Shown here: positions 1-64,000 of the stretch, in pieces
Layout of the letters: every line of letters begins with the position of its first letter
How positions within the stretch are numbered: the stretch's first letter is position 1
Source: a virus
Reading direction: 5' to 3' (one strand)
Length of the DNA stretch: 64,000 bases
Virus record (IMG/VR): IMGVR_UViG_3300019752_000004
Coordinates: 1-64,000 of that record
Program-made: the position numbers and the translations under genes
The notes under the pieces: generated by a model
What the model was told of the DNA's origin: nothing
The model's database searches: none
What the model saw: only the letters and a program-made list of their open reading frames with translations

Positions 1-117
1 GAAACAAAATCTATTGAAAATAAAACACACCCTTGTATGGTAGAATACTCTGAACTTCCAGAGGAACAAAAAATTAAAGACCGTCTATTCAAAGCTATTG
101 TAGACGTTTTTAAATAA
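1..117 (+). CDS. RyR-domain phage protein, 3' end only (truncated by window)
   Basis: Frame 1 reads ETKSIENKTHPCMVEYSELPEEQKIKDRLFKAIVDVFK*. K-T-H-P-C-x-V-x-Y-x-x-L-P-E-E-Q-K-x-K-D is the RyR-domain signature. Confidence 0.75.
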   Translation, partial: ETKSIENKTHPCMVEYSELPEEQKIKDRLFKAIVDVFK

Positions 118-143
118 AACAATTTAACATAGGTAGGTAAGAA

Positions 144-401
144 ATGATTATAAAGGTAAAATCAGAAGGTTATGGATGGATATACGTTGAAGGTGATGAC
201 ATCTTTGTTCAAGATGAATGTAGTCTTGAAGAAATTGGACCGCCTAGTATCGGTGAACACACAGTATATGGTAACAGTTCTGATTCATTCAAAGGTGTTA
301 CTGTAAAGAAAAATGGTGGTGTTGTCGCTAGGATTTACGTTGGACACACTAACGATGCATTTATTATGAATGGCAATGGTGATACTATTGAACGTCTGTA
401 G
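144..401 (+). CDS. hypothetical protein (85 aa)
   Basis: ORF with AGGTAGG-type RBS, followed by a terminator. Confidence 0.7.
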   Translation: MIIKVKSEGYGWIYVEGDDIFVQDECSLEEIGPPSIGEHTVYGNSSDSFKGVTVKKNGGVVARIYVGHTNDAFIMNGNGDTIERL

Positions 402-424
402 TCTAATTTTAAATTAATTGTTGT

Positions 425-462
425 GAAAGGGTTGATGGAGCATTCTATCAACCCTTTCTTTT
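425..462 (+). terminator. Rho-independent terminator
   Basis: GAAAGGGTTGAT...ATCAACCCTTTC stem followed by a T-run. Confidence 0.8.
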
Positions 463-469
463 ATAAATA
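462..469 (+). promoter_or_regulatory. T4-type late promoter upstream of nrdG
   Basis: Exact TATAAATA directly after the terminator, 32 nt before the ATG. Confidence 0.6.
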
Positions 470-501
470 AACTTACCTGATATCAAAAGGAGTAGTTTTT
501 A

Positions 502-1026
502 ATGTTTGCAAAATCTGATTTCCAACACAGTTTTCTTGATTTTCCTGATCCATCTGGAAGTTCCGTCTCTGTGTTTTTTTATGGTTGTCCTCACAACTGT
601 GAGAATTGCCACAACAAGGAAATGACGACTCTAGAGAACTTAAATGTAGAACGGGCTATCAGTGACCCTAAAGAACTGTTAGAACGCCTCACAAAGCATT
701 GTAGGCGGTGTAGAACGGATCGTGTGGTGTTAATGGGTGGAGAACCTTTATCACCTGCTAACATTGAAGGTGTGAAAACATTTTTAAAACTAGCTAAAAA
801 TAAACTTGAAATCTGTATCTATACAGGATATAATATCTCTCATGTCACAAGAAATGAAATCAAACATTTCAAATATGTAAAGACTGGGGGATACAAACAC
901 AGTAAAAAGGTTGTCAGTGAAAAAACAGATGATTATTTTCAACTGGCATCTACAAACCAGAAAATATATGACAATGATTTAAAATTACTTACCGAGCGTG
1001 GTAAATTCGTATTTAATAGGAAATAA
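502..1026 (+). CDS. nrdG: anaerobic ribonucleotide reductase activase (radical SAM)
   Basis: GCPHNCENCHN CxxxCxxC, GGEPL, IYTGY and ASTNQ motifs; adjacent to nrdD. Confidence 0.92.
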   Translation: MFAKSDFQHSFLDFPDPSGSSVSVFFYGCPHNCENCHNKEMTTLENLNVERAISDPKELLERLTKHCRRCRTDRVVLMGGEPLSPANIEGVKTFLKLAKNKLEICIYTGYNISHVTRNEIKHFKYVKTGGYKHSKKVVSEKTDDYFQLASTNQKIYDNDLKLLTERGKFVFNRK

Positions 1027-1028
1027 CG

Positions 1029-4000
1029 TTGAACTTAACAGAACTTAAAGATACCTTTAGTCCAGAGGCAAACACTAACTTTACACGTCAGCAGATTAGA
1101 AAATCTCTGAAATTGAATCTACAACGAAAATTCAAAAATAAATCTAAGACAGAAATTATTGCATGTGTTGATGAACTCATGACTATCAATGGATTGTCTG
1201 AGGATAAATTTAATTGTCTGGATTTTGTCCAGAAGATGATTGATAGTAATATTAATGATCTCAGTATTGATGATAACAGTAATAAGACTGAAAAAACTAT
1301 TGCTGGTATATATGCGGAATCAAATGCAGCTAATAAAAAAATAGTTGGATATGATTTTCTATACCGTGTGATGAAAGGTATGTATGGCAAGATTCGTGCC
1401 AAACGTCTTGTAGGAGAAATGATTGATCATAGTTTAGGACTCAGTGACAGTTCAAACATTCTCATTCCTTATTGCTATGCACTTGATGCAACTAAATTAA
1501 TTACTGAGGGTAGACCGTTTGGAACACTTCATAGTAAACCAGCTAAACGTGTGGATAGTTATATCAGTGCATTAAATGAAACTATACACCAGATGTCAAG
1601 TCATCTTGCGGGTGCAATTGCTATTGGAACATTCTTTTTTGACATCTCACACCTTTTGATTCGTACAGGTGTTTCTTTAGATGAAATTAAGACAAATGAA
1701 AAGACAAGAAAGCGTTTGCAAAATGATATGCAGAAATTTATTCATTCTGTTAATCATCTGAGCAGAAACAGCAACGAGAGTCCATTCACAAATGTTAACA
1801 TTTTTGACAGATTTAAATTAAAATACATCGTCGAAAATGAATTGAAATGGTTGTTCCCTGATCCATCTGGAATTGAAAGACCAGATTATAATGATATGGT
1901 CGTAGATTTTATTCTTGAAACTCAGGATATATTTTTAGACCTGTTTGATGCAGGTGATCCATGTAAAGCTGGACTTCCATATAGATTTCCAGTTTGTACG
2001 ATGAACATCAGTAAGTCATATGTTAAACTTGATGAAAAATGGAATCCAATTCTAGATAAAGATGGTGAAGAAATACCATGTGATCCTTATATTGTGGATA
2101 CAGAATTTCTGAAAAAATTTGTCAATGAACGTGATGTTCTGAGATACAATATTTTTGCAAGTGATGGCACAAAGGTTTGTAGCTGTTGCTTTGATGAAAA
2201 TCAAAAAGTCCTTGTCGAAGGTTCTGGGTATGGACCAAAGCTTATTACGATTAGAGAAGCTAATGAATTAACAAACGTTGAATGTCCAAATAAACGCATT
2301 TACCAAAATGGTATATGGTCAGAATTCAAACGTGCTGTTGTTAGACATAATCAAGAATACATTAAAGTAACTACTGTTAACAATAAAGAAGTTGTAATGA
2401 CAGGCGACCATTTATTACCATGTTTGGATGGGACAAAACCAGCAGATAAGATTAATTGCGACGATTATATTAGATTTTCTACTGCCGTTTATGAAGGAAA
2501 ATATGATAACGGTTATGGTCTTGGTGTTTTAGTTGGCGCATATGCAGGAGACGGAAGTCAAGGTATTAAAGATGACGGTGGAAACCCTAAACAGTTAGTT
2601 TTATCGTTGAATAGTGATAAAGTTGAAAAATTAAAACCATATTTAGTGGCGTTTGATATTAGTGCGGCTCAAAATAATACTATTAGAGCAACAACTAAAG
2701 ACAAAAAAATTATAGATTTTATAATGAACCGTGTTATAGGCAAAAAATCCTATAACAAATCATTTGCACTTGACAATATCATTAACGACAGTTTTATGTT
2801 TCGTCGTGGAGTAATTGATGGTTTTTATATGACTGATGGTGGTAATACCAATAGAATATACACTACTAGTGATGATCTCCGAGACGGTTTAGAGGCAATT
2901 TTCGCAACATGTGGTATGCAAACTATAATTAATACTAGTGATAGAACAGATGAAAAAGTCGTAATAAGAGGCGAAGAATATAATAGAAATTATCCATTAC
3001 ATTGTATCCGTTGGTATAGTACTTCTAATAAAACCTCAGTGAAGGACATTTATAAGAAACGAGGAAATGATATATTCTTTAAGGTTAAGTCTGTTGAATA
3101 CGTGTCTGGCAGTGAAAATGCATATTGTGTGCAAATAAAAGGCGACAGAGAACCATTCTTTACACTTGCCAATGGGATTGATACACACAATTGCCGAATG
3201 GTTAACGATTCCGATATGTTGGAAGTTGCAGAAAGTGTAAATGCGTTTGGTGCTGGTGCATTATCATCACTTGGTTCACACCGTGTATGTACGATTAACT
3301 ATCATCGTCTTGTACTTGAATCAGACAATATCAACGATTTCTGGAAGAACTATAAGTACAGAATCGAAGCTTCTAAAGATATTTTAGTTGCACATAAGAA
3401 ATTGATTATGTTGTTAGCTGATGCTGGTCTGCAGTCATTTGTTTCAAATTATTGGATCAACATGAAACGTATGTTCAGCACATTCGGCGTGCTTGGCATA
3501 TACGAAATGCAAAAAACAGCTGAAAAGAAATATGGCAAAGAAAATATTGGTGAAGATTTCACTGGTGAAGTACTTTCATTTTTAGAAAATAAAGTGCACA
3601 CATTCACTAAAACAATTGATGATCACCGTTTCAATATTGAACAGATTCCAGCCGAATCCTATGCGGTACGACTCTGCAATGCAGATAAAGTTCTGTTCGG
3701 TGATGAAAACGTTCCATATAATTTATATGCGAATCAGTTTGTCCCACTACATGCGGATGCAACTATTTGGGAAAAGCTTGATGCCGATGGAAAGTATAAT
3801 AAATTGCTTTCTGGTGGTGGGATAGTCCATGCTACTGTAGGTGAACGTCCTACAAGCGCACAGATTCTTGAAATCATCTACTATGCTGTAGACGTTGGTT
3901 GTGAACATTTTGCTATTAATGGTATCTATGGTGTGTGTGAAAATGGTCACCACTATCTAGGTGATACTGATGTATGTCCTGAATGTGGTGGTATGACTGT

Positions 4001-4124
4001 GGAGAAGCTTACAAGAGTCGTAGGGTTTTTCACACCAGTTAGTGGATGGAATAAGACCAGAAGAGAACTTGATTTTCCATTTAGAACCAAAGTTGATTTT
4101 AATGATCGACCAGTAATTGAATAA
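1029..4124 (+). CDS. nrdD: class III (anaerobic) ribonucleoside-triphosphate reductase with intein
   Basis: PYCYA, ESPFTNV and FPVCT motifs; catalytic C-C-R split by an intein; C-terminal CENGH/CPECG Zn site and RVVGF glycyl-radical loop; TTG start. Confidence 0.93.
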   Translation: MNLTELKDTFSPEANTNFTRQQIRKSLKLNLQRKFKNKSKTEIIACVDELMTINGLSEDKFNCLDFVQKMIDSNINDLSIDDNSNKTEKTIAGIYAESNAANKKIVGYDFLYRVMKGMYGKIRAKRLVGEMIDHSLGLSDSSNILIPYCYALDATKLITEGRPFGTLHSKPAKRVDSYISALNETIHQMSSHLAGAIAIGTFFFDISHLLIRTGVSLDEIKTNEKTRKRLQNDMQKFIHSVNHLSRNSNESPFTNVNIFDRFKLKYIVENELKWLFPDPSGIERPDYNDMVVDFILETQDIFLDLFDAGDPCKAGLPYRFPVCTMNISKSYVKLDEKWNPILDKDGEEIPCDPYIVDTEFLKKFVNERDVLRYNIFASDGTKVCSCCFDENQKVLVEGSGYGPKLITIREANELTNVECPNKRIYQNGIWSEFKRAVVRHNQEYIKVTTVNNKEVVMTGDHLLPCLDGTKPADKINCDDYIRFSTAVYEGKYDNGYGLGVLVGAYAGDGSQGIKDDGGNPKQLVLSLNSDKVEKLKPYLVAFDISAAQNNTIRATTKDKKIIDFIMNRVIGKKSYNKSFALDNIINDSFMFRRGVIDGFYMTDGGNTNRIYTTSDDLRDGLEAIFATCGMQTIINTSDRTDEKVVIRGEEYNRNYPLHCIRWYSTSNKTSVKDIYKKRGNDIFFKVKSVEYVSGSENAYCVQIKGDREPFFTLANGIDTHNCRMVNDSDMLEVAESVNAFGAGALSSLGSHRVCTINYHRLVLESDNINDFWKNYKYRIEASKDILVAHKKLIMLLADAGLQSFVSNYWINMKRMFSTFGVLGIYEMQKTAEKKYGKENIGEDFTGEVLSFLENKVHTFTKTIDDHRFNIEQIPAESYAVRLCNADKVLFGDENVPYNLYANQFVPLHADATIWEKLDADGKYNKLLSGGGIVHATVGERPTSAQILEIIYYAVDVGCEHFAINGIYGVCENGHHYLGDTDVCPECGGMTVEKLTRVVGFFTPVSGWNKTRRELDFPFRTKVDFNDRPVIE
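2187..3191 (+). mobile_element. intein (335 aa) with LAGLIDADG homing endonuclease in nrdD
   Basis: Starts CFDENQKV, ends THN followed by Cys (CRMVND). Block B MTGDHLL; LAGLIDADG-like LVGAYAGDGS and VIDGFYMTDGG. Confidence 0.92.
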
Positions 4125-4135
4125 AATTAAAAATA

Positions 4136-4200
4136 GTTGTTGACTATTGAATCTAAGGTGTGTATTCCTGTATTTGTGAGCAGGTGATACACACCTTTTT
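4136..4200 (+). repeat. Repeat family A copy 1: early promoter plus stem-loop (PeSL-like)
   Basis: TTGACT-N17-TATTCC within AAGGTGTGTAT TCCTG...CAGG TG ATACACACCTT hairpin; near-identical copies at 23931, 35442 and 44874. Confidence 0.9.
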
Positions 4201-4226
4201 CAATTTTAAATGTAGGAGAATATGCA

Positions 4227-4571
4227 ATGTCAACTAGAAGTAACATCACTGTCAAAATCGAAGATGAATTTGTAAACGTATACTGTCATTTTGACGGATA
4301 TCCTGATTATTTGGGTTCAAAGTTGGTTGAATATTTTAACACCATTGAGAAAGCCACTAAACTTGTTGAAGGTGGTGATATTTCATCTATCAGTCGTGAC
4401 GGGGTTCCAGATTATTATGCTGCACGCGGCGAAACGAATGTAGACGCAGTGCGCGATCTTGTATTCACTGACTATGGGAACGAATACAATTATCTTTTTG
4501 TAGATGGTGAATGGTATGTAGTTGATTGTGATGATGGCAACACACATACACTTGTTACTGATTTGATTTAG
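4227..4571 (+). CDS. conserved phage hypothetical protein (MSTRS...YCHxDGYP family)
   Basis: MSTRSNI and VYCHFDGYP motifs; AGGAG RBS; first gene after repeat A1. Confidence 0.8.
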   Translation: MSTRSNITVKIEDEFVNVYCHFDGYPDYLGSKLVEYFNTIEKATKLVEGGDISSISRDGVPDYYAARGETNVDAVRDLVFTDYGNEYNYLFVDGEWYVVDCDDGNTHTLVTDLI

Positions 4572-4575
4572 AATC

Positions 4576-4615
4576 AAGAAGGTGTGGTTGATAATATTAT
4601 CAACCACACCTTCTT
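4576..4615. terminator. perfect 40-bp palindrome, probable terminator
   Basis: AAGAAGGTGTGGTTGATAAT|ATTATCAACCACACCTTCTT. Confidence 0.7.
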
Positions 4616-4629
4616 TGGAGAAATAATTT

Positions 4630-6862
4630 ATGAGTAAACATATAAATTATTTGGTATATGACAAATATCCAAAAACTAATATTATGGGTAAAACTAATAT
4701 TAACTGTGACTGTTTCATTGTGTGTAAATCACCGTCATATGAAAAGCCATCAAAACATCAGAAATGGTGTGTTGTATATCATTGTGCAAATATGGTGTAT
4801 TATCATGGATTCTTTGCATCAAAGGATTGTGCAGTTGAATGCGCAAAGTTTGCGTGCGATAAACTCAATAATGATGATACAAATGTAGTGTTTGTAGATG
4901 GCAACTCAATAATTCGAATCGGCAGGTAAAAATGGAATATCCTGATCAAGAATGGCTTGAATTGATAGAAGATGTAAAAGATGTGACGTTAGGAATAAAA
5001 GGTTTGAATATAAGTCTTAACGAATTGAAAGTTCGTATTGACGATAATATACAGGCCAAGGAACGTTTAAACATCACTATAAAAAACTTTAACGAAAAAT
5101 TTACAGAAGATTGTGATGATGACAGAACATGATATTAAAAATAAAATTCGTGAAATTGTATTCAATGCGCCAATTGATGAAACAACCGATATGGACAATA
5201 TCGCTATTTTAATTGTAAGTGATCTAGAACGGTATGCAAATAGAATGGGGATTGAATCAGAGTATACAATTGATGAGAGTGACACGTGGAATGATTACAC
5301 AATGAAACGCTATAATGATTTAGAAACGCGTGTGGTTAATGAATTGTATGATCTCATTTTAAATAATGATGCACATAGTATACACCTGAGCAATCTTAAA
5401 GAATCTGATACAAAATACAACAAACGTTGTCATGTGTGCGGACGATTCGTAAAACGTGAAGAATGGGTGTTGAAATCCAATGAGAACAACCCTAGAGCAA
5501 ATAAACAACTTCCTGAATGTGAAGACTGTATTTCTAACATTGATACAGGAACAATGGGATATTAAAATGCTAAAATCACTAAAAAGACTTATCAAAAGAC
5601 GGATCACACCGTTTGATAAGTCTAAAATGAATTATAAAGTCAATAGGCATATTTTATCGACAGATAGAAAAGCATACAATCTGGACAATTCTGTATATGA
5701 AAATTACGTGTATGATAACGTTTTGGTTACAAGACCACGTGAATATTATAATTCAGATTCATTAGAATCTGTGTGTTCGTACATACCATACACACATACA
5801 GATATTGATGGTAATAAATATGCTTTACAACCAGTTGATTCTGGATGTAAAATGAAGTGCAATCATTTGTGCAATGACAATGATTCATTTTGTCCTTTAT
5901 ACGATTGTGAAACTTTGTGTGTGTCTAATGCAAATGGTCGTTCAATTGACACACCAATTCATTATGATAATTTTAGATTCAGACGTATTGATAAAAACGT
6001 TGTGTCTACTGAATGTTGTCATATTAACACACATTGTACGTCAAACAAATATGTGTATGTATATTTAAAAGGTGGTCATTCATTTCTTTTATGTGTAGAT
6101 TATGAATTTAGAAGTAATGAGAATATTAAAAAGTATTTTGATACAGTTTTAAATAATGTTCATTTTGATTTTTGGGATTATGCGGCATATTTTACACACA
6201 AAATTTTTGAAATGAAATCATATGAAGATATTGATCTAGGATATAAGACTATATCCACATACACCTGTAAAGATTGTGGCAAAGTGTTTTTCAATGTCGA
6301 TGAAAAATGGTTGGAACAAATTCAAAAGAAATATGTTAAAATAGAATGGATTGGCAATAAATATGCAGTTGCATTTTTGGACATGTAAAGGGATATTAAA
6401 ATGAAAGAAGTAATTTATCATTGTGATGTATGCGAATGTAAAATGAGTGATAAGAATGTGTATCATTATCAGGTGTCACAGGTAAGAGAATATGATTTAT
6501 GTCCAGTGTGTAGTGGCAAAGCCAAGAGTATAACACGAGACATATTTTCAAAATTAAATCCAGATGATTATGACCATGATAAGCTCACAAAGAATGAAAT
6601 ATCGTTTGTCGTGATTGAATCCATGATTTGTGACCACATTGATAAGAATGTGAAGCCAGTGAATGATGATATTGGTGTAAAGATTAAACAATATCGTGAT
6701 CTTCAAGAAATGATTGAGAATTGTCCACATAGAAGAAAAGAGCCACATTTCTCTAGAAGAGGGAGAAAAACAAATTTGGTAAATTTTGTATGTCGTAAAA
6801 CCAATACATATTGCAATCCAAATACAAATTGTATATCAAAAATCAATGCTAACGCATTCTAA
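4630..6862 (+). other. cluster of small, often Cys-rich hypothetical CDSs (4630-4929, 4932-5132, ~5113-5565, 5567-6388, 6401-6862)
   Basis: Tightly coupled ORFs with GGAG/GGGAT RBSs and CxxC pairs; no recognisable domains. Confidence 0.65.
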
Positions 6863-6921
6863 ACGTAAATATGACTCATAGTATCTAAAATCATTTAAAA
6901 CGTGGTATAACCATGTTTCTG
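6849..6921 (+). repeat. Repeat family D copy 1
   Basis: CTAACGCATTCTAAAC...GTTTCTG aligns without gaps to 37483-37555. Confidence 0.7.
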
Positions 6922-6949
6922 CGTGAATAAAACATATAGGAGTAAGTAT

Positions 6950-7216
6950 ATGAGTGTAACAGAAGGTAGTGGTAACGTTTTTCAAGACCTTGGAATCGAA
7001 AAACCATACACAATTCAGTTTAAAAGTAATTTAATGCTTGAAATTACAGAACGATTTAGAGAATATTCGGATCAAGAACTGGAAGACATTATTACAGAAG
7101 ATTTGAATATGACTAGAGAACAATTTTATAATCTAGAATTTTTAGTCTCAGGTGATGTTGAAAAACTTTTAGAAATATTCCACCGCATTGGTGGATCAAT
7201 TAATTTTAAATTTTAG
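6950..7216 (+). CDS. XRE/HTH_37 (HigA-like antitoxin) family protein
   Basis: N-terminal EGSGNVFQDLG matches the GSGNVFADLG motif of HTH_37 antitoxins; AGGAG RBS before ATG 6950. Confidence 0.65.
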   Translation: MSVTEGSGNVFQDLGIEKPYTIQFKSNLMLEITERFREYSDQELEDIITEDLNMTREQFYNLEFLVSGDVEKLLEIFHRIGGSINFKF

Positions 7217-7224
7217 GAGATGTT

Positions 7225-7587
7225 ATGTTAGTGCGTGCACCAAAACCATTTGCGGTTTCCAGTAGAAAATCATTTTACATGTGTAGCATGATTTACTTGT
7301 TTATCATGATATTTTTCACATTAATCCACATGAATAATTTTATTATCACACCAAATATTGTTTCATTTGTATTAACCTTAACTTTTATGGTGTGTGCTTG
7401 TGTATTATTTGTGGGATCTCACACAGATGATATGTGGAATGCACATTATGACAATCTTGGTGTGATGGTTGCCGAAAACTATAATTATTATAAATCACAG
7501 TCTATTGAAACGCAATTCTGTGCTGAGATGTCTATTGCTGGTGTGCCACTCATTGGTGAGGAAAATGTTGTGACTTTTTCATTTTAG
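7225..7587 (+). CDS. hypothetical membrane protein (two hydrophobic segments)
   Basis: Hydrophobic stretches at approximately aa 19-36 and 45-64; AGGAG RBS. Confidence 0.65.
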   Translation: MLVRAPKPFAVSSRKSFYMCSMIYLFIMIFFTLIHMNNFIITPNIVSFVLTLTFMVCACVLFVGSHTDDMWNAHYDNLGVMVAENYNYYKSQSIETQFCAEMSIAGVPLIGEENVVTFSF

Positions 7588-7590
7588 TTG

Positions 7591-7620
7591 TTGACAACAT
7601 ATATAAACTTTTGTATAGAT
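7591..7620 (+). promoter_or_regulatory. sigma70-like early promoter for the ParB/PAPS-reductase pair
   Basis: GTTG-TTGACA-N17-TATAGAT, same architecture as the repeat promoters. Confidence 0.65.
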
Positions 7621-7645
7621 GTTTTAAACATAAAGGATAATTATT

Positions 7646-8779
7646 TTGGATTTATTTACATTGATGGATAAGGTTAAAACAGTAGATTCATTGAAAGAAT
7701 CACTGATGAAAATGGACACCGATGAAATGATTGAAGAAATCAATAAGATTAAAATCATGTTACACGAGATCGGACCATTTAAAGATGAGCCTGTTGACTG
7801 TGTTTTATGGGTGAAGACAGATAATGTTGAGGCAAATGATTACAACCCTAATAGTGTTGCTCCACCAGAAATGGAATTGTTGAGACATTCTATTATGACT
7901 GATGGTTATACACAACCTGTAGTTACATGGGCTAGAGAAGGTGACGGTATCAGAGAAGTTGTTGATGGATTTCACCGAAACCGTGTGTGTCGTGAATGTG
8001 ATGACGTCAAACAGCGTGTAAAAGGATATCTTCCTGTTGTAAATATCAGAAGTGAACAGTCTGATAAAAATGATAGAATGGCATCTACAATTCGACACAA
8101 CAGGGCTAGAGGTAAACATAATGTTGATTCTATGTCTGATATCGTCATCGAATTGAAGAAACGCAACTGGAGTGATAAACGAGTTGGTAAAGAACTTGGA
8201 ATGGATGAAGATGAAGTTCTTCGTCTGTGTCAGGTTTCTGGTCTAACAGAAGTATTCGCAGACGAACAGTTTTCCAATTCATGGGAAGTAAACATTTTTG
8301 AAGATTCTGATCTGGATATTATCGATGAATCTGATATCAAAGATGAAAAGGTTGACGCAAATAGACTTCTTCACACATGGGACAAATGGGAATGTTACCC
8401 AGCTGGTTTTTATGAGGAACATCCACCTAAAGACATGACCAAAGAAGATTGTGAACTGAAATATAAAGAATTGTTGACAGATATTCCAGAATTCACTAGA
8501 TGTATTGATGGTATCATAAAAGATTGGACTAATTCATGTGAACATTATCTGACTAACGAAAAGATGAATAGAATTGCATGGATTGGACAAGCTGCATTGT
8601 GTTGGAAATATGCAATTCCATCTAAATTTAGAGGTGGTTTCAATCTGTTGACTAAAGAAGAAAAAGAAACTGCTGATAAATGTGCGTTGAAAGGTTTGAA
8701 TAGATGGCTGAAAGCAAATGACAGACCAGAATTGGATGAAAATAGTGTAGTATCTAAATCTAAAGCAAATATTTACTAA
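7646..8779 (+). CDS. IbrB/YbdM-like ParB/Srx-domain protein with extra C-terminal domain
   Basis: ANDYNPNSVAPPEMELL, GYTQPVV, VVDGFHR, STIRHNRARGKH and ELGMDEDEVLRL motifs. Confidence 0.88.
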   Translation: MDLFTLMDKVKTVDSLKESLMKMDTDEMIEEINKIKIMLHEIGPFKDEPVDCVLWVKTDNVEANDYNPNSVAPPEMELLRHSIMTDGYTQPVVTWAREGDGIREVVDGFHRNRVCRECDDVKQRVKGYLPVVNIRSEQSDKNDRMASTIRHNRARGKHNVDSMSDIVIELKKRNWSDKRVGKELGMDEDEVLRLCQVSGLTEVFADEQFSNSWEVNIFEDSDLDIIDESDIKDEKVDANRLLHTWDKWECYPAGFYEEHPPKDMTKEDCELKYKELLTDIPEFTRCIDGIIKDWTNSCEHYLTNEKMNRIAWIGQAALCWKYAIPSKFRGGFNLLTKEEKETADKCALKGLNRWLKANDRPELDENSVVSKSKANIY

Positions 8780-8780
8780 T

Positions 8781-9998
8781 ATGCAATTAAAAAAGTACAT
8801 AGATAAAGATGTCCTTACATCTGCTAGAGAGCGTGTTGAATTCACATTCGATAATTTTGAAAACATATGTCTATCTTTTTCAGGTGGCAAGGATAGTACT
8901 GTAATGTTTCATCTGGTTATGGAAGAAGCTATCAAACGGGGCCGCAAAGTGTGCGTAATGCTCATTGACTTTGAAGCACAGTATAAACGAACATCTGACC
9001 ATGCGTTGGAAATGTTCGAAAAGTATGAAAAATACATTGATCTTCACTGGATTTGCTTGCCAATCAAACTAAGAAATGCTAGTAGCAACTTTGAACCTGT
9101 ATGGTGTTGCTGGGATGAAGAACGTAAAGATGACTGGGTTCGTGATATGCCGTCTATCGATGGTGTCGTGAATATGGATAATTGTCCATACCCGTTCTTT
9201 GTACCTAAAATGGAGTTTGAAGAATTCGTTCCACTGTTTGCAGAATGGTACGGTGGTGATACTGAAACTGCTGTGTTCGTTGGAATTCGTGCAGATGAAA
9301 GTCTCAATCGTTTCAGAACGATTGCTGTATTTGATAAGGTGATGTATGACAATAAACGATGGACCACACAAGTAGTTGATAAGGTCTTCAACATTTATCC
9401 AATTTATGATTGGAAAACAAAAGATATTTGGTTATATCATTCTACATATCCAGAGAAGTGTCATAATGAAATATATGATTTAATGCAGAAAGCTGGAGTT
9501 CCATTTTCACAACAACGTTTATGTCAGCCATATGGTGATGATCAGAGGCGTGGACTTTGGTTGTATCATATTTTAGAACCAGAGACATGGTATAAGGTTG
9601 TTGCTAGGGTTAATGGAGTTAACAGTGGTTCTCTATATGTGAAAGAAACTGGTAACATTAATGGATACAACAAAATCAATAAACCAGATGGCCATACATA
9701 TAAATCATTTTGCAATCTGTTATTATCTACAATGCCCGATGTCACTCGTGACCACTATGTAGATTTGTTTAAAAGGCATATCAAAGGGTGGAAAAAACGT
9801 GGGTATGTAAATGAAATTCCTGATGAAGCACCACGGGTGTTGGAAAATAAACAATGGGTTCCTAGTTGGAGGCGACTGTGCAAGGTGCTTCTTAGAAATG
9901 ACTGGTGGGGTAAAGGTTTGGGTATGACTCAGCCTAAAAGTGAAGCATATGGCAAATATCTTAAAATGAAAAAGGCTAGACAGAAATCAAAAAAGTAA
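8781..9998 (+). CDS. IbrA/YbdN-like PAPS-reductase family protein (DUF3440)
   Basis: PP-loop SFSGGKDS, GIRADESLNR, YPIYDW, QRLCQPYGDDQ and PSWRRLCK motifs. Confidence 0.9.
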   Translation: MQLKKYIDKDVLTSARERVEFTFDNFENICLSFSGGKDSTVMFHLVMEEAIKRGRKVCVMLIDFEAQYKRTSDHALEMFEKYEKYIDLHWICLPIKLRNASSNFEPVWCCWDEERKDDWVRDMPSIDGVVNMDNCPYPFFVPKMEFEEFVPLFAEWYGGDTETAVFVGIRADESLNRFRTIAVFDKVMYDNKRWTTQVVDKVFNIYPIYDWKTKDIWLYHSTYPEKCHNEIYDLMQKAGVPFSQQRLCQPYGDDQRRGLWLYHILEPETWYKVVARVNGVNSGSLYVKETGNINGYNKINKPDGHTYKSFCNLLLSTMPDVTRDHYVDLFKRHIKGWKKRGYVNEIPDEAPRVLENKQWVPSWRRLCKVLLRNDWWGKGLGMTQPKSEAYGKYLKMKKARQKSKK

Positions 9999-10000
9999 AA

Positions 10001-10623
10001 TCTACTCTGGTTGGTAATGTATATGGGAGATTGACCGTATTATCTGAGTCATCTCCCCATATATACCCTAGTGGCGCAAAACGTCGAAAATGGTTGTGCG
10101 TATGTGAGTGTGGAAATACACAATAAATGTACTTGACAATAATTTGAAATCAGGCGATACTAAATCATGTGGTTGTCATCAAATAGAATGTTCCACAAAA
10201 CATGGATTGTGTGACCATCCACTATATCAAATATGGATTAGCATGATAAATAGATGTCACAACCCAAACAATAAAGACTATAGTTCATACGGTGGACGTG
10301 GTATATATGTATGTGATGTATGGCGAAATGATATCAACAAATTCATTGAAGATGTTGGTGATAGACCAGATGGATATCAGCTTGATAGAATAAATAACGA
10401 TGGTGGATATCATAAAGACAATGTAAGATGGATATCATCAAAAGAAAATAATAGAAATCGTAGATCAAATAAATTGATATCGCATGATGATAAAACAATG
10501 ACCATGATAGAATGGTCTGAACATTTAAATATGGATTATCAAAAATTGAAAATCTTAATCAATCAAGGCTATGCCTTGGACGAAATAATAAATTTATTGA
10601 GAAGTAGTTACATATTGTTGTAA
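10001..10623 (+). pseudogene. HNH homing endonuclease, frameshifted near 10120
   Basis: One frame reads LVGNVYGRLTVL...WLCVCECGNTQ*. The -1 frame continues INVLDNNLKSGDTKSCGC...YGGRGI...LDRINNDGGY..NVRW.....NNRN. Confidence 0.75.
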
Positions 10624-10757
10624 TGCTCGAACATGTGGGTTGTAGAAATATAGTGTCTGTGTGAATGCACTTCTATGACTGTGGTTTAACCCCACCTCCT
10701 TACGGTTAGATGTATCCATCTGTATACCCCGTTCAGAATAATTCACATAACAGAAAC

Positions 10758-10791
10758 AGGCTCATGATAAAAACGTTTTTATCATGAGCCT
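10758..10791. terminator. perfect 34-bp palindrome, bidirectional terminator between convergent genes
   Basis: AGGCTCATGATAAAAAC|GTTTTTATCATGAGCCT. Confidence 0.75.
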
Positions 10792-10795
10792 TCTT

Positions 10796-11530
10796 TTATC
10801 TAATGCACAAAATATTTACGAGGATGTTGATGTTGGCTACAAGCACATTTATTTGATATGAAATTGTAGAATCTGGATTTAAAACTGCATCTAAACTGAA
10901 TAAACTTGATGGTCCAGTATTAACCCGTCCAAATCGTGTGATTGCTGCATCATTACTTGGATTGTCACGTACTATTTTCATACTCTCGACACTAACCACA
11001 CCAGATACAGGTTCACGTGCAGTTACTTCAATAGTTGCAGCATATTCAGTTGCACTCATGATTTCATCTGTAATGGTGCCTACAGGTTGATTATCATATT
11101 CTACTGGTGGCGTAGCATCAAATTCAACGGTGTTCCATGTACTGCCATCCCACCTTTGAAATTCGCCAAATCTACTTGTATTGCCGATGAATACAATTTC
11201 ACCACCAGTGAGTGTACTTGTATCAATACTAGTGTCCCTGTGTGCATTTGAAATAAATGAACCTCGGAAATCATCTGTCAGTATATTTAATTTTGTCTTT
11301 TCAGCGTCTGTATATCTGTTGCTATTTGTTGCCTGATCCACAAGGTCCGCAAGCGCATCAGGTGCAATTTTAGCATCAATTGCATCCGCATATGTTTTAA
11401 CTGCACCTGATGTCGGTAAATTACTAGAATCATCAATGACTGTTGTAATTTGACTCTGATCAACTTTTTGTGTAACGGCTCTAAGTCTTTCATCAATTTC
11501 AGAACCTGTAAAAAAACTTCTATATCCCAT
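10796..11530 (-). CDS. putative virion structural protein (tail/fibre-associated)
   Basis: N-terminal FTGSEIDERL motif seen in fibre proteins; WDGSTW; own late promoter GATAAATA (minus strand, 11572-11579). Confidence 0.55.
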   Translation of the reverse strand: MGYRSFFTGSEIDERLRAVTQKVDQSQITTVIDDSSNLPTSGAVKTYADAIDAKIAPDALADLVDQATNSNRYTDAEKTKLNILTDDFRGSFISNAHRDTSIDTSTLTGGEIVFIGNTSRFGEFQRWDGSTWNTVEFDATPPVEYDNQPVGTITDEIMSATEYAATIEVTAREPVSGVVSVESMKIVRDNPSNDAAITRFGRVNTGPSSLFSLDAVLNPDSTISYQINVLVANINILVNILCIR

Positions 11531-11600
11531 AATTTCCTACTTGATTTATATATTGAGTTGGTATATACATGTATTTATCAGAACATGAAGGAGAATAAAA

Positions 11601-12944
11601 ATGATTAACTATGAAAAGATTCTAAATGATGATGGTGTTCATGAAATTTCTGGAAAACTTTGTGAATATGACACATGGATTGTAGGTGGTTGTCTTCGTG
11701 ATACAATTTGGAATTATGTACATCCTGATATGATGCGTGAAATTAATGACATTGATATGGTTACGAATGCTGATGTAGAGACAGTAAAAGAACTGTTTCC
11801 AACATCTACTATTTCAGGCACTTGTCATGAAATTTTTAATATTAAATGTGAAAATGGGATCACATACGAATTGTCTTTACTTGGATCACAAAGTATTGAA
11901 GATAATCTGAGTGAACGTGATTTCATGGTGAATAGTGTTGGTCTGCACGTTAATACTGGTAAAATATATAATGAATGGTTGTCAGTGTATTTTACCGAAG
12001 AGCTTGGACTTTCAACTATTGAAACTAAAGATACAGATATGTATTGTAAATTGAAGAAAGACCCACTCAGACTATACCGAATTGCACGTATGGTTGCAAT
12101 GGGTTATTTTGATGTAAGTTTCATTTTAGATGCCCATGTAAGACATTTTTTGGAACATAATGATCCTATTATACCAGTTGAACGTATTCGTGATGAAATT
12201 ATGAAATCAATGTTGGTATCTACTAACTATAAGTTTTTCGACACTCTCGTGAAATATGATATCATAAATAAACATTTGAAACCTATGTCAGATATGATTG
12301 ATGTTGATGGTGGAGATTATCACAATGAAAGTGTATGGGACCACTGTATGAATGCTGGATTCATTGCCAGCGGACTTACAGACAATCCATTGCTTGTATT
12401 TGCTGCATTCATCCATGATATTGGAAAACCAGTTGCTTGGAACGGTAAGAATTTTATATCACACAATGTTATTGGTGCTGATATTGTAGAATCCCTTATT
12501 ACGGAATTAAAATTCAGTACAAAAGATATCCTGTATGTTAAGACGCTGGTTTCATGTCATATGGATATGGTTTTTGATGTAAAGGATAGTACCCTTCGAA
12601 AACATTTGAAAAGGCTTGATGCTGGTGGTGTTGATCCATATGATTTTATTATTCTGAGAAAGGCTGATTTTGAATCCAATAAAAAGCATGATGATAAATA
12701 CCCCGAAGAACATATCGCAAAATATATTGAAGCTGTTAAGCGTGTGAGAGAACCATTTGATGAAGGTTTCACAATTAAAAGCTTGAAAATCAATGGCAAT
12801 GATGTCATGAATATACTTAATCTTAATCAGGGTAAAGAAGTTGGTGATGTGCTTAGAGAAATATTTGAGTGTGTCATGGAAAATCCTGAAATGAACGAAC
12901 GAGAAACCCTTTTAAAACATATTGGAGTAAATTATGGGCAATAA
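11601..12944 (+). CDS. CCA-adding tRNA nucleotidyltransferase / poly(A) polymerase family protein with HD domain
   Basis: IVGGCLRD, DIDMVT, ERDFMVN, DPLRLYR, ERIRDE, HDIGKP and C-terminal INGNDVM motifs. Confidence 0.9.
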   Translation: MINYEKILNDDGVHEISGKLCEYDTWIVGGCLRDTIWNYVHPDMMREINDIDMVTNADVETVKELFPTSTISGTCHEIFNIKCENGITYELSLLGSQSIEDNLSERDFMVNSVGLHVNTGKIYNEWLSVYFTEELGLSTIETKDTDMYCKLKKDPLRLYRIARMVAMGYFDVSFILDAHVRHFLEHNDPIIPVERIRDEIMKSMLVSTNYKFFDTLVKYDIINKHLKPMSDMIDVDGGDYHNESVWDHCMNAGFIASGLTDNPLLVFAAFIHDIGKPVAWNGKNFISHNVIGADIVESLITELKFSTKDILYVKTLVSCHMDMVFDVKDSTLRKHLKRLDAGGVDPYDFIILRKADFESNKKHDDKYPEEHIAKYIEAVKRVREPFDEGFTIKSLKINGNDVMNILNLNQGKEVGDVLREIFECVMENPEMNERETLLKHIGVNYGQ

Positions 12945-13909
12945 AGAATACGAGGAAAAGATGAAAACTCTTCAAACACAATACGTAGATATGATGGACC
13001 ACCATCAATATCATTCAGCTATAGTTGATGACTACGAAAACCGTGCTAATGAAATTCGTAGTCAGATTGAAGAATTGAAAGAAAAGAAACCTAAAACCCT
13101 TAAAGAAGTGAATGAAATTCCAGAATCTGGTGAATTTACTATTGTGAGTGTGGGATCATGTGGTAATATTATAACCAATGCGTATGAGAATGAAAAAGGG
13201 GTTCTGTATGAAAGTGTTCCATATGGTGGAACTGGATTCACACAAAAAATTAAACGTGCGAATATTGAAGATTGTTCACTAAATGATGTAAGTATGAAGA
13301 TTTTCATTGTGGAGTAAATATGTTATGGATTACATCATTCATACTGATAGTAATAGTTTTATATTATAATTATATTCATGATGACAAATGCGTTGTGTGT
13401 GGTTGTAAAGCAACTAGATATCGTATGAAATTGTTTTCAGAATATCCGTATTGTGATACATGTGAATACGATGAATCAATTGTATATTATGATACTAGGC
13501 GGATGAAAAGAATTATAGCCACAATAGCATTTGTATTGATTATCGTGTGTGCTGTGTCTTTTATGCTATATACGTTACATGGAGTAAAATAATGGATAAA
13601 TTAAAAGTGCTTGAAGCCGATGAAAATTTGAAGTATACTGTCAAAGCTCTTGCATACCTTGTGGGTGTGGATGAAGTATATGATCTTGCATTCTCATATG
13701 CACAGGAAGGTTATGAATCAAACATGACTGATGAAGAACTGATTAAACAACGCTGTAATGGCGTTGTATATGAAAATGGCAATGCATTCTGGCAATGTGA
13801 ATGTGGTGTAAAAATCCCATATACAGATAAACAGTCTTTCATTGATCATATTAAAAAATGTAGACCAGCTGAATTGACAGAAGAGGAATTTATTTCACGT
13901 GCGAATTAA
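12934..13909 (+). other. three small hypothetical CDSs (12934-13317, 13320-13592 membrane/Zn-finger, 13592-13909)
   Basis: Coupled ORFs with GGAG RBSs. Confidence 0.6.
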
Positions 13910-14228
13910 AAATTCAAAATTAGCTACTATACTCAATCTATCAGCTTTTATGCTGGTGTTTGGTGTAGTGGATAATGGGCTAATGATTCTATTCGGTGAT
14001 ATCATTGATAAGACGTTATCAGACACCTTTAACTTGTCTGTAATGGCAAGTGCTGGCTGGGGTAACGCTATTAGTGATGCTGTAAGCGTACTTGTTGCGT
14101 CACTAATTCCCGAATATATTCCAGAACAACCTTTAACCCGTGTAGTTGATACTGGCGTAAAGGCTTTTTCCGTATTTGCTGGTTGTGTACTAGCACTATC
14201 TATGATCCCGTTCCTGAGTTTATTCTAA
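13899..14228 (+). CDS. TMEM65 (DUF2453)-like membrane protein
   Basis: FGVVDNGLMILFGDIID...LSVMASAGWGNAISD resembles the TMEM65 pattern FGFLDNxIMIxAGxxID...STMAAAALGNxxSD. Confidence 0.75.
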   Translation: MRIKNSKLATILNLSAFMLVFGVVDNGLMILFGDIIDKTLSDTFNLSVMASAGWGNAISDAVSVLVASLIPEYIPEQPLTRVVDTGVKAFSVFAGCVLALSMIPFLSLF

Positions 14229-14247
14229 TTTCTTTAATGTAAAATGC

Positions 14248-14255
14248 TATAAATA
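14248..14255 (+). promoter_or_regulatory. T4-type late promoter
   Basis: Exact intergenic TATAAATA. Confidence 0.7.
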
Positions 14256-14287
14256 AATATAGATTATTTTACATAAAGGAAAGAAGA

Positions 14288-14740
14288 ATGAGCAATAAGA
14301 AGAAACTTTCTGATATTGTTACACCTACTGTGGCTGTTGTCTCATTGTTGTTCTCAGTGATTCTCACCGTAGGGGGTGGTGTTGTCGGTATCATGACACA
14401 GATTTCTAAAATTGAAAGTCGGGTCGCTGGTATCGAAAACAATTTAGAAGAGTACAAAATTGATGCAGAAGCACTACAAGACCTTAGAACATCTTATGCT
14501 GTGATAAGTGATAGAGTAACACACAACACCAATAGTATTGTAGAACAAGCTGGTGTGTTGAAAAAGATTACTGATCAATTACAGGCAATGGATAGGAATA
14601 ATGTCGCCAATGTAGAGGCACAGCAAAGATTGGTTGCGACAGTTCAGAAAATTGCAGAAGATTGTAGTGAACTGCAGTTATCTGTACGAGAGGTTCAGGT
14701 TAAGCTTGATATTATATTCAAGCAGAAACAGAAAAAGTAG
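14288..14740 (+). CDS. late membrane-anchored coiled-coil protein (possible lysis protein)
   Basis: N-terminal hydrophobic helix then heptad-rich region; own late promoter and terminator. Confidence 0.55.
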   Translation: MSNKKKLSDIVTPTVAVVSLLFSVILTVGGGVVGIMTQISKIESRVAGIENNLEEYKIDAEALQDLRTSYAVISDRVTHNTNSIVEQAGVLKKITDQLQAMDRNNVANVEAQQRLVATVQKIAEDCSELQLSVREVQVKLDIIFKQKQKK

Positions 14741-14765
14741 GAAAAGGCGGGAAACCGTCTTTTTC
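14741..14765 (+). terminator. Rho-independent terminator with GAAA tetraloop
   Basis: AAAAGGCGG-GAAA-CCGTCTTTTT. Confidence 0.8.
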
Positions 14766-14768
14766 AAT

Positions 14769-14797
14769 TTGCAATACAGAATATTCTGTGATATAAT
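14769..14797 (+). promoter_or_regulatory. sigma70-like promoter for the gp45 operon
   Basis: TTGCAA-N17-TATAAT; the same TTGCAA -35 variant precedes gp41. Confidence 0.7.
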
Positions 14798-14828
14798 TTT
14801 AAAAACTTATTAAATGTGAGGATAATAA

Positions 14829-15506
14829 ATGAAATTGAGTAATGAAACTTTGAATGCGTTGATGAATGTCAGTGACGTGAACAACGAAATTAAAATTAGT
14901 TCTGGAAACGTAATCCAGAATGCACGTCAGGACGGCACTGTATTCATTCGTACAGTTATCAGTGAAGACTTTGAAGATTGTGTTATTGGCGACCTTAAAC
15001 AGTTCTGTAAAATTTTCAAGTTGAAAGGCATGAGTGCCGCTGATCTTGAATTCGATTCACAGGGACGATACGCCACAATCAAAGGTGATGATATTGTATT
15101 TAATTACAAATTCACTGAACAGATTTTCTGGCGTGACACCATTGAAGGATTCTATGAGGCGACAAAAGATGAAGATTACATCGCAAAACTTCGAATTGAA
15201 CCAGAAGAACTTTCTGAATTCCTCAATGCAAGTTCTGCAATGCAGTGTAAACGAATGGTTTTTAAAATTGAGGATCATAAAGTATATCTTGTTGGTCGAG
15301 GTGTTAATGTAGATTCTAACACACATACAAGATACATGTGTGATACCCCAGCAGAAGATGGGGAATATGTTCTTAACATTGATAACATTCGATTTCTGCC
15401 ACTAACATATGACGTGTACGTAAAACAAAAAATGATTTGTTTTGAATCTGTTGATGATGAATATGAGATGTATTATGTAATTGCAAATTGCTTTGATGAG
15501 GAGTAA
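14829..15506 (+). CDS. gp45: sliding clamp (T4 gp45-like)
   Basis: MKLSNETLNAL...IGDLKQF pattern; precedes the clamp-loader genes. Confidence 0.85.
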   Translation: MKLSNETLNALMNVSDVNNEIKISSGNVIQNARQDGTVFIRTVISEDFEDCVIGDLKQFCKIFKLKGMSAADLEFDSQGRYATIKGDDIVFNYKFTEQIFWRDTIEGFYEATKDEDYIAKLRIEPEELSEFLNASSAMQCKRMVFKIEDHKVYLVGRGVNVDSNTHTRYMCDTPAEDGEYVLNIDNIRFLPLTYDVYVKQKMICFESVDDEYEMYYVIANCFDEE

Positions 15507-15509
15507 TAT

Positions 15510-16457
15510 ATGGAAAGACTAGATTACATGTGGGCGCAGATTTACAGACCTAGAACTTTAGATGAAATCATTCTTCCAGATCATCTAAAATCTGAGTTTA
15601 AAAAATATGTTGAAAATAAATCTATTCCATCATTATTATTTTATAGTCCTAGTGCTGGCACAGGTAAGACTACATCAGCACTTGCATTAGCTCATGATAT
15701 TGGTTGCAATCATCCATTAAAGATTAATGCTAGTATGGAGACCAGTATTGATGTTATCCGTACCGATGTTAAAAAATACTGTATGCAGTACAGTATTTTT
15801 GATGATGCGGATACAAAAAAGGTTGTCATTCTAGATGAATTTGATAGAATGACGGTACAGGCACAGGAAGCTCTAAAAGGCTTCATGGAAGAAATGTCTA
15901 AAACCACTGCATTTATTATTACTACTAATAACAAGGATAAAATCATTGAGCCACTGATTGACAGGTGTATCAACCATGATTTTATTTGGGATGAAGAAAC
16001 ATCTAGACAACTATCTAAACAGATGTGTATGCGGTGTCTAGATATCTTTAAGCAGGAGAACGTTGAATGTGACATTCAGGTTCTTGCTACTGTTGTTAAA
16101 AAATGTGTACCATCTTTCCGTAAGGTGTTAAATGAATTGCAAAGATATGCAACTCAGTGTAATAATAAAATTGATGCTGGCATTCTTGCACAGGTTGATA
16201 AATCCAGTGTAGATAAGCTTGTAGAATATATTATTGGTAAGAAGTTTAAAGAGCTTGGACAATGGGCGGCTGACAATAAAGAACGTGGAGATATCTTTCA
16301 TATTCTTTATCCTGCTATCAGAGATAAGGTTGAACTTAATGACCTTCCAAGCATTGTGGTAACAATTAACGACTATGACCGTGATTACAGACATGTTAGT
16401 AATAAGTGGTTGCATTTATACGCCATGTTTGTTACTATTGCGGCTAATTTGGATTAA
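15510..16457 (+). CDS. gp44: clamp loader large subunit (T4 gp44-like)
   Basis: WAQIYRP, Walker A GTGKTT, ILDEFD, IIEPLIDRC. Confidence 0.93.
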   Translation: MERLDYMWAQIYRPRTLDEIILPDHLKSEFKKYVENKSIPSLLFYSPSAGTGKTTSALALAHDIGCNHPLKINASMETSIDVIRTDVKKYCMQYSIFDDADTKKVVILDEFDRMTVQAQEALKGFMEEMSKTTAFIITTNNKDKIIEPLIDRCINHDFIWDEETSRQLSKQMCMRCLDIFKQENVECDIQVLATVVKKCVPSFRKVLNELQRYATQCNNKIDAGILAQVDKSSVDKLVEYIIGKKFKELGQWAADNKERGDIFHILYPAIRDKVELNDLPSIVVTINDYDRDYRHVSNKWLHLYAMFVTIAANLD

Positions 16458-16458
16458 T

Positions 16459-16857
16459 ATGTCATACACATTATTCAATTTTCTTGACAGTATTGCACTG
16501 AATAAAGTTGATTTGTATGAAATGGACCCTGTAGCATTTGAAACAGATTATAATGCGTTTATGGTTGCAACTGGATTGGGACAACATGTTGATTGTATTC
16601 TGGTTGCAAACGAAATGAATAAACGCCCTAAAGTTTCAAAATTGATGCATTATGATTATTTACGTGGTGCAATTAGTAAACGTAAACGTTATGGTAAATG
16701 GATCAAACCTAAACCCATTAACGAAGATGTAAAAATGTTGTCAGAATATTATGAAACTAGCATGGAAAAGGCAGAAGATATTCTTAGTATTCTGACACAC
16801 AAACAATTAGAAAATATTAAAAGTAGTTTAAACTCTAAAGATGAGGTAACAAGATGA
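16459..16857 (+). CDS. gp62: clamp loader small subunit (T4 gp62-like)
   Basis: YNAFMV, ANEMN, KRKRYGKW; synteny 45-44-62-regA. Confidence 0.88.
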   Translation: MSYTLFNFLDSIALNKVDLYEMDPVAFETDYNAFMVATGLGQHVDCILVANEMNKRPKVSKLMHYDYLRGAISKRKRYGKWIKPKPINEDVKMLSEYYETSMEKAEDILSILTHKQLENIKSSLNSKDEVTR

Positions 16858-17294
16858 GTTTTGAAAAGATTATTGGAAAGGTGTTTACACCAGATGAGTA
16901 TGTGGAAAATATGGTTGAAATTGAATTTACAGATAAAGATATTGACCGTGGATTTAATTTCACTAATGAAACACTAAAGCGTATTGGTGTCACAAGTCGT
17001 GATAAGAACGTACTGTATCCATCATGTGTGCTTTTGCACAAGCGTGGAAGATACTACGTAGCACATTTTAAAGAGATGTTCGTACTGGATGGACAGAGCA
17101 ACCATCTGACTGCAGGTGATTTGTGTAGACGCAATAAAATCTGTGAGATTCTTGAAAGTTGGAATTTAATTGAAATTAAAAATAAATCTGTCATGGAAGG
17201 AGAATTTGCTAGTATGGGTTCTATCAAGGTTCTCAAACATTCTGAACTTTCCGACTGGGAAGTTGTACACAAGTACGTGGTAGGTAATGGTTAG
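16854..17294 (+). CDS. regA: translational repressor RegA
   Basis: ETLKRIGV, LYPSCVLLHKRGRYYVAHFKEMFVLDG. Confidence 0.93.
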   Translation: MSFEKIIGKVFTPDEYVENMVEIEFTDKDIDRGFNFTNETLKRIGVTSRDKNVLYPSCVLLHKRGRYYVAHFKEMFVLDGQSNHLTAGDLCRRNKICEILESWNLIEIKNKSVMEGEFASMGSIKVLKHSELSDWEVVHKYVVGNG

Positions 17295-17676
17295 TTTTGA
17301 AGATTTCCTAAAAACTAATAATATCGATTTGCCCGTTGGACATTACAACGTTCAACGGGCCGATATGCCACAGATAGACAACGTAGAAGATTTGATATAT
17401 GTTCTTGTCCAGAATAATATTAAATATGAGCGTGGTCTCTGTGATGTGCAGAATCTAAAACTTACACAGTGTAAAATTGTCAAAGATAAAGTTGTAAAAA
17501 TCATGGACAATTATACTGAATCTGAAATTGTGGTTGCAAATGGATTTGTAATTGACGGTACACATAGATTTGTTGCCGCTTATAATATGGGATTGGAAAC
17601 GATTCCATGCATTCATATTGATGAAGACCCTATCAAAATGTTGGGGTTGCTTAAAGATTTTAGACATGAGGACTAA
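17287..17676 (+). CDS. ParB/Srx-like domain protein
   Basis: RADMPQID, LKLTQ, VIDGTHR motifs. Confidence 0.7.
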   Translation: MVSFEDFLKTNNIDLPVGHYNVQRADMPQIDNVEDLIYVLVQNNIKYERGLCDVQNLKLTQCKIVKDKVVKIMDNYTESEIVVANGFVIDGTHRFVAAYNMGLETIPCIHIDEDPIKMLGLLKDFRHED

Positions 17677-19344
17677 ATGACTAATCAGGAAATTGTAGAA
17701 TATGCTAAAGAATGCTTTCCTTTTGACACATTCAATCGTGGACAATTGGAAGCCATTGTAGCATGTGTTGATGGAATCGTTAATAAAGATAAATTCCATA
17801 TCTTCATTGAGGCTCCAACTGGTATAGGTAAATCTGTTATTGCTACCACCGTTCATAAGATACTGAGAAAATATAATTATGAACATCGTACAACAATTGC
17901 TACAGCTACTAAAGGTCTACAGGATCAATATCAATCTACACCAGATGCTGATATTTTTGATTTAAAAGGTATGCAGACATATGGATGCAGTTGCGGAAAT
18001 CATGATGCATGGTTCGGCAATCCAAAGTGTTTCGGAATGATTTCACAATCTAAATGCACACCAGAAAATGATTGTGAATATGTTAGAACCCGTGACTATT
18101 GGAAACATGATGCAGTGCTTCGTAGTACAAGTTGTGCATTACAAATTGTATCCCCATATGAATTTACTGGAATCAGAAATGAAAAGACAAATACACGTGC
18201 TGATCTTATTGTAGTTGATGAGTGTCATAAACTTGAAGAACAGATTATTTCAGCATGTACATTGAATCTGAATAAATATGTTTTCGGTGAAAATATGTGT
18301 GATGCTGATGACGATGTACGTAACGTGCAGGATATGATCAACGCACTAATTCTTCGATGTACTGTATATAAAGAAGGCCATGTATTTAAATCACACAATT
18401 CTGAATCTGTGATTGAAGAACACGCTAGAATCATCATCAGTGAATTGATGGACATATCCGAAAAATATAAAAGTATGAAAACTAAAAGTGCGGTTGAACG
18501 TCAGATTGCACAGAAAGTTTTCCAGATCGCGAATGAACTTGCTATGTGTGTACAGGCACGTACAATCATTTTGAATCGAATCGAACATGACTATATGCAG
18601 TTGAAGCCAGTCTTTGCAAAAGAATTGGCATATAACACATTATTCTGTAAGGCTGATTATTTCATTCATATGAGTGCTACTATATGTGGAATGGAATCAT
18701 ATGCTGAATCACTCGGTATCAAATCAAATGACTATCTTGCATATGCATTTGACAACCCGATTCCAGTCGAAAACAGGCGTATTGTATATATCCCGATGTA
18801 TAAAATGAGTGGTGGTGATATACCACGACAGAAAATCATTGGCATGGCTAAAGACATTGCTAAGATTCGAAAGGAACATGAGGGTGAAAATGGTGTTGTG
18901 CATACAGTCAGTTACAAACTTGCAGATTCACTCCAATACAATAGCATTGACAAAGATGGTATGTACATTCTCAAAGACCGTGAACGTATTGTGGAACTTA
19001 TGAAGACCCAAAAAGGTGTTTGTCTGCTCAGTCCAAGTGTGGAGGAGGGTTATGACTTTAAAGACGATGATGCACGGTTTCAGGTGATCGCCAAGATGCC
19101 ATTTGGGTATCTAGGAGACCCACTTATTAAACTTAACTGTGAACAACGACCTGATTCATATGGTAGAGCTACTGTACTTAGAGTTGTACAGGCATGTGGA
19201 CGGACGACCAGAGGGATGAATGATTACAGCACCACATATATTCTTGATAAGAATTTTGGTATGCTGTTAGCACGTAATGAAAAGTTCTTTCCCAAATGGT
19301 TTCTTGATGCAATTGAATGGTATGATCCAGAAGATTTAAAATAG
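17677..19344 (+). CDS. DinG/Rad3-like SF2 helicase
   Basis: Q-motif NRGQ, EAPTGIGKS, VVDECH, MSAT, EGYDF, QACGRTTR; Cys cluster at the Fe-S position. Confidence 0.88.
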   Translation: MTNQEIVEYAKECFPFDTFNRGQLEAIVACVDGIVNKDKFHIFIEAPTGIGKSVIATTVHKILRKYNYEHRTTIATATKGLQDQYQSTPDADIFDLKGMQTYGCSCGNHDAWFGNPKCFGMISQSKCTPENDCEYVRTRDYWKHDAVLRSTSCALQIVSPYEFTGIRNEKTNTRADLIVVDECHKLEEQIISACTLNLNKYVFGENMCDADDDVRNVQDMINALILRCTVYKEGHVFKSHNSESVIEEHARIIISELMDISEKYKSMKTKSAVERQIAQKVFQIANELAMCVQARTIILNRIEHDYMQLKPVFAKELAYNTLFCKADYFIHMSATICGMESYAESLGIKSNDYLAYAFDNPIPVENRRIVYIPMYKMSGGDIPRQKIIGMAKDIAKIRKEHEGENGVVHTVSYKLADSLQYNSIDKDGMYILKDRERIVELMKTQKGVCLLSPSVEEGYDFKDDDARFQVIAKMPFGYLGDPLIKLNCEQRPDSYGRATVLRVVQACGRTTRGMNDYSTTYILDKNFGMLLARNEKFFPKWFLDAIEWYDPEDLK

Positions 19345-19394
19345 TTGACAAATGATATTAAGGTGTGTATTGCTATATGTGATACACACCTTTT
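19343..19394 (+). repeat. Repeat family A degenerate copy (promoter of gp52)
   Basis: TTGACA-N17-TATTGC in AAGGTGTGTAT...ATACACACCTT, inner stem shortened. Confidence 0.8.
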
Positions 19395-19414
19395 AATTTA
19401 TAAGGAAACAGTAT

Positions 19415-20710
19415 ATGAGAATTAAAGAATTTGTAGACACTGAATTAAAATCATATTCGGTGTGTGATAATAAGAGGTCAATTCCTGAACTCATGGATGG
19501 GTTAAAAACCACACAACGTAGATTGGTCTACTGTATGATGAAACACCCCAAACGCGCAAAGGTGAGTGTAATTGGACCTAAAGCAAGCCAGATGACAAAC
19601 TATCCACATGGTGAGACATCTATCATGGGTGCAGCTGTTAATATGGCACAAGATTTTGTTGGATCAAACAATCTTCCACTTTTGAATGGTATTGGTATGT
19701 TTGGCACGATTCTTGACAAGGAAAGTAGTTCATTTAGATACATTCATGCCGAATTGAACACAAAAAACTCTAAGATTTTCAATCCAAATGATGACATTGT
19801 ACTACAATACAAAGAAAAGGAAGGTCATCAGATTGAACCCAAAACATATTATCCTATGTTTCCACTTGCATTTGTAAATGGGTGTAAGGGTATCGGTAAT
19901 GGATATTCTATCAATCTGTTACCACATGACATCAAGGATTTGAAAAAATGTGCAAGGGAATATGTTAGAACTGGTTATATCAAAACTAAACTTGTACCTC
20001 ATTTTAATGGATACAAAGGAAAGGTTGAACGTGATGGGGAACAGATTATTATCACGGGAGTAATTGAAAAAGTAAATTCGACCACACTCAGAATCACTGA
20101 ACTTCCACCTAAACACGAAATCAGCAAATATAAAAAACTGTTGTTCAAACTAGTAGATGACAAATTCATCAAAGGTTTTAAAAATAATTCTACCAAAGAT
20201 GGGTGGAATATTGAAATTAAAGCCACTAGAGAAACCGTCAAACTAGATGAAAGTGTTCTGTTAGATAAGTTTAAAATGATTGATAGAATGACACAGACCG
20301 TTGTGTTCTGGAATGAAGGTGTTCTTACACAGTTTAAAACGCCAGAACATGCCCTAGAAACGTTTTTTAAGCATCGTCTGGATATCTACCATTCCAGAAA
20401 CAAGAAAATGATTTCTAGGCTTAAATCAGAGCTTAATATGATGTGTCATAAAATTAACTTCATCAATCTGTGGAATGAAGAATCTGTGACAATGCGTAAA
20501 TTTGATAAACAGTCTTTAATTCGATACGTGACTGATGAAATAGATTGTAGTTTTGAAGAAGCTGAGCCACTTATCAAAATGCCTGTATATAATCTTACTG
20601 AATCCGAGATTGATAAATGTAGGGGTAAAATGCGAGAATGTGAAAACAATATTCAGGAACTGCTTGATCAGGATGTAAATAAACAATATTTGAAAGAAAT
20701 TAATTTCTAA
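19415..20710 (+). CDS. gp52: DNA topoisomerase II medium subunit (T4 gp52-like)
   Basis: RSIPELMDGLK, YPHGETS, catalytic SFRYI, GIGNGY, ITELP. Confidence 0.93.
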   Translation: MRIKEFVDTELKSYSVCDNKRSIPELMDGLKTTQRRLVYCMMKHPKRAKVSVIGPKASQMTNYPHGETSIMGAAVNMAQDFVGSNNLPLLNGIGMFGTILDKESSSFRYIHAELNTKNSKIFNPNDDIVLQYKEKEGHQIEPKTYYPMFPLAFVNGCKGIGNGYSINLLPHDIKDLKKCAREYVRTGYIKTKLVPHFNGYKGKVERDGEQIIITGVIEKVNSTTLRITELPPKHEISKYKKLLFKLVDDKFIKGFKNNSTKDGWNIEIKATRETVKLDESVLLDKFKMIDRMTQTVVFWNEGVLTQFKTPEHALETFFKHRLDIYHSRNKKMISRLKSELNMMCHKINFINLWNEESVTMRKFDKQSLIRYVTDEIDCSFEEAEPLIKMPVYNLTESEIDKCRGKMRECENNIQELLDQDVNKQYLKEINF

Positions 20711-20714
20711 TAAA

Positions 20715-20749
20715 ATGGGTTTGGTGTGGAAATACCAAACCCATAAATA
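20715..20749 (+). promoter_or_regulatory. hairpin plus late promoter CATAAATA
   Basis: ATGGGTTTGGT...ACCAAACCCAT stem overlapping CATAAATA at 20742-20749. Confidence 0.65.
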
Positions 20750-20777
20750 TGTTTATAACATAATAAAGGTAGTAAAT

Positions 20778-21920
20778 ATGAAAATAAATTTAACAGAAGC
20801 TTTCGATTCGACTCCGTATGACACCCAAATGGTTAAACGTGCTGGTGGGTATCACTATATTTTTGAAGATGAAGAGGGCAAAGGTTGGCGTGTATCATTC
20901 AACCCGCCATCTAAATTTGGCAAGAAAGTCCGTATTGTCACAATCGGAAAGCGTATCGGTAAAGGTAAATCATACGATGAACGTAATCTGAAAAGGTTCA
21001 AGAAGCCACAGAAAATTATTGCAACATTTCTGGCGGCATATAGACAATTTATTAAATCCCCTGTAGGTAAAGGTACTTTAGGATACGCTGTAAAATTCCC
21101 TAAAGGTGTGTTTGGTCGCGCTGAACGCATTTTAAAGAAAATCATTAACAGGAAGTTTAGGCAGTTCCTAACAATTGTTGATACAGATTATACTCCACAG
21201 GAAAAGTATAGTTTCATTTGGATCGTAAAGAAAGGTCAGAATCCAGAAAAGGTGTTTAGTGGACCAGCACTTGCAAGTGAAGTATTTGGTGTGTCAGATG
21301 AACCTGAATCAGTTGATGATGATATGAATGTTGATGATGCTGGTGTGAGTGTAATTGCGTTGTCTGGATTCCGTGGAACAAATGGTGAACGATATATTGT
21401 TATCGCTGATGATACAATCACAGATAGTATCAATGCCATCAATATTGAAACGGGTGAAGTTGAAACGACAGATGTAAATAGAACTATTAATCTTACACAA
21501 GAAGATTATATCAGTGCACTAGATGAAATCGAATCTGAATATGGCGACACTGCTATTAAAGATATTGCAGATGATTCTGGATATGGATATGATAAAGCGT
21601 CTAAATTTATGAGTGAACTTCTGAATAAAGCTGGATATGAGGATGAAGATATTGTAGATGAACCAGAAGATGATGCGGACGTTCCAGAGCCTGTCGATGA
21701 ACCAGAACCCGAAACCGAGCCTGAAATTGATGTAGTTGATATTATTAATCAACTAAATGATTTACTTTCAGGTGAATATGACGATGATCCAGAACAATTC
21801 GAAGATGCGTTTGAAACTGCATTAGACGCAATTGAACAAAGTGGTTTAATTGATGAATATAATGATTTGTTAATGCGAGTAAGTGATTATTATACACAAT
21901 TGTTAAGGGCATTGGTGTAA
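20778..21920 (+). CDS. putative head-packaged protein: Alt-like N-terminal domain plus acidic DarA-like C-terminus
   Basis: MKINLTEAFD has an L-x-E prohead-protease-type site. The basic N-domain resembles T4 Alt/ViI-like internal proteins and the C-terminal helices resemble the P1 DarA tail (both from memory). Late promoter upstream. Confidence 0.55.
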   Translation: MKINLTEAFDSTPYDTQMVKRAGGYHYIFEDEEGKGWRVSFNPPSKFGKKVRIVTIGKRIGKGKSYDERNLKRFKKPQKIIATFLAAYRQFIKSPVGKGTLGYAVKFPKGVFGRAERILKKIINRKFRQFLTIVDTDYTPQEKYSFIWIVKKGQNPEKVFSGPALASEVFGVSDEPESVDDDMNVDDAGVSVIALSGFRGTNGERYIVIADDTITDSINAINIETGEVETTDVNRTINLTQEDYISALDEIESEYGDTAIKDIADDSGYGYDKASKFMSELLNKAGYEDEDIVDEPEDDADVPEPVDEPEPETEPEIDVVDIINQLNDLLSGEYDDDPEQFEDAFETALDAIEQSGLIDEYNDLLMRVSDYYTQLLRALV

Positions 21921-21921
21921 C

Positions 21922-23925
21922 ATGACTGTACGGGAAAAATTAGAATATCAGAAAAAGATTAGACTCGCATTAGCTGATATACCAGATGCACCGATTAGAG
22001 TTAAAATGAACCTTCTGAAATCGCTTAGACAGTGGTTTCAGAAGCTAAAGGTTAAAACAGAAGCACCTGAACCAGAAAAACAATTGATGACTCAGGCGGA
22101 TATCAATATCCGCCGTAAACGTAGAGAATATGTAGATGTTGGCGAAAAAATTGGTGGTGCTAAGAAAGATTTATGGTCAACTAAATCAGATAGAGGTTTA
22201 GATGTATCTGATTATGAAAATATGGATTCTGGCGCAGCACATAAACTGGTCACTAAGACAAACGTGTTTAAAGGTGTACTTGATGAGTTCATTGATGAAA
22301 ATGGCATGGATGCACAATCCGCATTCGTTTTCAACAAAGTTATGGGTTCGATACAAACAAAACCGAATGACAGCGATCAGGATAGAAAGAATTATGTAAT
22401 TGCATGTGATAAACTAAAAGAATATTTCCGTGGTGCAACCAATATAGATGAATTTTATGAAGTGTATAAACAGATTCGTATGGAGGTACGAGGATATCAT
22501 TTGACTGCTGATGAACTTCCATATAAAGAATTTATGGATAAATGGCGTAAAGAATATTTTGATGCAGTTGATAAATTAACAAAAGAAAATGAAAAAGGAG
22601 GTATGACATACTATAGTGCTTCGGGGGATGCTAGAAGAAAAGCAATGGAAAAATATAAAAATGACCCAAAATATATAGAAGCTAAAAAGATTCTTGATGA
22701 TGCCTATGATAGAGAAGTTAATGATCCAAATTCAGTCGCCAATCAGTATCAATCTCTTGGAAAAAGATTTAATAATCTTATACTGGGTCGATCAAATGCG
22801 TTTAATAAAAATTTTGAGGCATCACAGTATTTGGAAAAGGATGATTTTTCATGGCGTGAAAAGAAAAAACGTAGTGCAGATTCAAAGAAAAATAAAGAAA
22901 AATGGAAACGAATCGTACCAGAATCCGTAGAACGTTCTGGTGGACGCAATTTTGATTTTAAACCAGATGATATTTTGAATGAATTTAAAATTAGAGGTCT
23001 GGAATACGGAAACTACGTTGACGAAGAGAGTGCTAAACACCACACTCAGATGATGGGGTTAGGGTTTGTTGATATGGCGGATGCACTTGATATACCATTT
23101 GAACAGATTTCATATGGCGGAAAACTTGGCATGGCTATCGGTGCACGTGGTTCTGGAAATGCACTTGCTCATTATGAACCTGCTAAGAAAGTTATTAATA
23201 TGACTAAACTCAAAGGTGGTGGCAGTCTAGCTCACGAATGGGGACATTATCTAGACAATATGATAACAAACGTTCTGACTGATGGTGAAAATTCATTTTC
23301 ATTCATGACTCAAAGTGACGTTGATGGTATAGCAGCTAGTAGTAAAAAAACTGGTGCAAAGGAGATAGCATCAATTTATAAACGCATCCTTAAAAATATG
23401 AAAAGTGGTGACAAAGGTAGAAAATCATCTTCTGTATCAGCAGATGACGGAACTAGAACATATAGATGGCCTTTCTACGGTGAACCAGATGAAATTCAAG
23501 ACGCACAGGCTCTGATGGACAGGGTTGCGGGGCAAACTAAAAGACGTGGAAATAAAAGAGTACCAGCATTTAAAGATGCAGTTTTACAACGTGCAGCAGA
23601 CTATATTGAACATAAAACAGGTCAAACTGTTTACTGGGGTGAAGGTAAATCACAATTTCAGATTGATTCAGAAAATGCTGGCACGGGGAAGAAGAGTAAG
23701 TACTGGACTTCCGATGTTGAGATGTTCGCACGTATGTTTGAAGCTGTGATTCAAAATAAACTCACAAAAAAGGGAATTAAAAACACATATCTAGTGACAG
23801 ATGTTAAAAGAATCCAAGGACCTTATCCACGGGGCGAAGAACTTGAATATCTTGAAACAGAAGTTGATAATCTGTTTGCAGTTCTAAAAAGAAACAATCT
23901 TTTAGAACAATTTTCAAAATATTAA
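21922..23925 (+). CDS. large-polyvalent-protein-associated (LPD5/LPD1-like) protein with HExxH motif
   Basis: DVGEKIGGAKKDLW, RGLEYGNYV, AIGARGSG.ALAHYEP, SLAHEWGH, YW...EMFARMFE, YPRGEE. Confidence 0.8.
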   Translation: MTVREKLEYQKKIRLALADIPDAPIRVKMNLLKSLRQWFQKLKVKTEAPEPEKQLMTQADINIRRKRREYVDVGEKIGGAKKDLWSTKSDRGLDVSDYENMDSGAAHKLVTKTNVFKGVLDEFIDENGMDAQSAFVFNKVMGSIQTKPNDSDQDRKNYVIACDKLKEYFRGATNIDEFYEVYKQIRMEVRGYHLTADELPYKEFMDKWRKEYFDAVDKLTKENEKGGMTYYSASGDARRKAMEKYKNDPKYIEAKKILDDAYDREVNDPNSVANQYQSLGKRFNNLILGRSNAFNKNFEASQYLEKDDFSWREKKKRSADSKKNKEKWKRIVPESVERSGGRNFDFKPDDILNEFKIRGLEYGNYVDEESAKHHTQMMGLGFVDMADALDIPFEQISYGGKLGMAIGARGSGNALAHYEPAKKVINMTKLKGGGSLAHEWGHYLDNMITNVLTDGENSFSFMTQSDVDGIAASSKKTGAKEIASIYKRILKNMKSGDKGRKSSSVSADDGTRTYRWPFYGEPDEIQDAQALMDRVAGQTKRRGNKRVPAFKDAVLQRAADYIEHKTGQTVYWGEGKSQFQIDSENAGTGKKSKYWTSDVEMFARMFEAVIQNKLTKKGIKNTYLVTDVKRIQGPYPRGEELEYLETEVDNLFAVLKRNNLLEQFSKY

Positions 23926-23930
23926 TAAAA

Positions 23931-24012
23931 GTTGTTGACAACTAAAACTAAGGTGTGTATTCCTGTATTTGTGAGCAGGTGATACACACCTTTTTTAATT
24001 TTTAAAATGGAG
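23931..24012 (+). repeat. Repeat family A copy
   Basis: GTTGTTGACAACTAAAACTAAGGTGTGTATTCCTGTATTTGTGAGCAGGTGATACACACCTTTT...AAAATGGAG. Confidence 0.92.
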
Positions 24013-24018
24013 AACACA

Positions 24019-24255
24019 ATGATCGATTACAGAACAAAGATTAAAATTATTCAGCAGGGCATGGTATTGAATCAACTTAAATTTGAAATCAACCCGTACA
24101 TCGATGACGATTATGCTATCACACTCACAACAGATTTGACTGAAATGGATGATGAAACTTTCAATGCACATGTCGATAATATGTCAACTGATACTATATC
24201 ATACGTGAAATTAGGATTGTTTCTCAGTGCACATTATATACTGAATGTGATGTAA
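24019..24255 (+). CDS. hypothetical early protein
   Basis: ATG after the GGAG of the repeat. Confidence 0.7.
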   Translation: MIDYRTKIKIIQQGMVLNQLKFEINPYIDDDYAITLTTDLTEMDDETFNAHVDNMSTDTISYVKLGLFLSAHYILNVM

Positions 24256-24272
24256 TACGTAATTTTAAATGT

Positions 24273-24626
24273 ATGGAGACCAAAATGTCTAGAGATTATG
24301 ATTCATTTGTAGTTGTTTACACAAATTCCCTTGGTGAAAATGAACTTTATATCATTGATGGTAAAAAGGTTGATGACGAAACTGCTAAAATCATCTATGA
24401 ATCATGCAATGCATATATCAATGATGTGAACACTATTGATGACAGTGCTGCATTGAAATTCTATGCTATGGTTGATACTAATACCGATGTTGAATTTTGT
24501 GAAGAAAATTCAATTGATCCAACACTCATTGGAAAATTTGCAGATTGTAAACGCAATACCAATATAAACCAGTCTGTATTGTGCAAGGAAGAAGTGAATA
24601 TCATCTTTACTGGATGGCGAATGTAA
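24273..24626 (+). CDS. hypothetical early protein
   Basis: ORF track; GGAG RBS suggests the start is at MSRD. Confidence 0.65.
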   Translation: METKMSRDYDSFVVVYTNSLGENELYIIDGKKVDDETAKIIYESCNAYINDVNTIDDSAALKFYAMVDTNTDVEFCEENSIDPTLIGKFADCKRNTNINQSVLCKEEVNIIFTGWRM

Positions 24627-24647
24627 CTGGACAACATAAAAATTTAT

Positions 24648-24688
24648 AAACCACAGTGCTTGACTGCACTGTGGTTTTCTGTTATGGT
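24648..24688 (+). promoter_or_regulatory. terminator hairpin whose loop is the -35 box of the RNase H/gp55 promoter
   Basis: AAACCACAGTGC-TTGACT-GCACTGTGGTTT, with TATGGT 17 nt after TTGACT. Confidence 0.6.
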
Positions 24689-24710
24689 ATTTCAAACAAA
24701 GGAGAATTCG

Positions 24711-25187
24711 ATGATTGAAATTTATACCGATGGTAGTGGGAACAACACCACAGACAGAAGAGGCGGTTGGGCATACGTAATCTTACATGAACATCATAAA
24801 TTCATTAGATATGGTCATATACCACCACCAACAACTAACAACATTGCTGAGATGATGGCGGCGTTCAACGCTATGAAAGCATGTTCCAAAATTAAGGATA
24901 AGAAGATTAGAATTTATTCTGATTCTAATTATTGTGTACAGGGGTTAAAAACGTGGTCTGATAACTGGATCAAGAATAATTGGATGGGTTCAAACGGTCC
25001 TGTTAAAAACTGTGGACTTTGGAAACAGATGAAACCACTGTATGACTCATTTGATGATCTAGAAATATTTCATGTGAAAGGTCATGCTGGTAACAAGTAC
25101 AATGAACTTGCAGATGAGTACGCTGGCAATGGCACGAACGAAAAAATTGTAGAATCCCATGCAGGGTATGATGTGGCATACATATGA
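24711..25187 (+). CDS. rnhA: ribonuclease HI
   Basis: IYTDGS, TTNNIAE, YSDSNY, HVKGHAGNKYNELAD. Confidence 0.93.
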   Translation: MIEIYTDGSGNNTTDRRGGWAYVILHEHHKFIRYGHIPPPTTNNIAEMMAAFNAMKACSKIKDKKIRIYSDSNYCVQGLKTWSDNWIKNNWMGSNGPVKNCGLWKQMKPLYDSFDDLEIFHVKGHAGNKYNELADEYAGNGTNEKIVESHAGYDVAYI

Positions 25188-25822
25188 AAATAGACAAATC
25201 CAAGATATCTAAATTAAACTTCGAAAAGAAAAAGAGAGTTGCGCAACCCCAACCAAAATTGAATCAGTATGTTGATAATGCACTGTTGTCATCAGAGCTT
25301 GAAAAATGGTTGGACGATAGGAAAAAATGTATTGAAAATGGGGATGACACACCACAGATGCCTGAATATGTAGGCAAGTGTATCATCCAGATTGCAAACA
25401 ACCTGAGCAAGAAAGGCAATTTCCGAGGATATACATATGCTGATGAAATGGTGAGTGACGGAATCCTGACTGTATGTAAATACATTCACAATTTTGATCC
25501 TCATGCCGTAACTAAATCTGGCAAAGCAAATGCATTTTCATACATCACAATGATTCTGTACAATGCATTTAAACAGCGCATCAACACTGAAAAGCGTCAA
25601 AATTATAACAAACAAAAGGCATTCCAGATGTGTGGTGGATTTTCTTCTATTGACGGGGAAGATTATTCTGTGGTAACACAACAATTAGAGTGTGCAGGTG
25701 TTGGTAAAGATTATCTTGATAGTATTAATGCATATGAAGAAGCACATAGACTTAAAAGAGAATCAAAACGTGTAAAGGTTGAAAAAAACTCTAAAGTAGG
25801 ATTGTTCAAGGATTTAAAATGA
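25184..25822 (+). CDS. gp55: late-transcription sigma factor (T4 gp55-like)
   Basis: YVDN, NFRGYTYADEMVSDG, NFDP, NAFSYIT..YNAF.QRI..EK. Confidence 0.93.
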   Translation: MKIDKSKISKLNFEKKKRVAQPQPKLNQYVDNALLSSELEKWLDDRKKCIENGDDTPQMPEYVGKCIIQIANNLSKKGNFRGYTYADEMVSDGILTVCKYIHNFDPHAVTKSGKANAFSYITMILYNAFKQRINTEKRQNYNKQKAFQMCGGFSSIDGEDYSVVTQQLECAGVGKDYLDSINAYEEAHRLKRESKRVKVEKNSKVGLFKDLK

Positions 25823-26061
25823 AAAAATTAGTATTCGCTATTTTGTTGACTATGGTATGTACGTGTGCACATGCACAAGATTATGGTGTGTCATTCACAC
25901 TAAAAGACATTGCTAATGACAAGGTGTTATATTGTAAACAAGATCATATGTTTGTAATGGATAGTCGGGAACTTGGTAAAATGGATGTGACCTATCTTGA
26001 AGCAGATGACAACAGCACAGTCCATGATTGCCTTACACTCTTTAAATGGATTGAAGAATAA
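25819..26061 (+). CDS. hypothetical secreted protein
   Basis: Signal peptide MKKLVFAILLTMVCTCAHA. Confidence 0.65.
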   Translation: MKKLVFAILLTMVCTCAHAQDYGVSFTLKDIANDKVLYCKQDHMFVMDSRELGKMDVTYLEADDNSTVHDCLTLFKWIEE

Positions 26062-26960
26062 TGAGAAACTATATTCATGATGCGGTTGTTCGTGGGCTTA
26101 AAGATACTAAAGGACATCCATTGAATCCACCGTATGTGGCTGAACATGAAACTGTGTATCAGGTTTTGACTGGATCAACTGCATACGGAGTGTCTTCTGA
26201 TACATCTGATATGGATATCATTTCAATTTCCATGCCAGTGATTGAAGATATTATTCAGACACCAATTTTAGGATTTGACAGTACGCCAACATACTTTAAG
26301 ACTTGGCAACATCATCACATTCAAGACCCTGACAAACGAAAAGAATATGATTTCTCTGTTTACGGTCTTCCATTCTTTTTCAAACTTGCTAGTGAATGTA
26401 ATCCTAATATCATTGATTGTCTTTTTGTGCCTGATGAATATGTATTATATCATGATAAAATCGGTGAGATGATCCGTGCCAACAGACATCTGTTCTTATC
26501 AAAAGCTGCATACCCTAAATTCATTGGTTATAGCTGTAGTCAATATAAGAAATTGAAGAACGGAATGAAGAATGGACGAAAATCAGAATCAAGACAATCT
26601 GACATCAATGAACATGGATATGATTTAAAATTTGCATATCACACAGCAAGATTGTTAGAAGAAGGCATTCAGATTTTAAATGAAGGTGATCTCGATTTAC
26701 AGAAATCAAGAAAACTGTTAAAGTCTATTCGTAATGGTGACTGGGAATTCAAAGATTTTGATGAATATTACAACACTACCAAGAGTAGAATTAGTAAGGC
26801 TGTTGAAAATTCTGATTTGCCTGAGAAACCTAGAATGGGTAGAATTAGAAATCTACTGGTCGAATGTATCGAACACAGACACGGTGATATGAATACTGAA
26901 ACCAGTGCAGAAATATATAAAGAAAAATTAAAACAGATTTCATTAATTGTGAATAAATAA
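26061..26960 (+). CDS. RlaP/YcgL-like (DNA pol-beta fold) nucleotidyltransferase
   Basis: GSTAYG...SDMD, NPNIIDCLF, GYDLKFAYH..RLL, L.SIRNG. Confidence 0.85.
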   Translation: MRNYIHDAVVRGLKDTKGHPLNPPYVAEHETVYQVLTGSTAYGVSSDTSDMDIISISMPVIEDIIQTPILGFDSTPTYFKTWQHHHIQDPDKRKEYDFSVYGLPFFFKLASECNPNIIDCLFVPDEYVLYHDKIGEMIRANRHLFLSKAAYPKFIGYSCSQYKKLKNGMKNGRKSESRQSDINEHGYDLKFAYHTARLLEEGIQILNEGDLDLQKSRKLLKSIRNGDWEFKDFDEYYNTTKSRISKAVENSDLPEKPRMGRIRNLLVECIEHRHGDMNTETSAEIYKEKLKQISLIVNK

Positions 26961-26973
26961 AAGGAATTTAATT

Positions 26974-28035
26974 TTGAGAATCTTAATTTTAGGGGATAAA
27001 CATATTGGATGTAGAGGTGGTAATAAAAGTTTTCTCACATTCGTGTATGAATATCTCAAACATATTGTAGAAGTTATTAGACATAATGATATTGATAGAG
27101 TCATTGTGTTAGGTGATATCATGGACAGAAGAAAATCAACAGATAACTTTGTGATTCATTTTGTAGTTCAGATTATCTCTAAGCTCATTGAATCGACTGG
27201 GGTTCGCTGGGATATCATTGTAGGTAACCATGACACGTATTATAAGAATAGAATTGATATCAATACGCCAGTGAATTTAATTCATGCTAATAACGTGCAT
27301 GTATATGATAAAATGTTTGAGGCAGAGGGATTAGTTTATATTCCTTGGTTGTGTGAATCTAATCTTGATTCATTGAATCGTATGGATGTAGATGGTAAAT
27401 ACGTTTTTGGTCATTTCGAATTTGCTGATTTCGCCATGTATCGTGGCACAATATCAAAGAGTGGATTGGAACCAAATCTATTTAAATATGCTAAACGTGT
27501 TTTCAGTGGTCACTATCATACCAGAAGTGAAAAAGGTAACATCACGTATGTTGGATCACCTTACTGGTTGACATGGCAGGATTATGGAGATGCTAGAGGA
27601 TATCATATTCTAGACACAGAAACAGGTGAATGTGATTTCACTAGGACCTCTGATATGTTCAACATGTTTGAATGTCTCGTATACAATTCTGATGATGCTG
27701 AGTTCATGAAAAATGCTGATGATCCTGAATGGATCGAAAACAGACTTAAAGATAAAATCTGTAAAATCGTTGTGGAAAAGCGTGATAGACCACGTAAATT
27801 TAAACAGTTTGCCCAGCTAGCAAAGAACGTTCAAGTCATTGATTTGATTTTTATCGATAAAACTGTTACAGATACAACTACATCTGAATTGTCTGAGGAA
27901 GAACTTAACACAGATACCATTTCAGTGTTTGGAAACTATCTTGATGAAACAGATGGTTATGATGAAACAGATAAGGCCCATATTATGAATAACATCAACG
28001 TATACTACAAAAAGGCTAGTGAAATCGATGTCTAA
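26974..28035 (+). CDS. gp47: recombination endonuclease subunit (T4 gp47, Mre11-like)
   Basis: GDKHIG, LGDIMD, GNHD, GHFE, SGHYH. Confidence 0.93.
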   Translation: MRILILGDKHIGCRGGNKSFLTFVYEYLKHIVEVIRHNDIDRVIVLGDIMDRRKSTDNFVIHFVVQIISKLIESTGVRWDIIVGNHDTYYKNRIDINTPVNLIHANNVHVYDKMFEAEGLVYIPWLCESNLDSLNRMDVDGKYVFGHFEFADFAMYRGTISKSGLEPNLFKYAKRVFSGHYHTRSEKGNITYVGSPYWLTWQDYGDARGYHILDTETGECDFTRTSDMFNMFECLVYNSDDAEFMKNADDPEWIENRLKDKICKIVVEKRDRPRKFKQFAQLAKNVQVIDLIFIDKTVTDTTTSELSEEELNTDTISVFGNYLDETDGYDETDKAHIMNNINVYYKKASEIDV

Positions 28036-30148
28036 ATTAGAATTTATTGAAATCAGTGTACGCAATTTCAGGTCAGTTGGTAATATTCCAATGACTGTTA
28101 ATTACACTGAGAACGACACAACACTTGTTACCGCCACACAGAACGGTAGTGGTAAATCTACGCTCCTGCAACATGCACTGTATTTTGCACTCTTTGGCAA
28201 GCCATATGGTAAGAAGAGTAAAAAAGGTGGATTGGTTAACAGTCATAATAATAAAAACTGTGAAGTTGAACTTTATTTTAAAACTAAAGGCAAGTCCTAT
28301 AAAGTCATTCGTGGCATGAAACCGAATGTGTTTGATATATGGTGTGATGGAGAAAAACTTGATGAGCAAGCCAGTTCATCAAATCAACAGACAGCGTTGG
28401 AACAGATTACAGGTCTGACAGAAACTATGTTTGTCAATACAGTTGCACTTGGTAAAGATAAATTTGTACCATTTGTTGAAATGACTGCAGGTGACCGTAG
28501 AAAAATGGTTGAAGATATTCTTGATCTCACTGTCTTCACTCGTATGAATGAACTGGCTAAAGAAGATGTTAAATCTAAAATGAGTGAATGTGAATCTTTG
28601 AAAAGGGATGCAGAGGATAAAAAGGCTCATATTTCGATTCTAACGAATTCTAAGGCCGATAATGAATCTACTATCCAGATGATGATTAAAACACGGGAGA
28701 ACCGAACTACAGACGTTTTAAAGACCATCTCAGAGTATGAATCAGAACTACAAGACTATGATTTTGAATCCAATGAAGCAGAACTGCAAAAATTGAATGA
28801 TGAAATCAAAGAAGTTGATTTACAGATTCAGCTTGGATTTAGTTATATCAAAAACAGTGAGAATCAACAGGCTCGAAAAACTGAATTGAATCTATTGCAG
28901 ACCACACTCACAGAAGCCGAATCTGAAATGACAGAATATTATTCTGAATATTTGGAAAATTCTGTAGATAATTTTGAAGAACGAATCAAACTCAAATCTA
29001 TTATGAATGATGGATTTGACAACCTTCGTACGATGCAAAATGAATTGAGTTCAAAGAAGGCAGAATTATCAAGGGTTGAACGCGAATACGAGGCACAGCT
29101 AGCTATTGATACATGTGACAAGTGTGGACAGAAAATCAGTAGCACTATTATCACTGATATCAAAACAAAATATGATTCAATCATTGATGAATTGAAAACC
29201 GACATTCATAATCTATCATCAACAACAGTTGATATGGAAATGAAATCAGGTGAAAATGAATCCAAGTACAATGAAATCAATGAACTTGAAAAAACTAGGC
29301 TTGAACACGTGGCAAAGTACGAGAGTCTAGTTTCAAATGTAGATAGTATTAAAAATAAATTGGTCAATTGCCAGAGAGATATTGATTCCATCGGTGAAAT
29401 TGAAGGTCAAACAGAGTATGAAATCATCGACGAACTGAATAATGTTCGGAATTTGAAAACAAGTCATTCGAAATCCCTGTATACAACTTTTGAAAAACAG
29501 AACAATGTTCGGAAATCTTTAGATACGGCTAAAAACGAATACAATAGACTTTGTGAACCAGATGATACAATTTCCAAGATTCAGAATGACGTTGAATCCA
29601 CTACAAACAAGATCAAAGATTGTGAAACCAATCTGATTGAAATCAATAAACGGTATGATGAAACACTGAATGAACTTAAATACTGTAATATGACGCTGAA
29701 ACTGTTGTCCGACACAGAAGTCAAGGCTCAAATCATTGAACAGTATATCCCATTCATCAATGCTAAAATTAATGACACCCTGATTAAGATGAATATGTAT
29801 GTTGATTTCAGCATGGATATGACATTTAATATTGAATTAAAAGACCCTACTCGAAAGAATCAGACCCTGTTTGATTTGTCTAGTGGACAGAAGGCTAAAA
29901 TCAATATTGCAATTCTCATGGCGTTTCGTGAGGTTGCCAGACTTAAATCAAGTACTGATTGTAACATTCTGATCCTAGATGAAATTCTTGAACCACTTGC
30001 ACAGGATAGTGTTGCTGATTGTGTTGAAGCTTTGAAAACAGACGATATTAAATTGTGGGTTATTTCACAGCGTCATGATGAATTTGCAGAGTATTTTGAT
30101 AAGGTTAAACGTTACAAACTTGTAAATGATTTTACTACGGAGTTCTAA
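28028..30148 (+). CDS. gp46: recombination ATPase subunit (T4 gp46, Rad50-like)
   Basis: NFRSVGN, NGSGKST, Zn-hook CDKCG, LSSGQK, LILDE. Confidence 0.93.
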   Translation: MSKLEFIEISVRNFRSVGNIPMTVNYTENDTTLVTATQNGSGKSTLLQHALYFALFGKPYGKKSKKGGLVNSHNNKNCEVELYFKTKGKSYKVIRGMKPNVFDIWCDGEKLDEQASSSNQQTALEQITGLTETMFVNTVALGKDKFVPFVEMTAGDRRKMVEDILDLTVFTRMNELAKEDVKSKMSECESLKRDAEDKKAHISILTNSKADNESTIQMMIKTRENRTTDVLKTISEYESELQDYDFESNEAELQKLNDEIKEVDLQIQLGFSYIKNSENQQARKTELNLLQTTLTEAESEMTEYYSEYLENSVDNFEERIKLKSIMNDGFDNLRTMQNELSSKKAELSRVEREYEAQLAIDTCDKCGQKISSTIITDIKTKYDSIIDELKTDIHNLSSTTVDMEMKSGENESKYNEINELEKTRLEHVAKYESLVSNVDSIKNKLVNCQRDIDSIGEIEGQTEYEIIDELNNVRNLKTSHSKSLYTTFEKQNNVRKSLDTAKNEYNRLCEPDDTISKIQNDVESTTNKIKDCETNLIEINKRYDETLNELKYCNMTLKLLSDTEVKAQIIEQYIPFINAKINDTLIKMNMYVDFSMDMTFNIELKDPTRKNQTLFDLSSGQKAKINIAILMAFREVARLKSSTDCNILILDEILEPLAQDSVADCVEALKTDDIKLWVISQRHDEFAEYFDKVKRYKLVNDFTTEF

Positions 30149-30435
30149 TGAAATTAAATGAAATGTGTAGGGCCGAACAGCTTAATCTAGTTATTATTAT
30201 AATTTTGATTGTAATTTTTAGTTATCAGGTGTATATGAATTATACTGGATTGGTTCCAGTTGCGTACCATGAAAAGGTTGTTGGTGAATTGCAAAGTGAC
30301 ATAAACCATCTAAAGATTCAGGAACAACAACATGCTGTACGTATGCGTATGATGTATGAACGTGATCGTTCAATTTATGATGAAATGGGTTTTTCTAAAG
30401 CACCTTCACATACAGATGGTGTAAAGTTGGATTAA
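30148..30435 (+). CDS. membrane-anchored small protein
   Basis: Single N-terminal TM followed by a short coiled coil. Confidence 0.6.
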   Translation: MKLNEMCRAEQLNLVIIIILIVIFSYQVYMNYTGLVPVAYHEKVVGELQSDINHLKIQEQQHAVRMRMMYERDRSIYDEMGFSKAPSHTDGVKLD

Positions 30436-30436
30436 A

Positions 30437-31120
30437 ATGAAAATTAAAATTGGTATGATTCTAGGTTGTGTAGTATTGTGTATATCACTCTTCATGAATG
30501 GATATCAGTATTTTAAAACTGGTTCACAATTTGAAAGTTTTAATGAATCTGTCATGGAATATGAAAAACAGCTTAATGTGTCTAATGAAATAATTCTTGA
30601 ATTGAATCATGTGCTGAACACTCATAATTCACACAGATTTATGTGGTTTGGTGGGGAGTCAATGGACGCTGAATATTTAAAATTAAGAGTCCAGAGAGTC
30701 ATGAATGAATTGGGTGTATATGATTCTGATTTCATGTATCTGATTCTAGGAACCGTTTCAACTGAATCTGATCTAGGATATAATATTGAGACTAAAAATG
30801 ATTTGGGTTCATTCATGGTAAACCGAAATACATTACAGGATATGTATGATGTGTTTTTCAAAAAGAACCCTAATTATAAAAAAGTAGTTGACAGTTATAG
30901 AACACCTCGTGTAAGTAGAGAATTCGATGCACGTTATAATGTTGATTATGGTATAGGTTTATCTATCTGTTATTATCTGTATAGAGGTGTTGATGGTGAA
31001 ACTGATCTATCCACACTGGAAAAACGTGCTGATGTATGGAAGAAAGAATATAACAGTCATTTGGGTGCAGGTCATCCAAAACATTTTAAGAAAAAATATA
31101 CTTTGTATTATGGCGACTAA
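30437..31120 (+). CDS. putative lysozyme-fold endolysin with N-terminal TM
   Basis: LILGTVSTESDLG and WKKEYNSHLGAG motifs resemble a phage transglycosylase-like family. Confidence 0.55.
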   Translation: MKIKIGMILGCVVLCISLFMNGYQYFKTGSQFESFNESVMEYEKQLNVSNEIILELNHVLNTHNSHRFMWFGGESMDAEYLKLRVQRVMNELGVYDSDFMYLILGTVSTESDLGYNIETKNDLGSFMVNRNTLQDMYDVFFKKNPNYKKVVDSYRTPRVSREFDARYNVDYGIGLSICYYLYRGVDGETDLSTLEKRADVWKKEYNSHLGAGHPKHFKKKYTLYYGD

Positions 31121-31151
31121 GAGAAAATATATTTTCACATTTTAAAGGAGA

Positions 31152-31457
31152 ATGATAATGAGGTATCTGATTTTGTGTGTGATTCTACTGTCGATGACTG
31201 CATGTGCATCTGTTGATAAAGTTGGTCACATTGGAAAATGGGAAGTTCATAAGGTTGCTACTGTAGGTGTGATTGAGAATAGTGCCACTAGCCTTGTAGC
31301 ATATGATAACGCCAGTGGATCACTTGTACCGCTTCATGTCACATCTGGTGACAGTGTTGCGGGTAATCTGGTGAAAGCTGGTGCTGTAGTTGGTGGTGCT
31401 GCTATTATGAGTAATGCACTTTCTGATATGGAAATGAACGCAGTCATCAAACCTTAG
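31152..31457 (+). CDS. putative lipoprotein
   Basis: Signal peptide ending in lipobox-like MTAC. Confidence 0.65.
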   Translation: MIMRYLILCVILLSMTACASVDKVGHIGKWEVHKVATVGVIENSATSLVAYDNASGSLVPLHVTSGDSVAGNLVKAGAVVGGAAIMSNALSDMEMNAVIKP

Positions 31458-31505
31458 AATTTATGTGGGTGTATGATTACGATTGTACACCCACATGGAG
31501 TGTGA

Positions 31506-32870
31506 ATGAAAATACTTGAAAATATCATTTGTCACCTTGGAATCCACAAATGGAAACGTGTCGATAAATTTGGACGACAGCGGTGTGAATATTGTGGTTT
31601 AAATCGTGAATGGGAAGATTTTGTATATTATTACTGGTGGAGTGGTGGAAATGCATGGTTTGGCGATTCATTCCAGAATGGTAAAAAATATAAAGATGGT
31701 GGCGAAAATGGAAATTAAAGAACAATGGAAATTAGACTTTCTCTCATTTTTAGGTGATAAACTTGATCTTCGAGAAATGGTATCATGGGATTCTAATTTT
31801 AATTTTCACGTAGCTAGCTCTGATATGTGTGTATTGTGTGCAACTGTGGTTGAAAATATTGAAAACGAAGATGATTTTGAATTATTCATGCAATGCTTTC
31901 AAGACATTGTAAAATATGATGAAGATTATGAGTATGACACATGCAATCTATATGTTTGTCGTAAAAATGAAATGTCTTCTGAGAAGATTGATATGGGAAA
32001 ATATCCAGAATGGTTAGTAAAGTTATTCAAGGAATGTAACAATGAAAAAATTTAAATACGATGGCGTTATGTTGTTCCTAGTACCAACAGGTAAACCCCC
32101 ATGTGAGGGTTGTATTTTTGAGCGTAAAGTTCCATGTCCTAGTGATGTGTGTAATGACCCTGATAATCTATATCATGGCATCCGTTGTGTGTTCAGAACA
32201 ACACCATTTATAGAATATTTTGATGAAGAATTGTTTGAAGAGGTTGGAGATATTGATGAAGACTAAAAATGAACAAATTCTAGACAATCTCATGAAAATT
32301 GTGTTAAATATAAATCACCTTAAAAAGTCTCTAGATAATATAACATTGGATATTGAGGAATCCATAAAAAATGTAGAAAATGTACAAAAAACATTATCTC
32401 ATATTGACATGCGTGCTAAGACAATGGCTCAAGACTTAGATATGATTGGTGATCAAAACGTAGATATGATTGAATGTAAAATTATGGAACTTAATGATAC
32501 ATTAGATAGTTTCAGTTGTAATATCGACAATATACCATTAGGTGTGGGCAACTACGATAGTAGCAGAAAAGAACGACCATATAGGAGATAGTGATGAAGA
32601 AAACTAAAATAGAATGGAAATATCCACCAAAGGATATGCCGACATTAGGTCAATCAGTTAGATTTAAAATCGTGTGGTGTGAACATGATGAATAAACAAA
32701 TTCTAGTCATTGGTGATAATCGATACACCAATCTTTCAATTATTGAAGAAATTGGTGCTGTTTATAAATTGCCAGAACAACCTGAGCAAATTATTGACAA
32801 AGGGGTATTATCCTCATATGGTCCAAGAAAACACAGGAAATGGCCCGTACCTAACAAGAAAGACAGATAG
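31506..32870 (+). other. cluster of small hypothetical CDSs (31506-31718, 31708-32055, 32042-32266, ~32256-32591, 32594-32695, ~32688-32870)
   Basis: Overlapping start/stop ORFs; 31506 has a CxLGxHxW...CxxCG Zn-ribbon. Confidence 0.6.
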
Positions 32871-33006
32871 AATTATAAAGTTAAACATGATGAAGAATAA
32901 TGCTTGACAAACCATGCCAAACTTGTGTATATGATGATCTCAATTGTGACAGTGGACGATGCAATAGTTGCATCAATGAACAACATTATAAACAGAGGAA
33001 ATAAGA

Positions 33007-35070
33007 ATGAGCAATTTTAAACAGATGGTTTTATTTTTACAAGTCCATATTGGATACATCACTAAGGATGCCACACATCTTTTTGAAGTTGATGTAGACG
33101 ATGATACAATTTGGAATACATATCTGGATAGTTTTCCAGAGGGTACAAATGAAATCTTTCGTGAACGTAGATATTATGATTGTCAGTGTTGTAAAAACTT
33201 CATTCGCAATTTCGGCAAAGTAGTCGTAATTGATCCAGACACGTTTGAAAAAACCAGCATCTGGTCCAACTACAATGAAGATGATAAGTTTAAACCAGTG
33301 TTTGATGCACTGAATACACTTGTAACTGGTGCTAATATCAAAAATGTATTTGTGAATGATATGAAACGCATTGGAACAGATTCTAATTTTGATAAAAATC
33401 CTGAATTGGAATGGGATCATTTCTTTGTAGATGTACCTGAGAAATTCATTACGTCACTTAGAAATACTACGGCAAGTAGTGTTATGTCTAAATACAATTC
33501 TACACAGGGTGTGATGACCCGTTCATTTCAGCAGATTGATACGGATGCCGTAGAAACTGTTCTGGATATCATTGCACAGAATAATCTGTACCGTGGTGAA
33601 GAATGGGAAAAACCATTGAAAGCGTTTTCTCTGTTACAGAAGAAATTCAACACCCTTAATGATGATGAAAAATCTACATTCTGCTGGTTTCACGCAACAC
33701 TACCACATGGGGAAGTTCTCGGACGAATGAAGAATCACTCTATTGGTACACTTCTTTTAGATTTGTCTGATAATATGGATTTGGAAACTGCTGTAAAACG
33801 TTATGAGAATGTAGTTGCACCTCATAACTATAAACGTCCATCAACCCTTGTAACTAAACGTATGGTTGAAACCGCACAGAAAACAGTTGTTGACCTTGGA
33901 TACACTGATTCTCTTGAAAGACGACATGCTGCACTAAGTGATATGAATATCAATGATGTTCTTTTTGCTGACAGAGATGCAAAGTCTGTTATGTCTACTG
34001 GTGTACTTGGAGTGTTTGATGATATTAAATCTGATGCTAAATCCAGCTGTAAATCTCAGAATTTTGACAATGTACAGGAAGTCAGTATTGCAGATTTCAT
34101 GGAAACACATCTTCCCACTGCACGGGGTCTTGAACTATATCTTGAAAACCGACACACAACCAATATGGTATCGCTCATTGCACCAGTAAATGATGGTTGT
34201 AAAAGTATGTTTAAATGGGACAAACCATTTTCATGGAGTTACAACGGCAACATTGCAGATTCATCCACCAAAGCCCTTGTAAAAGATCATGGTGGTGACG
34301 TTGAAGGTGTGCTTAGATTCAGTCTCCGTTGGAATGATGACGGTGATTGTAATGATGACCTTGATGCACATTGTGTGGAACCTAACGGCAACATAATTCA
34401 CTATGCAGATAAATTGAGTCGGGCAACCAGAGGTAGTCTTGATGTAGATATCATTGATCCAGCTGGTAAAACTGCTGTAGAGAATATTACATGGCCATAT
34501 AAGACTCGTATGAGTGGCGGCGAATATCAATTCATGGTGCATTGTTATTCTAAGAATGGTGGTCAAAGTGGATTCACTGCTGAAATTGAATTTGATAATG
34601 GTGTTATCTATACGTTTGCATATGATGAACCATTGTCACATGGACAATATGTAAAGGTAGCTAACGTTATTAAATCTGGTGATAAATTCACTATGATTCC
34701 AAAACTCAGTTTGAACAAATCAAATAAAGAGCTTTGGGGTCTGAACACAAATAAGTTTGTACGTGTATCAACTGTAATGTTGTCTCCAAATCACTGGGTT
34801 GATCAGGAGAAGATTGGCAACAAACACTTTTTCTTCATGCTTGAAAACTGCTTGAATCCAGATGACACCAGAGGTTTCTACAATGAATTCCTTTGTGATA
34901 GTCTTGCACGTGACCACAAACGTGTGATGGAAATTCTTGGCAACAAGATGAAAGTGTGTTATGCTGATGAACAGTTGTCTGGTGTTGGATTTTCATCCAC
35001 TAAAAGAAATGATGTAGTATGCAAATATACTACAGAAACCGAAACAAAAGTTATTAAAATTAAATTCTAG
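33007..35070 (+). CDS. conserved phage protein (687 aa) with C-terminal YfaP/DUF2135-like domain
   Basis: N-terminal YYDCQCCKNFIRNFG; LRFSLRWN...DLDAHCVEP...LDVD...AVENITW; C-terminal EQLSGVGFSSTKR; TTGACA at 32904. Confidence 0.7.
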   Translation: MSNFKQMVLFLQVHIGYITKDATHLFEVDVDDDTIWNTYLDSFPEGTNEIFRERRYYDCQCCKNFIRNFGKVVVIDPDTFEKTSIWSNYNEDDKFKPVFDALNTLVTGANIKNVFVNDMKRIGTDSNFDKNPELEWDHFFVDVPEKFITSLRNTTASSVMSKYNSTQGVMTRSFQQIDTDAVETVLDIIAQNNLYRGEEWEKPLKAFSLLQKKFNTLNDDEKSTFCWFHATLPHGEVLGRMKNHSIGTLLLDLSDNMDLETAVKRYENVVAPHNYKRPSTLVTKRMVETAQKTVVDLGYTDSLERRHAALSDMNINDVLFADRDAKSVMSTGVLGVFDDIKSDAKSSCKSQNFDNVQEVSIADFMETHLPTARGLELYLENRHTTNMVSLIAPVNDGCKSMFKWDKPFSWSYNGNIADSSTKALVKDHGGDVEGVLRFSLRWNDDGDCNDDLDAHCVEPNGNIIHYADKLSRATRGSLDVDIIDPAGKTAVENITWPYKTRMSGGEYQFMVHCYSKNGGQSGFTAEIEFDNGVIYTFAYDEPLSHGQYVKVANVIKSGDKFTMIPKLSLNKSNKELWGLNTNKFVRVSTVMLSPNHWVDQEKIGNKHFFFMLENCLNPDDTRGFYNEFLCDSLARDHKRVMEILGNKMKVCYADEQLSGVGFSSTKRNDVVCKYTTETETKVIKIKF

Positions 35071-35079
35071 GAGAATCCT

Positions 35080-35442
35080 ATGGAAATGTTTGAAAGATGC
35101 GTAAGAGAGAAAGTTAGATTCAATTACAATGGTGTTATCACGACAGAAGATTTGTGGGATTTACATACACTTACACTGGATGTAATCTATTCTGAAATTC
35201 AGTTGAAAATTGAAAGACTTCCAAAAACCAGCCTCATTAAAGGTGGGGTTAGTAAGGAACGTGAAAAACTTGAATTTAAAGCCTCTGTGGTCGCATATGT
35301 TTATAAGGTAAAGACAGAGGAAGAAAAAGAACGTGAACGTGTGGAAATCAATTCACAGCGTAGACAGAAGATTCTTAAACAGATCGAAGAACAGGAATTT
35401 AAAAACCTGTCTATTGATGAATTGAAAGAAATGTTGAAATAG
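35080..35442 (+). CDS. conserved phage protein (120 aa), partner of the 687-aa protein
   Basis: MFE...K.RF...G.ITTEDLWDL, coiled-coil C-terminus LSIDELKEML. Confidence 0.75.
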   Translation: MEMFERCVREKVRFNYNGVITTEDLWDLHTLTLDVIYSEIQLKIERLPKTSLIKGGVSKEREKLEFKASVVAYVYKVKTEEEKERERVEINSQRRQKILKQIEEQEFKNLSIDELKEMLK

Positions 35443-35523
35443 TTGTTGACAACTAAAACTAAGGTGTGTATTCCTGTATTTGTGAACAGGTGATGCACAC
35501 CTTTTTAATTTTTAAAATGGAGA
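35442..35523 (+). repeat. Repeat family A copy
   Basis: Differs from the 23931 copy by two substitutions in the hairpin and the T-run length. Confidence 0.92.
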
Positions 35524-35525
35524 AT

Positions 35526-35738
35526 ATGCAATGATCGATTACAAATGCTAAAGTTATCTTGACAGACGGTGCGGACACTATCTTATTCACAACAGATGTG
35601 AAAAGTCCTAACTATGGCGAAGAATATGTAACAATGAAAACAATTCTTGTTTCGGGCACTGCAATCAAAATGATGCAAAACGAATGGCCTAGTCTTCCAT
35701 ACACACTGATAGACGCTACAACACAGAATGGAGAATAA
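35526..35738 (+). pseudogene. interrupted small early gene
   Basis: ATG CAA TGA then 67 open codons (SITNAKVILTDGAD...NGE*). The RBS-spaced ATG at 35531 gives only MIDYKC*. Confidence 0.6.
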
Positions 35739-35739
35739 A

Positions 35740-37466
35740 ATGGCTACTAACAAACAGGTTGAAGATTTTGCATATGAAATGATTGAATACTATGCAATGG
35801 TAGAAGCTGTGGATAAGTTGTCTGATAACGTCACAAAGCTTTCACATACTGGTAAAGTAATCAAAGAACGTGCAAAGTGTGTCGAAAAGATTCAAAACAT
35901 CAGAAAAGAATTTGAATATGCATCAAATTGGATTATTACACCAGTTGAAGGTTACCCTGCTGTAATCATTAAAATTTGGGTGTGTGAATACAGACTAATT
36001 TGCAAACACCCTCACATTTCACAAGCATATTTCAAACTAGAACACGGTCTTAAAGATGTAGATATTCTTAAAATGTACTGTGATTATGTAGAGTTGAAAA
36101 ATCTTCTGAATGAGAAGGTAACTCAGACTTTTACAGTTTACTGTGGTATGCCTTACCAACAACGTAGATCGCAATTGGCAAAACTTAGATATAAAGTGAA
36201 AAATCAAAATGTCTCGTAAAGAAAGACTTTACAAAGCTGCATTATTCTGGCATAGAAAAGCTCTAGGCTATTGCAACAAGACAGATGATATGGAAAGATT
36301 TAGAAACCTTTGTCAACGTGCATATAGTTATGCACAATGGTTTGAAGCACTTGCAGAAATGGAGAAACAAAATGAAAGATATTAAAGTTGGAAGATGGTC
36401 ATATGAGTTTGCAATTACAGAAGAAGAAAAGAAGGAAGCTCTTGATATTGTTTCTTGTCGAACTGGTGTATGTTGTCTGCATTGTGTAAAAGACAACACA
36501 TCAATCGAATACGGATATGATGAATTTGAAGACGACATTCTTCCATCTTTGAACGTGTTTGATGAAAATTATTATTTAGCAGTAGAATGTTAGGTGAGTC
36601 ATGGAATTCACAACAGCATTTTTAATATTAATTGTAATTGCATGTGTATGTGGTTTTATATGTAGGGATAATCCTAACAAACCAAATACATCAACGGCAT
36701 CCAACAAATGCAATCATGATTGGATACCAACACGAACTAAAGGGTATCTGGTATCGTTTGATCAAACTGGTGTGAGACTGCCATACTCTATCATTTACAA
36801 ACAACGTGTATGTGTATTATGTGGAGAATTGTATGATCACGCAAAACGTCAGTGTATGAGTGGCACATATCATGAAATCACAAAAGAACAGTTTGACGAA
36901 TATCAGAAACAGGACTCTGAAAAGTTTTGGGAAGAATTGCACCGTGAAGTTGATTCTGAAAACCACAAAAACTTTATGTCTAAAGTAGAACGTGCTGAAA
37001 CAATTTTAAAGGAGAAACAAAATGAAAACTTATAAGTACGATGGTGTGGAATTGGTATTAGTAGCAGACGGACACGGTTTGTATTCAGGTACGTGTGTAG
37101 GATGTTATTTTGATTCGTTTGAAGGGGGATGTCCAGAAATATGCGGAGATGGTAGCATATTTATCCATGTGAATGAGAATGCTGTATTCCATGAAGACTT
37201 ATTTGAAGTAACGGATGTCGATGATGGATAATTCACTCATAGAAGCTCTAATAGAAGCCCTAGAAGATATTGACAGACTTATTGAAAATGGTGAAATCAC
37301 TAAGAACGATGATACAGATTATTGTTTTCCACATCACTGTGACGGACAATGCCAAGGAATGGGTGGTTGTCCATACTGTTGTGAATTCTGGTATGATGAT
37401 GCCGTAGAACGTGGTGTTGATCCAGAAAATTTAAAAGAACTTGATTGTTGTATGCAAGGATACTAA
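35740..37466 (+). other. cluster of small hypothetical early CDSs (35740-36219, 36209-36385, 36372-36593, 36601-37035, 37022-37231, ~37215-37466)
   Basis: Coupled ORFs with GGAG RBSs, several Cys-rich. Confidence 0.65.
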
Positions 37467-37478
37467 ATCTCTCAAATT

Positions 37479-37555
37479 GATTCTAACGCATTCTAAACTT
37501 AAAGATAGGTCAATATACCTAAAATGGTTTAGAATGCGTTAGAATCGTGTTTCTG
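37479..37555. repeat. Repeat family D copy 2, a 20-bp inverted repeat between convergent genes
   Basis: GATTCTAACGCATTCTAAAC (37479-37498) / GTTTAGAATGCGTTAGAATC (37527-37546). Confidence 0.8.
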
Positions 37556-37561
37556 GCCGTT

Positions 37562-37942
37562 TTATCGTAGTCTGGATAGTGGAAGACTAAACGTATTTAA
37601 AGTTTCCTGATTGATTATGAAATATTTAATATCAATAACCAACGTATTATCATCTTGTTCCATTACATTAATCTCATCAACTTCACATCTAGGTTCATAT
37701 TCATCTATCAAGTTCTTTAGACTCTGTTGAATTTGAGTTGTAAATGCAATGTCCAGATTTTCAAACAGTTGATCCTCTATACCAGCACCATAAAATGGGT
37801 CATATAGAATCTCACCTTGTCTCGTTAAAATTAAATGTCTTAGACTCTGATTGACACTACTAGCATTATTTTTAACACCAATATCTCCTGTAACTGGATT
37901 ACGAACTAGACTAAAATCCATATCCTTGTATATATTTCCCAT
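37562..37942 (-). CDS. gp25: baseplate wedge protein (T4 gp25-like)
   Basis: YKDMDFS, V.QSLRHLILT..GE..YDPFYG, YEPR. Confidence 0.92.
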   Translation of the reverse strand: MGNIYKDMDFSLVRNPVTGDIGVKNNASSVNQSLRHLILTRQGEILYDPFYGAGIEDQLFENLDIAFTTQIQQSLKNLIDEYEPRCEVDEINVMEQDDNTLVIDIKYFIINQETLNTFSLPLSRLR

Positions 37943-40590
37943 TATACTATTACTCCATTGTCTGAAAATGCTAACCAGTTTGTACCATTACTATATGCTG
38001 GTTTAAGATCACCGCTATCTATAATCATAATGATACTCCCATTATTTGATGTTGCTGATGGAAAATTTGCATCAGTCGTGTCTATTGGTGTTAGTGTCAA
38101 AAGTTTTCCTGCATCTACAGTTACATCATCATTAAAACTTGATGTTGAATTTGCTGTGAGCGTTCCGTTCAAAGTGGTTCCATTAGTGACTGTGACAGTA
38201 TCTTTTAATTCTACGTCATCATTAAAACTAGCGGTTCCACTGACTTCCAGTCCAGCATTAGCATTTACTTTAGATTCAGCTTGTAAAGCAACTCTAGCTG
38301 ATGTGATTGATCCGAGTGTTACTATGGGTCCAGTATTGCCGCCTATAGTAGCCAATCTAACTACTGTACTACTATCATTGACATTATCAAATGCAAATTC
38401 TAAAGGTGATTTAGTAATTTCAATCTTAGCAGCATTTGCTGTATCAGATGTCGTTAATCCTGTATTTGTTAATGTGCCACCATCAACACTGTCACCACTT
38501 GTTAAAACTAGATTCCAATCACTACCGTCCCATCTGTATGTTAGGTCTGCGTCTGTATCAAACCATATATCACCTTCAACTAGTGTGATAGTCGGGTCAT
38601 TCTGTGGGTCTGTAGTTCTAAAGTATGATGTAGATTTACCATTGTCCAAATCATTGAGGTTAGCAAGTATTGGACCAATATCACTATTATCAATAACCCA
38701 TTGACCGTTATTGCGTATATACAAACGGTTTTCGTCGCTGGTATCAACCCAGTAATCACCTTGATCCCCTATAGGCGGCTCAGTAGATGAGTAGAATACC
38801 TGCACGTCACCATTTAGTGCTGCAGCGGTTTTACTAAATTCATCTAGTGCCCTGATACTGTTTTCATATCCCTGTAGTGATTTAGTTGCAACCTCGTTTG
38901 CATCCGTATTGCCCACAAGTTTAGTGTCATTAGCAATCTTTCTGATAGTGATTCCAGTAGCCGCAACCCATACACCAGCTTTATAGATCATAGGGTCATC
39001 AAGAGATTCAGGAAACCAGATGTCATTCGTTTGCGGTTCATTTGGTTCAACCGCACTTGTAAAAACCTGTTTTGTTCCACCACCTACAGCACCAATGTCT
39101 GTAATTGCAAATGAAATAGTAGGGTTATCATCCTGTATCCAACCATCTACAGTTCTTTTGTACTGCACAAAATTAGCTTGATCAGCCGTGTCAACCCATA
39201 TTTGACCAATTGATGGATTTACTGGTTCGCCGTCCTGAATTGACAATGTTGTAGGTGCACTACTTCGTAACAGCGCATTATCAATACCAGATGTAATAGC
39301 AGATGCTGGACTACCACCTAATTGACTTGCATTGGTAGCAAATTGAGAATTTTGAATCCAACCCTGTGCGACACCACCTACACTGAGTTGACCTATGAAT
39401 GTTGGTCCTATAAAACCAACAGATTCAGCTTCCACTTCAAAAGATTTAGATTTAATATTATATCTGTTTTCTACTGTTGTGAAATAATTTAGACCCACAT
39501 ATTGATGTTTAACCATCTTGGCAATTGACACCATATCAAGTACAGATTTAACTGTTAGTGTCCCATCATCTGCAAATTCCTGATAACTACCTGTTCTGTG
39601 CTGGTGATTGATGCGTGTGTTATTAGGTGTGTCATCAATCTCAATTAGATGACCAGACATAGATTGAAAAACTCTGTTGAAAGGATAATCTGATGGTCCT
39701 ACTGTTTTTTCACTAAATCCACTCTGATCAATCTCCTTATCATAGTTAACAAGTGCATCCTCTTGTCTAGGGAATCTGAGTGATAATACACGACTTCTAT
39801 CAAATCTTCTTACATTTACTGCATCACTCTGATTGCCGCCTAATATCCATACACTGTTTTCATCCCATTTTGTCAGGAACCCTACGTGACCTTGCCAAGT
39901 CGTGTTACCTCGTGTAATGACTATAATAGCACCGAACACATAATCAGATTCGGCACCCCATTCAACCCATGAACGTGCAGCTGCACTACGTGTGCCCTGA
40001 ATAGGTGTCTTACTGTTTCGCATAACCCAGTTTACGAATGCTGAACACCAAGGTGTATTATCATCACTAGCATTTAACAATGTCTCATCATGATATCTTA
40101 GAATCTGTGGATTGCTGCCATTGACAAATTCTTTTACACCACGTTGTGAATATGCCACATTCATCCAGTCGCTTGGATCAATTTCCACTTCATCCAATTC
40201 AACTGTATTTGATTCAACTGATGTCTGGTCTTCATTACGTCTACGCTGTGAATCAATAATTTCACCACGTGCACGTGCATTTACATCATGTTCACCTGTA
40301 GTCTGATTAAAACCATGATAAACAGCTAATACCACTGGTTCCTGTTTATCATCACCATCTTTAAAAAAGCATATTACTGTACTACCCACTACAATGCCAT
40401 TAGGGGACCAACCAAGCCCCCTGAATCCAGCATTATTAGGTGATATACACACTGTAGACCATCTAAGAGCCTCTGTAGGTATATCACTTCTACTCTGTGA
40501 GTGTACACCATATACGCGCACACGAACCCTACCAGCCTGTAGTGGGTCATCTACGTCTTCTACTATACCGAAGTACAAATAATCTATCAT
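37942..40590 (-). CDS. gp5: baseplate hub/spike (T4 gp5-like) with TIGR02594 peptidase-like domain and fibre-like C-terminal extension
   Basis: OB-fold FGIVEDVDDPLQAGRVRVR; TPWCSAFVNW..GHVGF..LGGNQ; YPFNRV..SGHLIEIDDTP; four EP..P..GD.W.DT-like repeats. Confidence 0.9.
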   Translation of the reverse strand: MIDYLYFGIVEDVDDPLQAGRVRVRVYGVHSQSRSDIPTEALRWSTVCISPNNAGFRGLGWSPNGIVVGSTVICFFKDGDDKQEPVVLAVYHGFNQTTGEHDVNARARGEIIDSQRRRNEDQTSVESNTVELDEVEIDPSDWMNVAYSQRGVKEFVNGSNPQILRYHDETLLNASDDNTPWCSAFVNWVMRNSKTPIQGTRSAAARSWVEWGAESDYVFGAIIVITRGNTTWQGHVGFLTKWDENSVWILGGNQSDAVNVRRFDRSRVLSLRFPRQEDALVNYDKEIDQSGFSEKTVGPSDYPFNRVFQSMSGHLIEIDDTPNNTRINHQHRTGSYQEFADDGTLTVKSVLDMVSIAKMVKHQYVGLNYFTTVENRYNIKSKSFEVEAESVGFIGPTFIGQLSVGGVAQGWIQNSQFATNASQLGGSPASAITSGIDNALLRSSAPTTLSIQDGEPVNPSIGQIWVDTADQANFVQYKRTVDGWIQDDNPTISFAITDIGAVGGGTKQVFTSAVEPNEPQTNDIWFPESLDDPMIYKAGVWVAATGITIRKIANDTKLVGNTDANEVATKSLQGYENSIRALDEFSKTAAALNGDVQVFYSSTEPPIGDQGDYWVDTSDENRLYIRNNGQWVIDNSDIGPILANLNDLDNGKSTSYFRTTDPQNDPTITLVEGDIWFDTDADLTYRWDGSDWNLVLTSGDSVDGGTLTNTGLTTSDTANAAKIEITKSPLEFAFDNVNDSSTVVRLATIGGNTGPIVTLGSITSARVALQAESKVNANAGLEVSGTASFNDDVELKDTVTVTNGTTLNGTLTANSTSSFNDDVTVDAGKLLTLTPIDTTDANFPSATSNNGSIIMIIDSGDLKPAYSNGTNWLAFSDNGVIV

Positions 40591-40607
40591 ACGTTTTCCT
40601 TAAATCA

Positions 40608-40790
40608 TTATTTATTTTGAATATTGTCATATTCTTCTTTCAGACGCTGATATAATAATTTTTGATGAACATCGAAATGCCACGGCAACATATTATTATA
40701 TTCTGTTAGTGTGAAATTGTGACGGATCATAATCTGTGAATTTTTAAAATAATCAATCAGTGTCTTACCTTCAAAAATTATCTGAAAACC
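40608..40790 (-). CDS. gp51-like baseplate hub assembly segment, probably expressed by -1 frameshift from gp26
   Basis: FQIIFEGKTLIDYFKNSQIMIRHNFTLTEYNNMLPWHFDVHQKLLYQRLKEE..*; no ATG/GTG/TTG before the conserved part; overlaps the gp26 end in the -1 frame. Confidence 0.65.
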   Translation of the reverse strand, partial: GFQIIFEGKTLIDYFKNSQIMIRHNFTLTEYNNMLPWHFDVHQKLLYQRLKEEYDNIQNK

Positions 40791-41482
40791 TGTGTGAATT
40801 TATCCAGTTTGATTGTGTGTTCGTGTCCACAATTAGGACATACGAATTTAGTTTCATAGTAAATATGAGGCATTTTTGATACAAATTTCTCTACAATCTC
40901 TTTTTTCTGAATTACAGTGAGGCTGTTTAGAAATCTAATTTTAGAATCATATGTCTCATTCATCATATCATACACTTCATCACTATGAGTAACGTAATCA
41001 ATACAGGTCAAAAGCATATTGTTTTCAGTGATTTTATCCATATTCATCATTTTACCCATTGTAGGATAACCTAATTTGATACTGATACTATCAGATAATT
41101 TAATTACATCATCACCTGATTCATATTCTTTGATGACAAAATCACCGATTTTAATATTGCATTCAATTGTTTCATTGCATGGTTGACCATCTACATCATT
41201 TTTACATCTATATGGCGCACGAATGACTTCACCAATACTGATTTCTCTAATTTTTAGAAACAAATATTCTAGTGCGAATAATGGAATTGAATCTACATCA
41301 AAATCTTTTTCAATCACACATTCTTTAGTAATCTGTCTGACTGCATTCATTTGATCTTTAAATTCACCATCCTGTGCCTGTAGAAAGATTGATTCCTGTC
41401 CTACAGTGAATCCAGAATAGTTAATTTTACCAATATATTTGTTGTTTAATAATTTAGTTTGTTTTGGAAGAGTTGGTAACAT
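40778..41482 (-). CDS. gp26: baseplate hub subunit (T4 gp26-like)
   Basis: MLP.L, FTVGQE, LEYLFLKIREISIGE, CPNCGHE; late promoter CATAAATA on the minus strand at 41501-41508. Confidence 0.88.
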   Translation of the reverse strand: MLPTLPKQTKLLNNKYIGKINYSGFTVGQESIFLQAQDGEFKDQMNAVRQITKECVIEKDFDVDSIPLFALEYLFLKIREISIGEVIRAPYRCKNDVDGQPCNETIECNIKIGDFVIKEYESGDDVIKLSDSISIKLGYPTMGKMMNMDKITENNMLLTCIDYVTHSDEVYDMMNETYDSKIRFLNSLTVIQKKEIVEKFVSKMPHIYYETKFVCPNCGHEHTIKLDKFTQVFR

Positions 41483-41556
41483 ATATTATCTCCTTTATCG
41501 TATTTATGTCTAGAAAACGAACACTAAATACCTACAAACGAAAAGGAGAAATGAGA

Positions 41557-41940
41557 ATGAAAATTAGTAAAAAATCTCATGAAATTATTAGATATTGTAA
41601 AGAACAGTTCAATGAAATGGAAATTGAACATAGTGACAACAGTGTATATGAATTATTGATTGGTCCAGAGAATACATTCCTTATCACGTTGTCTAAAGAC
41701 ACAGCATACATCTCATTCAGCCTGAAATGCGATCCTAGCTTCTCTGCTGTCATAGGTAATATGCTGTGTCCAAAATTTAATTTAAACATCACAGAACCCC
41801 ATATAACGACAAAAACTGGTATGGTGGCTTATGGTAGAGATGCTTATACTGAATTAAATGTAATGAGAGCTGATGAATATAATGAAGCTGTGAAAACTTT
41901 AATTCAGAATCAAATTATTGAAAATGCGATGGAGAAATAA
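41557..41940 (+). CDS. hypothetical protein
   Basis: AGGAG RBS; ORF track. Confidence 0.65.
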   Translation: MKISKKSHEIIRYCKEQFNEMEIEHSDNSVYELLIGPENTFLITLSKDTAYISFSLKCDPSFSAVIGNMLCPKFNLNITEPHITTKTGMVAYGRDAYTELNVMRADEYNEAVKTLIQNQIIENAMEK

Positions 41941-42099
41941 ATGGAAACTGAAACTACATATTTTAAAATGGAATGCAGGGCTTGCAGACAACATTATTTT
42001 CTGGTATATGAATGTGATGAAGATGAACATGATGATAATAAATCTATTTGTTGTCCATTTTGTAAATCAGAAGCTATTGAAACACTGGTTGAAGAATAA
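41941..42099 (+). CDS. small Zn-ribbon protein (52 aa, below ORF-track cutoff)
   Basis: METETTYFKMECRACRQ...CCPFCKSEAIETLVEE*. Confidence 0.7.
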   Translation: METETTYFKMECRACRQHYFLVYECDEDEHDDNKSICCPFCKSEAIETLVEE

Positions 42100-42665
42100 T
42101 GATTGTAGCAGGTATAGATTATAGTATGAGTAGTCCAGCTATTTGTATTATAGACACTGAAAAACAATCATTTGATGATTTTAAATTCTACAATACTATT
42201 AAAGGTAAAAAATATTCTGGTATATATAATAATATTAGGATAGATGAGACACCAGCTAATAAAACATTTCTAAATGACATTGAAAGATATAGTTATCTAG
42301 CTAAATGGACTGTCAACATTTTAAATAAAAATAATGTTGACAAGGTTATATTAGAAGGTTATGCTATGAACGTAGTGAATAAAGGTCTTATATTTAATAT
42401 TGCAGAGAATACAGCTATATTAAAGTATATGTTATTATTAAATGGTTATGATAATATTTACACACCTGCACCAAAAGAAGTAAAAAAGTTCTTTACAGGA
42501 AGAGGTAATGCTGATAAACATGAGTGTATAGAAACCTTTGAAACTAAACATCATGTCACTATGCGTAAACTATTAGGTATTACTAAGAAAGACCCTAAAC
42601 CGATTGATGATCTAGTAGATGCGTCTGCAATTGCCGAATACGGCATAACTCTAACAGGAGAATGA
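42099..42665 (+). CDS. RuvC-like Holliday junction resolvase
   Basis: AGIDYS, VILEGYA, VKKFFTGRGNADK, DDLVDA. Confidence 0.82.
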   Translation: MIVAGIDYSMSSPAICIIDTEKQSFDDFKFYNTIKGKKYSGIYNNIRIDETPANKTFLNDIERYSYLAKWTVNILNKNNVDKVILEGYAMNVVNKGLIFNIAENTAILKYMLLLNGYDNIYTPAPKEVKKFFTGRGNADKHECIETFETKHHVTMRKLLGITKKDPKPIDDLVDASAIAEYGITLTGE

Positions 42666-43157
42666 ATGGATAAATTTGCACTTGACAAGAATTTCATTTT
42701 ACAGTATTATAAAAATGATCCAGCTTTTCTAGTACGTATATTAGAATATAAAGTTGATTTCCGTGACATCATGAATGTCATTCTGGAACAGGATACTATT
42801 GAAGAACAGATTGAGATTATGAAAATCTGTAATGTGTCGCCACTGTTCCGTAAACTTACAAAGTCCATCCTACCGAGAAAGAATTTTCTCGTCAAAACCA
42901 AGAATATGAAAGATGATTTCGTATTCGACACCCAACAGCATACTACATGGTATGCACTTGCACGTGATATTCATCTGTATGAAGATATTGGTGAATATAG
43001 CGTAGAACAATCACAAAATCATTTACATGAAAAACTTACCGCTATGGGCGAGTATGAAGGTAATTACATACTGGGATTTATCCTAGGGGAACAATCAGAC
43101 ACACGCATCACAGATCAACTACTGATTGAGTGTGGTGTCATAGACCCTTGGGAGTAA
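42666..43157 (+). CDS. hypothetical protein
   Basis: ORF track; AGGAG RBS. Confidence 0.7.
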   Translation: MDKFALDKNFILQYYKNDPAFLVRILEYKVDFRDIMNVILEQDTIEEQIEIMKICNVSPLFRKLTKSILPRKNFLVKTKNMKDDFVFDTQQHTTWYALARDIHLYEDIGEYSVEQSQNHLHEKLTAMGEYEGNYILGFILGEQSDTRITDQLLIECGVIDPWE

Positions 43158-43163
43158 TAGTAT

Positions 43164-43406
43164 ATGCCTTTATATGAAGCTTATTGTCCATGTGGGAACA
43201 CAGAGGATTTCTTTTCTAGTGTGACCGAACGTCATGCAGATGCAGAGTCACTTGTGTGTTCTGACTGTGGTAAAAACATGTTATTAGGTTGTGGAAACGC
43301 TGCTATTATCGCTGGTGTAGCAAGCGCATATAGCAAGACTCCACAGGATTTTCGTGATCTTATGAAGAAGATAAATAAAGACCATAGGGGGTGTATGGAC
43401 CTATGA
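43164..43406 (+). CDS. FmdB-family zinc-ribbon protein
   Basis: MPLYEAYC.CG...CSDCG...F.DLMKKI. Confidence 0.8.
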   Translation: MPLYEAYCPCGNTEDFFSSVTERHADAESLVCSDCGKNMLLGCGNAAIIAGVASAYSKTPQDFRDLMKKINKDHRGCMDL

Positions 43407-43633
43407 TTAAATCAGCAGATGAAATATCAAGAGAAATAATTCTGTTATCACAGGATTCTGGCGATTCAGTTTTCAGTTGCGTCATTGATGTTTTTGAAAA
43501 ATATCAGATTGATCATATTGATGCACTCAAATTTTTGACACCTCAAATTCTGTCTGTGTTGGAAAACGAGTGTGCTGAAAAACGTATGATTGATGCAACC
43601 CCTGTAAAGTCTTTATTCGAGATGTTAAAATGA
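43403..43633 (+). CDS. gp33: late transcription coactivator (T4 gp33-like)
   Basis: Size, weak sequence pattern and position between FmdB and gp32. Confidence 0.6.
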   Translation: MIKSADEISREIILLSQDSGDSVFSCVIDVFEKYQIDHIDALKFLTPQILSVLENECAEKRMIDATPVKSLFEMLK

Positions 43634-43855
43634 AATATTTAATACGTAATTATTTTAGTGAAAAGTTTCCTAATTATGATTGTGTAGAAGATAATGAAAT
43701 ACAGTGTGGTGTAACAGAAACCATACAAATTCCGTCTAGCAAAAACTATATTACAGTGTTGTACTGTGTGTGTAGTAAAACTATTAGTTACAAAATAATT
43801 CAAAACAAGCAAAAACTATGGCTATAAGCCAAATGTAAGCAAAAAAGGAAAACTT

Positions 43856-44851
43856 ATGAACTTGAACAAATTGAGAACAATGCAGGGCAAAGGTACAGAC
43901 GCACTTAAAAAACGTTTGGAAAAGGACGGTCAAAGTGGTGGATTTAAAAAGGATGAACGCATCTGGAAACAGAGTCCTAATAGCAAAAATATCTGCGAAT
44001 GTCGTATCAGACTTCTGCCTATCCCTGCTGTAGATTTTAAGGGTGTAGAAGAAGGTAAATGGGAAGAAGATGATTTGACACCAGCAGCAAAGATTCAATC
44101 TGTATTCTTTCGCTCAAGCTCTAATCAGGTGTATGCTGAGAATTCTTTGCAGACGTTCGGTGAAGATGATCCTGTACGTGACATGGATGGACCTAACTGG
44201 GCTATCGCCAATGAAAATGATGATGAAGTGTTGAAAAAGATTTTGCGTAGAAGACTTCCACAGCACAAATTTTATGCAAATGCTTTGATCATCAATGATA
44301 GCACAAATCCAGAAAATAATGGTCAGGTTCGTCTTTTTGAATTCGGTAAGGCTATTTACAAAATCATTGAAGAAGCCAAAGAACCTGAATTTGCAGATCA
44401 GGAACCTATTGATGCCTTTTGTCCCTTTACTGGTGCAGACCTCATTCTTAATATTAAATATGAGAATCGAAAATTTAATGGTAACGATTGTAAGGTACCA
44501 AAGGATTTTGCTAACGTTAAATTTGATACACCTAAACCATTGTGCGATGGAGATGAAGAAGCTATTAAAGAGCTTTGGGAAAAATCATATTCTATCATGG
44601 AATTTTATGACCGTAAAAACTTTAAAACCTATGACGAACTTAAAAAACGTCTGATGAAAGTAATGGATTTGGATGAAGATTTGAAACCTAAAGGACTCGC
44701 ATCTAAATCTACTGGTTCTAGTCTTGAAAATGATGTCAAGGAACGTCCTGCACAGGTATCTAAACCTAATGATAATGAAGCAGTCAATGAAACTCCTGTA
44801 GAACATACAGAAGATAATCTTGATGATAGGCTTGAAAAACTGTTAGGATAG
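43856..44851 (+). CDS. gp32: single-stranded DNA-binding protein (T4 gp32-like)
   Basis: DERIWK, IRLLP, ENSLQTFGEDDPV, NPENNGQV.LFEFGK, FKTYDELK, acidic tail. Confidence 0.93.
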   Translation: MNLNKLRTMQGKGTDALKKRLEKDGQSGGFKKDERIWKQSPNSKNICECRIRLLPIPAVDFKGVEEGKWEEDDLTPAAKIQSVFFRSSSNQVYAENSLQTFGEDDPVRDMDGPNWAIANENDDEVLKKILRRRLPQHKFYANALIINDSTNPENNGQVRLFEFGKAIYKIIEEAKEPEFADQEPIDAFCPFTGADLILNIKYENRKFNGNDCKVPKDFANVKFDTPKPLCDGDEEAIKELWEKSYSIMEFYDRKNFKTYDELKKRLMKVMDLDEDLKPKGLASKSTGSSLENDVKERPAQVSKPNDNEAVNETPVEHTEDNLDDRLEKLLG

Positions 44852-44873
44852 ATTTAGAAATTAATTCATAAAA

Positions 44874-44955
44874 GTTGTTGACAACGTTTTTAAAGGTGTG
44901 TATTCCTGTATTTGTGAGCAGGTGATACACACCTTTTACTTTAACAAAATGGAGA
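44874..44955 (+). repeat. Repeat family A copy with a family-B-type 3' end
   Basis: Family A hairpin followed by TTAACAAAATGGAGA. Confidence 0.88.
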
Positions 44956-44960
44956 ACATT

Positions 44961-45356
44961 ATGGAACTTGAAGTTGTCATTAACAAATGTTATGGTGGGT
45001 TTGGATTGTCTTTGAATGCGGTTGTAAAATACTTAGAATTATGTGACCAAGATTATTATATATACCATGACAATCATAAGATCGCTGATTTGAGTGGTCA
45101 TATTGGAAACGATGCAGACATGTACATTGTATGCACAGAGAATCATGGTGAATATATCTCTAACTCAAAAGTATTATCGGTGGATGTATTCAATTATCAT
45201 ACAATCAAAAGAACTGATAAAAATTTGATACATGTTGTGAGAGAGCTTGGAGAAATGGCAAATGTCAACGGATCAAATTTAAAAATTGAGTCAATTGAAA
45301 TTGATTTGGATACTATGATCACTGATCTTGATGGATATGAAAATATTAATCTTTAA
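44961..45356 (+). CDS. conserved phage hypothetical protein (VINxCYGGFGLS family)
   Basis: VVINKCYGGFGLS...R.D..LI.VV.ELG..AN...DGYE. Confidence 0.78.
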   Translation: MELEVVINKCYGGFGLSLNAVVKYLELCDQDYYIYHDNHKIADLSGHIGNDADMYIVCTENHGEYISNSKVLSVDVFNYHTIKRTDKNLIHVVRELGEMANVNGSNLKIESIEIDLDTMITDLDGYENINL

Positions 45357-45431
45357 AAGTGCTGATGAAATTGAACGTGTAACAGCTTTGTACGAAAGTA
45401 TTTAACATTCACCCTGTTTATAAATATCTAC

Positions 45432-45926
45432 ATGAGTAGAAAATATAAACAGGGTGTTTTTGTACCTAAGAACCCACAAAAATATAAAGGCAATGTTAAT
45501 AACATCATATATCGTAGTTCATGGGAACAGATAGCTTTTAGATTCTGCGACCAGACTACAGATGTTATATGGTGGCAAAGTGAAGAAACTGTAATCGAAT
45601 ATATTTCACCAGTTGATAATAATTCTCACAGATATTATATGGATATCACTATGTGTGTAAGACAAGCATCTGGTAAAGAACAGGTGTTCATGGTCGAAAT
45701 CAAACCTAAAGAACAGACTGTATTTCCTCAGAGGAAACGGAAAAAAGAGTTGACATTTCTAAAAGAAGTTGAAACATATAGTATTAACGCAGCAAAATGG
45801 AATGCAGCTAAAAAGGTTTGTGAACGACATGGATATAAATTTTTAATCTGGACACAGGATCATCTATTGCCTAAAAAGCCAGCTAGATTAAAAAGATTTA
45901 AAAAACCTGTTGACAAACGAAAATGA
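45432..45926 (+). CDS. gp4: head completion nuclease (T4 gp4-like)
   Basis: PKNPQKYKG, YRSSWE, WQSEE, HRYYMD, VEIKP, N.AKW.AA; TATAAATA at 45419-45426. Confidence 0.92.
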   Translation: MSRKYKQGVFVPKNPQKYKGNVNNIIYRSSWEQIAFRFCDQTTDVIWWQSEETVIEYISPVDNNSHRYYMDITMCVRQASGKEQVFMVEIKPKEQTVFPQRKRKKELTFLKEVETYSINAAKWNAAKKVCERHGYKFLIWTQDHLLPKKPARLKRFKKPVDKRK

Positions 45927-45982
45927 GTTGAATATAACTGGATTCATGGAAGGCAAAGATTTATAAACTTAACAAAATGGAG
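45901..45982 (+). repeat. Repeat family B divergent copy (early promoter plus RBS) overlapping the gp4 3' end
   Basis: TGTTGACAA-...-TATAACT.GA.TCATGGAAGGCAAA...AACTTAACAAAATGGAG. Confidence 0.8.
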
Positions 45983-47537
45983 TTCGTGATGGAAAAGGCA
46001 TTTATTATTGTACGTGTGGTTGACAATCTCAGATGGAATGAAACAACAAAATACAACCAGTGTGTTATGTTGGATGAAGAACTTGCCAATAAAAAGTGTG
46101 ATGAACTGAATACAGAAGCACGGGTGCATAATGCTGGCAATGGTCATGTTAAAAACAGTTACCGTGTAGAAATCGTTAACGTGGAGAAATAAAATGAAAC
46201 TGTATGGATTGAGACATAAAGAAACTGGGGTAATCCTCCGTGTTATTACACCACTTCCACAGGACCATTATTTAACAGTTAGACCAATTGGCGGTGTATG
46301 GGCTACACCTAACTACGATGATGCACTTTATGTGGCTAATAATGAAAACTTAGAATTTGCAGCATGTCCATACAATAGACCACAAAATGGTTATTGTGGT
46401 TACCTCGAAGTTGTTGAACTTGAAATCGTGGAGAAATAAAATGGAAGTTAAATACGCATTGGATAAACGAAATTTCAAAATTATCAGTGGCGAATATCGT
46501 GAGGAAACCGTTGGATACGTTAGAGAGTTCTACCTTGGAAAAACTCAGATTTATGGTGTGCCTATTTTTGACACAATGGAACAGTTATATGAGCATTATA
46601 ATACACTTCTGGCATCTGAGAAACACCGTGGTGAACTGATTATAACTGAAGCAGCGTCTAACATGGTCAAACTTACTAAATTGTGTTTCGGCAATGATTC
46701 TGTTCTTTAAACCTCATACAGACCATTATATTGGTCACAATAAAGGATATTAAAATGAAACGTAAACTTGAGATTGGTGATTCATTTATTGATAGGTATG
46801 AAAATGGTTACATATTCTCTGGCATCGTTGGTGGTAGTGTATGCCTTACTATGATGCTTGGAACCGTACCAGTTCCTTTATATTTCAAAGTCAATGAAAT
46901 GCACTATTACCGTGATGTATTTATTGTAGAGTCTGATACAGTTGATGGTGAAACATATGTGTATGTAGAGATGCACAAATAAAGGATATTGAAATGAAAC
47001 CAGTTGTAGGAAAATACTATTACATCCGAATTGTTGAACTTTCAGAAGATGTTCTTGATTTAACTACATTCACCACATACTGTTTTATGGTAATTGGTTT
47101 CATGGGTCCGTTAGGGACTCTCTATTTAACATCAGAGAAAAAGGTTGGTTTCAATGACTAAAGACACAGAAGTAATTTCAGAATGTGTACAGTTGCTTGA
47201 TCTCAATTATGAACGTGAATTTCTACTCAGTGAGTTGAATAAACACCTGACACATCCACTCGAAAAAGAACATGTAACATACATCACATCTAATAAAGAT
47301 TTGGATAGAAGACTGACAAACCAATGGCAGACGTTTTTAGAAGTTGTTGATGAGTATATTGACACCTATGATCTTAGATATGAACTTGAAACCATCAATG
47401 GTTTTGACTGGATGCTTGTATTTTATCAAAACCTCTATCTTTTTAAAATTTATAAGAAACCACAGGATGTAGACGCATCTAATTATATGGAAGAATTCAT
47501 GTTGAATCTAATCAAGACTTCAAAGTGTGGTTTCTAA
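45977..47537 (+). other. cluster of small early hypothetical CDSs (45977-46192, 46194-46439, 46441-46710, 46755-46982, 46994-47161, ~47154-47537)
   Basis: Coupled ORFs with repeated junction motifs. Confidence 0.65.
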
Positions 47538-47550
47538 CATAAATAGGGAT

Positions 47551-48237
47551 ATGGCACCTAAAAAACAAAAACAAGATTTTCTAAGCGCAACTGAAAGACA
47601 ACAGTCTGGTGATATTGCTGCACGTTATAAAAATGCCTACAGGAACTCTGTAGGTCAACGTGCGGCTCTTCACACACGTAAAGCACATCAATGGTACATG
47701 AAACGTATCTCAAAGGATGTGAAACAGGCTAACAGTCTGAGAAAGAAAGTTGTAGGTGAAGAAAAATATAGAAGACGGGGTAGAGGGGAAATTAGAATAG
47801 GTGATTTGTATCTGTTTCAATATCCTGATCCAGTTCATAAAGACACCTTACCATATTATGATACATGGCCCTGTGTATTCTTTTTTGATGAATACACATC
47901 AAAGGCTGGTAAACGTATTGTGCTTGGTTTAAATTTCCACTATCTGCCGCCAGCACTCCGATATAAATTATTTGATGATCTACTTAAACTCAGAAATGAA
48001 AAACGGTATAGACCAACCACTCGGTTGAAAATGAGTTGGAAGACCATCAAAGCAGCTTCAAAAACAAATGCATATGCGGCAGCTGTACACGCATATAGAG
48101 TTGACAGAATACGTGGTGGTCTGATAAAGGTTAATCCTACTGACTGGGCACAAGTTATTGCATTGCCTATTGCTAACTGGAAAAAATCTAGTAGACAAAA
48201 TGTATATGCTGATACAAAATCTAAATTGAGGAAGTAG
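47551..48237 (+). CDS. gp2: DNA end protector protein (T4 gp2-like)
   Basis: IGDLYLF.Y...K.TLPYYDTWP, GLNFHYLPP..R; CATAAATA at 47538-47545. Confidence 0.92.
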   Translation: MAPKKQKQDFLSATERQQSGDIAARYKNAYRNSVGQRAALHTRKAHQWYMKRISKDVKQANSLRKKVVGEEKYRRRGRGEIRIGDLYLFQYPDPVHKDTLPYYDTWPCVFFFDEYTSKAGKRIVLGLNFHYLPPALRYKLFDDLLKLRNEKRYRPTTRLKMSWKTIKAASKTNAYAAAVHAYRVDRIRGGLIKVNPTDWAQVIALPIANWKKSSRQNVYADTKSKLRK

Positions 48238-48238
48238 T

Positions 48239-49517
48239 ATGAAAGATTTAGGAATGATTGAATCTCATGATGACATCAATCAATATATCATCGCTATAGG
48301 TGATGAAAGATTTTATAATATGAAACCTATACACGGATTCAATATATTTGGATTATTAGAATATAAAGATGAAATACATTTTATGTGTGCAGATGATGGT
48401 CATTATTGGTCCGAAGGTATTGTGAACCCAGTCAATATCAATAAATTTCGTGAATTTGTCTGTATGTTGGAAAACGCTATTGATATTAAGAAATCTAGAA
48501 TTATTATAAGAAATAAAAAATTGTTCCGTAACAATGATTATTGTTGTAAAATTGATGGAAAGACTATTTCTATGATTTTTGAGGATATAAATCTTACTTT
48601 CGATATCGCGTGGCTTCCAGTGTTGATTAAAACATTAGATATAGAATAGGAATTAGTATGTATTTGAAAAAGGAAAAGAGAAAAGTTGAAGTTGTGAGTG
48701 AAGTTGATGTATTGTTTGTGACGGTCCAATGTGATCGTTGTGGTAAAATTGAAGAATTGGAAGACAAAGAACCTGATGACTATTTATATCAGAGTATCAC
48801 ATATGTCAATGGTTGGGCTGTTGTTATTGCGGAGTCTAAAAACCATGATAGGGATAATATAAACATCTGTCCTGATTGCACAAAAAGCTTCTTTGAAGAA
48901 TATACAAAATTTCATAAATTAGATGATTAACATTGAACATATTGAAAAGACTCTAAATGATTTGTTGGAATCATACGGATATGGTAAGAAAATGGTTTTA
49001 ATAGAATCATCTGGTGCCAAAATCGAATTATCTGCCAATTTAGAACGTGAACGGATGTTGCAAGGGTTTGACGATATCAATAATTCATGGGATATTAGAT
49101 CAATGAATAAAATGATTCGTAGACAAAACACTGTTACTGAATTTGTTAAAATCCCAAAGGGTACTGGAATGATTCGAAGACGTGGAAACAACACTGGATA
49201 TAGAAGAGAACGTTTTTACAGACGATGAATAAACACCCGAAACCCCGTATCATGAATACGTAATATGATTTAATCAGGGGTTTTGGGTTAATTAAAAGGA
49301 GTGATGAATGGGTAGTAGTTATCAATCTACATATGTAAATGGTAAGAGAATTGTTGTTGAAACCAGTGGCCATAAGATTTTCATCAATGGGCACGAACTT
49401 TCAGATGATATGAAATCTATTGTTAAGAAAGATTTTGGTTCCAATGGATTCGTAACTGGGTTTATGATTGGTATTGCAGTTCCTTTTGTTCTGCAATTTA
49501 TTTATAACTTGTTTTAA
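48239..49517 (+). other. small hypothetical CDSs (48239-48649, 48658-48930, 48923-49228, 49308-49517)
   Basis: ORF track with RBSs; hairpin at 49235-49288. Confidence 0.6.
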
Positions 49518-49530
49518 AATGGAGAACAAA

Positions 49531-49959
49531 ATGAATGAAATTGAACGTGTGAAGACATAATTAAGAAATCTTGATCCAGATAATTATGTTGGCAAGCATA
49601 TTACATGCACTGCACCTGAATATGATGGATATCCAGAATTTAAATGTCCATGTGTAGTAACTGGATTTGATTATGATATTGGTATCAGCATTCAAGCAAG
49701 TGAAGATTGTAGCAATGAATATGAATATACATCTGCTTATAAAAATGAATATATTCTTTGTCTTAATGGTCCATCGTCACCAGTAGTGAAGAAAATTAGT
49801 GTTGAAAATAGAATGGGTGAAGATGTATATACCAACATGTTTAAATACCTTGTCAATGCAATAGATATCGGTGATGTTAATTATGATGATCTTGAAGAAT
49901 CTAAAGGTTCTTATATTGCAGGACATCCTACATCGGATACATGTGCATTTGCTCAATAA
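49531..49959 (+). pseudogene. 143-codon hypothetical gene with an in-frame TAA at codon 10
   Basis: GGAG RBS, then MNEIERVKT*LRNLDPDNYVGKH...CAFAQ*. Confidence 0.7.
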
Positions 49960-49965
49960 TAAAAA

Positions 49966-50064
49966 ATTTAAAAAACTTGTTGACAAGTGAATGAGGTCTG
50001 CATATAACTAGACTCATGGAAGGGAGAATTCCTTAATAACTTAACAAAATGGAGAAAGAAAATG
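49966..50064 (+). repeat. Repeat family B (early promoter plus RBS)
   Basis: TTTAAAAAACTTGTTGACAAGTGAAT..GGTCTG.ATATAACTAGACTCATGGAAGG...AACTTAACAAAATGGAGA. Confidence 0.92.
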
Positions 50065-50253
50065 AATGTTCATGAAATGCGTATCATCCTCAATAAGATT
50101 TACAACGGAAATGTGTTATATGAATCTGATGACACAGACACTCTATTTCATGAAGGTCTGATTACTACAACTAAAGTTAATTGTTGCGGAGAGGTTCATC
50201 CGTTAATAATCCTAACCCCACTCGGTGAACGTGTGAGAAGTAATTTTAAATAG
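50062..50253 (+). CDS. small cassette ORF (63 aa)
   Basis: Lies between repeats B and C; LTPLG C-terminus is weakly winged-helix-like. Confidence 0.7.
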   Translation: MNVHEMRIILNKIYNGNVLYESDDTDTLFHEGLITTTKVNCCGEVHPLIILTPLGERVRSNFK

Positions 50254-50273
50254 TTTGTCACCACACCATACAT

Positions 50274-50336
50274 AAATTTTACCCCTAGTAGAAACATTAA
50301 TTCTACTAGGGGTTTCTTGTTTCTGATAAATACTTT
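50274..50336 (+). repeat. Repeat family C (terminator plus late promoter)
   Basis: ACCCCTAGTAGAA...TTCTACTAGGGGTTTCTTGTTTCT-GATAAATA. Confidence 0.92.
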
Positions 50337-50429
50337 TAAAAACTTGTTGACAAGTGAATATGGTCTGTATATAACTAGACTCATGGAAGGCAAATCCTTA
50401 ATAACTTAACAAAATGGAGATACAAAATG
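50335..50429 (+). repeat. Repeat family B
   Basis: Near-identical to the 49966 and 52241 copies. Confidence 0.92.
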
Positions 50430-50618
50430 ACTGTTCATGAAATCCAAAATCAATTAGCACCGTATAGACTATATTGGGATTCTAATGACGATTGTGTATA
50501 TAATGAAGATGATGTCTTCTTTGAATATGTACCTTACAACGATATGGTGGGTTTTATTTCTAGATGTATAACCGGAGAAGCATTTTCTGCACAGAAAATT
50601 ATTACAGCTGGCGAATAA
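50427..50618 (+). CDS. small cassette ORF (63 aa)
   Basis: Lies between repeats B and C; starts MTVHE like the neighbouring cassette (MNVHE). Confidence 0.7.
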   Translation: MTVHEIQNQLAPYRLYWDSNDDCVYNEDDVFFEYVPYNDMVGFISRCITGEAFSAQKIITAGE

Positions 50619-50639
50619 GACAACCAATTAAACAAACCA

Positions 50640-50706
50640 AAATTTTACCCCTAGTAGAAACCTTCATTCTACTAGGGGTTTCTTGTTTCTGATAAATACT
50701 TTTAAA
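50640..50706 (+). repeat. Repeat family C (terminator plus late promoter of gp48)
   Basis: Same hairpin; GATAAATA at 50691-50698. Confidence 0.92.
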
Positions 50707-50718
50707 AGAGATATTTTT

Positions 50719-51678
50719 ATGAGATTTGCAACAAGAACAAGAAATATAATTAACCGTATCAACGGCAGAAAACCAGATTCAACCACTACAGGAACATATG
50801 ATCCAACGACTTTAAAACAGTTGGTATTCCCCCGTGACGTTCTAACACTCACAGAGGGTAATGGTCATTACATCCTTTTTAACATCAACACTGTTGTTGG
50901 TTCTAGATTTAGTTCCCGTGCAACCCGTGTAGTAGAAAACACTGTTAACAATCCATTCGGTGATGAACCAGTTGTACAGCAATCAGGGAGTTCTAGTCTT
51001 AGAACATTGACACGAAATCATGTTCGTAGTGATGAAAGTATAGTCATGTTCATGCCACCTAACCTAAGTACAGCATATAATGTTGACTGGTCTGCAACTG
51101 AATTAGGTGTACTTGGATCAGTATTAGCCGATGGTCTTAATTTTGATTCAGTCAACCTAGAGGATGTTAAACGTGTTACAGGTAGACTTGTAAAAGAAAC
51201 TGCATTGAATCTAGCCAGCCTAGTTGGTGTAAATGCAGAGGAATCATATAGATTGTATAGTGCTGAGACAAAGAATCCATTTACAGAAACACTTTTCAAC
51301 GGGATTTCAAACAGGACATTACCTCTGAATTTTAGAATGAATGCACGGTCTGAAAATGAAGCCGAAACCATTAAAGAGATTGTACGTAGATTTAAATTTC
51401 ATGCTGCACCAGAAATTGTAGATGGGGATATCAGGTCATCTTATTTTAAAGCACCATCTACCTTTGATATTACATTCATGAACAAAGACCAGAACAATGT
51501 TTACCTTCACAGAATGTCTACATGTGCGCTATCAGATATTAACGTTAATTATACGCCTAATGGCGAATATAGCACGTTAAAGAATGGTGCACCAACACAG
51601 ATTGAACTTGAACTTAAATTCACAGAGCTTGAAGTTCTCACTAAATCTAAATTTCTTGATCCAGATAACAGTTTCTAG
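50719..51678 (+). CDS. gp48: baseplate tail-tube cap (T4 gp48-like)
   Basis: HYILF, MFMPP, NPFTETLF.G...R, EA..I..I..F, P.TFDI.F, VNYTPNG, L.FTELE. Confidence 0.88.
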   Translation: MRFATRTRNIINRINGRKPDSTTTGTYDPTTLKQLVFPRDVLTLTEGNGHYILFNINTVVGSRFSSRATRVVENTVNNPFGDEPVVQQSGSSSLRTLTRNHVRSDESIVMFMPPNLSTAYNVDWSATELGVLGSVLADGLNFDSVNLEDVKRVTGRLVKETALNLASLVGVNAEESYRLYSAETKNPFTETLFNGISNRTLPLNFRMNARSENEAETIKEIVRRFKFHAAPEIVDGDIRSSYFKAPSTFDITFMNKDQNNVYLHRMSTCALSDINVNYTPNGEYSTLKNGAPTQIELELKFTELEVLTKSKFLDPDNSF

Positions 51679-51687
51679 GAGGTTCCA

Positions 51688-52242
51688 ATGTATTTTCAAC
51701 TTTTTCCACACAGATGGTTTACACTCTCAAACGGTGAAACCATATTATACAATAACTTTACACGAGCCGTAGGCGTTACAAATAGTATAGTAGAAGATGA
51801 AACTAATCTGATTAATTATATTATTGCCGATGGTGAACGTGCTGAACAGATTAGTCAACGTGTATATGGATCAACAGAATACTGGTGGATTATATATCAT
51901 GTGAATAGAATTGAGAATCCAGTTGTAGATTGGCCTTATCCAAATTCAATATTAGATGATATTAGATTGGAAGAGTTTCCGAATAGTTCGCCAGTGGATG
52001 TTCATCACTATGAGGATAAGTATGATAATATAGTTGATATAAATCATTTCAGAGCCTTGTATCCTAATTATGATGATGCTCGGATTGTGGCTGAAAATGA
52101 ATTGACTATAGTGACGTTAGATGAATTTTATACTGGTGAAAATGAAGAGAAACGTAATATTAGACTAGTTGATCCACTGTATATAGATGTAATTGCTGGA
52201 CAATTAGAAGCATTATTTTATAGTGCAATAAATCGAAATTAA
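51688..52242 (+). CDS. gp53: baseplate wedge subunit (T4 gp53-like)
   Basis: MYFQLFP, Y.I.DGERAE.IS..VYG....WWII, DWP, NEEKRNI. Confidence 0.9.
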   Translation: MYFQLFPHRWFTLSNGETILYNNFTRAVGVTNSIVEDETNLINYIIADGERAEQISQRVYGSTEYWWIIYHVNRIENPVVDWPYPNSILDDIRLEEFPNSSPVDVHHYEDKYDNIVDINHFRALYPNYDDARIVAENELTIVTLDEFYTGENEEKRNIRLVDPLYIDVIAGQLEALFYSAINRN

Positions 52243-52339
52243 TTTAAAAAACTTGTTGACAAGTGAATTAGGTCTGCATATAACTAGACTCATGGAAGGC
52301 AAATCCTTAAAAACTTAACAAAATGGAGAAAGAAAAATG
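52241..52339 (+). repeat. Repeat family B
   Basis: Near-identical to the 49966 and 50335 copies. Confidence 0.92.
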
Positions 52340-52858
52340 ACAACTACAGAAACCATAATCAATGTCATTAAGGACCAAATAAGACCAGCTATGGATGTGT
52401 GGGAAGATGATATGTATAACTTTATTAAGGATTTGCAAGAATATTGTACAAAGACTGTATATAATGATTATGAAGATCAGAAAGGTTCCTTCAATTTGAT
52501 GGGGAACTACACCGCAAATGAGAGCAAATCCTATATTATTCATATTCTTAAAGAACGGAATGGATATAAGAAAACCTATGAACGATTCTTTCACAGAAGT
52601 GAAACTGATCTTAAAGATATGATTCATAAAGAAGCTACACATAAGCTTAACAAAATTGATGTTGCCGTAAAAAAGAAACTTAATGGTGTTGACATAGAAA
52701 AGATTGAAATGCTTGGTTTTAATGCTTATTCTGCAAACGGCTTTTGTGATGGTGCTTGGAAAATTAATGATAATAAGGTGTTTTCATTCCGAGGTATTTA
52801 TGCAGGTGGATATAACATACAGTGTCATCATGTAAGAACACTTTACACATACAAGTAA
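52337..52858 (+). CDS. cassette ORF, phage hypothetical protein (AGGYNIQ motif)
   Basis: Lies between repeats B and C inside the baseplate operon; C-terminal IYAGGYNIQCHHVR. Confidence 0.75.
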   Translation: MTTTETIINVIKDQIRPAMDVWEDDMYNFIKDLQEYCTKTVYNDYEDQKGSFNLMGNYTANESKSYIIHILKERNGYKKTYERFFHRSETDLKDMIHKEATHKLNKIDVAVKKKLNGVDIEKIEMLGFNAYSANGFCDGAWKINDNKVFSFRGIYAGGYNIQCHHVRTLYTYK

Positions 52859-52874
52859 TAAACTATATAAATTA

Positions 52875-52948
52875 AAATTTTACCCCTAGTAGAAACCTTC
52901 ATTCTACTAGGGGTTTCTTGTTTCTGATAAATACTACTAAAAGAGATA
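52875..52948 (+). repeat. Repeat family C (terminator plus late promoter of the hub gene)
   Basis: Core identical to the 50640 copy; GATAAATA at 52926-52933. Confidence 0.92.
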
Positions 52949-52954
52949 TATTAT

Positions 52955-54136
52955 ATGGCTACATTAATAGAAGAAGGAAAATATGAATTATTTTCCTGTT
53001 ACATACTCACGCACATGCAGGAACAAATTGATGTGCGAAACCTGATGATAGAATTTGATGTATATGAATCTATGTACAGTGATTCTGTTACAGGTACACT
53101 CATTTTAGGTGACACCCTAAATTTACTTGCTAATGCCCCCATCATCGGTGGTGAAACAGTAGTTTTCCAATTTAGAACCACAGGTAAATTTGAAACCAGA
53201 ACCCATAGATTCATAGTGTATAGCTGCACTAACAGAAACGTAGATAAAAATAAAACCCAGCTGTATAAATTAAAATTATGCACATCAGAAAAGTATGATG
53301 ATTTAAATCAAAGTATTTCACGTGCTATCAATGGTCATTATAGTGATTCTGTAGTTTCTATATTAAATGAAATCAGTGATAAACCTGTTGTATCCGATAA
53401 ATCTACTGGGATACACCAATATATAATTCCATATACCACACCATTTGATGCGATACGTAGATTAACACAGAAATCGATCGACAGTGATAATAATCCATTT
53501 GTTTTCTACGAATCTACTGTTACAGGATATAATATTAGAAGTGTATCGGCATTGTATGAACAGGAAGCAGTTACAACCTACATATTTTCACCATCAAACA
53601 CTCGTCCAGTTGAAGAACGTTATAGGAATATTAAAGAATATGATGTTCAGCAATCCAATAACGTGAATAAATATAATGAGAGATTTGTCAATGGTGGGGT
53701 CATGCAGACATTCGATCTATTTTCAAAAACGTATGTAGAGGATAACATTGTACGGGATAATAGCGTTGTATTAGATAATTCACCTGTGCCAGATGTATAT
53801 AATAAACGTAGGACAAGAACCAAGTTTCAGATAGATGATATGTCTACAGGTAGATTTGATGATTTTCATAAGAACAGTGAGGCTGTAATGCACCGAAACT
53901 ATGCTATGACATGGCTTTTAGCTGGTGATGAAAATCTTGTACTGGGATCAGTAGTTAATTTTGATATTCCATCACTAGAAGAACAGACTGATGTACTAAA
54001 AATAGACCCACTATATAGCGGTAGGTTCCTAGTCAGTGCTATTAAACATACATGGACTAAAGTTGAATATAGCATGAATGTAGAGGTTGTTAAAAATAGT
54101 TTCAATAGGGAAACGGGAATAAACAATGGCAGATAA
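52955..54136 (+). CDS. baseplate hub protein (gp27/gpD-like)
   Basis: VYESM.S..VTG.L...D, PIIGGE, FVFYES, SGRFLVSAIKH; synteny. Confidence 0.78.
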   Translation: MATLIEEGKYELFSCYILTHMQEQIDVRNLMIEFDVYESMYSDSVTGTLILGDTLNLLANAPIIGGETVVFQFRTTGKFETRTHRFIVYSCTNRNVDKNKTQLYKLKLCTSEKYDDLNQSISRAINGHYSDSVVSILNEISDKPVVSDKSTGIHQYIIPYTTPFDAIRRLTQKSIDSDNNPFVFYESTVTGYNIRSVSALYEQEAVTTYIFSPSNTRPVEERYRNIKEYDVQQSNNVNKYNERFVNGGVMQTFDLFSKTYVEDNIVRDNSVVLDNSPVPDVYNKRRTRTKFQIDDMSTGRFDDFHKNSEAVMHRNYAMTWLLAGDENLVLGSVVNFDIPSLEEQTDVLKIDPLYSGRFLVSAIKHTWTKVEYSMNVEVVKNSFNRETGINNGR

Positions 54137-55793
54137 TAAAAAATCAGGATTAGACGCAACTAGCGATCAGCTGAGACAACAACAGACTGTAGAATCAGGA
54201 ATGGATGAAATCCATATTCAAGTAGAATCCGCTTTGAATAAACTGGCTATGTCCTTTGAACAGAATGACAAGCGTAGTGTTAGACAGACACAGAATCAGT
54301 TGAAGGGTTTAGAATCCAAATTGCTGGAAAGAACTGATGTACAATCAAAAGAATATTTACAACTCGTTTCAGCAAATCTATCACAGACTGCTAATAGTGT
54401 TAGTCTTGCGTCCAGAGCGTCAGAAACGGCCTTGTCACGCATCCAAAGCAGTTTACCTACACGTGATACCTTTTTAGCTGCATTAACCACAGCAAACCCC
54501 ATTGTGGGTCTCTCTGCGAGTCTTGCAACAAACTCTTTAGCAAGTTTGTCAGAATCTCGCAAAATGCGAAGACTTGAACACAAACAGCAGGGCAAAAACC
54601 TTAAAGCTGAATTGGAACGCATTAAAGAATCAAAAGCTATTGCTCCCGCATCTGAACCATCTAATGTATTAGAACCTGAAATAGTTGATATTGAACCTAT
54701 CACATCTAATTTAGAAAAAGTTCAAGACCCTTTAAATGATATAGTTGCTGTAAATGAAAAGATTTTAGAACGACTTGATGACAGTGTAGATATAGCTAAA
54801 CAGAATGAATTGGAAGAAGATAGGAATGCAGCTATTGCCAGAAGAGAAGACATTAGAGAAGGTAATATAGTTCCTAAAGATGATGCTGAAAAGGTTGGGG
54901 ATGAAAAAGATACTGGATTGCTAGGTAGTCTAGGTGGATTCTTTTCATCATTCGCCGCATCTATTACAGGATTTCTTGCTGGTGGTGCTGGACTCATAGG
55001 TGGATTGGGATTGGCTTTTGCTGGATTCTATGCAGCTTATCAAATTATTGAGGGATTTTTCAATGCTGGTGAAATCTTTGGAAAGGATAGTGTCACATTC
55101 ATTGAACGTATCAGTGGCGGTCTAGCTGGTCTTCTAGGTGGTTTTTTGGATTTATTTGAAGGTGTGTTTAGTTTCTTTGGCGTTGAATTGGATTTGAAGG
55201 GTGATGAAATCACACAGACCGTAGCATATTTTCTTAGAGATATGATAACAGGCATAGTAGATTTCTTCACAGGTATTGGTCAAGGTGTACTAATGATATT
55301 CACTGACCCAGAACAGGGATTTAATAAAATTAAAGACACCTTTGTTGAAACATTTGATAAAGTGCTAGACAGTATAGTAGCTGGTTTTGAATTTATACAG
55401 GATGCAATTGCGGAACCAATTGAAAGAGTCGAATCAGCTGTATCAGGTATGTTTGATTTCATGACTGATGCTATCAATGATATGATTCAGAGTGCTGCAC
55501 AACTAGCTGTAGATATTTTACCAGATATAGTAACACCCGATTCGCTGAAAGATGTCGCTGAATATGGATTGTTTGAAAAGCAGATTTCTCCATCATCTAC
55601 AATGCCTGAAAATATAGATCGTGTAGAACAGAATATTAAACAGCGTGAAAGAGAATCAAATGTAGCTGCTACAGCTGCACAGGTTATCAATGCACCATCT
55701 GTCAATTCTAGGAATGAAAATGTTCAGGTTGTTGGTGGTGTGTTGAATGCTAACGCTAATGATGGTGATTTTGGAACCTCACGGTGGTTCTAA
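54126..55793 (+). CDS. tape measure / baseplate hub protein (T4 gp29-like)
   Basis: Helical, Gly/Ala-rich hydrophobic middle with regularly spaced Phe; C-terminal VINAPSVN; position in the tail module. Confidence 0.7.
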   Translation: MADNKKSGLDATSDQLRQQQTVESGMDEIHIQVESALNKLAMSFEQNDKRSVRQTQNQLKGLESKLLERTDVQSKEYLQLVSANLSQTANSVSLASRASETALSRIQSSLPTRDTFLAALTTANPIVGLSASLATNSLASLSESRKMRRLEHKQQGKNLKAELERIKESKAIAPASEPSNVLEPEIVDIEPITSNLEKVQDPLNDIVAVNEKILERLDDSVDIAKQNELEEDRNAAIARREDIREGNIVPKDDAEKVGDEKDTGLLGSLGGFFSSFAASITGFLAGGAGLIGGLGLAFAGFYAAYQIIEGFFNAGEIFGKDSVTFIERISGGLAGLLGGFLDLFEGVFSFFGVELDLKGDEITQTVAYFLRDMITGIVDFFTGIGQGVLMIFTDPEQGFNKIKDTFVETFDKVLDSIVAGFEFIQDAIAEPIERVESAVSGMFDFMTDAINDMIQSAAQLAVDILPDIVTPDSLKDVAEYGLFEKQISPSSTMPENIDRVEQNIKQRERESNVAATAAQVINAPSVNSRNENVQVVGGVLNANANDGDFGTSRWF

Positions 55794-55852
55794 CGCATTC
55801 TAATTCATTTCTGGATTCATAGTACCATTTTAAAATTAAAAGCTCTTAGAAG
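55788..55852 (+). repeat. Repeat family D copy 3
   Basis: TTCTAACGCATTCTAA...TCATAGTACC...TTAAAA....TTAGAA, same spacing as the other copies. Confidence 0.65.
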
Positions 55853-55870
55853 CTAAAATAGAGACAATTT

Positions 55871-56488
55871 ATGATAGAATTATTTAAAGGGCATATAAGT
55901 GCATTAGGGATATCAAGACAGAACAGGTTTAGGGTTATCATACCAGTGCCTGTAAATATTGTTGATGACCTGTTTGATGATGAAACACTAAATGATATTT
56001 CATCACTCATCCAGACAGGTGCACAAACATATGCATTGAGTCTAATGTGTACTACTGCACAGACTAACGGCAGAACTATTAATCTGGTTGATAGTAAAAA
56101 TACTGGATCACTATTACAATTTCCATCAGGGATTACAAAAGAGCCAGTTGAACTGACATTTATATTGACTGAACCCCTGTTAGAACAGCGTATCATTGAT
56201 AACTGGCTGGATACAATTGTTGATCCATATACAGGTGAGATGGGATATATGGATGAATATACAACTGATATTGATATTGAACAGTTATCTAATGCAGAGG
56301 GATTAATAAGTCAGTTGCCAGTATACAGAACAATTTTACATGATGCATATCCTGTGTCGCGTGGACCACTGGTATATGATAACAGTTCTCAGAACACATT
56401 TCATACTATGAATGTATCATTTACTTACAAAAGGTCTGTTAATGGTCTGGATTTGAGTCCTATTGCGGCTCTATCTAGATTTGTATAA
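55871..56488 (+). CDS. gp54: tail tube initiator (T4 gp54-like, gp19 fold)
   Basis: GISRQNRFRV.I, WLD.I, Y.DEY..DI.I.QL, AYP, V.F.YK. Confidence 0.8.
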   Translation: MIELFKGHISALGISRQNRFRVIIPVPVNIVDDLFDDETLNDISSLIQTGAQTYALSLMCTTAQTNGRTINLVDSKNTGSLLQFPSGITKEPVELTFILTEPLLEQRIIDNWLDTIVDPYTGEMGYMDEYTTDIDIEQLSNAEGLISQLPVYRTILHDAYPVSRGPLVYDNSSQNTFHTMNVSFTYKRSVNGLDLSPIAALSRFV

Positions 56489-56530
56489 TGGAATCCCCTG
56501 TTGATACGGTGTGAACAACAGGGGATTCCA
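56489..56530. terminator. bidirectional terminator
   Basis: TGGAATCCCCTGTTG...CAACAGGGGATTCCA between convergent genes. Confidence 0.8.
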
Positions 56531-56546
56531 ATATTAATTTCATTCA

Positions 56547-57053
56547 TTATCCAAACATAATTCTGAACAATCGTTCTTGGCGGTTTCTAGCACCCTCATA
56601 ATCAACCTTATAAGCCACAGCATAAGTAGCCGCAGCATAAGCAACGGCATAATCAACGGCATGAACATTGATGTTAGCCGTATAAGCTGGCGCGGTATTA
56701 ATTTCAATAACAGCATTATATGCAAATTCCAATTCATCTTTAGTTGCTTCACCATGACAATATAGGTGTGCAATTTTCACAGCATTTAAACTTCTTTCAT
56801 CCTCAATGAGATGTAAAATGTCCTGACAACATGCAACTGCAAATAGTCTTACAAGTTTCTCATCTTCAACTGTTCTTAAAGTCCAAACAGCATCATTCAA
56901 ACCATTAATATCTAAGATAGTAGTTAGTGCTAATGGATCATTATCAGCTTTAGATTTATTCAAGCCTTTGAGAAGTGCTTTCCAACCATCCTCACAAGGT
57001 TTATGTTCACGTATTTCATTAAGTGTTGTGTAAACTGTCATTTTATTCTTCAT
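56547..57053 (-). CDS. conserved phage hypothetical protein
   Basis: TTLNEIR...PC.DGW..LL..L.K...D..PL...IL..NG..DA.W family; Ala-rich C-terminus. Confidence 0.75.
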   Translation of the reverse strand: MKNKMTVYTTLNEIREHKPCEDGWKALLKGLNKSKADNDPLALTTILDINGLNDAVWTLRTVEDEKLVRLFAVACCQDILHLIEDERSLNAVKIAHLYCHGEATKDELEFAYNAVIEINTAPAYTANINVHAVDYAVAYAAATYAVAYKVDYEGARNRQERLFRIMFG

Positions 57054-57068
57054 TTTGTTAAATTTTCA

Positions 57069-58400
57069 TCATTCTAAAGTCTGTACAATTTCGGTTGAAT
57101 TAGTATTCTTAGCCATGAACGTTGGATCAATAGTATGAACTACAGCGACAAACATTGCAAAAATGAAACTTACAATGAACAGCCATTTTACAACAAACAA
57201 AAAGCCTTTCAAGAAATATTTCAGCACAAAAAACAACAACACACCAAAAATAAAAGCAATAATAAAACTCATTTCTAATTCTCCATTCCAGTTAAGTCAA
57301 TCCGTTAAAACATTCGATTTCAGCTTTCAACTTATTGCGAACTGTGTATACATCCAAAAATTCACCAGTCACTACAAGTTGATTTCCATCAACAATATAA
57401 GTGAATTTAGCAGAACGATAATAAGTTGTCAACACCTTTTTTACATCTTCATGAAACTCTTGTGAAATGTAACGAGCTTCATTGCCACCAGAATAATATT
57501 TGATAAAAGTATCTTTCGTGATAGTCAAATACTTATCCACTCTCATATCATCCCACGGTGACATTTCAAAATATGTTTCACATTCATCAAAGAATTCCAA
57601 TTCAGACACATATGAAACTTTACCCATATCAATCATACCAATACCATCAATTTTAATCATCTCTATAATCCATTTTTAATTTATTACGTTTTTCCTGTAC
57701 TGTAAATACATTTGAACCTCTGATTCTTCTAGAATTTCCACAACAGAACGGGTTTGAACATAGTGTTCTGGTATTTTTAGCCAATCCAAATGCACGAGGT
57801 CGCCATTTTTCATCAATTTCATCAAGATATCCACGATGAATTTTCATAGATTTGTGGTAACCAATTTTTGCACGTTCTCTTTTGTTGCGGGGATGTTTCA
57901 TAAAACTCCTTTTCTAATATTTATACACCTGTAACACTCAGATACTGTATACCATTTATTGATCCCAAACCAGTTTCAGTTTTATATCTGTCAATGTGAT
58001 TGTGGTTATTAACTACAGGTGGTCTATTCACACAAGCATTCAAATGTCGTTCACATAGTTCTATATCTTCCAAGACATATTTGATATTTGCTTCATATGC
58101 TTTAGTTGTGTCAGGAAATGATTTAAAGTTCCAATTATTGACCAAATCATATAGTTTTGAATTGTTGTGATGAATAACATCATAGCACACATCTTTGAGT
58201 TTATCATAATCTGATCTGGATATCAGAATTGAATTGCCCATTTTAATGCAACCAGTTTTCCAATTCTTAGGATTCTTGACCCATTTTCTCACAATACGTT
58301 TACGTTTAGACTTTGGGAATCTAAACTGAATATGAATACAATCCAGATATTGATCTTCAATCACATGAACATTCAAACCAAACAAATCCATTACGTCCAT
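57069..58400 (-). other. four small hypothetical CDSs (57069-57272 membrane, 57292-57660, 57653-57901, 57921-58400)
   Basis: Coupled minus-strand ORFs downstream of gp41. Confidence 0.65.
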
Positions 58401-59767
58401 CCTTTTTTAAGATTGTTGTCCAAAGGTGAAGTGCCTTTTATTCTTTCATCATACGCTTTATCAGATTCAGACATTACACCTTCCTGTGACCTTTTGTCAA
58501 CATCAAAAAATCTTTGTCTGTCATTATCTAAACCCACAACAAATTTCTTCATCTTAGATTTATTATTATAACGGTTTTTATTGACAATAGCTATTGCTTC
58601 ATTCATTGCCGCCATATCGTCAGGTTGAAGCAATGCTATGACTAAATCAGCAATCTTTACAAGGTTGATTGCGTCACTTGTATCTGATAATGAAATATTG
58701 TCGGTCGCGTCCTGTGATTTTCTGTTAACCTGACCACCTGACCACGTAATAGCATTATATCTCACAGCTAGTGATCTAACCTCTCTAGCAATCGAACCAT
58801 AATAGTTATTGGAATTTAACATAGCACTTGCGGGTAAACTTGCACTAGCCATTTCACCAATATAGTCAAACAACAATACATCTGGTAAACATTTGTGTAA
58901 TAACTTAACTTCTTTAATATGATTCTCTACATGAGTAGCAGATGCACCGCCACTAGGAAATTCTTTGATAATGAACTTGCCATCAGTTTTTGACCGCATT
59001 TCATTAATCTTCATCATATATTCATTTAGAGTCTTGCGTTCGAGTTTATCAAATGTAGTTTCAAAGTTATTTACATCTGCACGATGTTTAATAACACTAT
59101 CTGATACTTCAAACGTATAATAATAAACATTTAAACCCTGTTTCAAATACATTATAGCCAGATGGATTAATGCCGTGGTCTTACCTACGTTAACACCCGC
59201 CTGAATAATATTAAGGGTTTTTCGGGGTACGCCACCTTTGGTACATTTATTGAACAACTCAATGTCAAACGGTGTTCTATTCATTTCCTGATAGAAAGTT
59301 TTATAATGTTCTTCGGCATCGTCATAATAGTCTATACCTAGATCATTATCAATCTGAATAGAAACTGCATTCCTGAGAATCTCAGGAATATTATTCATTT
59401 CATCCTTTTTATTCTCTAGGATATCAATACATTTGTATAGTGCAAGGTGTGTTGCTCTATCAGTTACCCATTGCTGTGTCTGATCCAGCAACCAATTATT
59501 ATCTGGTTCATCACTATAATCTTTAATTTCCTGTAGGCAATCAATGATAGATTCATAAATGCTATCATTTACTTTTAATTTTGTAACTTCGAGTACAATA
59601 GCATCTAGACTTGGATTGTTATTGTACGTGTCAATGTAATTGCTGATAATTTTGAAAATCTCTTTGGTACCATAATCTTCAAAATATTCTGAATCAAGTA
59701 TTGTAATTACTTGGGTCTGGTAACGGTTATTATTAATAAGATTTGCTAAAATCGTGGTTTCAATCAT
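58391..59767 (-). CDS. gp41: replicative DNA helicase (T4 gp41-like)
   Basis: IETTIL.NL, TKGGVPRKTLN, GVNVGKT, IKEFPSG, FDYI, IARE.R.LA, KNRY. Confidence 0.93.
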   Translation of the reverse strand: MIETTILANLINNNRYQTQVITILDSEYFEDYGTKEIFKIISNYIDTYNNNPSLDAIVLEVTKLKVNDSIYESIIDCLQEIKDYSDEPDNNWLLDQTQQWVTDRATHLALYKCIDILENKKDEMNNIPEILRNAVSIQIDNDLGIDYYDDAEEHYKTFYQEMNRTPFDIELFNKCTKGGVPRKTLNIIQAGVNVGKTTALIHLAIMYLKQGLNVYYYTFEVSDSVIKHRADVNNFETTFDKLERKTLNEYMMKINEMRSKTDGKFIIKEFPSGGASATHVENHIKEVKLLHKCLPDVLLFDYIGEMASASLPASAMLNSNNYYGSIAREVRSLAVRYNAITWSGGQVNRKSQDATDNISLSDTSDAINLVKIADLVIALLQPDDMAAMNEAIAIVNKNRYNNKSKMKKFVVGLDNDRQRFFDVDKRSQEGVMSESDKAYDERIKGTSPLDNNLKKGWT

Positions 59768-59786
59768 GAATACTCCTTTCAATGAG

Positions 59787-59815
59787 AGTATATATTATAA
59801 TTTTTAATATTGCAA
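59787..59815 (-). promoter_or_regulatory. sigma70-like promoter for gp41
   Basis: TTGCAA-N17-TATACT on the minus strand. Confidence 0.65.
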
Positions 59816-59819
59816 TAGA

Positions 59820-59852
59820 AAAGTGGAGAAAGATCATTTCTTTCTCCACTTT
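59820..59852 (-). terminator. Rho-independent terminator
   Basis: AAAGTGGAGAAAGA-N5-TCTTTCTCCACTTT. Confidence 0.75.
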
Positions 59853-59854
59853 GA

Positions 59855-60109
59855 TTATGACATTTTAAATTGTGTGTCATCACGCTTTAGAAGTTCTGTT
59901 ACAACATTCCCAACACATTCATTGAGTTCATCTGTAATTTCAATATCAGTCGTATATGATATTTTGGTTTTAAACTCCTTAGTGTTTTCATTCACCTTTA
60001 GAATGATTTTATCAATCTGGACACACACACCTTCAAATGGATGGTCCAATATGACATTACTCTGTTTAGGGTCTGATGGAACTATTGTTATTTTTCGGTG
60101 TCCGAACAC
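59855..60109 (-). CDS. possible T4 gp40-like head vertex assembly chaperone
   Basis: Lies between uvsX and gp41; weak PFEGV...VG.V..ELL pattern. Confidence 0.4.
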   Translation of the reverse strand: MFGHRKITIVPSDPKQSNVILDHPFEGVCVQIDKIILKVNENTKEFKTKISYTTDIEITDELNECVGNVVTELLKRDDTQFKMS

Positions 60110-60326
60110 GTCCCAACTCCTTATAAAACATCCAACACATTTCAGACTCTACAGCCTTCTTACAAGCCTCGTAAGATTCATTCCGAGTCTTACCATAGAA
60201 TTCACCTAAAGTGTCTTCATACTCGACACAGACGGTTTTAAACATATCACCAGCACTACAAGTCTTGTATGCATAATGTGTAGAACGAATTTTAATATCA
60301 CTTGGGAAGATTTCAGTATCAGTCAT
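60066..60326 (-). CDS. hypothetical protein
   Basis: ORF directly after uvsX with AAGGA RBS. Confidence 0.6.
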   Translation of the reverse strand: MTDTEIFPSDIKIRSTHYAYKTCSAGDMFKTVCVEYEDTLGEFYGKTRNESYEACKKAVESEMCWMFYKELGRVRTPKNNNSSIRP

Positions 60327-60328
60327 AA

Positions 60329-61417
60329 TTATTCCTTTTCAGCAGTTTTAACGATCATTTCACCAGTTGTTTCATCAACGACAAATGTTGAATTTGCCTT
60401 GCCACGATTCAATTGAAACATGTCTTTTACATATTCTTTAAAGTTATCATTTTCCAGAATAGGTGTCAAGTATTCTTCATCAAATTCGATATGTTTACGC
60501 CATTGCAATTTATTATCATCAATACCAAGGATATCAGCGTATTTATAACGTTTACCTTCTGCTTCAATGAATCCACCAGCTACGGCCCATTCAAACACAC
60601 CAGACATCTTTTCAATACCACCATCAAATTTAACAGTAAGTGGAATTGCAGACTTTTCTTTGACTGCACGGGATTTTAAAAGATTCATAATGAAATTATA
60701 ACCTACAAGATTTTTATCATTATCTTTTACAACCCTACGACCCATCAACAATTGTGAATTGCAACTAAGTGTAGCCTGTTTACCACCTTTCACAATTGGA
60801 TCAGCATATTTATTAGAAATGTCTTCATATGTACTGTTAATAATGAGACATGGAATTCTAAGCATATTAAGTTTAGGTGTAATAATTCTAAACATTGAAT
60901 TCAAAGATTTTGCACGAGTCATATCAGCAACTTCCTTTTCATTCAGTGCATCATTAACTTCCTTTGAGCTTGCAATCTGTGAAATAGAGTCTACTAAAAT
61001 AATGATTCTAGTTTCTTCCCCCTGCATGGCTTCAAGAACTTTGGAAAGTGTTTGTTTCATTTCCTCTACGTTAGTAGCAAACTTATGAATCACCCTGTTC
61101 GCATCGATACCAAAATATTCAAAACTTTCAATTGGAATACCATCCTCTGCATTCAGATAGTATAGATACGAATCTTCGTGTGCGTCAAGAAAGTTTGAAC
61201 ACTGTTTCAAAGCAATGTTAGATTTAAAATGTTTACTTGGACCCAAAATCATATGAATACCTCTCATAAGACCACCATCAATTTCACCAGACATGGCTAC
61301 AGCAATTGCTGGGGTATCCAATGGACATTCATATTTTTTGGCTGGATCAAAATGATCAGATTTACTAATCAATTCTGAACCAGTTGTTTTCATCAGTTTC
61401 TTAGCAAATGAACTCAT
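60329..61417 (-). CDS. uvsX: RecA-like recombinase UvsX
   Basis: A.SG..DGGL, GPSKHFKS, VDSI...ASSKE..DA, DMTRAK.L.S.FRI.TP. Confidence 0.94.
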   Translation of the reverse strand: MSSFAKKLMKTTGSELISKSDHFDPAKKYECPLDTPAIAVAMSGEIDGGLMRGIHMILGPSKHFKSNIALKQCSNFLDAHEDSYLYYLNAEDGIPIESFEYFGIDANRVIHKFATNVEEMKQTLSKVLEAMQGEETRIIILVDSISQIASSKEVNDALNEKEVADMTRAKSLNSMFRIITPKLNMLRIPCLIINSTYEDISNKYADPIVKGGKQATLSCNSQLLMGRRVVKDNDKNLVGYNFIMNLLKSRAVKEKSAIPLTVKFDGGIEKMSGVFEWAVAGGFIEAEGKRYKYADILGIDDNKLQWRKHIEFDEEYLTPILENDNFKEYVKDMFQLNRGKANSTFVVDETTGEMIVKTAEKE

Positions 61418-61420
61418 AGG

Positions 61421-61939
61421 CTAATCTCCGTAAATTTCTTTTTCCATAGATTTCTTTTCACCGTCTTTATCGTTACCATAATCACCATCATATTCTTTGA
61501 GTGCTTCGGCATCAGCACAAATGTACTGGGCTACGCGGGTTCCACGTTTAATCATGGCTTTGCCATCACACTTCAAACCTTGTGTCATAGGACCATTATA
61601 ACCAGAATCATATAAACACGTCTTAACATGCAAACCATTTCTTTGAAGTGTTGAACGTGGTACAACCCAGCCAGCTTCTCCAACAGCTACATCAACTTCA
61701 CCTTCCATACGAATCTGATAATAGGAACCTTCTTTAAAATGGTAATAACCATTAGCATCTGGGGAGATTTCGTCTACATCACGATGAACTTTCTTATCTT
61801 CATCCAAAATGAACGGTGTGTGCATATGAACTTTAAATACACGGTCAAGTCGAAGGTCTACAGCATTAGGCTGAACCATATCTTCATCAATTTTAGTAAG
61901 ACTACTTTTAGCCTTATCTCCAGCAATGTTTTTAAGCAT
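61421..61939 (-). CDS. trimeric dUTPase/dCTP deaminase family protein
   Basis: QPNAVDLRL, PRSTL.RNG, YDSGY.G, GTRVAQ, YDGDY. Confidence 0.88.
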   Translation of the reverse strand: MLKNIAGDKAKSSLTKIDEDMVQPNAVDLRLDRVFKVHMHTPFILDEDKKVHRDVDEISPDANGYYHFKEGSYYQIRMEGEVDVAVGEAGWVVPRSTLQRNGLHVKTCLYDSGYNGPMTQGLKCDGKAMIKRGTRVAQYICADAEALKEYDGDYGNDKDGEKKSMEKEIYGD

Positions 61940-61948
61940 TAAATTCTC

Positions 61949-62524
61949 CTAGTAGTTAGTTTTAATACGACTATAGATTGTTTTCCAGTCTGACACTATA
62001 TCAAGACCTTCTTTATAGTCATTACAATTAGTTGGTGTCTCATACAAAAATAGATGTGCATGAGGTTGGTGTTTACACATAGGATACAAATACTCAGGTC
62101 TATCATCAATCATGATATCACATGGTACAGTATATTTATCACCAGTATCATAGAACCCATCATACTTGAAAAACTGAGATAAAAATCTTAGTTTTGATTC
62201 TACATGAGGTTTACCACAGCAATGTGATACAAAATTAATTTTATATCCATCACTATGTAATTGGTTAATATAAAGATCACTGTATGGAATTGGAAGAATA
62301 TCATCATAGATATCTCCACGTTCCCAGTAATCAAGACATCTGAACTCAGGTCTCCATTCTCTTACAATAGATTCCATTCCATCAAAATGCCTGTAACCCA
62401 GTTGTTCAATACACTCCATAACGTCAAACTTATGTTCTTCTGGTATGAAGTTGTCAATCCACTTGGCATAGTTCCAAAGTGGATTGACAACACACAAGTC
62501 AACATCAATATTGATTGTTTTCAT
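61949..62524 (-). CDS. HAD-family 5'(3')-deoxyribonucleotidase
   Basis: INIDVDLCVV, FVS, K..FL, DK..V..D.MIDDRP. Confidence 0.82.
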   Translation of the reverse strand: MKTINIDVDLCVVNPLWNYAKWIDNFIPEEHKFDVMECIEQLGYRHFDGMESIVREWRPEFRCLDYWERGDIYDDILPIPYSDLYINQLHSDGYKINFVSHCCGKPHVESKLRFLSQFFKYDGFYDTGDKYTVPCDIMIDDRPEYLYPMCKHQPHAHLFLYETPTNCNDYKEGLDIVSDWKTIYSRIKTNY

Positions 62525-62567
62525 AAAATACAATTTATCCTAATTAGAATATGATGTCAAATGGTTT

Positions 62568-64000
62568 TTAAAATAATGTGTTTTTACGCACATATGCATA
62601 ATCAGTAGCCGATACAAAGTTGTCTAATGCATTCTTAAACGACTTTTCAAACATAGAATCATAATCAATGAAATTATCTAAATCAAATTCCCTTGGCATG
62701 AAATCTGTATACGCAATTACATCAGTAGGTGTAGGGTTACTTTTTCTAAGATTCAGCATCTTAATCTTTTCGCCCGATCCAATCTTTTCATAATCCAAAC
62801 CAAGCTTGTCAACCATATAGTTGAATGTGAGTGCACCTTTTACGTGTCTAGGGCAACCCTTTTTAAATACAGTGGTCGGACTATGATATTTTTCAACGTT
62901 GTTAACGTTAGATACTATAGCAATATCATTCAAAGGCAATTCTTTGAATTCTTTCTTAATCTGTTTGTACAATGCAGTTAATTCAGTGCTATCATCATTC
63001 TCTAAAATAGATTTATAACACTTTTTGAGCTGTTCTCTACTCCATTCTGAATATGTGGATTGAATAGCTTCTAATCCCATCACTTTCATCTTAGGAGTAT
63101 CATACTGAATACCCTCGTTATTATTGACTATCATAGCATAACGTTTCTTGGCAGTCCACACAGCTGTTTCAGCAATGACTTCACGACTCCAGAACATACG
63201 GTTTTCATACCCATTCATGAATTCGTTGTAATCTAATGCGGCCTGTTGAATAACTGGGTTTAATACAGTTTCACACCAATTGTCAATGTTTTTAGTGATT
63301 TCAATGCTAGATAATTTATCCCATCCATGTTTTAGCACAACTGCTTCAATACAATAATAGTCTGAATCTGTGTCACCAGCAATAGTATAATCTACATTAC
63401 GTGTGTCACAATATTCATTCAAGAATTTGTTCACAGTATAGTATGTATACTTGTTGATGGCTCTAGAACTGCCTGTAATAGCCTCTGCAATCACTTTCTT
63501 TGAATACCTGAACCATTTGTTACCTATAGCACCATAAAGGCTGTTAATCATGATTTTGATACCCATTTGCTTTGTATCATGACTTGCAATAAGATTCTTC
63601 AATTCAGTGATTTTACTTATAGCAGGAGTCTCAAGTGACTCCAAATCAACTAACTGCTGTTTTAGGGCCTTCATCTCCGTCTTAATTGCTTTACGTTGTG
63701 CATATAGTTCACGTGTAAATATAGAGAGATCAGACATTTCATCTAGTTTAAAAAATTCAAAATTAAGAGCCAGAGACACATTATATTTCTTCAACGTCTT
63801 AAATTTAATTTTATTCACACATGGTACAAGTTCATCATCAATGACTTTACCAGATTGTAATGCGGAGAACAGAGATTTTAAATTATCTACATCAGCTGGA
63901 TCAGATACATCAATAGCATCTCTGATTTCATCTAATATTTCATTTCTAATCTGAGTTCTAAGTTTATAATCCTGTACAAGTGTGAACAGGCTCATATTAC
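62568..64000 (-). CDS. gp43: family B DNA polymerase (T4 gp43-like), C-terminal part truncated by window
   Basis: Q...KIMINSLYGAIGN, AGDTDS, AKKRYA, KVMGLE. Confidence 0.94.
   Translation of the reverse strand, partial: NMSLFTLVQDYKLRTQIRNEILDEIRDAIDVSDPADVDNLKSLFSALQSGKVIDDELVPCVNKIKFKTLKKYNVSLALNFEFFKLDEMSDLSIFTRELYAQRKAIKTEMKALKQQLVDLESLETPAISKITELKNLIASHDTKQMGIKIMINSLYGAIGNKWFRYSKKVIAEAITGSSRAINKYTYYTVNKFLNEYCDTRNVDYTIAGDTDSDYYCIEAVVLKHGWDKLSSIEITKNIDNWCETVLNPVIQQAALDYNEFMNGYENRMFWSREVIAETAVWTAKKRYAMIVNNNEGIQYDTPKMKVMGLEAIQSTYSEWSREQLKKCYKSILENDDSTELTALYKQIKKEFKELPLNDIAIVSNVNNVEKYHSPTTVFKKGCPRHVKGALTFNYMVDKLGLDYEKIGSGEKIKMLNLRKSNPTPTDVIAYTDFMPREFDLDNFIDYDSMFEKSFKNALDNFVSATDYAYVRKNTLF

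Follow-up and report, generated by a model that had tools for sequence, protein, structure and literature searches.

A conserved third domain accompanying the IbrB/IbrA gene pair in uncultured phages

Among gene pairs of phages and prophages without a known biochemistry, IbrA and IbrB (YbdN/YbdM) are one of the most widespread, and database labels place them in sulfur metabolism, in partition, or under the term "co-activator." Pairs of a ParB-like protein and a PAPS-reductase-fold protein have been predicted to act in DNA or nucleotide modification. The phage DNA analyzed here, a window of 64,000 nucleotides from an IMG/VR record (IMGVR_UViG_3300019752_000004), carries a pair of this kind in which the IbrB-type protein is extended by a further domain, here called X (Table 1). 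This raises the question of what X is, whether it belongs to the system, and what the three modules produce together. A full-text search, with subscription journals mostly outside its scope, found no literature on the IbrAB mechanism or on a third component.

Table 1. Features of the operon and its flanks in the window
Feature	Position	Strand	Details
Candidate sigma-70-like promoter	7591..7619	+	TTGACA 7591-7596, 17-nt spacer, TATAGA 7614-7619; 10/12 consensus positions
Shine-Dalgarno-like AAGGA	7633..7637	+	8 nt 5' of gene 1 TTG; read from the sequence
Gene 1 (IbrB-X)	7646-8779	+	377 aa, TTG start
IbrB-type part of gene 1	7646..8335	+	aa 1-230; ParB/Srx-like domain and HTH-like C-terminal region
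DGFHR of gene 1	7964-7978	+	aa 107-111
Domain X	8336..8779	+	aa 231-377 of gene 1 plus stop; about 147 aa
Gene 2 (IbrA-type)	8781..9998	+	405 aa; ATG at 8781
PP-loop/PAPS_reduct domain of IbrA	aa about 29-222	+	SGGKDS aa 34-39, nt 8880-8897
DUF3440 of IbrA	from aa 239	+	Pfam match
C-terminal tail T of IbrA	aa about 330-403, nt about 9768-9989	+	Homologs exist as small genes of their own adjoining X elsewhere
HNH endonuclease gene	10108..10623	+	phrog_374 E 9.2e-49, phrog_3377 E 3.4e-47; directly 3' of operon
Two-way terminator-like hairpin, 15-bp stem	10758..10791		First such site 3' of operon

A sequence-only reading of this DNA had described the locus as an IbrB/IbrA-type operon of a ParB/Srx protein and a translationally coupled PP-loop protein, and both assignments hold. 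Residues 22 to 242 of gene 1 match phrog_2159, "ParB-like partition protein" (E 5.9e-69), and residues 26 to 216 share 52% identity with the annotated IbrB of Escherichia phage PhiR5_2 (BLASTP, E 5e-71). The protein has the DGxHR-type motif followed by an HTH-like region that characterizes the IbrB-type ParB/Srx proteins. Its DGFHR is among the motifs invariant in all 37 fused homologs, and the IbrB part also has the conserved T.RHNRARGKH. Pfam ParB_N is sub-threshold, with 14.2 bits against a cutoff of 26.3, and TIGR04285 (Noc) scores 14 against 315 bits. The two genes are adjacent and co-oriented, as expected of an IbrAB system, and the TAA of gene 1 (8777-8779) is separated by a single base from the ATG of gene 2, a spacing that agrees with the proposed coupling. 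An early promoter of the operon's own had also been proposed. The sigma-70-like hexamers are present, and this candidate promoter may act early. A consensus scan passed over it because its rule calls for a second hexamer ending in T. The pattern TTGACA-N16-18-TATA occurs six times in the window, always on the + strand (1.96 expected; none of 100 shuffles reached six).

Gene 2 encodes an enzyme of the IbrA/YbdN type, with an SGGKDS PP-loop, a C-terminal DUF3440, and full-length similarity to the annotated IbrA of PhiR5_2 (BLASTP, 42% identity over 398 aa, E 2e-116). Both Pfam domains score above their cutoffs, PAPS_reduct (PF01507) with 50.7 bits against 22.5 (E 2.8e-13) and DUF3440 (PF11922) with 114.1 against 25 (E 8.4e-33). 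In an alignment of 44 IbrA sequences, SGGKDS is invariant at five of its six positions and conserved to at least 90% at the sixth, G35, and the mean column identity is about 59%. The near-invariant PP-loop and this level of conservation point to a conserved enzymatic reaction and not to DNA binding alone. The N-terminal half of the predicted structure resembles the adenine-nucleotide alpha-hydrolase-like fold, with CysH (E 8.5e-7), FAD synthase, CysD, and tRNA thiolases among its relatives, and a profile search against the PDB returned only distant PP-loop proteins. In DndC, a member of the same superfamily, an iron-sulfur cluster requires conserved cysteines. The 44 IbrA sequences share no invariant cysteine; the best are C92 (43/44) and C248 (41/44), and 42 of the 44 have C at alignment position 377, where the window protein carries G. 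By the cutoffs of curated models, the protein belongs to neither the DndC nor the CysH family.

The C-terminal extension of gene 1, estimated from the sequence alone at about 140 residues, is a real and widely conserved domain. Relatives of X fall into 448 representative clusters at E <= 1e-3 (50% identity clustering), with 124 at E <= 1e-10, and share the core WEC..G(F/M)Y ... W..SCEH.LTN...NRIAWLGQA ... AN..A ... W. Its invariant residues are an E, an N, and a W (E19, N78, and W64 in domain numbering, in 70 sequences), accompanied by a near-invariant S and Q and by further aromatics. Four family databases were searched, and no family was found in Pfam-A or PHROGs v4 at E <= 10, in NCBIfam r20 at E <= 0.1, or in PADLOC at E <= 0.01; a PHROGs search with seven further X proteins likewise gave no family. 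The AF2 model of X is all-helical and confident (pLDDT 93.5, pTM 0.87). A Foldseek comparison with the PDB yielded no relative by fold (best E 1.3), a profile search against PDB sequences gave a best E of 0.13, and the profile of the fused IbrB-X protein matched nothing in the PDB at E <= 0.01. Among 48,161 chains compared by VIA-align, the best match (Z 4.8, rmsd 4.7 over 91 residues) was below the chance level for helical models. The BFVD search returned only another member of the X family, and the ESM Atlas gave no usable match. By these searches, X is a large, conserved, unnamed, and new-looking domain family; a missing database or fold match is not in itself proof of a new fold. A metal site formed by the cysteines of WEC and SCEH was considered and rejected, because 25 of 70 sequences have D or E in place of C20 and 16 of the 70 lack C68, without covariation between these positions.

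The association of X with the pair was followed through its genomic neighborhoods, the analysis by which the sequence-only reading had proposed to check the domain. In 79 of the 80 closest IMG/VR loci, ParB, X, and IbrA follow one another on one strand, and the last locus ends 143 nt after X. A second sample, again of 80 loci, was centered on distant members of the X family; all of them have IbrA next to X, and 77 have ParB, the other three ending at the locus edge. Both samples consist of best-scoring matches rather than random draws and cover X relatives down to about E 1e-9, within a family that extends to E 1e-3. The gene orders in the second sample are diverse: X|IbrA|ParB in 39 loci, X|T|IbrA|ParB in 20, ParB|X|IbrA in 10, IbrA|ParB|X|T in 3, fused in 2, and others in 6. 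In addition, a profile search with a 14-sequence X alignment yielded 27 MAG contigs, 24 of which have X beside IbrA; two are cut by the contig end, and one has a partial X alone. X was beside IbrA in 160 of 160 sampled viral loci, fused or separate and in varied gene orders, which argues well for a three-part reading. On these grounds, X is very probably a dedicated subunit of the IbrAB system.

The sequence-only reading had described X as a separate neighboring gene in other ibrAB loci, and it is one in 22 of the 80 closest loci, in most of the second sample, and in four cultured phages; the fused form is the commoner one among close relatives (58 of 80) and not unusual. The proposal of a third component is supported by the constant company of X with IbrA and ParB in either state. 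A quick tree built from 160 distinct X domains shows only 6 switches between the fused and the free form, compared with 53 on average when the labels were shuffled 200 times, which indicates a few separate fusion or fission events.

The four cultured phages with the three-part form show two arrangements. Microcystis phage Mwe-JY13 and Pseudomonas phage Amjad_SA have ParB, X, and IbrA as three separate genes in that order, and Pseudoalteromonas phage XCL1123 and Mycobacterium phage Nebkiss, a Gaiavirus, have the order IbrA|ParB|X|T. Gaia, like Nebkiss a phage of Mycobacterium smegmatis, is also a carrier of the three-part form. The same three families as in the window are present in both arrangements, and in the second they are joined by a small gene for a homolog of the IbrA tail. 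HMM matches to X were obtained in all four phages, with the X of Mwe-JY13 sharing 47% identity with that of the window. In these phages X is a separate gene of 116 to 141 aa, labeled "hypothetical protein" or wrongly "ParB/sulfiredoxin," whereas in the window it is fused. The E. coli-type pair shares two families with the window over their full lengths, with PAPS_reduct and DUF3440 in IbrA and a ParB-like partner, but has the order IbrA then IbrB and no X. The IbrB of PhiR5_2 ends where the linker of the window protein starts, and within 3 kb there is no gene for X. An excerpt of PMC9068703 describes YbdN and YbdM in like terms. Among 16 cultured-phage IbrAB lineages picked regardless of X, only 2 carry it and 14 are without it, which indicates that the core chemistry does not need X.

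X is also linked to the tail T of IbrA. In other phages, X is fused to a free copy of T, or such a copy follows X; loci related to the X-T fusion protein P0020 were not found in the viral collection. A fusion of X to the C-terminal part of DUF3440 is suggested in 7 of 26 longer matches, all sub-threshold in Pfam, and also in L133. In 25 loci examined, the small ORF after X overlaps X by 14 to 116 nt and has a start codon of its own (ATG in 23, TTG in 2) and a conserved N-terminus. A programmed frameshift joining X and T was rejected on account of these start codons and N-termini, found in 25 of 25 loci. The fused and split forms, together with the link of X to the IbrA tail, predict which surfaces touch.

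Taken together, the evidence is read, with moderate confidence, as a phage IbrB/IbrA system built from three modules. IbrB, X, and IbrA may act as one complex, which IbrB would bring to DNA, probably in a nucleotide-gated manner as in other ParB/Srx proteins. With ATP, IbrA could carry out adenylation of a substrate or nucleotidyl transfer, the substrate being either a base in the DNA or a small molecule that is then passed on to DNA. X may hold the substrate or a co-substrate, or it may dock IbrB onto the IbrA tail; with no recognizable fold or catalytic signature in X, a substrate pocket and an adaptor are indistinguishable. It is conceivable, and suggested only tentatively, that the system leaves a covalent mark on nucleotides or on the DNA of phage or host. 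The DNA-modification or anti-restriction role that the sequence-only reading had proposed is a hypothesis. The frequent neighbors of the closest 80 loci act on DNA and include SF2/SNF2 helicases, YqaJ, a DUF2800 nuclease, a C5 methylase, and TerL. A further-reaching version is speculative and rather unlikely: X would be a ligand-binding or catalytic subunit of new fold that, together with IbrA and IbrB, performs an ATP-dependent, non-sulfur covalent DNA modification, undescribed so far, in many uncultured phages, and other IbrAB lineages would use alternative third partners (SNF2-like) for different marks.

The strongest competitor, itself unlikely, is a regulator of gene expression, in which IbrB uses its ParB/Srx domain and HTH-like region to recognize particular sites on DNA and no lasting DNA mark is required. 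Annotation text in phage records and subsystem tables speaks for it. Reportedly, to go by the title of a 2002 study by Sandt et al., IbrAB is named for a phenotype, the activation of prophage gene expression. In many cultured phages the pair is also found within the packaging or late module or immediately upstream of it, as in Athena, where gp4-5 precede the terminase gp6, and in Salgado, FCV-1, and Taranis (with a RinA-like gene nearby), and TerL of the GpA type lies directly 3' in 7 of the 80 closest loci. However, the conservation of the PP-loop and of IbrA as a whole described above points to catalysis, and the window operon lies behind a sigma-70-like candidate promoter among nucleotide-metabolism and replication genes, with no Terminase_6N match in the whole 82.8-kb record (about 53% complete). 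Regulation and a DNA-marking enzyme are not mutually exclusive.

The terminase genes next to the pair, in a number of cultured phages as well as the 7 viral loci, would fit an accessory of DNA packaging or processing, in which the ParB-like protein recognizes or prepares a DNA end or pac site for terminase and X and IbrA assist. P0006 (316 aa), which joins a small-terminase HTH (Terminase_2, E 1.1e-8) to a C-terminal IbrB segment and X, points the same way, but it is a single cluster, and the loci found with it show an ordinary ParB, X, and IbrA and no TerS-X fusion. Helicase or recombination genes, not terminase, are the neighbors in most of the closest 80 loci, and no packaging gene lies near the operon in the window. 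In addition, we know of no role for a PP-loop enzyme in packaging, and this explanation is quite improbable.

Insertion of sulfur into DNA, whether by Dnd-like phosphorothioation or otherwise, would equate IbrA with DndC and IbrB with DndB. Its basis in the protein is a weak local similarity of IbrA residues 161 to 237 to the NCBIfam DndC model TIGR03183 (E 8.6e-7) and to the PADLOC models of DndC (about 1e-6) and BrxP (2.4e-7). TIGR03183, however, reaches only 28.2 bits against a cutoff of 290.4 and aligns only residues 161 to 235, and the missing cysteines noted above weigh against it. No cysteine desulfurase or DndD/E-like gene was found among the scanned window ORFs or the sampled recurrent neighbors. 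To our knowledge, DUF3440 and X are absent from DndB/DndC and BrxP systems. In an excerpt of PMC12839542, the DndB/DndC systems and type 4 BREX (BrxP) combine, as the window does, a PAPS-reductase-superfamily enzyme with a ParB-superfamily protein and act on DNA, and DndB is presented as a ParB-superfamily negative regulator in the Dnd system, whose enzyme is DndC. The window IbrA differs from DndC and BrxP in scoring far below their cutoffs, in being without the conserved cysteine set, and in having no desulfurase, DndD/E, or BREX partners. The sulfur explanation as a whole is thus very improbable, and the probability that the mark contains sulfur is low.

For the three-module reading there is precedent, beside DndB, in other systems where a ParB-like protein aids an enzyme of DNA modification. 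In 7-deazaguanine DNA modification, according to an excerpt of PMC12839542, the ParB-like ATPase DpdB helps the base-modifying DpdA act on DNA. A ParB-like helper serving a DNA-modifying enzyme would be the same logic as that proposed for the window system, but the catalytic partner there is a transglycosylase and not a PP-loop enzyme, and no homology to X was seen.

That IbrA is a true PAPS reductase (CysH) boosting host sulfate assimilation, as the database label says and as product names in phage records and PHROGs and the nearest solved folds to the IbrA model (CysH) would have it, is scarcely credible in view of CysH models far below their cutoffs (TIGR02057 22.8/254.2, NF002537 22.9/154, and TIGR00434 20/165.1 bits), the extra DUF3440 half, and an obligate ParB-like DNA-binding partner, present in all loci examined.

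For the three-module reading, X provides a third experimental handle as an obligate companion of IbrAB in a large branch of uncultured phages, and the four cultured phages are usable for genetics. The annotation of X, currently "hypothetical" or wrongly ParB, is corrected. If the DNA mark is true, the system would represent a new phage DNA modification pathway; if the regulator is true, it would be an unusual enzyme-dependent one.

The operon belongs to a large, lytic-type phage. Neither the operon nor a 20-kb stretch had a Megablast match among 50,697 phage records, and on this evidence the phage is without a close cultured relative. A tRNA scan found none. The terminator scan found no site between 9998 and 10108, and the HNH endonuclease gene follows the operon before the first terminator-like hairpin. 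An HNH gene does not occur among the scanned recurrent neighbor clusters of the 80 closest loci, and the one here is probably a mobile insert, not a part of the system.

The two genes of the operon are spaced by one base, from the TAA stop codon of gene 1 to the ATG start codon of gene 2. The N-terminal part of gene 1 belongs to the IbrB family of ParB/Srx proteins: aa 22 to 242 match phrog_2159, "ParB-like partition protein" (E value of 5.9e-69), and aa 26 to 216 share 52% identity (E value of 5e-71) with IbrB of Escherichia phage PhiR5_2, the C-terminal end of which is the exact point where the window protein runs on into the domain designated X here. Pfam ParB_N gave only a subthreshold match, and the DGFHR and T.RHNRARGKH motifs are both invariant among 37 fused homologs. 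Gene 2 encodes a PP-loop enzyme of the IbrA family. It passes the Pfam cutoffs for PAPS_reduct (E value of 2.8e-13) and DUF3440 (E value of 8.4e-33), matches phrog_2302 (E value of 7e-83), and shows 42% identity over 398 aa (E value of 2e-116) with the annotated IbrA of PhiR5_2. The sequence-only reading, which had proposed a ParB/PP-loop operon with its own promoter, is borne out by both reading frames, their spacing, the upstream promoter candidate, and the family matches. The promoter candidate was omitted by the consensus scan because of what its rule demands at the final base of the second hexamer; six copies of the looser pattern TTGACA-N16-18-TATA are present in the window, always on the + strand, versus 1.96 expected. 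No terminator-like hairpin directly follows gene 2, the first one being beyond the HNH endonuclease gene, which probably inserted at the operon end as a mobile element.

Positions of operon features in the window and of partner genes in fetched loci (L-numbers)
Feature	Position	Strand	Description
Sigma-70-like promoter candidate	TTGACA 7591-7596, 17 nt, TATAGA 7614-7619	+	Read from sequence
AAGGA preceding gene 1 start	7633-7637	+	Sequence
Gene 1 (IbrB-X)	7646-8779	+	377-aa ORF, TTG start, TAA stop 8777-8779
Gene 2 (IbrA)	8781-9998	+	405-aa ORF, ATG start
HNH endonuclease gene	10108-10623	+	Directly 3' of IbrA
Two-way terminator-like hairpin	10758-10791	Both	Perfect 15-bp stem, 3' of HNH gene
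SF2/SNF2-type helicase genes beside IbrAB	L011:5603-7336; L094:5129-6531; L097:451-1689; L098:2812-4023; L109:1536-2705		
T gene examples	L085:4426-4737; L138:726-995; L096:4156-4446; 22 further loci		

X (aa 231 to 377 of gene 1) is a genuine domain whose structure is predicted confidently, and it represents an undescribed family attached to an already known system, IbrAB. It has no family match in Pfam, PHROGs, NCBIfam, or PADLOC, and seven other members of the family likewise lack a PHROG match. Among 1.84 billion representative proteins, X matched 448 clusters at an E value of ≤1e-3, 124 at ≤1e-10, and 12 at ≤1e-30, most of the matches being free-standing proteins of about 115 to 170 aa. 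In an alignment of 70 sequences, E19, W64, and N78 are invariant, and conservation is at least 90% at W18, G24, S67, L72, A81, G84, Q85, and A117. The AlphaFold2 model built from this alignment (mean pLDDT of 93.5 and pTM of 0.87) is all-helical, with seven helices. A Foldseek search of the PDB found no significant relative (best E value of 1.3), and the best result of an exhaustive VIA-align search (7qd4_A; Z of 4.8, rmsd of 4.7, 91 residues) is under the chance level for helical models according to the tool's own note. The ESM Atlas returned nothing usable, and the sole match in a viral model library at an E value of ≤0.001, a 116-aa phage protein with 26% identity, is another X family member. 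A metal site formed by the WEC and SCEH cysteines of X was rejected because cysteine conservation across the 70 sequences is too low. Some representative X proteins carry other N-terminal regions: P0006 (316 aa) has a small-terminase HTH (Terminase_2) followed by the end of IbrB and then X, P0011 (637 aa) has an unassigned 350-aa region followed by ParB and X, and P0077 (282 aa) has a subthreshold wHTH-PRTase-associated match preceding X.

There is strong evidence that X, IbrA, and IbrB form a functional unit, because their co-occurrence outlasts changes in gene order and fusion has recurred. IMG/VR was scanned with the X alignment (at least 576 X-encoding stretches) and again with a search centered on distant X sequences (423 stretches); the best 80 of each were examined, so that both samples consist of top-scoring matches, not random draws, and exclude the most distant X relatives. 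Among the 80 closest loci, ParB (the IbrB-type gene), X, and IbrA are consecutive on one strand in 79, the exception ending 143 nt past X. Fusion of X to ParB is seen in 58 of these loci, and the other 22 have X as a stand-alone gene of 140 to 168 aa. In the distant sample, IbrA adjoins X in all 80 loci, and 77 of them contain ParB, the other three being cut off by the locus end. With slashes separating adjacent genes and T denoting a small gene resembling the IbrA tail, the orders in this sample are X/IbrA/ParB (39), X/T/IbrA/ParB (20), ParB/X/IbrA (10), IbrA/ParB/X/T (3), fused ParB-X/IbrA (2), and others (6). A quick maximum-likelihood tree of 160 distinct X domains shows 6 switches between the fused and free states, versus a mean of 53 and a minimum of 43 in 200 label shuffles, so fusion tracks clades yet arose or was lost several times. 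Among cultured phages, Microcystis phage Mwe-JY13 and Pseudomonas phage Amjad_SA have ParB/X/IbrA with a separate X, and Pseudoalteromonas phage XCL1123 and Mycobacterium phage Nebkiss have IbrA/ParB/.../X/T. Species-representative genomes contain 27 X loci, all on MAG contigs with very mixed taxonomic labels; 24 of them have X adjoining IbrA, two are truncated, and the remaining one has a partial X only. The earlier suggestion of a three-part system that includes the fused domain is upheld by this adjacency in viral, MAG, and cultured loci and by the repeated fusion.

Complete ParB-X/IbrA cassettes are present on archaeal-MAG contigs (L117; L120, in a MAG labeled Thorarchaeota; and L121, in a MAG labeled Nitrososphaerota) and in bins carrying a variety of unrelated bacterial labels. 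Stray viral contigs drawn into the bins are a likelier source than the host genomes. In one viral locus (L172:3160-6634), two IbrA genes flank ParB/X, and the GenBank label of the free-standing X of Mwe-JY13 (L001:4010-4435, XAI95148.1), "ParB/sulfiredoxin," is a mislabel from the neighboring gene.

One large branch of IbrAB systems has X as an accessory third subunit. The IbrB-like part is present in 226 phage records, and 16 lineages were drawn from these, one per host group, regardless of X. Only 2 of the 16 have X within 3 to 4 kb of the pair. Within that distance it is absent from PhiR5_2 (Escherichia coli), Streptococcus phage CHPC1148, Lactobacillus phage AQ113, Flavobacterium phages FCV-1 and 6H, Mycobacterium phage Athena, Arthrobacter phage Salgado, Microbacterium phage Hendrix, Rhizobium phage L338C, Faecalibacterium phage Taranis, Bacillus phage 035JT001, Clostridium phage phiCs5676-1, Chlorobiaceae phage CV-1-33, and Fusobacterium phage phiFN37. 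This rarity in unselected lineages indicates an accessory subunit rather than a universal part.

The T gene (76 to 141 aa) follows X in many loci, has its own start codon, and overlaps the 3' end of X by 14 to 116 nt in another frame. T shares homology with the final ~70 residues of IbrA (about aa 330 to 403 in the window), with the shared motif W..RGY...IPDE.P.......PS[YW]....A.L.ND, and is present even where the adjoining IbrA seems to retain its own tail. Some genomes have ~220-aa proteins that resemble a fusion of X with this tail, and subthreshold matches to the C-terminal part of DUF3440 occur in 7 of 26 longer X hits and in locus L133. Since X and T are joined elsewhere yet lie on separate chains in the window, with X borne by IbrB and T by IbrA, the two modules may form the contact between IbrB and IbrA.

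X is very probably a dedicated subunit, and the IbrB, IbrA, and X modules would assemble into one complex. IbrB would target it to DNA, as ParB/Srx proteins bind both DNA and nucleotides, and DNA-modifying enzymes have ParB-like companions in other systems. The ParB-like DpdB is described as assisting DpdA and DndB as a negative regulator within the Dnd system (PMC12839542), and nuclease and NTPase activities are described for ParB (PMC5512222). IbrA would activate a substrate using ATP, like other members of its superfamily, and X would provide a pocket of conserved polar and aromatic residues for the substrate or co-substrate or, alternatively, dock IbrB onto the IbrA tail. The output could be a covalent mark on DNA or nucleotides, although this is tentative, as is the DNA-modification or anti-restriction role put forward in the sequence-only reading. 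The main rival is the published label, which makes IbrAB a co-activator of phage gene expression; this reading fits the place of the pair beside late operons in temperate phages but leaves unexplained both the conserved enzyme and the early-looking operon position in the lytic-type window phage. The full-text literature searched, largely that outside subscription journals, contains neither a mechanistic study of IbrAB nor any mention of a third component.

Across 44 IbrA sequences, the SGGKDS loop has five invariant residues, and its sixth (G35) reaches at least 90% conservation. The N-terminal half of the IbrA model (pLDDT of 82.5) is nearest to CysH (E value of 8.5e-7), with FAD synthase/FMN adenylyltransferase, CysD, APS reductase, and tRNA thiolases as further near folds; the DUF3440 half is helical and without a structural match, and PDB profile searches found no closer solved homolog of IbrA or IbrB-X. 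Sulfur chemistry is unlikely for IbrAB-X. No cysteine is invariant in the 44 sequences (C92 in 43 and C248 in 41), and the window IbrA has G where 42 have C. The curated CysH, CysD, and DndC models all score far under their cutoffs, DndC reaching 28.2 bits versus 290.4, and the PADLOC BrxP and DndC models give weak local matches only.

SF2 helicases occur in 18 of the 80 closest loci, and a GpA-type large terminase lies directly downstream of the cassette in 7; AAA_24, DUF2800/PD-(D/E)XK, YqaJ, and C5 DNA methylase also recur. SNF2-type helicases adjoin the pair in Streptococcus, Lactobacillus, and Flavobacterium phages. SF2/SNF2-type helicases recur directly beside cassettes whether or not X is present, which suggests another common partner of IbrAB. 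Several cultured phages have the pair at the packaging-module edge. No packaging gene lies near the window operon.

The virus record is 82,849 bp long and ~53% complete (CheckV), and Terminase_6N has no match across it. No close relative was found among 50,697 deposited phage genomes, and no tRNA genes were found in the window. The remaining genes encode NrdD, helicases, topoisomerase II, an SbcCD-like nuclease, a baseplate hub, a DnaB-like helicase, and DNA polymerase, a set that, judged by gene content, is that of a large lytic-type tailed phage. Three near-identical promoter-like sequences, TTGACAAGTGAAT..GGTCTG.ATATA, lie on the + strand at 49980-50006, 50347-50373, and 52256-52282, within 2.3 kb and upstream of tail-region genes, and look like a phage-specific promoter family.

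Follow-up and report, generated by a model that had tools for sequence, protein, structure and literature searches.

In a very divergent T4-like phage, three short units that adjoin or lie between baseplate genes are probably self-contained early-gene cassettes of the PeSL or moron type. The units were found at 49966-50336, 50335-50706 and 52241-52948, exactly where a sequence-only reading had placed three units with near-identical ends and different cargo. Coordinates refer to the window, i.e., the whole 64,000-nt stretch that was analysed, which forms the first part of a partial contig of 82,849 bp (IMG/VR record IMGVR_UViG_3300019752_000004); the three units, the baseplate genes around them, the elements at 44861 and 45891 and the gene for a gp55-like sigma factor are on its plus strand. 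The sequence supports the layout predicted earlier for each unit, namely an early-type promoter, a ribosome-binding site (RBS), an ORF, a putative hairpin terminator and the motif NATAAATA.

Repeated ends and unrelated cargo

The left end, common to all three units, is ~95 nt long and consists of an AT-rich tract, TTGACA-N17-TATAAC, GGAG and the ATG. Its copies are L1 (49966-50061; AT-rich tract, TTGACA at 49980, 17-nt spacer, TATAAC, leader and GGAG), L2 (50335-50426; TTGACA at 50347) and L3 (52241-52336; TTGACA at 52256), the last of which starts at the gp53 stop codon. Between L2 (positions 50341-50415) and L3 there are 4 mismatches in 75 nt, and L1 departs from the other left ends by a few substitutions and a 2-nt indel. 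The predicted promoter combines a perfect TTGACA, a 17-nt spacer and an A-rich tract, ATTTAAAAAA. Its -10 element, TATAAC, agrees with five of the six positions of the sigma-70 consensus, which may not be the consensus of the host, and a simple sigma-70 scan misses the promoter because the canonical final T of the -10 is absent. A Shine-Dalgarno sequence and start codon are present in L1-L3 and in a fourth copy at 45904, with GGAG 7-8 nt before the ATG. The small hairpins that had been attributed to the left end are weak, being no more stable than shuffled sequences (z between -0.9 and +0.25).

The fourth copy is the divergent B-type element that had been noticed near 45901; it has 15 mismatches in 75 nt, and the left end to which it belongs (45891-45990) stands first in a group of small ORFs flanked by gp4 and gp2. 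There are thus four B-type left ends in 82.8 kb, with at least one more outside the contig, and four to five A-type elements; both types always stand upstream of small unknown ORFs or early-type genes. A-family elements are located at 4123, 23918, 35429 and 44861. The last of these (44861-44954) is a promoter/stem-loop element followed by a 14-nt leader of B type, TTAACAAAATGGAG, which occurs five times in the contig, each time behind promoter/stem-loop elements. The "A/B hybrid" reported at 44874 is therefore real as a structure, and it hints at best faintly at the exchange between families that had been read from it.

The right end is ~70 nt long in all three units and comprises a 13-bp hairpin, a T-rich tail and then GATAAATA. 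In R1 (50273-50341) the hairpin occupies 50281-50313 and GATAAATA 50325-50332, and R1 joins L2 inside a common TTTAAAA. In R2 (50639-50718; hairpin 50647-50679, GATAAATA 50691-50698) a shared leader, AAAAGAGATAT, reaches the start codon of gp48, and in R3 (52874-52954; hairpin 52882-52914, GATAAATA 52926-52933) the shared leader reaches the start codon of the hub gene. Over the 73 nt compared, the three right ends are identical at 65-69 positions. Their 51-nt core (hairpin, T-rich tail and GATAAA) is found at 50280, 50646 and 52881 with 2, 0 and 0 mismatches, respectively, and a search of both strands of the 82,849-bp contig that allowed up to 8 mismatches gave no further copy. These are not chance resemblances. 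The hairpin has six GC pairs and a 7-nt loop, and its T-tail is interrupted, TTCTTGTTTC. R2 folds at -26.9 kcal/mol (z = -5.3), and the z-scores obtained for the hairpin span -3.7 to -5.3. By its structure we call the hairpin terminator-like, and it corresponds to the stem-loop of a PeSL.

The part of the right end that follows the hairpin is placed like the motifs of the phage's other structural genes. NATAAATA occurs 5-21 nt upstream of gp26, gp5, gp4 and gp2, and likewise before gp48 and the hub gene. The distance from GATAAATA to the ATG is 20-21 nt for gp48 and the hub gene, and the same 7-mer precedes gp5 and gp26 by 18 nt and gp4 and gp2 by 5 nt. In 14 of the 120 called genes, the end of an ATAAATA falls 0-45 nt ahead of the start, and 15 such upstream occurrences were observed against 1.3 expected under uniform placement. 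The phage also encodes a gp55-like late sigma factor (25358-25822), a candidate reader of NATAAATA, and its presence together with the placement of the motif fits a predicted gp55-dependent late promoter. Two papers describe weak conservation, among T4-like phages, of the first base of the T4 late motif and report NATAAATA in S-PM2 (PMC1524935, PMC2984593). Because gp48 and the hub gene share this upstream motif with gp26, gp5, gp4 and gp2, the right end is plausibly a terminator followed by a gp55-type late promoter and a leader, which agrees with the earlier suggestion that it supplies a late promoter. The resemblance between R2 and R3 continues along the leader until 5-8 nt short of two unrelated start codons, and the leaders of gp26 and gp5 are unlike theirs; the right end has therefore been copied as a unit.

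Between these ends, the three cargo ORFs are, as judged from their sequences, mutually unrelated. Cargo 1 (50062-50253) encodes 63 aa with no family match and no relatives, cargo 2 (50427-50618) encodes a 63-aa ORFan whose sole match among 5.8 billion proteins is itself, and cargo 3 (52337-52858) encodes 173 aa and belongs to a widespread phage family with a C-terminal YAGGYNIQ motif. BLASTP gave no alignment of cargo 1 with cargo 2 at E<=100, and the DNA alignment score of the cargo bodies is at the level of codon shuffles (165 of 300 shuffles scored at least as high). No cargo matched Pfam or PHROGs, and member-by-member Pfam scans of the cargo 3 family yielded no consistent family. The AlphaFold model of cargo 3 (pLDDT 84.4) matched nothing in the PDB with Foldseek at E<=0.001 and nothing with VIA-align at Z>=5, and its matches in BFVD were uncharacterised viral proteins only; the ESM Atlas yielded no usable match for cargo 3. 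The family has 241 tblastn-confirmed relatives in IMG/VR, and members in other phage contigs are found behind repeated promoters of those contigs.

The baseplate locus and a possible mechanism

The phage is assigned to the T4-like group by PHROGs and Pfam matches to gp55, gp45, gp44/62, RegA, gp32, gp41 and gp43, and further to gp46/47, UvsX, rIIA/B, gp5, gp25, gp26, gp48 and gp53. Its divergence is considerable: gp48 is at most 46% identical to that of any GenBank phage, and its best match among 5.8 billion proteins, its own excluded, is 39% identical. A megablast of 49500-53500 against GenBank phages gave no match, a gp48 query found no relative in IMG/VR, the right-end and left-end patterns each gave 0 matches in IMG/VR, JGI metagenomes and GTDB genomes, and Rfam gave no match over 44000-56000 at E<=1. 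Since the collections searched hold no close relative, comparison of the cargo or of an empty site is confined to distant phages.

Such a comparison is informative for unit 3, which lies between the genes for the gp53-like baseplate wedge subunit (51688-52242) and the gp27-like baseplate hub or tail protein (phrog_350; 52955-54136). Across eight distant relatives, in which the gp48-gp53-hub region was compared for the empty sites or different cargo that the sequence-only reading had called for, the gp53 and hub genes overlap by 4-11 nt in seven, and the eighth has a different gene order. Unit 3 is therefore an insertion. The earlier statement that the cassettes sit inside the baseplate operon holds for this unit, which splits gp53 from the hub gene, but not for units 1 and 2, which are located at the 5′ border of the gp48 block, downstream of small unknown ORFs and upstream of the gene for the gp48-like baseplate tail tube cap (50719-51678). 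Unit 3 has no right end upstream of it and no left end downstream, and simple integration of a circle at a resident composite site does not explain its arrival.

From this architecture we infer promoter and terminator activity, the timing of expression and any movement, as follows. The left end would act as a host-sigma-type early promoter, with its A-rich upstream tract, leader and RBS, and the cargo would be expressed from it soon after infection. The intrinsic-terminator hairpin of the right end would stop early transcripts as well as read-through from upstream; NATAAATA, 12 nt past the hairpin, would be read by the phage gp55 sigma, and the shared leader would then drive the next late gene, which is gp48 after unit 2 and the hub gene after unit 3. 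An implication of a terminator and a late restart within one right end is that a cassette would be tolerable beside baseplate genes or between them, with neither early spill-over nor polarity on the late genes. The near-identical ends of 70-95 nt would be substrates for homologous recombination by UvsX, and exchange is presumed to depend on a UvsX-like recombinase (60329-61417, minus strand). Crossing over between two left ends or between two right ends could delete, duplicate or swap cargo, and the head-to-tail R1-L2 joint would be expected after a circle, carrying cargo and an R-L joint, recombines with a resident unit.

More tentatively, the units may be two-ended, polarity-free "plug-in" modules, each with an early left end and a terminate-then-restart right end, insertable even between translationally coupled, essential baseplate genes. 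The R1-L2 joint would then be the scar of a mini-circle, and cargo would be exchanged by UvsX-mediated double crossover, also between co-infecting phages. We put this forward as a possible reading that may well prove wrong.

Competing explanations

Among the alternatives is that the repeats were collapsed or mis-joined in assembly, so that the order of cargo is unreal. This was addressed with independent Logan contigs from four microbial-mat runs that contain the phage; these are assembled contigs, which break at repeats. Repeats of 70-95 nt do break them at the edges of the units, and none of the contigs listed bridges R1-L2-cargo 2-R2. Against this, contigs from all four runs match the window with 0 differences, one (49246-50329) runs from upstream DNA through L1 and cargo 1 into most of R1, another (52741-53383) covers the end of cargo 3, R3 and the hub gene, the depth of all three cargos is like that of their flanks, and the copies of L and R carry distinguishing differences. 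An artefact, including the assembly duplication that had been named as a danger, is thus unlikely, and we give it almost no credence. No unit-skipping joint, empty site or circle junction was seen among the Logan contigs listed, which is uninformative for contigs that break at repeats; the only joint listed, from 44937 to 49512 with a side of 23 nt and five other letters between, looks like another A-family copy. The lack of an empty site or joint in assembled contigs is nonetheless what would be expected if the repeats were static regulatory sequences, units 1 and 2 having arisen by tandem local duplication and the right end having been copied again, with nothing moving as a cassette. The cargo would in that case have diverged by fast or diversifying selection, and the ends would have been kept alike by gene conversion and by selection on promoter, terminator and leader. 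Static repeats would also fit the limitation of the right end to one locus of the contig, the cargo GC content (0.32-0.35, compared with 0.345 for the genome), which gives no compositional sign of recent import, and the similarity of units 1 and 2, which are 366-367 nt long and whose cargos are both exactly 63 aa with their first six codons in common; this last could reflect an old duplication rather than independent cargo. However, the cargo bodies are at codon-shuffle level while the ends are 89-95% identical, and unit 3 stands between two genes that overlap in seven of the eight relatives compared. Three runs contain at least one extra left-end copy with another flank and other cargo, at depths that follow those of the phage. 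In addition, gp48 had no match in three records of the cargo 3 family (L013, L005 and L009), a weak answer in that two of the three are fragments, and this would argue that cargo 3 was acquired rather than diverged in place. Overall, we regard static repeats as unlikely.

Two further alternatives concern the hairpin and the agent of movement. The right-end hairpin might not be primarily a terminator, and might instead be a palindrome bound by a phage regulator, or an RNA-processing or stabilising stem-loop that affects the adjacent late promoter or how long the cargo mRNA lasts. A perfect palindrome of 13 bp that varies in the loop alone and has an interrupted T-tail would suit such a role, and an unrelated IMG/VR contig has an iteron-like array in which the same 12-mer arm is directly repeated four times. 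The 12-mer coincidence, though, has a chance expectation of ~0.07 by our own estimate for the loci covered, no candidate binding protein was identified, and the position right after each cargo stop codon, the GC-rich stem and the T-rich tail fit an intrinsic terminator; we consider a different primary role quite improbable. It is more improbable still that, in place of general homologous recombination, an enzyme moves the units, be it a transposase, a homing endonuclease or one for integron-like site-specific recombination. The tandem array and conserved ends are compatible with such an enzyme, a homing endonuclease gene occupies the gp48-gp53 junction of Dickeya phage JA15, and the contig has an HNH endonuclease gene at 10243-10623. 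Yet the units and their immediate surroundings contain no integrase, transposase or endonuclease, no cargo ORF matches such families, and a scan of 106 ORFs of this partial contig gave no hit to an integrase or recombinase family. Left and right ends do not form an inverted repeat with one another, nor do imperfect palindromes of attC type delimit the cassettes on both sides. The label "integron-like" came from the tandem layout and, with no integrase found, is only a metaphor.

Relation to known elements and significance

Early-gene cassettes, the reading that we prefer, have precedents. PeSLs and PmSLs occur in the T4-like phage pairs RB49/phi1, T4/PST and KVP40/nt-1, and modular shuffling mediated by PeSLs has already been published, according to the pertinent passages of both reports (Arbiol et al. 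2010, PMC2839356; Comeau et al. 2014, PMC4122927). As those passages describe it, a PeSL is, like the elements here, a repeated composite of ~100 nt with an AT-rich tract, a sigma-70-like promoter and a stem-loop terminator (here a candidate promoter and a putative terminator), a Shine-Dalgarno sequence and a start codon, and it flanks ORFans in a T4-like phage. The proposed roles are also alike, in that early spill-over into late genes would be stopped and cargo would be gained, lost or swapped by homologous recombination, mini-circles included. The R1-L2 joint, with its stem-loop upstream of a predicted early promoter, resembles the PST-type PeSL as described there; the A family of the contig is a canonical PeSL, and A- and B-type elements alike are repeated and mostly upstream of ORFans. 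There are differences, however. The element here is split into two unlike ends, its -10 is TATAAC, and its right end adds the NATAAATA late-promoter motif with a leader that would serve the next late gene; PMC4122927 does not contain the word "late", nor PMC2839356 the term "late promoter". The cassettes also border or split baseplate genes, where PeSL groupings are called rare in the passages concerned (PMC2839356, PMC4122927).

The layout of unit 3, a predicted promoter, a gene and a putative terminator between two genes that adjoin in seven of eight relatives, is that of a moron. Morons of lambdoid phages were reportedly described by Hendrix and colleagues in 2000 (cited in PMC2839356). By the usual definition, a moron is a single gene that has its own promoter and terminator, separates two genes which adjoin in relatives, and is expressed independently of the late operon; morons are known from temperate phages, where the prophage often expresses them. 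To our knowledge, they have no common repeated ends and no restart promoter for the downstream operon. Integron cassettes share with our units the head-to-tail arrangement of small units, conserved boundaries and unrelated cargo. They are usually promoterless, whereas a predicted promoter accompanies each of our units; neither an integrase nor attI or attC sites were found, and exchange would be by general homologous recombination. The units join a moron-like layout to the PeSL concept (Arbiol 2010, Comeau 2014), and what appears to be new is the two-ended form, with a right end predicted to restart late transcription.

If the plug-in reading is true, the cassettes would flag sites for cargo that has no assigned function, including a family spread over other phage contigs, and the same layout would be a ready design for placing payload genes in lytic phage genomes free of polar effects. 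T4-like phages are thought to keep their blocks of virion genes closed to accessory genes. A terminate-then-restart cassette would explain how accessory genes, possibly ones for host interaction, can settle harmlessly in a late structural block. The passages on PeSL shuffling place it mainly in hyperplastic regions (PMC2839356, PMC4122927), and the plug-in reading would extend it from there into the conserved virion core.

Repeated ends, different cargo

The window covers the opening 64 kb of a virus contig of 82,849 bp and holds three units at the positions put forward in the sequence-only reading: unit 1 (49966-50336), unit 2 (50335-50706) and unit 3 (52241-52948). Every unit opens with a left end (L) of ~95 nt, made up of an A-rich tract, TTGACA and TATAAC set 17 nt apart, a leader of ~45 nt, GGAG and ATG, and closes with a right end (R) of ~70 nt, in which a 13-bp hairpin with a 7-nt loop (stem arms ACCCCTAGTAGAA and TTCTACTAGGGGT) is followed by the tail TTCTTGTTTC and, 12 nt past the stem, by GATAAATA. 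Mismatch counts bear out the claim that these ends are nearly identical. Numbered by unit, L2 and L3 have 4 mismatches in 75 nt, a few substitutions and an indel of 2 nt set L1 apart from the other left ends, and a fourth, divergent L copy at 45904 has 15 mismatches in 75. A scan of the contig found three copies of a 51-nt R core, with 0-2 mismatches, and no further copy when as many as 8 mismatches were allowed; compared pairwise across 73 nt, the R copies agree at 65-69 positions. When the units are aligned, similarity ends a few codons inside the ORF and returns ~8 nt 5′ of the hairpin, and the switch from R1 to L2 falls in TTTAAAA, which is common to both ends.

The cargo ORFs (63, 63 and 173 aa) differ, as had also been claimed. 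Cargo 1 (50062-50253) and cargo 2 (50427-50618) give no BLASTP alignment with each other, and their DNA likeness is at shuffle level (165 of 300 codon shuffles score at least as high as the real pair). They have exactly 63 codons each and share the first six (M-x-V-H-E) and nothing else. No family match or relative of either was found in PHROGs, Pfam or protein collections. Cargo 3 (52337-52858) belongs to a family with the conserved C-terminal motif YAGGYNIQ..H.RT, with 10 relatives (34-99% identity) in a large protein collection and 241 tblastn-confirmed relatives in IMG/VR. Its structure model is confident (pLDDT 84.4) and has no PDB match, the only matches being uncharacterised viral proteins.

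At four loci, cargo-3 homologues stand beside genes for replication, nuclease, PhoH, protease or lysis functions and not beside baseplate genes; gp48 has no match in three records that host homologues, which is weak evidence. A promoter-like repeat that recurs in its own contig lies directly 5′ of the homologue in 6 of 10 loci examined, or in 5 of 9 when two loci with identical gene order (L006 and L008) are counted once. The homologue at locus L013 belongs to an array of six copies of a TTGACA, stem-loop, TATAAT element. That region (L013 2003-6005) lies on a 192-kb contig of an uncultured phage, where gp48 found no match, and is a textbook array of promoter-early stem-loops (PeSLs). A 12-mer of the R stem arm (CCCCTAGTAGAA) occurs as four exact and six degenerate direct repeats at L013 6352-6782, and likewise at locus L014; the L013 array holding it is a non-coding, iteron-like stretch of ~450 nt in this IMG/VR contig, ~2 kb from the cargo-3 homologue.

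Logan contigs from four public runs, each with the label microbial mat metagenome, show no differences from the window. One (49246-50329) joins upstream DNA to L1, cargo 1 and most of R1, another (52741-53383) runs from the end of cargo 3 through R3 into the hub gene, and the depth of all three cargos is about that of the flanks. Because Logan contigs break at repeats, the path R1-L2-cargo 2-R2 is not independently confirmed by the pieces listed. In three runs holding the phage (X1-X3), loose ends at 49973 and 50061 reveal at least one additional L copy, with another upstream flank and another ORF behind it, at depths (7.6, 4.9 and 2.2) that track those of the phage; most likely, this copy sits in a part of the genome beyond this contig. 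The first 11 nt of the ORF behind it are those of the hub gene (52955-52965).

Putative early and late signals in the two ends

Elsewhere in the contig, TTGACA together with an A-rich tract upstream is found before non-structural genes such as the ParB-like gene, topoisomerase and small ORFs. The left end is a putative early promoter whose −10 element, TATAAC, lacks the conserved last T and was not listed by a consensus scan. The small hairpins that had been claimed in L are indistinguishable in stability from shuffles. A 15-nt stretch of the L leader (50390-50404 and 52299-52313) is complementary to 52422-52436, ~85 nt into the cargo-3 coding sequence (perfectly, or at 14 of 15 positions for L3), so that distant parts of the unit-3 mRNA might pair here, or the match could be due to chance (~0.07 expected in the region by our estimate).

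A separate repeat family (A) occurs at 4123-4210, 23918-24005, 35429-35516 and 44861-44948, with a weaker copy at 19338-19381. Its layout, GTTGTTGACA (with TTGACA), a 17-pair stem-loop (-23.5 kcal/mol, z = -5.6) with a T-tract, and then an RBS, is the canonical PeSL form. The ORFs behind the copies at 23918 and 35429 have their first 13 nt in common.

The R hairpins are far stabler than shuffles (z -3.7 to -5.3) and are the top three terminator-like sites in 43000-57000. The late promoters of T4, which gp55 reads, have the sequence TATAAATA. Passages of PMC1524935 and PMC2984593 describe the first T of the late motif as poorly conserved in T4-like phages other than T4 and report NATAAATA for S-PM2. 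The 7-mer ATAAATA occurs 40 times in the contig on both strands, and 15 occurrences end 0-45 nt 5′ of 14 of the 120 called gene starts, against 1.3 expected under uniform placement, which disregards AT-rich intergenic DNA. A late motif was found before all block-heading structural genes: gp26 (CATAAATA) and gp5 (AATAAATA), both 18 nt before the ATG; gp4 (TATAAATA, 45419-45434) and gp2 (CATAAATA, 47538-47553), both 5 nt before the ATG; and gp48 and the hub gene, with GATAAATA 20 and 21 nt before the start, respectively. The tube-like gene at 55871 has none. For gp4 and gp2, T4-like spacing would put the late start at or beside the start codon, which suggests leaderless late mRNAs.

The likeness of R2 and R3 extends past the motif (AAAAGAGATAT) to 5-8 nt from two unrelated start codons, whereas the gp26 and gp5 leaders differ from it; R was therefore copied whole, with hairpin, late motif and leader together. 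Pairs of a hairpin and NATAAATA unrelated in sequence to R precede the nrdG-like gene (strong hairpin then TATAAATA, 443-470) and the gene at 20778 (strong hairpin then CATAAATA, ~20714-20749), so this phage has a habit of combining the two. We infer both terminator and late-promoter activity for the right end.

The carrier phage and the baseplate block

PHROGs and Pfam identify a T4-type gene set, comprising replication and recombination genes (gp45 clamp, gp44/62 clamp loader, RegA, gp32, gp41, gp43, gp61, gp46/47, rIIA/B, topoisomerase II, and UvsX at 60329-61417 on the minus strand), the late sigma factor gp55 (25358-25822) and virion genes (gp5, gp25, gp26, gp4, gp2, gp48 at 50719-51678, gp53 at 51688-52242, a gp27-like hub or tail protein at 52955-54136 and a tape-measure-like protein). 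The gp48 protein shows 46% identity at best to GenBank phages (the top matches being Pseudomonas phage Cygsa01 and Ackermannviridae), and its best match among 5.8 billion proteins, its own window protein excluded, has 39% identity. By these comparisons the carrier is an isolated, very divergent T4-like phage. A 73% identical, 89-nt direct repeat (6833-6921 and 37467-37555) contains TAACGCATTCTAAAC-like words.

Units 1 and 2 are bordered on one side by a run of small ORFs of no assigned function, which follows gp2, and on the other by the start of gp48; unit 3 separates gp53 from the hub gene. Comparison of this region in relatives had been proposed in the sequence-only reading. In seven of the eight distant relatives examined (Cygsa01, Kuja, Maynard, RSP15, K474, ACP17 and JA15) the gp53 and hub or 'tail protein' genes overlap by 4-11 nt; in the eighth, a cyanophage, the genes are ordered differently. 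The distance here, 712 nt, is exactly L3, cargo 3 and R3, and unit 3 is therefore an insertion. In Dickeya phage JA15 (Limestonevirus; L090 849-2492), gp48 and gp53 are separated by a gene annotated as a homing endonuclease (F-LimIII), so the baseplate block accepts mobile inserts, of a different kind, elsewhere too.

Proposed working, possible movement and known systems

We propose that the units would each be transcribed early and on their own. At R, early transcripts and read-through from upstream would stop, and gp55-dependent late transcripts of the following gene would then start. Late transcripts from R2 would cross gp48, gp53 and cargo 3 and stop at R3, from which late transcription would start anew into the hub gene. 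The insertion would thus have no polar effect, and cargo 3 would be expressed at both the early and the late stage.

The repeats offer 70-95 nt of homology to the phage recombination system, and a head-to-tail array is what would result if a circle holding cargo and an R-L joint recombined with a unit already in place. For the T4-like phages RB49 and phi1, PMC2839356 shows such a mini-circle route by inverse PCR. That route fails to explain the first entry of a lone L-cargo-R unit between gp53 and the hub gene.

The PeSL concept is already published: passages of PMC2839356 and PMC4122927 describe ~100-nt composites of early promoter and stem-loop that flank ORFans, said to keep early transcription from spilling over into late virion genes and to bring about modular shuffling, as well as a middle-promoter form (PmSL), and call such groupings rare in structural regions. 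The main texts contain no late-promoter form: 'late promoter' does not occur in the 2010 paper (PMC2839356), nor 'late' in that of 2014 (PMC4122927). Stem-loops beside ORFans are common to PeSLs and the present units; a right end that would restart late transcription is a feature of the latter. Because a scan of 106 ORFs turned up no integrase, and attC-like sites are absent, the array is not an integron; 'integron-like' was overstated in the sequence-only reading, which had the architecture right and offered a plausible regulation. The unit also fits the definition of a moron. What is plausibly new is a two-ended PeSL-type cassette whose right end would restart late transcription, beside and within the baseplate gene block of a very divergent T4-like phage.
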